Of a stretch of 20,000 nt of DNA, positions 1-20,000 are shown in pieces. This DNA comes from an uncultured virus (IMG/VR IMGVR_UViG_3300017991_000098) (taxonomy: Duplodnaviria; Heunggongvirae; Uroviricota; Caudoviricetes), in IMG/VR virus record IMGVR_UViG_3300017991_000098, one strand, 5' to 3'. Made by a program: the position numbers and the translations under genes. Numbering within the stretch: the stretch's first letter is position 1; the number at the start of each line of letters is the position of its first letter. The notes beneath the pieces were generated by a model. It did no database searches, was not told the origin of the DNA, and saw only the letters and a program-made list of their open reading frames with translations.

Positions 1-906
1 TTCCTTATAGACATTCAGCTGAGCACCCGTGGAGGTGGTCGTACCAATCAGAAGATTGCCGTCCTGTGTAATGCGCATGCGTTCTTCAACACCCGTACTT
101 CCGCCTTCATCCAGTGTCAAAAACACCAAACCAGCATCCGCATATGTATGGCTTGTACCAGTGCGTGTATGTACTGCACGGATTGAAGCATTTGGACCGG
201 GTGTATATGGATGTGCCGTACTTTGAGTATGGAAATCCAATGTGCTGTAAACGTCATTGTAGTCCCACGTGCTCGAAGTATCATTGTTGTTCAGCAACAA
301 TGTTGGATTTGCAGTTCTGATAATATTGACATCACCACCACCATCGATTCGGATTCTGCCGAGTCCATTTGTGCCCAAATACAATGGCGTGTTTTCATAG
401 GAATACAGATAGGCGTTTGAAGAATCGATTCCGACAATAATGCCATCACTTGAAGTGGTACCAGTCGTTGTGTTTGTGAATCTGGCAAAACTTCCTGCTG
501 TTGTATTTCTGTGTACATGCAGTTGGTTTGCGGGAGTGTTGATGCCCATGCCAACTTCGCCACCGCTCGTAATGCGCACCTTCTCGGCACCATTGGTTCC
601 AAACCTCAAAAAGTTACTGCCATGATTATATTGAATGAAACCTGCGTATAAAGTATCTCCTGATGTCCCATCAGCGAAATAGATATTACCATTGTTGGCG
701 GCATTTGAATAAATAGTTGCGCCAAAATCACCACTGCCATCACCAATAACTAGGTCGTTTGCATCAGAAGCCAGGTCGCCTGGGTTAGACGTAGCAACCC
801 CAATGGATGTGACGCCATTGATGGTTCCACCAGTTATTGCCGCACTAGCATTTCTGGTAATGCCAGATGGAAATTGATTTAGAGGGACATCTATAAGTTC
901 TACCAT
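1..906 (-). CDS. Tail fibre-like protein, N-terminal 302 aa (continues beyond the left edge; not in the ORF track)
   Basis: My translation from ATG at 906 is open to position 1: MVELIDVPLNQFPSG...NGNIYFADGTSG...YNHGSNFLRFGTNGAEKVRITSGGEVGMGINTP...LYLGTNGLGRIRIDGGGDV...EERMRITQDGNLLIGTT. It carries three copies of the 'ERMRI.S.GNVGIGT' type repeat typical of phage tail-fibre proteins that often end in a Peptidase_S74 chaperone. SD-like AGGTGGGA lies upstream. Confidence 0.8.
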   Translation of the reverse strand, partial: MVELIDVPLNQFPSGITRNASAAITGGTINGVTSIGVATSNPGDLASDANDLVIGDGSGDFGATIYSNAANNGNIYFADGTSGDTLYAGFIQYNHGSNFLRFGTNGAEKVRITSGGEVGMGINTPANQLHVHRNTTAGSFARFTNTTTGTTSSDGIIVGIDSSNAYLYSYENTPLYLGTNGLGRIRIDGGGDVNIIRTANPTLLLNNNDTSSTWDYNDVYSTLDFHTQSTAHPYTPGPNASIRAVHTRTGTSHTYADAGLVFLTLDEGGSTGVEERMRITQDGNLLIGTTTSTGAQLNVYKE

Positions 907-929
907 TTTGTTTTCCCACCTATATATTT

Positions 930-948
930 GCACCATACAAACTGGTGC
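930..948. other. Short inverted repeat (GCACCA-N7-TGGTGC) just after the stop of the giant Ser-rich gene
   Basis: 6-bp perfect stem with 7-nt loop; no U-tract on the minus strand, so terminator function is doubtful. Confidence 0.3.
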
Positions 949-952
949 TTAA

Positions 953-3900
953 TCAACTTAAACTTGAGCTCGATGAACCAGATGAACTGCTAGAAGGACA
1001 ATCACATATTTTGAGTGGGTCACCTTCTACTGTAACCTGCTCACTTTCAACAGTAATTTGATCACAACATGTTGATGAGCTAGAACTCAAACTGTTCGAA
1101 CTTGATGACAAGCTGCTACAAGATGAACTGGATGAACTACTCCTACTAGACGAGGAGCTGCTATTAGAACTACTGGAACTCTCAGAACAACTGCTGGAAC
1201 TATTGGAACAGCTAGAACTACTTAGGCTACTGCAAGAAGAACTTGAGGAACTTGATCTACTCGAAGAACTAGAAGATCTACTACAACTAGAAGAGCTGCT
1301 TGATCTAGAACAGCTACTTGACGATAAGCTTGAGCAAGACGAACTTGATGAACTGGATTGGCTAGAACTGCTAGAACTTTGTGAACAGCTTGAAGAGCTA
1401 GAACTGCTGGAACTAGATCTTGAACAAGAAGAACTGCTCAGGCTACTACAGGATGAACTTGATGAACTGGATTGGCTAGAACTAGACGAACTCCTGGAAC
1501 AACTAGATGAACTTATCGAACAAGAAGAACTACTCAGGCTACTACAGGATGAACTTGAAGAAGAACTGCGCGAAGAACTACTCAAACTGTTTGACGAAGA
1601 ACTAGATGACGAACTCCTCGAACAGCTACTTGAAGACAAGCTTGAACAAGATGAACTACTGGAACTTGATTGGCTGCAAGATGAACTGCTCTGCGAGCAG
1701 CTGGATGAGCTATGGCTGCTGCTAGAAGACGAATGACTAGAGCTGCTTGAAGAACTTGATTGGCTTGATGAAGACGAGCTCTGAGAACAACTGCTTGAAC
1801 TTGAACTACTAGAGCTTGATTGGCTACAACTGCTGGATGACAGGCTTGAGCAGGAAGAACTAGAAGAACTAGATTGACTAGATGAGGAACTGCTTTGGCT
1901 GCAACTTGATGAACTGCTTGAACTACTAGAACTCCGAGAGCTACTTGAGGAACTCAAGCTACTGCATGATGAACTTGAAGAGCTACTCTGACTCGAGGAT
2001 GATGAACTTTGGGAACAGCTGCTTGAACTTGAACTACTGGATGAACTATGCGAGCAAGAAGAGCTGCTGAGTGAACTGCAAGATGAACTCGAAGACGAAG
2101 ATCTACTTGAACTACTAGAACTCTGAGAGCTACTTGAACTACTAGAACTCTGAGAACAACTAGAAGAGCTGAGTGAGCTACAGGACGAACTAGAACTACT
2201 TGACCCACTTGATGATGATGAGCTTTGGCTGCAGGATGAAGAGCTAGAACTGCTGGAACTTGACCTGGAACAACTGCTTGAAGACAAGCTTGAGCAAGAT
2301 GAACTTGATGAGCTAGATTGACTACTTGATGAAGAACTCTGCGAGCAACTCGAAGAACTTGATGATGAACTACTAGATCTTGAACAACTCGAGCTACTAA
2401 GTGAACTGCAGGATGAACTTGAGGATGAGGATTTACTTGAACTACTACTGCGACTACTAGAGCTCCTAGAGCTACTCGAAGAACTTAGTGAGCAACTGGA
2501 GCTACTAAGGCTACTACAAGACGAAGAACTACTCGAACTATTGCTCGAAGATGAAGAACTTTGGGAGCAGCTTGAGGAGCTAGAGGAGCTTGATGAGCTT
2601 CTGGAACAACTTGAACTACTCAAACTACTACATGAGCTACTGGACGAACTTGATTGGCTCGAAGAAGACGAGCTCTTAGAACAGCTTGAAGAGCTGGAAC
2701 TACTAGACCTTGAACAACTTGAACTACTCAAACTACTGCAGCTAGATGAGCTTGAACTGGACCGGCTTGATGATGAACTACTCTGACTGCAGCTAGACGA
2801 GCTTGAGCTACTTGAAGAACTTCTGGAGCAAGATGAACTACTAATCGAGCTACAAGATGAGCTCGAAGAACTGCTCTGGCTCGAAGATGATGAACTATAT
2901 GAACTACTTGAAGAGCTATGGCTGCAACTACTAGATGAAAGACTAGAGCACGACGAGCTTGATGAACTCGAGCGACTACAAGATGAGCTGCTTTGACTAC
3001 AGGACGACGAACTAGATGAAGAGCTACTAGACATCGAGCAACTGCTTGATGACAAGCTTGAACAGGACGAGCTACTGGAACTTGATTGACTTGAAGAAGA
3101 CGAACTCTTGCTGCAAGACGAAGAGCTTGAACTGCTTGACGAACTCCTGGAACAACTGCTGGAACTCAAGCTGCTACAAGACGAGCTTGAAGAACTACTC
3201 TGACTGGATGAGGAACTACTTTTAGAACTTGATGAACTGCTTTGGCTCCCACTGCTGGAAGATAGGCTTGAACAAGACGAACTGCTGGAGCTAGACCTAG
3301 AACAACTTGAAGAGCTTTGTGAACAGCTACTAGAGCTAGAACTGCTGGAACTACTGCGACTGCAACTAGAGGAGCTAAGCGAACTACAAGATGAACTACT
3401 GGAACTTGATTGACTCGAGGAAGATGAGCTTTGGCTGCAGCTGGACGAACTGGACGAACTAGAACTACTGTGACTACAGCTACTTGAAGACAAGCTTGAG
3501 CAAGATGAACTGCTAGAACTTGACTGACTGCTCGATGAACTGCTCTTGCTGCAAGACGAAGAGCTACTAGAACTAGACCTCGAACAAGATGAGCTACTAA
3601 TTGAACTGCAAGACGAGCTTGAGGAACTTGATTGACTTGAAGACGAGCTACTCTTGGAACAACTTGATGAGCTAGAACTACTTGAGGAACTCTGGCTGCA
3701 ACTGCTTGAAGACAAGCTTGAGCAAGATGAACTACTGGAACTTGACTGGCTACTCGATGAACTGCTTTTAGAACTTGATGAACTACTTTGACTTCCACTG
3801 CTTGAAGACAAGCTTGAACAAGACGAACTCGAAGAGCTTGATTGGCTACTCGATGAACTGCTCTGCGAGCAACTAGAAGAACTTGATGATGAACTACTAG

Positions 3901-5977
3901 ATCTTGAACAACTTGAACTGCTCAGGCTACTGCAGGATGAACTTGAAGAACTGGATTGGCTGCAACTTGACGAACTCTGGGAGCAGCTAGAAGAACTAGA
4001 ACTGGATGAACTAGATTGTGAACAAGACGAGCTAGAGCTGCTTAAACTACTGCAAGAGGAGCTAGATGAACTTGATTGGCTCGAACTACTCCTTGAACAG
4101 CTACTACTTGAAGAGCTTTGTGAGCAGCTTGAGGAGCTAAGCGAACTACAAGAACTGCTTGATGAACTTGATTGGCTAGAAGAAGACGAGCTCTGTGAAC
4201 AGCTTGAGGAACTAGAACTACTTGATGAACTTCTGGAGCAACTGCTTGATGACAAGCTTGAACAGGACGAGCTACTGGAACTTGATTGACTTGAAGAAGA
4301 CGAACTCTTGCTGCAAGACGAAGAGCTTGAACTGCTTGACGAACTCCTGGAACAAGAAGAACTACTAAGACTACTACAAGACGAACTTGATGAGCTAGAG
4401 CGGCTGCTGCTTGAACTAGATCTGCTACAACTACTTGAGCTGCTAGATCGGCTGCAAGACGATGAACTCAAACTACTACATGAACTACTAGACGAACTTG
4501 ATTGGCTCGAAGAAGACGAGCTCTTACTGCAACTCGAAGAGCTTGAACTGCTAGAACTAGACCTAGAACAACTGCTTGAAGACAGGCTTGAACAAGATGA
4601 ACTTGATGAGCTACTCTGACTGCAGGACGAAGAACTCCGCGAGCAACTACTACTAGAACTGCTATGCGAGCAGCTAGAGGAACTGAGTGAACTGCAGGAT
4701 GAGCTACTAGAACTTGATTGGCTGCAAGATGAACTGCTCTGGGAACAACTAGAAGAACTTGATGATGAACTCTGTGAACAACTGCTAGAAGATAAGCTAC
4801 TGCATGATGAGCTTGATGAGCTCGAACGACTAGAAGACGAAGAACTCTGTGAACAGCTAGACGAACTTGAACTACTTGAACAACTTCTTGAACAAGATGA
4901 GCTTGAGCTACTGAGTGAACTACAGGAACTGCTGCTTGAGCTAGAGCGGCTGCTGCTTGAACTAGATCTGCTGCAACTACTTGAGCTGCTGGATCGGCTA
5001 CACGAAGAACTACTAAGGCTACTACAAGATGAACTTGAACTACTTGATTTGCTTGATGAAGAAGAACTTTGTGAACAGCTTGAAGAGCTTGAGCTGCTGG
5101 ATGAACTCCTAGAACAAGAAGAACTACTCAGACTACTGCAGGATGAACTTGATGAACTCGAACGGCTACAAGACGAACTAGAATTACTGGAACTAGAAGA
5201 GCTGCTTGACAGGCTACAAGACGAGCTGCTCAGGCTGCTACAAGAAGAACTGCTTGAACTTGATTTGCTTGAAGACGAGGAACTACGTGAGCTACTGGAA
5301 CTGGATATTGAGCAGCTAGAACTACTTAGGCTGCTGCAAGACGAAGAGGAACTGCTTGAACGACTACTGCTACTAGAACTCTGACTACAGCTACTTGAGC
5401 TGCTAGAGCTTGATGAACTTCTGGAACAGCTACTTGATGACAAACTGGAACAAGACGAACTTGATGAGCTACTCTGACTGCAGGACGAAGAGCTTTTAGA
5501 ACAACTAGATGAACTGCTGGAACTACTATTAGAACTACTAGAGCAGCTAAGAGAACTACATGATGACGAACTACTAGAACTTCTTGAACTCGATGATGAA
5601 CTTGTTGACAATGAACTACTACTGGCGCTGGACGAAGATGATCCAGATGTTGTCAGGTAATATTCCCTGATTATCCCACGTTCCTCAAAAAATCTTATTG
5701 TGCCGCCGCCAACATTGCCAACACATTGTGGTGTGTCCCAATTATCTTGAGTAAAGTCTATGGTGTAGGTGGAAAGAGACATTCCAGAACTTGGCTCAAG
5801 TTGTACAACCAAATCAACATATGGCTGTCCAGAAAGATGGAAGCAGAAGCCGGAACCAGTCTGGCCGGTGACCACAATATCAAGAATGGGATGTTGTATG
5901 ATCTTTTGGTGCCGACGGAATGGCTCGTACCATGTGGATCCAGGAGTTACAGGTATTCTGATGTAAAAGTCAGACAT
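953..5977 (-). CDS. Giant serine-rich Cys-repeat protein (~1674 aa), putative virion fibre/appendage
   Basis: Likely start is ATG 5977 rather than 6094: the minus strand reads GTGGAGT-TGA-G-ATG, i.e. a GGAG SD with the upstream gene's stop 1 nt away. ~110-aa non-repetitive N-terminus, ~1525-aa Ser/Cys repeat, short CC..CxC C-terminus. No signal peptide. Function inferred from context only. Confidence 0.8.
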   Translation of the reverse strand: MSDFYIRIPVTPGSTWYEPFRRHQKIIQHPILDIVVTGQTGSGFCFHLSGQPYVDLVVQLEPSSGMSLSTYTIDFTQDNWDTPQCVGNVGGGTIRFFEERGIIREYYLTTSGSSSSSASSSSLSTSSSSSSRSSSSSSSCSSLSCSSSSNSSSSSSSSCSKSSSSCSQSSSSSSSCSSLSSSSCSRSSSSSSSSSSCSQSSSSSSRSSSSSSSCSSLSSSSCSISSSSSSRSSSSSSKSSSSSSSCSSLSSSSCSLSSSSSSSSNSSSSCSRSSSSSSSCSSLSSSSCSRSSSSSSSSSSCSQSSSSSSKSSSSSSSCSSLSSSSCSRSSSSSSCSRSSSSSSRSSSSSSSCSSLSSSSSSCSRSCSSSSSSSSCSQSSSSSSRSSSSSSSCSSLSSSSCSQSSSSSSSSCSQSSSSCSQSSSSSSSCSSLSSSSCSHSSSSSSCSRSSSSCSQSSSSSSSCSSLSSSSCSRSSSSSSSSSSCSKSSSSSSQSSSSSSSCSSLSSSSCSRSSSSSSCSRSSSSSSRSSSSSSSCSSLSSSSCSRSSSSSSSSSSCSKSSSSSSQSSSSSSSCSSLSSSSCSRSSSSSSSSSSCSQSSSSSSQSSSSSSSCSSLSSSSCSQSSSSSSCSRSSSSQSSSSSSSCSSLSSSSSSCSQSSSSSSSSSSCSQSSSSCSQSSSSSSSCSSLSSSSCSRSSSSSSSSSSCSQSSSSSSQSSSSSSSCSSLSSSSGSQSSSSSSKSSSSSSQSSSSSSSCSSLSSSSCSQSSSSSSSSSSCSKSSSSSSQSSSSSSSCSSISSSSCSRSSSSSSSSCSKSSSSSSQSSSSSSSCSSLSSSSCSHSSSSSSSSSSCSQSSSSSSQSSSSSSSCSSLSSSSCSRSSSSSSSSSSCSQSSSSCSRSSSSSSSCSSLSSSSGSQSSSSSSKSSSSSSQSSSSSSSCSSLSSSSCSRSSSSSSSSSSCSKSSSSSSQSSSSSSSCSSLSSSSCSMSSSSSSSSSSCSQSSSSCSRSSSSSSSCSSLSSSSCSHSSSSSSYSSSSSSQSSSSSSSCSSISSSSCSRSSSSSSSSSSCSQSSSSSSRSSSSSSSCSSLSSSSCSRSSSSSSSSCSKSSSSSSQSSSSSSSCSSLSSSSCSRSSSSSSSSSSCSQSSSSSSNSSSSSSSCSSLSSSSCSLSSSSSSRSSSSRSSSSSKSSSSSSSCSSLSSSSCSRSSSSSSSSSSCSQSSSSSSQSSSSSSSCSSLSSSSCSRSSSSSSSSSSCSQSSSSSSGSSSSSSSCSSLSSSSCSQSSSSSSSSQSSSSSSRSSSSSSSCSSLSSSSCSHSSSSSSSSSSCSQSSSSSSQSSSSSSSCSSLSSSSSSRSSSSSSSSSSCSQSSSSSSQSSSSSSSCSSLSSSSCSQSSSSSSSSSSCSQSSSSSSQSSSSSSSSHSSSSSSHSSSSCSQSSSSCSQSSSSSSSCSSLSSSSCSRSSSSSSSSNSLSSSSRSSSSSSSCSSLSSSSCSISSSSCSRSSSSSSQSSSSSSSCSSLSSSSCSRSSSSSSSSSSCSQSSSSSSQSSSSSSSCSSLSSSSCSRSSSSSSCSRSSSSSSRSSSSSSSCSSLSSSSCSNSSSSCSESSSSSNSSSSSSRSSSSSSSCSSLSSSSNSLSSSSSTCCDQITVESEQVTVEGDPLKICDCPSSSSSGSSSSSLS
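1073..5647 (-). repeat. Coding tandem repeat, ~41 units anchored on S7-C-S-S-[L/I], mostly 32-40 aa per unit
   Basis: Hand count of CSSL/CSSI anchors in the translation. Canonical 38-aa unit: SSSSSSSCSSL-SSSSCSR-SSSSSSSSSSCSQ-SSSSSSQ. DNA is degenerate through mixed TCN/AGY codons. Confidence 0.95.
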
Positions 5978-5978
5978 C

Positions 5979-6905
5979 TCAACTCCACACGTCGATCCAC
6001 TCAAAGGTGCCAGCGCCAGTTGAGGTGTCTGGATCTGCCCAGGCTGAGTCTGGGTCGGTGGTTTCGGTGTCTGGGTCGACCCATCTCGGGCCACTAGTAA
6101 CTATCAGATCAACCTCGTCAGATACAGAACAATCCACATGATGGGCAAATGGGTCATCTGGCTTGTTATTTGGGCAGGTGTAGTTGGTCTGACGATATTC
6201 GACAAACTGTTCTCCACCCTCGGCCGCAATAACGTACCCATTATCTTCGGCGAAGATGATTTGTCTTGTAATAGTAGTGACGCCCTTGCGGTATATCTTT
6301 AGGCCATCCCTATACCCGCTCTGTTCCTCACCTGGTACTCGTGGGTCGAAAGTCTCGGTAATGATATCGATTCGATACCCATCAGTTACCCATTCTACGC
6401 GATAGATGCGGTTATAATCATCAACATAATCAAGAGCACCAGTTGGTGTTGGCGAAATAAGATTAGAAATAAACATGTCTGGTATCTCTCCATCTAGGAG
6501 AGTGCTACAAGTGCCAACCTTTTCTGGCAGAACCATGGTCCTATCGAATTCGACGCGATCACAGTTCCAGTCATAATTGCCGTCTTCACTACGGAAAAAA
6601 TCTAAAGAGCAAGAGTTGGCTTGCTCCGGTTCCGTTCCACATTCATATCTGAGGCAACCGCAGTCTAAACGGTACCCCTTCCACTGGTGATAATTTTTTG
6701 TTGTTTCATTGAGATATATGCCAGAACCTAACCTGGCAACGAGAGTGACATCACCGCCACTATCAGCCAGATCAGTCTGTGGAACACCCATAGCCGACAG
6801 CAGATTTTCGTGCCTTGTGTATGCGGAGAACTCGTCAACATTCATAACGAACTCACCGGTTTCGGCCGGGTATCCATCTATGTAATCTGTGTGCAGATTA
6901 GCCAT
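5979..6905 (-). CDS. Hypothetical acidic protein (308 aa), probably virion structural
   Basis: Long ORF; ATG overlaps the upstream TAA (ATGGCTAA) and its stop abuts the next ATG. No family recognised. Confidence 0.75.
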   Translation of the reverse strand: MANLHTDYIDGYPAETGEFVMNVDEFSAYTRHENLLSAMGVPQTDLADSGGDVTLVARLGSGIYLNETTKNYHQWKGYRLDCGCLRYECGTEPEQANSCSLDFFRSEDGNYDWNCDRVEFDRTMVLPEKVGTCSTLLDGEIPDMFISNLISPTPTGALDYVDDYNRIYRVEWVTDGYRIDIITETFDPRVPGEEQSGYRDGLKIYRKGVTTITRQIIFAEDNGYVIAAEGGEQFVEYRQTNYTCPNNKPDDPFAHHVDCSVSDEVDLIVTSGPRWVDPDTETTDPDSAWADPDTSTGAGTFEWIDVWS

Positions 6906-9687
6906 CTGTTCCTATCACACCGCAATCGCTTGCGGATTCAAAAATTGGTTCTGATACGTTAACTGCTTCTTCTTCAGCATACACAGTCATGTCGAGAGTT
7001 ATTCCTGGCCTCTCTTCTGCAGTGGTATAAATAGCATGTGTGATATCGTAAATGGTTGTTGGATCCCCAAGTGAGGTCTGATCTGGAACTAGGCCATTAC
7101 CTTGATACACCAAATCTGCATCATCCCATACAATATATTCCTCCCCATCTGTACCCTCTTCTATCCTAGCATTTAATGGGTTATATGGGGTGTCAATATC
7201 GCATCTGCATGGCTCAGTAAAGTCCCACGGCCTTGCTCGGTACTCGGGGTGTGTAAAATCAGTTAAGATCTTGAACATTGTTAAGAACCTATGACCTGGG
7301 AAGTGCATGGCATACTTCTCAATGTCCAAACTGGGGCGCAAAATGGCCGGCTGAGATATTGGTCCTGGGAAGAACGTGCGATTACTAAATTGCAGATTGG
7401 TGTCACCATAATTTCTCTGAAGCCTTCCAAGCCACCCCTTACCTTGATTCTTAGCGTTGGTGGTGTCAAGAGTGTAGTAAACACCCTGACCCATGCCAAG
7501 TGAACATGGCTTGCATCTTACCCTCTCATCCAGGAGCATTACTCTTTGTGGGTCTACCTCGTCCTGAACCCTGCCTTTATAGCAATAATCGACTCCAGCA
7601 TCTGTGTCTCGAACACGGCCTCTGGTGTCTGGTCCATCATCTGGGTCATAATCTGGATCAAATGCCCTTCGATCCTGGCCATAATTGTTATACCCATCAT
7701 TGTCATTGTCGGGATATGCTGTAGGTACGTCAGAGATATTGCTGAGATCTTGTCTGTCTGAGTCCGTGATTCTGTGAGAATCAATAGTATCCTGCCAAAC
7801 CTGAAATTCGCGCTCTAGCTCAGCCAAAATGGCTTGGCGCATTGCAATATCTTCTGGCTTGAAACCGCGAGTTACCGCAATATCATCACACTCATCACCT
7901 GGATCGGTTGGGATGATTGCTGGAGGTACCTGAAGATTGCCAGCATCATAATTTGGATCCTGAGTAATCTCTGATCCAGCACAAAAGTCTGAAACATTAT
8001 ATACCGTATCAAGTGTAATTGTATAAGTGATCTTTCTGAGAATTGAATGAAATGCCTTCATACCAAACAGAAGATTTATGAGGAAGTCATATAGATTGGA
8101 GTCTATGACTTCACCGGTTTTCATTTCAACATTTACATCAAAGCGGTTGGACTGCCTGCGCTCAAGCTTGTCTGGCAACACAATCTGGTCGCGTTGATAT
8201 GAAATAAAGAAATATGCGGAATAGTCATCAAATCCCTGATGACCATTAAATATCAAATTGGCTGTGTTTGTGACTCTATCAAACGACACACCGTTGGCAT
8301 TGAGTGGGGCACTGCCGGTTGAATACTCTACCCTGACTGATCCATTAACAAGGAATATGTGACTGTACCCAACAGATCCGTCTTTACCTTGCACAGCCTC
8401 AAGAAGCTTTCTCGGGATAATTGAACCTTGAGCATCGCGCACACAAGTCTCATCAGTAAGGTAATCAGGGTTCTTGTTGACTTCATCCATCATGTCATCG
8501 AGGGCATCTTGTAGATCTGAACCATCCTCAACAAACCACGCATCGATGGTTACACCATTACCGTCACCCGTGTTTCGGTACAAAAGCGGCACATCAAGAT
8601 TGCCGAACCCGGATTCTGCGTAACCAACAAGGGCCGGATCTACTTGGCAAACATCGTAGACCTCAATTTCTTGGCTTTCGTCTACAAGCTGCTCGCCGGG
8701 GGCTATGAAGTACTTTCCATTCACCTCTGACCACAGATTGATTAGATCTACTGTGAACCCAGCAATCTCAAACAGCTCTATAATGGCCCTATGGGTACCC
8801 TTAAGCTTCTGTAGATAAGCACCACGACGCACAACCGCACGCCTAATATTGTCATTGGCCTGTTGAAAGAATGGAAGGTCAATGCCTATCAGATAAGCCA
8901 GGTATGGTATCAACTGCGGTGGTATATCATGAACCCAGTTAATGCCGCGAAGTAATTCTTGTTCGTCAAAAATGTCTTGCAGCGCATCGGCAAATGGGCG
9001 ATATAAGTTGATGATTGGGTCGCTCTGCCTGTTTTCTGATGTAAAGTAAACAGGCGGCGTCTTATTGACCATCTCAAGGTGAATTTCACCGGGGTGCGAT
9101 ATCAACTCCTGGTATCTAGCATAACCAATATCATCAGAGATGCACAATAACTCACCGTCTGAAGATGAAACACGCTTACAGTAAGTAGCTTGCCAAACAA
9201 AATTGTATCGTCTTTCTGGGAGACCGGTGACGTCTATCTCAAACATCGATAGATCATGATACTCAGCATCGGGATAATATATGATCCTATCAGTGATACC
9301 ACGACCAATAACGAACTCAAAGTAATCACCCTCTTTTGCTTCGGATTGATCAATCTGCTCGCCACCAGCTGTATAAAAAGTGGCAGATGTTAGATCAATT
9401 CTGGCATCTCTGAGTTGCTGTTCAGTGACGTCAATCTTGTATAGGGTCAAGTCTGGATTGAAAATGCCAACATGATCATGGCCCGCAACTTTGGCACGCA
9501 TAGTGTCTTCAATGCCAAATGTTAGACTCTTGATTTCCGAATTTTCGCGGTATCGCCCCGGATCACTAAACTTGCGCCAAGGATTTACAAGAACCACAGG
9601 AAGCCAGACCGGTTGCCAACCAGTCCTATTGTTCTGCTGCGGATATATGTAAAAAGATGGTTGGAACCTATCAGGCACTTGGGACAT
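6898..9687 (-). CDS. Baseplate wedge / phage tail protein with P2 gpI-like (Tail_P2_I) domain, 929 aa
   Basis: Segment 'DIPPQLIPYLAYLIGIDLP...IRRAVVRRGAYLQKLKGTHRAIIELFEIAG' fits the gpI-type pattern LP(W/Y)LA...R..I......+.KGT..AI. Later 'MKAFHS' resembles the KPAH motif of such wedge proteins. Confidence 0.7.
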   Translation of the reverse strand: MSQVPDRFQPSFYIYPQQNNRTGWQPVWLPVVLVNPWRKFSDPGRYRENSEIKSLTFGIEDTMRAKVAGHDHVGIFNPDLTLYKIDVTEQQLRDARIDLTSATFYTAGGEQIDQSEAKEGDYFEFVIGRGITDRIIYYPDAEYHDLSMFEIDVTGLPERRYNFVWQATYCKRVSSSDGELLCISDDIGYARYQELISHPGEIHLEMVNKTPPVYFTSENRQSDPIINLYRPFADALQDIFDEQELLRGINWVHDIPPQLIPYLAYLIGIDLPFFQQANDNIRRAVVRRGAYLQKLKGTHRAIIELFEIAGFTVDLINLWSEVNGKYFIAPGEQLVDESQEIEVYDVCQVDPALVGYAESGFGNLDVPLLYRNTGDGNGVTIDAWFVEDGSDLQDALDDMMDEVNKNPDYLTDETCVRDAQGSIIPRKLLEAVQGKDGSVGYSHIFLVNGSVRVEYSTGSAPLNANGVSFDRVTNTANLIFNGHQGFDDYSAYFFISYQRDQIVLPDKLERRQSNRFDVNVEMKTGEVIDSNLYDFLINLLFGMKAFHSILRKITYTITLDTVYNVSDFCAGSEITQDPNYDAGNLQVPPAIIPTDPGDECDDIAVTRGFKPEDIAMRQAILAELEREFQVWQDTIDSHRITDSDRQDLSNISDVPTAYPDNDNDGYNNYGQDRRAFDPDYDPDDGPDTRGRVRDTDAGVDYCYKGRVQDEVDPQRVMLLDERVRCKPCSLGMGQGVYYTLDTTNAKNQGKGWLGRLQRNYGDTNLQFSNRTFFPGPISQPAILRPSLDIEKYAMHFPGHRFLTMFKILTDFTHPEYRARPWDFTEPCRCDIDTPYNPLNARIEEGTDGEEYIVWDDADLVYQGNGLVPDQTSLGDPTTIYDITHAIYTTAEERPGITLDMTVYAEEEAVNVSEPIFESASDCGVIGTDG

Positions 9688-9734
9688 TTAGTGCACCATA
9701 AAAGAAACAATTCGAAATATACACGGTATTTTTG

Positions 9735-10022
9735 TTAGGGGGCGGGAGAAGCGAAGCCGTTATCTTCGAGGTACTTGATAATACTTTCAACGTCTTCTAA
9801 TATCTCTCCATTATATACCTTCAAAACCGGAGTGAATTTGCCCTCCAGCCCAAAAGAAGCCAAGACAGCTCGTGTGGCATCGTTTGAGAAGGTATATATT
9901 ATGTGTATCTGGTGCCCGTTTGTGCCTACGAACTCATCCTCAAACATGACCTCAGGGTTGAGAACGGCTTTCAGCTTCACACAGTCCGCACAATTGTACA
10001 TAAAGAATAGATAATCTTGCAT
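9735..10022 (-). CDS. Thioredoxin/glutaredoxin-fold protein (CxxC), 95 aa
   Basis: Hydrophobic strand then CADC (YLFFMYNCADCVKLK), and a C-terminal 'FGLEGKFTPVLKVYNGE' matching the cis-Pro loop plus beta-hairpin of the Trx fold. Confidence 0.7.
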   Translation of the reverse strand: MQDYLFFMYNCADCVKLKAVLNPEVMFEDEFVGTNGHQIHIIYTFSNDATRAVLASFGLEGKFTPVLKVYNGEILEDVESIIKYLEDNGFASPAP

Positions 10023-10034
10023 AATGGTAAAATA

Positions 10035-10724
10035 CTATGGATTGCACGGGCCAGATGGAGAAGCACAACCATTTGGACAATAGGTGGCTCCAGTATACAT
10101 GACGGACAACGCAATGCCACTAGGAATACAAGCTGGAACAAACGCAGGACTGCAAACTGGGGGGCTGGGTGTGTAGCTGGATAAGTAAGTACAATAATCG
10201 CCAGCCGGATTGCACACGTTCTGGCAGCTGGCATCTGAATAGTAAGTTCTGTGTATCACATAATAACCAGCCCCGGTATACTGGGAGCTAGATGAAGATG
10301 ATGATGAAGATGACGAAGATGATGAACTTGAGCTGCTTGAGGAACTAGAACTGCTTGAGGAACTAGAGCTGGATGAACTGGATGAACTGGATGAACTGGA
10401 TGAACTGCTGGATGAGCTACTGGAAGAGCTAGAGCTTGATGATGGAGGACAATTACTGGAGCATTCAGAAGCGGTATAAGGCCCTGTCCATTCTGTCTTA
10501 AACCATATTCCGCCCAAATCTGCACACGAATTAGACGGAGGTGTAGCTTGATACACACAAGAATAGAAAGATGGTGGGTCACAGTTTGTACACATTGAAT
10601 CATAGCAATAAGACTGAGCAGCACACCAAGTGGCTCCTGTGCCGCTGCTTGAGGAGCTACTGGACGATGAGCTAGATGAGCTAGATGAACTACTGGCAGA
10701 TGAACTCAACCGCTCGCCTGCCAA
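10035..10724 (-). CDS. Poly-Ser / Cys-rich cassette (229 codons), probably a frameshifted continuation or silent C-terminal module of the upstream gene
   Basis: TTG start with no visible SD; Ser run begins after 6 codons. Layout is polySer - Cys domain - S53 - Cys domain. Overlaps the upstream gene by 19 nt in the -1 frame. Confidence 0.6.
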   Translation of the reverse strand: MAGERLSSSASSSSSSSSSSSSSSSSSGTGATWCAAQSYCYDSMCTNCDPPSFYSCVYQATPPSNSCADLGGIWFKTEWTGPYTASECSSNCPPSSSSSSSSSSSSSSSSSSSSSSSSSSSSSSSSSSSSSSSSSSSSSSSSSSSSSQYTGAGYYVIHRTYYSDASCQNVCNPAGDYCTYLSSYTPSPPVCSPAFVPACIPSGIALSVMYTGATYCPNGCASPSGPCNP

Positions 10725-12787
10725 AAACTATAGGTCAAAGTTGCATCAGTACGACCACCGTATGTTCCACCACCGGGATAAGAGTACCAAGAAGAACCAG
10801 TGTAATTGCCTGCTGGTGTAACCCCATAGTTTTTAAGACCTAGAACATTGAGGTAGGGGTACCAACTAAAGGCTCCTTCCCATCGACAAGTATTCAGTCT
10901 CACAAATCCAGGCTGTGACGGTGGCGATATGCTTGTCCAACTGTCTGCGCTGTCGACCGTAGTGGGACCACCAACTTGTGTACCATTGTAAAGTAATGAT
11001 CGACGCTCTAACTCCAAGTTCCAATTGCATTCTGTGGGTGATGTACGAGATGCGGGACCGCTTGGTCTAAATTCCCATATGAGCCACTTTTCCGAGGGGA
11101 AGGGGAGCCATTCTCGCCATTCTGTAACAATAGGTTCTGCATCATACCTACTTTCAATGTTACCCGTCACCTGATACTCGTATGCCAGATCGCTCGGGCA
11201 ATCACACGGAGCGGCTTGTAAAGAAGACGAACTGGACGAACTGGATGAAGATGAACTAGATGAAGATGACTTAGAGCTTGACGATGAACTGGACGAAGAT
11301 GAACTACTTGAGCTACTGCTCGAGGAACTAGATGAACTAGATGAGCTGGATGAGCTGGATGAGCTACTGCTTGAGGAACTAGATGAACTGGATGAGCTGG
11401 ATGAGCTACTGCTTGAGGAACTAGATGAACTAGATGAGCTAGATGAGCTAGATGAGCTAGATGAGCTACTGCTGGATGAGCTACTGGATGAGTCACCAAT
11501 GCTAGACGATGACGATGAGCTACTGGATATAACGACTGGCATTGGTGCTGGTACTGGCGGTTGCAGATTATTTACGTCAACAGAGCAAGCGTCACCAGCG
11601 TTTGGACACAGGAAGAATGGCTCTTGACAACACTGTTCCGCAGGCTTCGATTCAACTAACGGATTATAGATCTCTTCTGGAACATCATTTTCGTACCACT
11701 CCAGGTCTTCATTGTGTTCTCTTCTCCAGTTGAAATCATATGAATCATATTGTCTTGGGCTTGGACAATTTTCGGTTGGCTCCCACTGTGGCATTTGTGT
11801 AGAGTCTGCCGTTTCTGACGGGTCTCTGGGAGAAAATTTGTAATAATATATGTCTTTGCAATCTGCAGTGCTAACTCTTGACGCCAAAATAACAGTATCG
11901 TCGATATCAAAACCAAACACCGATGACTTCAAACTATCGACACAAGCAGATTGGCTTGGCCTCGACACCGAGGTCCTGATATTATCACCATCTTTACGTA
12001 TGCTAAAGATTGCTGTTGTGCTTCGTAAATCTGGGTGAACTACCATCACCTCTTCAAGTTTTAATAATAATTCGCCATCGGTGCCAACATCGCCAATCGG
12101 GCCTCTCTGCCTGACCCTATATGTCCAATCACCGCCCAAGTCACCTTCTAACTGTACAGACCCAGACAGAACATTGTCTTTCAAATTCAAATCAATAGAA
12201 ACAATAACATAATCGGAAATAGCTGTTATGTCGAAACCATCAAGTGGTACCATAAACTCAGCGATTTGTGTGTCATCTTTTGATAGACGCAACGATACAT
12301 CTGTTTCAATTGGTGTGTTAACTGTGGTCGGACCAATTACGAATATGCCATCTAACGTTGGACTCACAACATGAATTGGTTCCGGGTCTGCTGGTTCACC
12401 TGCGTCGCCTTGTGGGCCATCATCGCCAATGCTACCACCATCGCCAACACAAGTGTGACGCCAAAACTTTCGAATAAGGGCTTGTCTATCAAGTTCTACT
12501 CTGAGCTGCTTCTGTTCTGTATTCTCAACTTGAAACTTAATAAGTTTATCAGTAGAGTGAAAGTAGTAAAAATATGATCTAAATTGGCTGAGCTTCAGTC
12601 CACGATACTCATCAGTACTCATGGCGACCAAGAGATCGTGGAGAGATGGTGAAACCAAACCATCCTCTTCTTCGGTAACATCATCATAGATATCTAGATA
12701 CCCCTTAGATATCCATACATTGGATTCTGCATCATACTCGTGGATTATGCCGTTTGTGTCTATAATTTGTTGTTTATCACTTGGCAT
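10706..12787 (-). CDS. Fibre-like protein, paralog B (693 aa): conserved N-terminal ~420 aa with collagen-like Gxx triplets, S73-K-S16 stalk, Trp/Gly-rich C-terminal domain
   Basis: GDGGSIGDDGPQGDAGEP and RQRGPIGDVGTDG triplets; N-terminal region co-linear with 12836..15136. Confidence 0.75.
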   Translation of the reverse strand: MPSDKQQIIDTNGIIHEYDAESNVWISKGYLDIYDDVTEEEDGLVSPSLHDLLVAMSTDEYRGLKLSQFRSYFYYFHSTDKLIKFQVENTEQKQLRVELDRQALIRKFWRHTCVGDGGSIGDDGPQGDAGEPADPEPIHVVSPTLDGIFVIGPTTVNTPIETDVSLRLSKDDTQIAEFMVPLDGFDITAISDYVIVSIDLNLKDNVLSGSVQLEGDLGGDWTYRVRQRGPIGDVGTDGELLLKLEEVMVVHPDLRSTTAIFSIRKDGDNIRTSVSRPSQSACVDSLKSSVFGFDIDDTVILASRVSTADCKDIYYYKFSPRDPSETADSTQMPQWEPTENCPSPRQYDSYDFNWRREHNEDLEWYENDVPEEIYNPLVESKPAEQCCQEPFFLCPNAGDACSVDVNNLQPPVPAPMPVVISSSSSSSSSIGDSSSSSSSSSSSSSSSSSSSSSSSSSSSSSSSSSSSSSSSSSSSSSSSSSSSSSSSSSSSSSSSSSSSSSSSSSKSSSSSSSSSSSSSSSSLQAAPCDCPSDLAYEYQVTGNIESRYDAEPIVTEWREWLPFPSEKWLIWEFRPSGPASRTSPTECNWNLELERRSLLYNGTQVGGPTTVDSADSWTSISPPSQPGFVRLNTCRWEGAFSWYPYLNVLGLKNYGVTPAGNYTGSSWYSYPGGGTYGGRTDATLTYSFWQASG

Positions 12788-12835
12788 GTATATTCCAATA
12801 CGTTGAATTAAGTTGATGAACTTGATTTATATTAT

Positions 12836-15136
12836 CTATGTAACTATTACTGTGGGTGGACATGGCCCACCTGCACAATAATCAAGGGAATAAGTACCAC
12901 TTGGACAGCTACCACCTGCTTTTTCGAAGTATCCAAAATAAGAAGAGCTACCCACAGCGGCAGAATAAGGACCGCTAACATCGTTGGCCGAAATAGCTGA
13001 ACCATTAGATGCGACCCATACACAATATCCATCATAGCTCATCAACCCAACACCGTCTGGCCATGTTGGTTCTGAACATTCCGCACATGCATCGGTTGAA
13101 CTAGATGAACTAGATGAACTAGATGAGCTAGATGAACTAGATGAACTAGATGAACTAGGCCGATCACAACAGCATCCACAATGATATTGTCCTCCATCAT
13201 ACCAACAGTAACTAGGACCATATGTACTACACGGTACCCAATCATGTGGCGATAACCATGCGCATTCAATAGAGCAATCAGTGAGCCATCCATCAAAGCA
13301 ATCTTCACAAGAAACGCCACTTATTGCCACTTCTATTCCTGAACCACATCCAGAAGTATCACATGGATACGATGATGGTATGCCTGATGAACTGCTAGAT
13401 GAAGAGCTGGACGAAGACGAACTACTGGATGAACTGGATGAACTACTGGATGAACTACTGGATGAACTACTGGATGAACTACTGGATGAACTACTGGATG
13501 AACTACTGGATGAACTACTGGATGAAGACGAACTAGATGAAGATGAAGACGAACTAGATGAAGATGAAGACGAACTACTGGACGAAGACGAACTAGATGA
13601 CGAGCTAGATGAACTACTGGATGAACTACTGGATGAAGACGAACTAGATGAACTAGATGAAGATGAAGATGAACTAGATGAAGATGAGGAGCTAGAGCTT
13701 GATGAAGATGAGGAGCTGGACGAAGATGAACTAGACGACGAGCTAGATGACGAGCTAGATGAAGACGAACTAGATGAACTACTGGACGAAGACGAGCTAG
13801 ATGAAGATGAGCTACTGGACGAACTGGATGATGAGATGCCAGAGCTAGAGCTTGATGAAGAACTTATAGAAATAACTGGCATTGGCACTGGCACTGGCGG
13901 TTGTAGGTTATTTACGTCAATTGAACACGCATCACCAGCGTTTGGACACAGGAAGAATGGCTCTTGGCAACACTGCTCATCAGGACGACCTTCAATAAGC
14001 GGGTCATAGATATCTGCTGGAACATCGTTTTCGTACCACTCCAGGTCTTCGTTGTGTTCTCTGACCCACTTCAAGTTATAAGAATCATACTGCCTATAAC
14101 TTGGGCAATTTTCGGTTGGTTCCCACTGTGGCATTTTAATGGTGTCTTCAGCATCATCAATTGACACTTGATAGTAATATATGTCTTTGCAATCTCTGGT
14201 GGTAACTTGCGGAGATAACAAATATGATTCTGATATATCAAATGGCAGAGATTCAGATTTTAGGCGACTGACACAGGCTGTTTGGTGCAGCCTAGTGTTC
14301 ATCTGTACTATATCTGGTCCAGATTCTCTAATGTTGAATATGGCAGTTACGCTGCGAAGATCAGGATCTTCTGTGATAAGTTCCTGTAGGTGTAGGAACA
14401 ATTCTCCGTCATCACCAGGATAACCTTGTGGGCCTCGCTGTCGTACTTTATAAATCCACATCCCATCCAAATCACCAGATAGGACAACCGTACCCCAGAC
14501 ATAACCATCCTCAAACTTGATGTCTTGAGATATGATTTCATAATCAGATATTGCAGCAATATCTGACCCGTCTATTGGCACTAAGAACTCTACAGCCAGA
14601 ATATCACCTTTGAACATCCTGAGTGATATATCTGTTTCAATTGGTGTACTAACTGGGGTTTTTGGTATAATAAATTCGTCTGTATCACCAAGAACAGGAT
14701 AGACACCTTCATCTTCGGCTGGTTTACCGGTATCACCCTGCTGCCCAACATCTCCGATAGCGCCTTTTGTACCAATGCAAGGTTGCCTCCAAAACTTCCT
14801 GATTAGGGCCTGCCGATCAAGTTCTACCCTTAGGCGCTTTCCATCATTTGCGTTCTCTACACGAAATTTAATGAGAGAATCTGAAGAGTGAAAGTAGTAA
14901 AAGTATGCATTGTTGCCGAGCTTTAACCCATTAAAATCTCTGGCTTCAACAGATTCCAACAGGCCATGCAGGGACGGAGGAACTAACCCTTCCTGGTCCT
15001 CCGTGACGTCTCCGTAAACATCCAAGTACCCTTTGGATATCCAGGTATCCGTCTCAAAATCGTACTCATGTAGAATGCCGTTGGCATCTAGTACAACGGT
15101 GCCATCAGATGGGTCTATGATGGGTAGTCTCGACAT
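12836..15136 (-). CDS. Fibre-like protein, paralog A (766 aa): conserved N-terminal region, 150-Ser stalk, two Cys-rich modules separated by a second Ser run
   Basis: GTKGAIGDVGQQGDTGKP and RQRGPQGYPGDDG triplets. Shares LRVELDRQALIRKFWR and EQCCQEPFFLCPNAGDACS with paralog B. Uninterrupted Ser codons at 13385..13834. Confidence 0.75.
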   Translation of the reverse strand: MSRLPIIDPSDGTVVLDANGILHEYDFETDTWISKGYLDVYGDVTEDQEGLVPPSLHGLLESVEARDFNGLKLGNNAYFYYFHSSDSLIKFRVENANDGKRLRVELDRQALIRKFWRQPCIGTKGAIGDVGQQGDTGKPAEDEGVYPVLGDTDEFIIPKTPVSTPIETDISLRMFKGDILAVEFLVPIDGSDIAAISDYEIISQDIKFEDGYVWGTVVLSGDLDGMWIYKVRQRGPQGYPGDDGELFLHLQELITEDPDLRSVTAIFNIRESGPDIVQMNTRLHQTACVSRLKSESLPFDISESYLLSPQVTTRDCKDIYYYQVSIDDAEDTIKMPQWEPTENCPSYRQYDSYNLKWVREHNEDLEWYENDVPADIYDPLIEGRPDEQCCQEPFFLCPNAGDACSIDVNNLQPPVPVPMPVISISSSSSSSSGISSSSSSSSSSSSSSSSSSSSSSSSSSSSSSSSSSSSSSSSSSSSSSSSSSSSSSSSSSSSSSSSSSSSSSSSSSSSSSSSSSSSSSSSSSSSSSSSSSSSSSSSSSSSSSSSSSSSSSSSSSSSSSSSSSSSSSSSSSSSSSSSSSSSSSGIPSSYPCDTSGCGSGIEVAISGVSCEDCFDGWLTDCSIECAWLSPHDWVPCSTYGPSYCWYDGGQYHCGCCCDRPSSSSSSSSSSSSSSSSSSSSTDACAECSEPTWPDGVGLMSYDGYCVWVASNGSAISANDVSGPYSAAVGSSSYFGYFEKAGGSCPSGTYSLDYCAGGPCPPTVIVT
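13437..13520 (+). repeat. Perfect 12-bp tandem repeat (GATGAACTACTG)x7 within the poly-Ser stalk
   Basis: Read directly from the sequence; each unit adds 4 Ser on the minus strand. Confidence 0.9.
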
Positions 15137-15211
15137 ATTATTCCAAATACTGTCTACAAAGATTCTATTATAGATTTGAAATTTGGCGTATTTGAGACGC
15201 GGAGGAGAGTT

Positions 15212-15523
15212 ATGCAGATATTAATATTATGGAGTGATGACCCGATATTCTATGAAGCCGTATGGGGTGATGATTTGGCGGTGGGACAGGTAATTATGAG
15301 GGTTCAGGGAACCACAGTGAATCCGATAGATTCTATAGAGCTACTGCAGAGGCGGTTTGAGATGATCCAGGTGGATGTGGCTGGATTAGATCCGGCATTC
15401 GCCAGATGGGGTGATAAGAGCTATTTCTGTGGGTACTCCACAGTTGAGGATGATGAAGGCTTACATATTTTACACGAGCGCCTCAATCTGCTGATTCCGG
15501 CTCTTGCGGACGAGCATCGATAA
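15212..15523 (+). CDS. Hypothetical protein (~103 aa)
   Basis: Strong SD GGAGGAG at 15201-15207 before ATG 15212 (preferred to TTG 15176). Divergent from the fibre cluster; 3' end overlaps a convergent gene. Confidence 0.6.
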   Translation: MQILILWSDDPIFYEAVWGDDLAVGQVIMRVQGTTVNPIDSIELLQRRFEMIQVDVAGLDPAFARWGDKSYFCGYSTVEDDEGLHILHERLNLLIPALADEHR

Positions 15524-15902
15524 ACTTGTCATCGCCCTCCGGTTTTCCTTTTATATCTATCGCATCAACAGACTTTATGCTTGGTACAGCAACCGCTATG
15601 TTGGACAATTGTTGCATCCTATCCTCGGCAAACTGATAAGTTTCTGGCCTTTTAGGAATCACCTCTAAAGTGACCCTAAACACAGTGAACTTTGTATTGG
15701 ATTCGGCAGGTCCAGCATCAACCGCAACCACATTTATGGTCGATATCTCTTCTTTGGTGATCCCATTATCAACCAACTTCTCGGGTATCACCTGATGTTC
15801 TTCAACTACAGCAACTTGAACATTGGCTGAATTAATCGCCATTATGCCAAAAACTATGCCAGCCGTCAGCGCCAATAAACAAGCCATAATTGTATTATTC
15901 AT
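15483..15902 (-). CDS. Hypothetical protein with N-terminal TM/signal segment (139 aa)
   Basis: Hydrophobic N-terminus (IMACLLALTAGIVFGIMAI); TAATG coupling with the upstream gene. Confidence 0.7.
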   Translation of the reverse strand: MNNTIMACLLALTAGIVFGIMAINSANVQVAVVEEHQVIPEKLVDNGITKEEISTINVVAVDAGPAESNTKFTVFRVTLEVIPKRPETYQFAEDRMQQLSNIAVAVPSIKSVDAIDIKGKPEGDDKFIDARPQEPESAD

Positions 15903-16399
15903 TAGAAACTCCAGGTAATTGTTATTCCAAAGGCAACTTCTCTCTCAGCGAGACGATCACGTGGCCACACATCACCCCAATCGCGGTTCTTGGCTGCTTC
16001 CAATTCTCCATTAATAGTCCCCAGGTGAAAGCGCCATATATTGCCGTCCCCAGTGAATCCGTACCATGTGGCCCCAGTTAAACACCAAGGATTCCATGGT
16101 TCATCGTTAGCCACGCAATGGAGCCACTTCTCTGGGCCACAATCAACATGTTCTACCGTCCAACTAACAATCTCACCTACATTGTTTCGTTCACCGAATG
16201 GGTTGGTCGGAGCCGGATCCTGTTTTGGAGTGGCTTTCAAACTGTCAACATCAACCACCAGATTCAAACTGTCCGGATCTAGAATGGACACGGATGCCCC
16301 TGCTGGCATTGGCTGAGCTGCGCTAGACATACCAGCATAAGCCAAAGACAAAGCAAGAGCCACCACACAACCCACAATTCCTAAAAGCAACTTAGACAT
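15902..16399 (-). CDS. Hypothetical exported protein with signal peptide (~165 aa)
   Basis: MSKLLLGIVGCVVALALSLAYA signal-like N-terminus; GGAG SD before ATG 16399, which overlaps the upstream stop (ATGTCTAA). Confidence 0.7.
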   Translation of the reverse strand: MSKLLLGIVGCVVALALSLAYAGMSSAAQPMPAGASVSILDPDSLNLVVDVDSLKATPKQDPAPTNPFGERNNVGEIVSWTVEHVDCGPEKWLHCVANDEPWNPWCLTGATWYGFTGDGNIWRFHLGTINGELEAAKNRDWGDVWPRDRLAEREVAFGITITWSF

Positions 16400-17354
16400 G
16401 GCTTTCTCCATCTATAAAAGACCGATATCGATTATACTTCCTCGGCATTGCCCGAACAGGGTCACTCCACAACCAAGCAGCGATGGACTCAGCTTTTTTA
16501 TAAGTCGCCAACATGGCATAAATTGATTTGGTTTTGTATGGCCCATTCATCATAACACCAGTTTCTGATGCAATACGGTCTTGTAATTGTACTCCAAAAC
16601 CACGATAAGTTAAAGAAAATCCAATGGTCAAGAAATTAGTATTGTGCTTATTTTTTCTAATCGAGACGTAACCGTCACCATCTAAAAACCCACGAACAAA
16701 ATCGGGCCAGTGCCGTATTTCTGGCAAACTCCTTTTATAATCTGGGCCTGGGCGCATTCCCAACTCGCACAATTTACGGCCAAAATGTATATTGTCAAAA
16801 ACAATCCTGTTGGCCGCATATCGCTTACCCCAACTGTTGGTATAAACCGTTTCAATCTTCTTGTTACAATTAAGGTCACTCAATAATTGTTGCAATACCC
16901 CGCGCTCTTTTAGCACTAACGATAGAGTGCAAGCCAATCTACCATTCCGTGCGCGGAGGCACCCATCGGCATATAATAAACCCAGATAATAACACCCAAT
17001 CTGGTCTGGTCCATCAAAATGCGACAGATCTAAACAATATCGTCTTGACTTATCTGCATAATCACGAACGATATCATCTTTGGATCTTTCAATGCCAAGC
17101 CTATGAATGCGTTCTTGAACAGCTTGATGGCTAATACCAAGTTCCCTCGCTATGTCTACCGATGATAGGTGGGATCTTTTGATCAATTCATCATCGGCAA
17201 CAGTTTTATTTATGTTGTCACGTGACAAACCAAGATTGACAATGGCTCTCGATACCGAGGCCTGCGATAAACCCAATCTATTAGCAATAACACGCTGAGA
17301 AACTCCTTCACAAAACATCTTTTTTAGCATTAAGCACTGATCTTGACTCAACAC
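16392..17354 (-). CDS. Free-standing LAGLIDADG (DOD-type) homing endonuclease with N-terminal HTH repeats, 320 aa
   Basis: Two LAGLIDADG motifs, YYLGLLYADGCL and DFVRGFLDGDGYV. Two HTH-like segments, SQRVIANRLGLSQASVSRAI and SSVDIARELGISHQAVQERI. Confidence 0.85.
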   Translation of the reverse strand: MLSQDQCLMLKKMFCEGVSQRVIANRLGLSQASVSRAIVNLGLSRDNINKTVADDELIKRSHLSSVDIARELGISHQAVQERIHRLGIERSKDDIVRDYADKSRRYCLDLSHFDGPDQIGCYYLGLLYADGCLRARNGRLACTLSLVLKERGVLQQLLSDLNCNKKIETVYTNSWGKRYAANRIVFDNIHFGRKLCELGMRPGPDYKRSLPEIRHWPDFVRGFLDGDGYVSIRKNKHNTNFLTIGFSLTYRGFGVQLQDRIASETGVMMNGPYKTKSIYAMLATYKKAESIAAWLWSDPVRAMPRKYNRYRSFIDGESHV

Positions 17355-18594
17355 GGCGTTGTCTCCACATCTCCAAGTTTTCTTTCATAAGTTTGACCTC
17401 AACGCCGTTTTCTGCTTTAAATATACCAGTTACTATTTTGTGATACTCTTCAATATTGTGCCCATCTTGGTATGCACCATGGCCAAGCTCCTTTGACCCG
17501 GCATAATGGCAGTCACGCAAAAAATCTGGGATTCTGACTACATCATTTTGATTCATGTCCATGGCTTTCCAAATAGCTCTGGCGGACGCTTTAGATCGCG
17601 GACACATAGCCAAGAACGCAACGGCGGAAGCTAAAATAAGATTGGCCTCTGGATAACCAACCTGGCGTGCCGCTTCTACAGCCGCATGTGTATGAACCAT
17701 GGCCATTGGATCACATATACCAACATCTTCAGCTGCAGTAACAAGCAACCTACGACATATAACATTTAAATCCTCGCCACAATTTATTGCCCACGCTAAA
17801 TATAATATGGCCCCATCAACATCGCTAGCCTGTATGGCACCCTGTATTGCACTAAGAGCATCAAAATGCCCGTCACCAGATCGGTCAAACATAACAGACT
17901 TGTTAGGCAGTACCATCTTGCAGACAGTCGTATCTACCAAGATTTCCACAGCCTCGTCGTAAAAAGACTCTACAATTAATTCTAGGGTAGACAGCATCTT
18001 CCTGGCGTCACCATCAACTTTTATGGCAAGATAATCGATTGCTTCTTCACCAACAGTGATACTCTTGCCAGAGTCTTGGTAATACTGGACCCCGCGCATA
18101 AGAGCTTTCCGTAAGTCGTCACCAGCTAGCGGCTCAAATTGAAAAATGTGGCTTCTTGATATGAGTGGGCCAGCAATGGAGAAGTATGGATTTTCAGTGG
18201 TTGCACCAATAAACACCACTGTGCCATTCTCCACTGACGGCAGAAACGCCTCTTGTTGATTCTTTGCGTGCCTATGACATTCATCAACAAACAGAATTGT
18301 TCTTCTTTTGTTGAGATCATACTCAATCTTGGCAGCAGATATTGCCTCTCGTGCATCCTTGATGCCGGCAGTCGTCGCGTTCATGCGAATAAAGTTGGCA
18401 TTAGTGGTGTTTGCGATTATCTCAGCTAATGTGGTCTTACCAGTACCGGGTGGGCCGTAGAATATAGCGCTTTGCAATTTGTCGCTCTCGATCATGGATC
18501 GCAGCAATGTGCCATCGCCAACAATATGATCCTGGCCTATGAATTCACTGAGGTTCCGGGGGCGAATCCGGTGGGGAAGTGGTTCTCTATCCAT
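17308..18594 (-). CDS. rarA: Replication-associated recombination protein A (RarA/MgsA AAA+ ATPase), ~428 aa
   Basis: PLPHRIRPRNLSEFIGQDH, Walker A GPPGTGKTT, Walker B LFVDECHR, IGATTENPYF, GDAR, AAEDVG, GYPEA, LRDCHYAGSKELGHG are all MgsA/RarA hallmarks. Start taken as ATG 18594 (MDREPL). Confidence 0.93.
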   Translation of the reverse strand: MDREPLPHRIRPRNLSEFIGQDHIVGDGTLLRSMIESDKLQSAIFYGPPGTGKTTLAEIIANTTNANFIRMNATTAGIKDAREAISAAKIEYDLNKRRTILFVDECHRHAKNQQEAFLPSVENGTVVFIGATTENPYFSIAGPLISRSHIFQFEPLAGDDLRKALMRGVQYYQDSGKSITVGEEAIDYLAIKVDGDARKMLSTLELIVESFYDEAVEILVDTTVCKMVLPNKSVMFDRSGDGHFDALSAIQGAIQASDVDGAILYLAWAINCGEDLNVICRRLLVTAAEDVGICDPMAMVHTHAAVEAARQVGYPEANLILASAVAFLAMCPRSKASARAIWKAMDMNQNDVVRIPDFLRDCHYAGSKELGHGAYQDGHNIEEYHKIVTGIFKAENGVEVKLMKENLEMWRQRRVESRSVLNAKKDVL

Positions 18595-18626
18595 GTTACT
18601 ACATATCCTAGAGGTAAATATACCCG

Positions 18627-18944
18627 ATGATGATACTGAAAGTAGAAGCAACAATTAAGGGTAATATTATCCATTCGGATAAATCTGGGCGTGCCTTCAG
18701 CCTAAAAAGCTTAAAAGAATCAATTCAGGATTTCAACGAACATTGTCCGGTTGGTGGTGAGCTACGCGGATGCCCTTATACCATAAAAAGGATGTGGGTG
18801 AACGAGGATGGTGTAAACGCCGAAGTGGTTGGTTTGGACAGTGATTGGGATTATAAACTTGAACCAGTAATGATGAGCCTACCAACAAACCCAGAAATTA
18901 TCACCGAAATAGTGGATGTATCAGTCGTCCTTAAACGCCGTTAG
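18627..18944 (+). CDS. Hypothetical protein (105 aa), weak resemblance to the N-terminal half of T4 gp21-type prohead protease
   Basis: GAGGT SD-like sequence upstream; sequence SGRAFS..SL....GGEL...TIKRMWVNEDGVNAEVVGLDS. Resemblance judged by eye only. Confidence 0.5.
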   Translation: MMILKVEATIKGNIIHSDKSGRAFSLKSLKESIQDFNEHCPVGGELRGCPYTIKRMWVNEDGVNAEVVGLDSDWDYKLEPVMMSLPTNPEIITEIVDVSVVLKRR

Positions 18945-19256
18945 AATTGACTTTTTGTCGTGCCAATACCAAAATCTTAGCTTACAGTTCCTACACATCA
19001 GCACCATCTGAATCTGGTCACCTTTTCTTTCACCAACACCTTGTGGCCTTGAAAATTCACCACATTCTGGACATTTAATGTCGTCATGGTAGGTTGGTGG
19101 GGTCATAGTCTTAAGGCAGGCTAAAACACTTTCCCTATATACAGAATGGGCGTCCTTTCGGACGCCCATGTCTGAGATTTCATCAGTTATTACTACTCGG
19201 ACTTTTTCTTGTCCTTTTTCTTGCCCTTGCCGTCTGTGCCCATCTCTTTTGGACAT
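18921..19256 (-). CDS. Small Zn-ribbon protein (111 aa)
   Basis: CPECG and CRNC pairs; GGAGG SD before ATG 19256. Confidence 0.65.
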   Translation of the reverse strand: MSKRDGHRRQGQEKGQEKVRVVITDEISDMGVRKDAHSVYRESVLACLKTMTPPTYHDDIKCPECGEFSRPQGVGERKGDQIQMVLMCRNCKLRFWYWHDKKSILTAFKDD

Positions 19257-19774
19257 TTGGAGGCCTCCGAAATATTTTCGCCTTCGGGGTCCATGCCTTC
19301 TTCCATGCCCTCATCTTCGTCTTCGTCCTCTTCCTCTTCCTCTTCCTCTTCTTCATCGCTTTCTTCGTCTTCTCCCCCAAATTCAGCAGGAGGCTCGCCA
19401 CCTTCATCGTACGGCTCATCATCATGCATTTCGGCCGCATCTTCTGCCTCTTCCTCTTCGAACATGTCTTCGAGGTCCTGGACAGTGATTGGTTCTTCCT
19501 TGTCCTTGCAACAACCCATGAGCATCTCAGCAAACTCGTGAAGTTCAGTATCACCGTGTTCACCTTCAAAATCCTCCCTGGCATGTTCAAGGGTTCGTAT
19601 TAGGGCTGGAACGTTGAACATAACCACGTCGTCACCATCACCTTCATCAACACCATCCATGTCGGCTGCGATCGCATCAAAATCAGGTGCTGGTTTTTCT
19701 TCTGGAGCCGTGGCCATACCAACGGCATCGTCCATTTCTTGCTCTTCAAGGGTCAGTTTACCAAGCTTGCGCAT
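19193..19774 (-). CDS. Highly acidic hypothetical protein (193 aa) with basic C-terminal tail
   Basis: AGGAGG SD before ATG 19774. Folded-looking core VPALIRTLEHARED...DTELHEFAEML, a long E/D tract and a KGKKKDKKK end. Confidence 0.8.
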   Translation of the reverse strand: MRKLGKLTLEEQEMDDAVGMATAPEEKPAPDFDAIAADMDGVDEGDGDDVVMFNVPALIRTLEHAREDFEGEHGDTELHEFAEMLMGCCKDKEEPITVQDLEDMFEEEEAEDAAEMHDDEPYDEGGEPPAEFGGEDEESDEEEEEEEEEDEDEDEGMEEGMDPEGENISEASKCPKEMGTDGKGKKKDKKKSE

Positions 19775-19828
19775 GGGGATATCCTCCTATAATATATTCC
19801 TGGGGTAAATTTGACATAAAAATATTAC

Positions 19829-20000
19829 ATGAAATACAAAACCACACATCCAAAACATCATACTTATAGGCATCCTAACGTAACATATAAAATTGCACAA
19901 TCACCGAATCGCATTTATGAATGCCCAAATAGGACCCTTGGTGACGTGTGGGCATTTGCCAGTTACGTAATGAGAAAGAACGCAGTAGCAACGGTAAGTA
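19829..20000 (+). CDS. Partial ORF running off the right edge (hypothetical)
   Basis: Open from ATG 19829 to the end: MKYKTTHPKHHTYRHPNVTYKIAQSPNRIYECPNRTLGDVWAFASYVMRKNAVATVS. No clear SD. Confidence 0.4.
   Translation, partial: MKYKTTHPKHHTYRHPNVTYKIAQSPNRIYECPNRTLGDVWAFASYVMRKNAVATVS

Follow-up and report, generated by a model that had tools for sequence, protein, structure and literature searches.

The Ser/Cys gene and its tail module

The window analysed here, the whole 20,000-nucleotide (20-kb) stretch, carries a complete gene for a protein built largely of serine and punctuated by cysteine (the Ser/Cys gene), which lies among genes for baseplate, tail fibre and other tail-module proteins. 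The DNA comes from a sediment metagenome, and the gene belongs to an uncultured, probably large, myovirus-like phage. The features of the locus are as follows:

1..936, minus strand: tail-fibre gene, 3' of the Ser/Cys gene and cut by the window end
953..5977, minus strand: Ser/Cys gene, complete open reading frame of 1,674 aa plus a TGA stop at 953-955
956..994, minus strand: terminal S5-G-S5-L-S tail, aa 1662-1674
995..1072, minus strand: C-terminal motif TCC...CDCP, aa 1636-1661, 26 residues with four Cys
1073..5641, minus strand: Ser/Cys repeat array, aa 113-1635, whose 41 anchors delimit 40 complete units
5642..5977, minus strand: N-terminal domain, aa 1-112, predicted to be a single beta-sandwich repeat bearing the motif L-x-F-T-x-x-N-W-x-T-P-Q
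5983..5986, minus strand: putative GGAG ribosome-binding site, read off the sequence, 5 nt 5' of the ATG at 5977-5975
5979-6905, minus strand: second upstream baseplate gene, 308 aa
6898-9687, minus strand: baseplate gene with a Tail_P2_I domain, 929 aa
9735..10022, minus strand: glutaredoxin/thioredoxin-like gene within the tail module, 95 aa, C-A-D-C motif
10035..15136, minus strand: three genes whose folded or Cys-rich modules are separated by plain polyserine

The minus-strand open reading frame is listed as 953..6094, with a GTG at 6094. Translation probably begins at the ATG at 5977; the resulting single open frame of 1,674 codons agrees with the protein of about 1,674 residues that the first-pass annotation had placed at 953..5977. 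The TGA stop of the adjoining upstream gene lies at 5981-5979 and the ATG follows one nucleotide later; this abutment, together with the ribosome-binding site, points to translational coupling of the Ser/Cys gene to the upstream baseplate gene. On the other side, the listed start of the tail-fibre gene is 16 nt past the Ser/Cys stop. All neighbours are on the minus strand, and the flanking genes match a baseplate family (Tail_P2_I) and tail-fibre PHROGs, as expected from the earlier placement of the gene between these two functions.

Within the array there are no stops in 1,523 codons, whereas the remaining five frames contain 17-256, making this the sole open frame of six. Serine accounts for 1,227 of the 1,523 residues of the repeat part, aa 113-1635 (80.6%, with 120 Cys, or 7.9%), and for 1,248 of the 1,674 residues of the whole protein (74.6%, with 126 Cys); the initial description of a protein of about 80% serine thus fits the repeats and overstates the whole. 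Eight pieces of independent contigs (366-783 nt each) are listed from one public sediment run, and every one matches with 0 differences. Six of the eight fall inside the open reading frame and, among the listed pieces, none spans the whole gene; they confirm parts of the array, while the order of its units rests on the window's own assembly. An assembly artefact is unlikely given these exact matches and the recurrence of only 122 of the 4,496 31-mers within the array, where the longest exact internal repeat is 120 nt. No RNA datasets are listed for this stretch. As read from its sequence and setting, the open reading frame is a real gene for a structural component of the tail/baseplate module.

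A search of IMG/VR for relatives of the baseplate gene found one, the complete 370,804-bp phage L001, in which the 929-aa and 308-aa genes are fused as one 1,378-aa protein and no Ser-rich gene follows. The 95-aa neighbour resembles glutaredoxins: its ESM Atlas matches are glutaredoxin clusters (0.90-0.92), its structural TM to Grx/Trx models is 0.55-0.66, its Pfam matches to GST_N_3 (E 0.0077) and GST_N_2 (E 0.036) both fall short of the cut-offs, and it has no PDB sequence match. The same operon also contains plain polyserine spacers that the first-pass annotation overlooked, with Ser runs of 17 and 53 in a 229-aa protein, 73 and 16 in a 693-aa protein, and 150 and 20 in a 766-aa protein. 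The N-domains of the two larger proteins are paralogues, 60% identical, and no relative of that of the 693-aa protein was found. With such spacers nearby, the Ser/Cys protein seems less an isolated invention than an elaborate product of a local 'polyserine stalk' habit. A Pfam scan of the neighbourhood, covering 13 open reading frames plus selected sub-domains of the 20-kb window, identified no glycosyltransferase, kinase, SecA2/Y2, radical-SAM or LanB/LanC/LanM-like family.

Repeat grammar, length parity and purifying selection

The typical unit of the array reads S7CSSL-S4CS[R/Q]-S(6-10)CS[Q/K/R]-S6[Q/R/K]. Exact counting gave 41 S7-C-S-S-[L/I] anchors, 39 with Leu and two with Ile, where approximately 41 had been reported. 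The distances from anchor to anchor are 38 (19 times), 34 (seven), 32 (six), 36 (five), 40 (two) and 68 residues (once), so that all 40 are even, and the anchor Leu/Ile falls at an odd position in 41 of 41 cases, whereas modulo 3, 5 or 7 the anchors are evenly spread. This scripted distribution upholds the earlier claim of even unit lengths, with every anchor in one phase. The Cys-anchored grammar of odd-length blocks is likewise real: 168 of the 176 blocks closed by a non-Ser/non-Cys residue are odd (5, 7, 9, 11 or 13 long), and the eight even blocks are the outcome expected from a substitution within a Ser run, which leaves unit length unaffected. The anchor loop C-SSLSSSS-C has seven residues in 34 of 40 units, and the second and third Cys of a unit are separated by 6, 8, 10 or 12 residues in 37 of 41 cases. 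Since most units (24/40) have three Cys, some of the Cys must lack a partner within their own unit.

We compared the 19 units of 38 aa with one another. Their mean identity is 94.1% at the protein level versus 61.1% at the DNA level; aligned Ser codons are identical in 32% of pairs and switched between AGY and TCN in 30%, and pS is 0.855, whereas the amino acid differs at 5.9% of positions. The 114-nt period of the array was undetected by Tandem Repeats Finder. The protein has been kept while the DNA has been scrambled by free AGY/TCN switching, which shows that selection acts on the protein, and the amino-acid sequence of the array is under strong purifying selection. Low-complexity regions are usually dismissed as disordered linkers; here, residue-level purifying selection is visible from sequence alone. 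The scrambling of the six Ser codons also illustrates a way for a phage to stabilise a repeat of 4.6 kb genetically.

This codon pattern bears on the possibility that the real product is encoded on the plus strand, as a Leu/Glu/Asp-rich protein with TGA read as Trp. The plus-strand frame has 20 stops in ~1,520 codons, all of them TGA, and would contain 630 L, 439 E, 202 D and 113 Q. Its openness, however, follows automatically from Ser coding, because AGY becomes CTN and TCN becomes GAN on the other strand. AGY/TCN switches would be radical Leu-to-Asp/Glu changes there, whereas Ser is retained on the minus strand, and single-step intermediates are absent except for Cys. Moreover, TGA terminates five of the 12 minus-strand genes examined, the Ser/Cys gene included, and the neighbouring genes are all on the minus strand. 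We consider an antisense gene with TGA recoding hardly credible and reject it on the codon-switch pattern and the use of TGA as a stop.

Could the even lengths be a by-product of mutation? The slippage substrates in the array comprise 154 adjacent identical codons versus 10 identical dicodons, and the autocorrelation of codon classes has its maxima at lags 3 and 6. Given this excess of one-codon duplicates and the three-codon periodicity, slippage would be expected to yield odd steps of one or three codons, and we therefore rejected it as the source of parity. Inheritance from a few ancestral units was rejected on cruder evidence. The nearest DNA neighbour differs in length for 23 of the 40 units, and length is approximately uncorrelated with flank DNA similarity; crude UPGMA trees imply at least 17-18 independent length changes, versus ~19.5 for shuffled labels, with unit relatedness taken from flank DNA similarity (a 75-nt key) at saturated sites where gene conversion is possible. 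The plain Ser runs in the neighbouring genes (17, 53, 73, 16, 150 and 20 long) are three odd and three even. The even-length constraint on every unit thus looks selected and would be set by something other than mutation mechanics. The view of parity as a protein-level constraint, already put forward at first pass, is strengthened by the slippage expectation, the number of length changes (at least 17) and the parity-free spacers next door. A two-residue quantum held across 1,500 residues is not predicted by a random coil, and weighing length parity against slippage substrates provides a simple sequence test for hidden order in other low-complexity proteins.

Terminal domains and searches for relatives

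The homologue search with the N-terminus that had been proposed at first pass found relatives. Using phmmer against 1.84 billion representatives, we obtained 937 proteins at E<=1e-3 and 15 at E<=1e-30; the latter have 5-40 matched stretches each, indicating a many-copy repeat of giant proteins. In an alignment of the domain with 16 repeat copies, L48, P52, F75 and W80 are invariant, and the AlphaFold2 (AF2) model has an all-beta core at residues 40-95 (pLDDT 84-91). Together, these comparisons identify the N-terminus as a predicted beta-sandwich module of adhesin type. Fold searches with the model returned generic beta-sandwich matches only (Foldseek best E 0.08; VIA-align best Z 4.2). The domain has no PDB sequence relative, a search for short homologues (69-221 aa) found none, and Pfam/NCBIfam scans of the domain and four matched proteins gave no consistent family. 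Pfam matched 0 families in the whole Ser/Cys protein, and tblastn with the N-terminal 159 aa, counted from the GTG at 6094, had no match among 50,697 phage records.

The protein was said to lack a signal peptide and an LPxTG anchor, and this proved correct. The N-terminus reads MSDFYIRIPVTPGSTWYEPFRR and lacks a hydrophobic core, the top 19-residue Kyte-Doolittle mean anywhere in the protein is 0.98, and the regular expression LP.TG has 0 matches in it. At the opposite end, the four Cys of the C-terminal motif flank QITVES and QVTVEG, which are strand-like in sequence. This 26-residue motif is all that lies distal to the array, with no sizeable binding domain. When both ends were compared with the neighbouring proteins, the only similarity was a pentapeptide, 'CDCPS', shared with the 693-aa protein, and it was not significant (E 0.045).

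No homologues of the array were found by protein, structure-atlas or DNA-pattern searches. Residues 100-600 and 1620-1674 had none among 8,000 candidates each, covering proteins of 920-2,930 aa, and the ESM Atlas held none of the array. A locus search with 200 aa of repeat gave 593 pattern matches and 0 confirmed, with low-complexity masking the probable cause. Three codon-class DNA patterns had 0 matches each in viral contigs and two had 0 matches each in genome contigs; such patterns fix some Ser codon classes, and relatives with other codon choices escape them. The sole pattern match among metagenome contigs (L002) was a false positive, the opposite strand of a collagen-like Gly-X-Y stretch in a 2,295-aa protein. 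Neither blastn nor tblastn found a relative of the phage among the 50,697 phage records.

Possible architecture and role of the array

The strict placement of Cys and the even repeats suggest, at the level of sequence pattern, a filament with internal order instead of a flexible linker. Our preferred reading, which we hold tentatively and at somewhat less than even confidence, is that the tail/baseplate module encodes a virion filament of Cys-stapled serine hairpins. The Ser/Cys protein would then be a very long hydrophilic filament projecting from the baseplate, an elaborated version of the plain polyserine spacers in the three neighbouring tail-module proteins. Rather than forming a random coil, the 1,523-residue chain would double back to pair its segments as beta-hairpins or ribbons, stapled by Cys through disulfides or possibly metal. 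A hairpin arm longer by one rung gains exactly two residues, and this rung cost is how the hairpin model would account for the two-residue quantum. The adjoining glutaredoxin-like CxxC protein may manage thiols in the cell, and the 26-residue four-Cys end motif may close off the filament or join it to another structure. The least certain step is function, which is likely to be reach or adhesion to a host surface or to particles. Counting against this filament are the three-Cys units, the lack of a sizeable distal binding domain and the sediment source, where reducing conditions, if present, may keep disulfides from forming extracellularly.

A more specific form of the filament, an ordered polyserine beta-ribbon or meander of Cys-stapled hairpins that can change length only by one rung (two residues) and builds a stiff, fully hydrophilic baseplate filament of ~0.1-0.5 micrometre, seems doubtful to us. 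Chemically made poly(L-serine) of 5-22 residues is described as having beta-sheet or strand structure (PMC9954318), which lends serine hairpins some plausibility. The beta-solenoid or cross-beta fold suggested at first pass gained no support from AlphaFold2: a monomer of four units (148 residues) gave a mean pLDDT of 37, a pTM of 0.10 and no secondary structure, a result typical of a disordered chain and obtained with the only alignment to hand, a pseudo-alignment of paralogous units.

That prediction favours an alternative that we find possible though rather unlikely, in which the polyserine of the array is disordered and highly hydrated and acts as a tether or brush, perhaps O-glycosylated or phosphorylated by enzymes encoded elsewhere in the genome. 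Here, Cys would provide occasional cross-links and the grammar would serve recognition by modifying enzymes, not a fold. Polyserine linkers generally comprise tens of residues of near-pure Ser joining two folded modules, and are also found in carbohydrate-active enzymes of Cellvibrio japonicus and Teredinibacter turnerae. In the modular enzymes of Saccharophagus degradans, such linkers are described as separating the domains of over one quarter of the carbohydrate depolymerases (PMC2386152). The three neighbouring tail-module genes, where plain polyserine (Ser runs of 16-150) separates modules, fit directly with such hydrophilic spacers of extracellular modular proteins and count in favour of a tether. 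The array, in contrast, extends over 1,523 residues with Cys, Leu and basic/amide punctuation in a fixed grammar of even units; an N-terminal module is present, but the array ends in a 26-residue motif and not in a domain, which leaves a tether with nothing else to hold. A random coil gives no reason for even lengths through at least 17 independent changes, nor for Cys, Leu and basic/amide positions fixed at 94% identity despite saturated synonymous divergence. Plain spacers of the same genome do without punctuation or parity, and no glycosyltransferase or kinase family occurs in the scanned open reading frames of the window.

Other known systems share parts of the pattern. Gram-positive serine-rich repeat adhesins (GspB, Fap1, SraP, PsrP) present a surface-exposed stalk of very long Ser-rich repeats; their (S-X)n dipeptides have a two-residue periodicity and no regular Cys, and they carry a signal peptide for the accessory Sec route, an LPxTG anchor and dedicated SecA2/Gtf genes. 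The Ser/Cys protein, in contrast, has pure Ser runs and regular Cys, with no signal peptide, LPxTG or SecA2/Gtf found in the 20-kb window. Antifreeze proteins of the Tenebrio molitor type are disulfide-laddered beta-solenoids of 12-residue T-C-T-x-S-x-x-C coils, ~80-120 residues in total and of confident beta structure. Their short Ser/Thr/Cys-rich repeats, in which regularly spaced Cys staple one turn to the next, are the sort of 'Cys ladder' envisaged at first pass and can be likened to the array, whereas units of the array have 32-40 residues with a variable arm instead of a constant ~12 and no confidently predicted fold. Designed [(Ala-Gly)x-Glu-Gly]n polypeptides form lamellar crystals, and sericin has a 38-residue Ser-rich repeat. 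Such beta-forming polypeptides and silks can be likened to the array in their strands of small residues, bulkier residues at the folds and stem steps of two residues, but they are bulk materials or synthetic polymers without Cys; our literature search found no phage protein of this type. The cement proteins Pc3A/B of the sandcastle worm are extremely rich in Ser, and single Tyr residues interrupt their Ser runs. These secreted animal polyphosphoserines are described as acting through phosphorylation and coacervation (PMC11277488). They resemble the array in single-residue punctuation of Ser runs, and they are adhesive in a marine sediment setting; the array differs in its Cys/Leu punctuation, and no kinase was found in the scanned open reading frames of the window.

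If the array is ordered, serine would make up nearly the whole of a fibre architecture that is new; as a polyserine beta-ribbon, it would also be the first natural 'serine silk' and the first example of strict length parity exposing hidden order in a low-complexity region. An ordered array would inform phage structural biology as to how large phages reach or adhere to hosts or particles in sediment, and would give the field of protein materials a hydrophilic beta-sheet polymer whose cross-links can be programmed.

Two further explanations appear improbable to us. One takes the array as a substrate for enzymatic Ser-Cys cross-linking, through lanthionine-type thioethers (Ser is dehydrated and Cys then added) or radical-SAM thioethers, with the enzyme setting both the repeat grammar and the two-residue register. 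A composition of nearly all Ser with regularly spaced Cys would suit this chemistry, whereas the scanned open reading frames of the 20-kb window had no radical-SAM, LanB/LanC/LanM-like or other maturase match, and we know of no precursor of this type at 1,500 residues. By the other, of similarly low probability, the protein is made without forming a virion filament, as an intracellular scaffold, length ruler or matrix former, or the gene is a dispensable, recently expanded low-complexity gene. This would agree with L001, the sole relative found, which lacks a Ser-rich gene downstream of the same baseplate gene. However, saturated synonymous divergence combined with a conserved protein argues against recent or neutral expansion. 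Position also speaks against this explanation: the Ser/Cys gene, coupled to the baseplate gene, lies where P2-like phages have their fibre genes, with the gpI-type baseplate gene on one side and the tail fibre on the other.

The Ser/Cys gene in its tail module

The genes of the window form a minus-strand series, in which the Ser/Cys protein is a single open reading frame listed at 953..6094. Its start codon is likely the ATG at 5977, with GGAG five bases upstream and the TGA of the preceding gene one base before. The frame from this ATG bears out the length of about 1674 aa proposed in the first-pass annotation, giving 1,674 residues, whereas the proposed serine content of about 80% holds for the array and not for the complete protein (74.6%).

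Parts of the Ser/Cys protein and genes around it
N-terminus: 112 residues, non-repetitive
Array: 1,523 residues, 80.6% Ser and 7.9% Cys
End motif TCC...CDCP: 26 residues with four Cys, then S5-G-S5-L-S
1-936, minus strand: tail-fibre gene with matches to tail-fibre PHROGs, downstream of the Ser/Cys gene
6898-9687, minus strand: baseplate gene with a Tail_P2_I domain, upstream of the Ser/Cys gene
9735-10022, minus strand: 95-aa protein with a C-A-D-C motif, between the polyserine genes and the baseplate gene
10035-10724, minus strand: polyserine gene, plain runs between folded or Cys-rich modules, just upstream
10706-12787, minus strand: polyserine gene (693 aa), plain runs between folded or Cys-rich modules
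12836-15136, minus strand: polyserine gene (766 aa), plain runs between folded or Cys-rich modules
17308-18654: clamp-loader/MgsA-type ATPase gene, further upstream

The Tail_P2_I gene upstream and the tail-fibre PHROGs matches downstream agree with the earlier placement of the gene between baseplate and tail-fibre genes. The three polyserine genes of this module (10035-15136), which were absent from the first-pass annotation, carry plain runs of 16-150 residues; their non-Ser domains had no Pfam, PHROGs or NCBIfam match, and two of the proteins, of 693 and 766 aa, are paralogous, with N-domains 60% identical over 409 aa. By comparison with the ESM Atlas, the 95-aa C-A-D-C protein is glutaredoxin/thioredoxin-like (feature scores 0.90-0.92, structural TM 0.55-0.66), with Pfam scores under the cut-offs. 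A tail module, beside Cys-rich proteins, is an unusual site for a redox protein.

Pieces of independent contigs, all from a single public sediment run, support the sequence: all eight of those listed match the window with 0 differences, six of them inside the open reading frame, and none of them spans the complete Ser/Cys gene. Within the array, only 122 of 4,496 31-mers recur. Among contigs of this run placed on window 900-7000, 59 of 87 align only in part. Because several of these continue into unrelated non-repeat sequence, the sample may contain further genes whose Ser-coding stretches resemble these; cross-matching among units of the Ser/Cys gene may also contribute to the partial alignments.

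Opposite the array (window 1070-5640), the plus strand translates to Leu/Glu/Asp/Gln, interrupted by only 20 stops, each of them TGA. We reject this antisense frame as the source of the product, since its openness and composition are an automatic outcome of AGY/TCN Ser coding and, among the 12 minus-strand genes examined, five end in TGA. The frame is a potential trap for gene callers set to code 4.

Even unit lengths and their maintenance

A scripted count found 41 exact S7-C-S-S-[L/I] anchors, the number estimated in the first-pass annotation, and the even unit lengths noted there survived computation: the 40 anchor-to-anchor distances are 38 (19 times), 34 (seven), 32 (six), 36 (five), 40 (two) and 68 (once), all of them even. 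When the array is cut after each residue other than Ser or Cys, block lengths are odd (5-13) in 168 of 176 cases; the eight even blocks show the pattern expected from substitution within a run and leave unit length unaffected. The anchor Leu/Ile falls at an odd protein position in 41 of 41 cases, with positions modulo 3, 5 or 7 spread evenly, and a period-2 phase is therefore maintained across 1,500 residues. Cysteine spacing is similarly regular. Seven residues lie between the two Cys of the anchor loop in 34 of 40 units (nine in two others), 37 of 41 internal Cys pairs have a spacing of 6, 8, 10 or 12 residues, and 16 residues separate a unit's last Cys from the next anchor Cys in 23 cases.

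Replication slippage does not account for this parity. Substrates for slippage in the array are mostly one-codon (154 adjacent identical codons versus 10 two-codon substrates, a 15-fold difference), and the Ser codon families recur with a period of three codons (same-class fraction 0.61 at lag 3, 0.66 at lag 6), so odd steps would be expected. Inheritance from a few events cannot explain 40 of 40 even distances either, since at least 17-18 unit-length changes are required, against about 19.5 with shuffled labels, on UPGMA trees of gap-free flanks that are crude (75-nt key, saturation, possible gene conversion). A unit's nearest DNA neighbour differs in length in 23 of 40 cases. As an internal control, six plain Ser runs of the neighbouring genes measure 17, 53, 73, 16, 150 and 20 residues, three odd and three even. 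We show, at the level of sequence, a length constraint on the array beyond what mutation mechanics explain.

Stops are absent from the Ser frame across the array and number 17 to 256 in each of the other five frames. Among the 19 units of 38 residues, mean identity is 94.1% for protein versus 61.1% for DNA. Aligned Ser codons are identical in only 32% of pairs (random expectation 20%) and belong to different families, AGY versus TCN, in 30%; no single synonymous step interconverts these families. A Nei-Gojobori-type count gave pS = 0.855, with the amino acid differing at only 5.9% of positions, and Tandem Repeats Finder detected no 114-nt period in the array. By these measures the repeat is either of long standing or subject to active scrambling as DNA, and is maintained by protein-level selection, because protein identity is high, DNA and codon identity are low and the 114-nt period escapes detection. 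The coding pattern shows the open reading frame to be a real gene under selection on its protein.

All six Ser codons are used, in short periodic class patterns (window 953-5641, 10284-10442, 11273-11491, 13097-13156 and 13385-13834), such as repeated AGY-TCN-TCN (9-nt period) or AGY-AGY-TCN-TCN. Because of this patterning, and because adjacent identical codons in Ser runs are rarer than in shuffles (154 versus 188 +/- 12), the codon usage suggests that selection disfavours slippage-prone DNA or favours a balanced use of tRNAs.

The N-terminal domain and readings of the array

The N-terminal domain matched 937 proteins at E<=1e-3 (best 1e-72; HMMER, 1.84 billion representatives). Because each of these, at up to about 7,900 residues, is matched over 5-40 stretches, the domain represents a single copy of a repeat from which giant proteins are built; neither Pfam nor NCBIfam has a name for it. 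An alignment with 16 copies conserves an L-x-F-T-x-x-N-W-x-T-P-Q core, and AlphaFold2 with this alignment gave an all-beta model (mean pLDDT 64, core 84-91), for which fold searches returned generic beta-sandwich matches only (Foldseek best E 0.08, VIA-align best Z 4.2). Our data show that the Ser/Cys gene lies in the tail module and carries an adhesin-type N-terminal module; that its protein functions outside the virion is less likely.

We propose that the array would be an elaborated version of this phage's polyserine stalks, with a chain that folds back on itself into paired, Cys-stapled segments. Lengthening a hairpin by one rung would add two residues, which would yield even unit lengths, including the even counts between the second and third Cys. 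The glutaredoxin-like neighbour would fit the need to handle many thiols. Enzymatic Ser-Cys cross-linking, which an array so rich in both residues might also undergo, is less likely. By standard chain dimensions, 1,523 residues would measure about 0.5 micrometre fully extended and roughly half as much in a two-stranded ribbon, whereas a random coil would have a radius of gyration of only about 15 nm. Poly(L-serine) adopts beta-sheet/strand structure (PMC9954318). We regard it as improbable, though not remote, that the array is a novel type of ordered fibre.

The main rival is a disordered tether, perhaps glycosylated or phosphorylated, comparable to the polyserine linkers found in marine polysaccharide degraders (PMC2386152). 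It accounts for the polyserine-bearing neighbour genes and for the AlphaFold2 outcome on four units (pLDDT 37, no secondary structure), which was obtained with a pseudo-alignment of 15 other four-unit stretches. With no true homologues to inform it, that prediction is neutral as to order in the array. However, the tether reading leaves both the parity and the fixed punctuation unexplained.

Among known systems, a polyserine linker or stalk is the closest working likeness, but the Ser/Cys protein is set apart by its scale, punctuation and parity and has no distal domain. Unlike Gram-positive serine-rich repeat adhesins, it has neither signal peptide nor LPxTG, as the first-pass annotation had stated, nor Gtf/SecA2 neighbours within the 20-kb window; by these features it is not such an adhesin. 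It matched no known tail-fibre family (Pfam; tblastn of the N-terminus against phage records), and among the papers listed on polyserine in bacteriophages or serine-rich jumbo-phage proteins none described a comparable phage protein.

Relatives and other genes of the window

Homologues of the array were found neither by protein or language-model searches nor by screening viral, metagenome and genome collections with codon-class DNA patterns, methods of limited reach for low-complexity sequence. The sole metagenome match of the DNA pattern (7647-14534, minus strand, of the 23-kb contig L002) was a false positive: the strand facing it encodes a collagen-like Gly-X-Y stretch, close to the C-terminal end of a protein of about 2,295 aa.

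Nothing similar to the window region occurs among 50,697 phage records. A single relative was found, the complete IMG/VR phage L001 of 370,804 bp, with a baseplate protein 38% identical; at L001 10001-14137, a gene fusion joins the homologues of window 6898-9687 and 5979-6905 in a single baseplate protein of 1,378 aa. No Ser-rich gene follows this fused gene, and the L001 genome has no Ser/Cys array. It does contain a (TCGTCA)n tract, about 115 nt long (G001:C1:153675-153790).

Elsewhere in the window, an HTH and LAGLIDADG-type homing-endonuclease-like gene (16392-17354, minus strand) lies directly downstream of the ATPase gene and overlaps its end. A 193-aa protein without family match (19193-19774, minus strand) is extremely acidic, combining long Glu/Asp runs with a C-terminus rich in Lys. 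Two small adjacent open reading frames of 139 and 169 aa (15483-16411, minus strand) both encode a hydrophobic segment at the N-terminus, the latter also a lipobox-like I-V-G-C motif, and by sequence the pair may be spanin-like.
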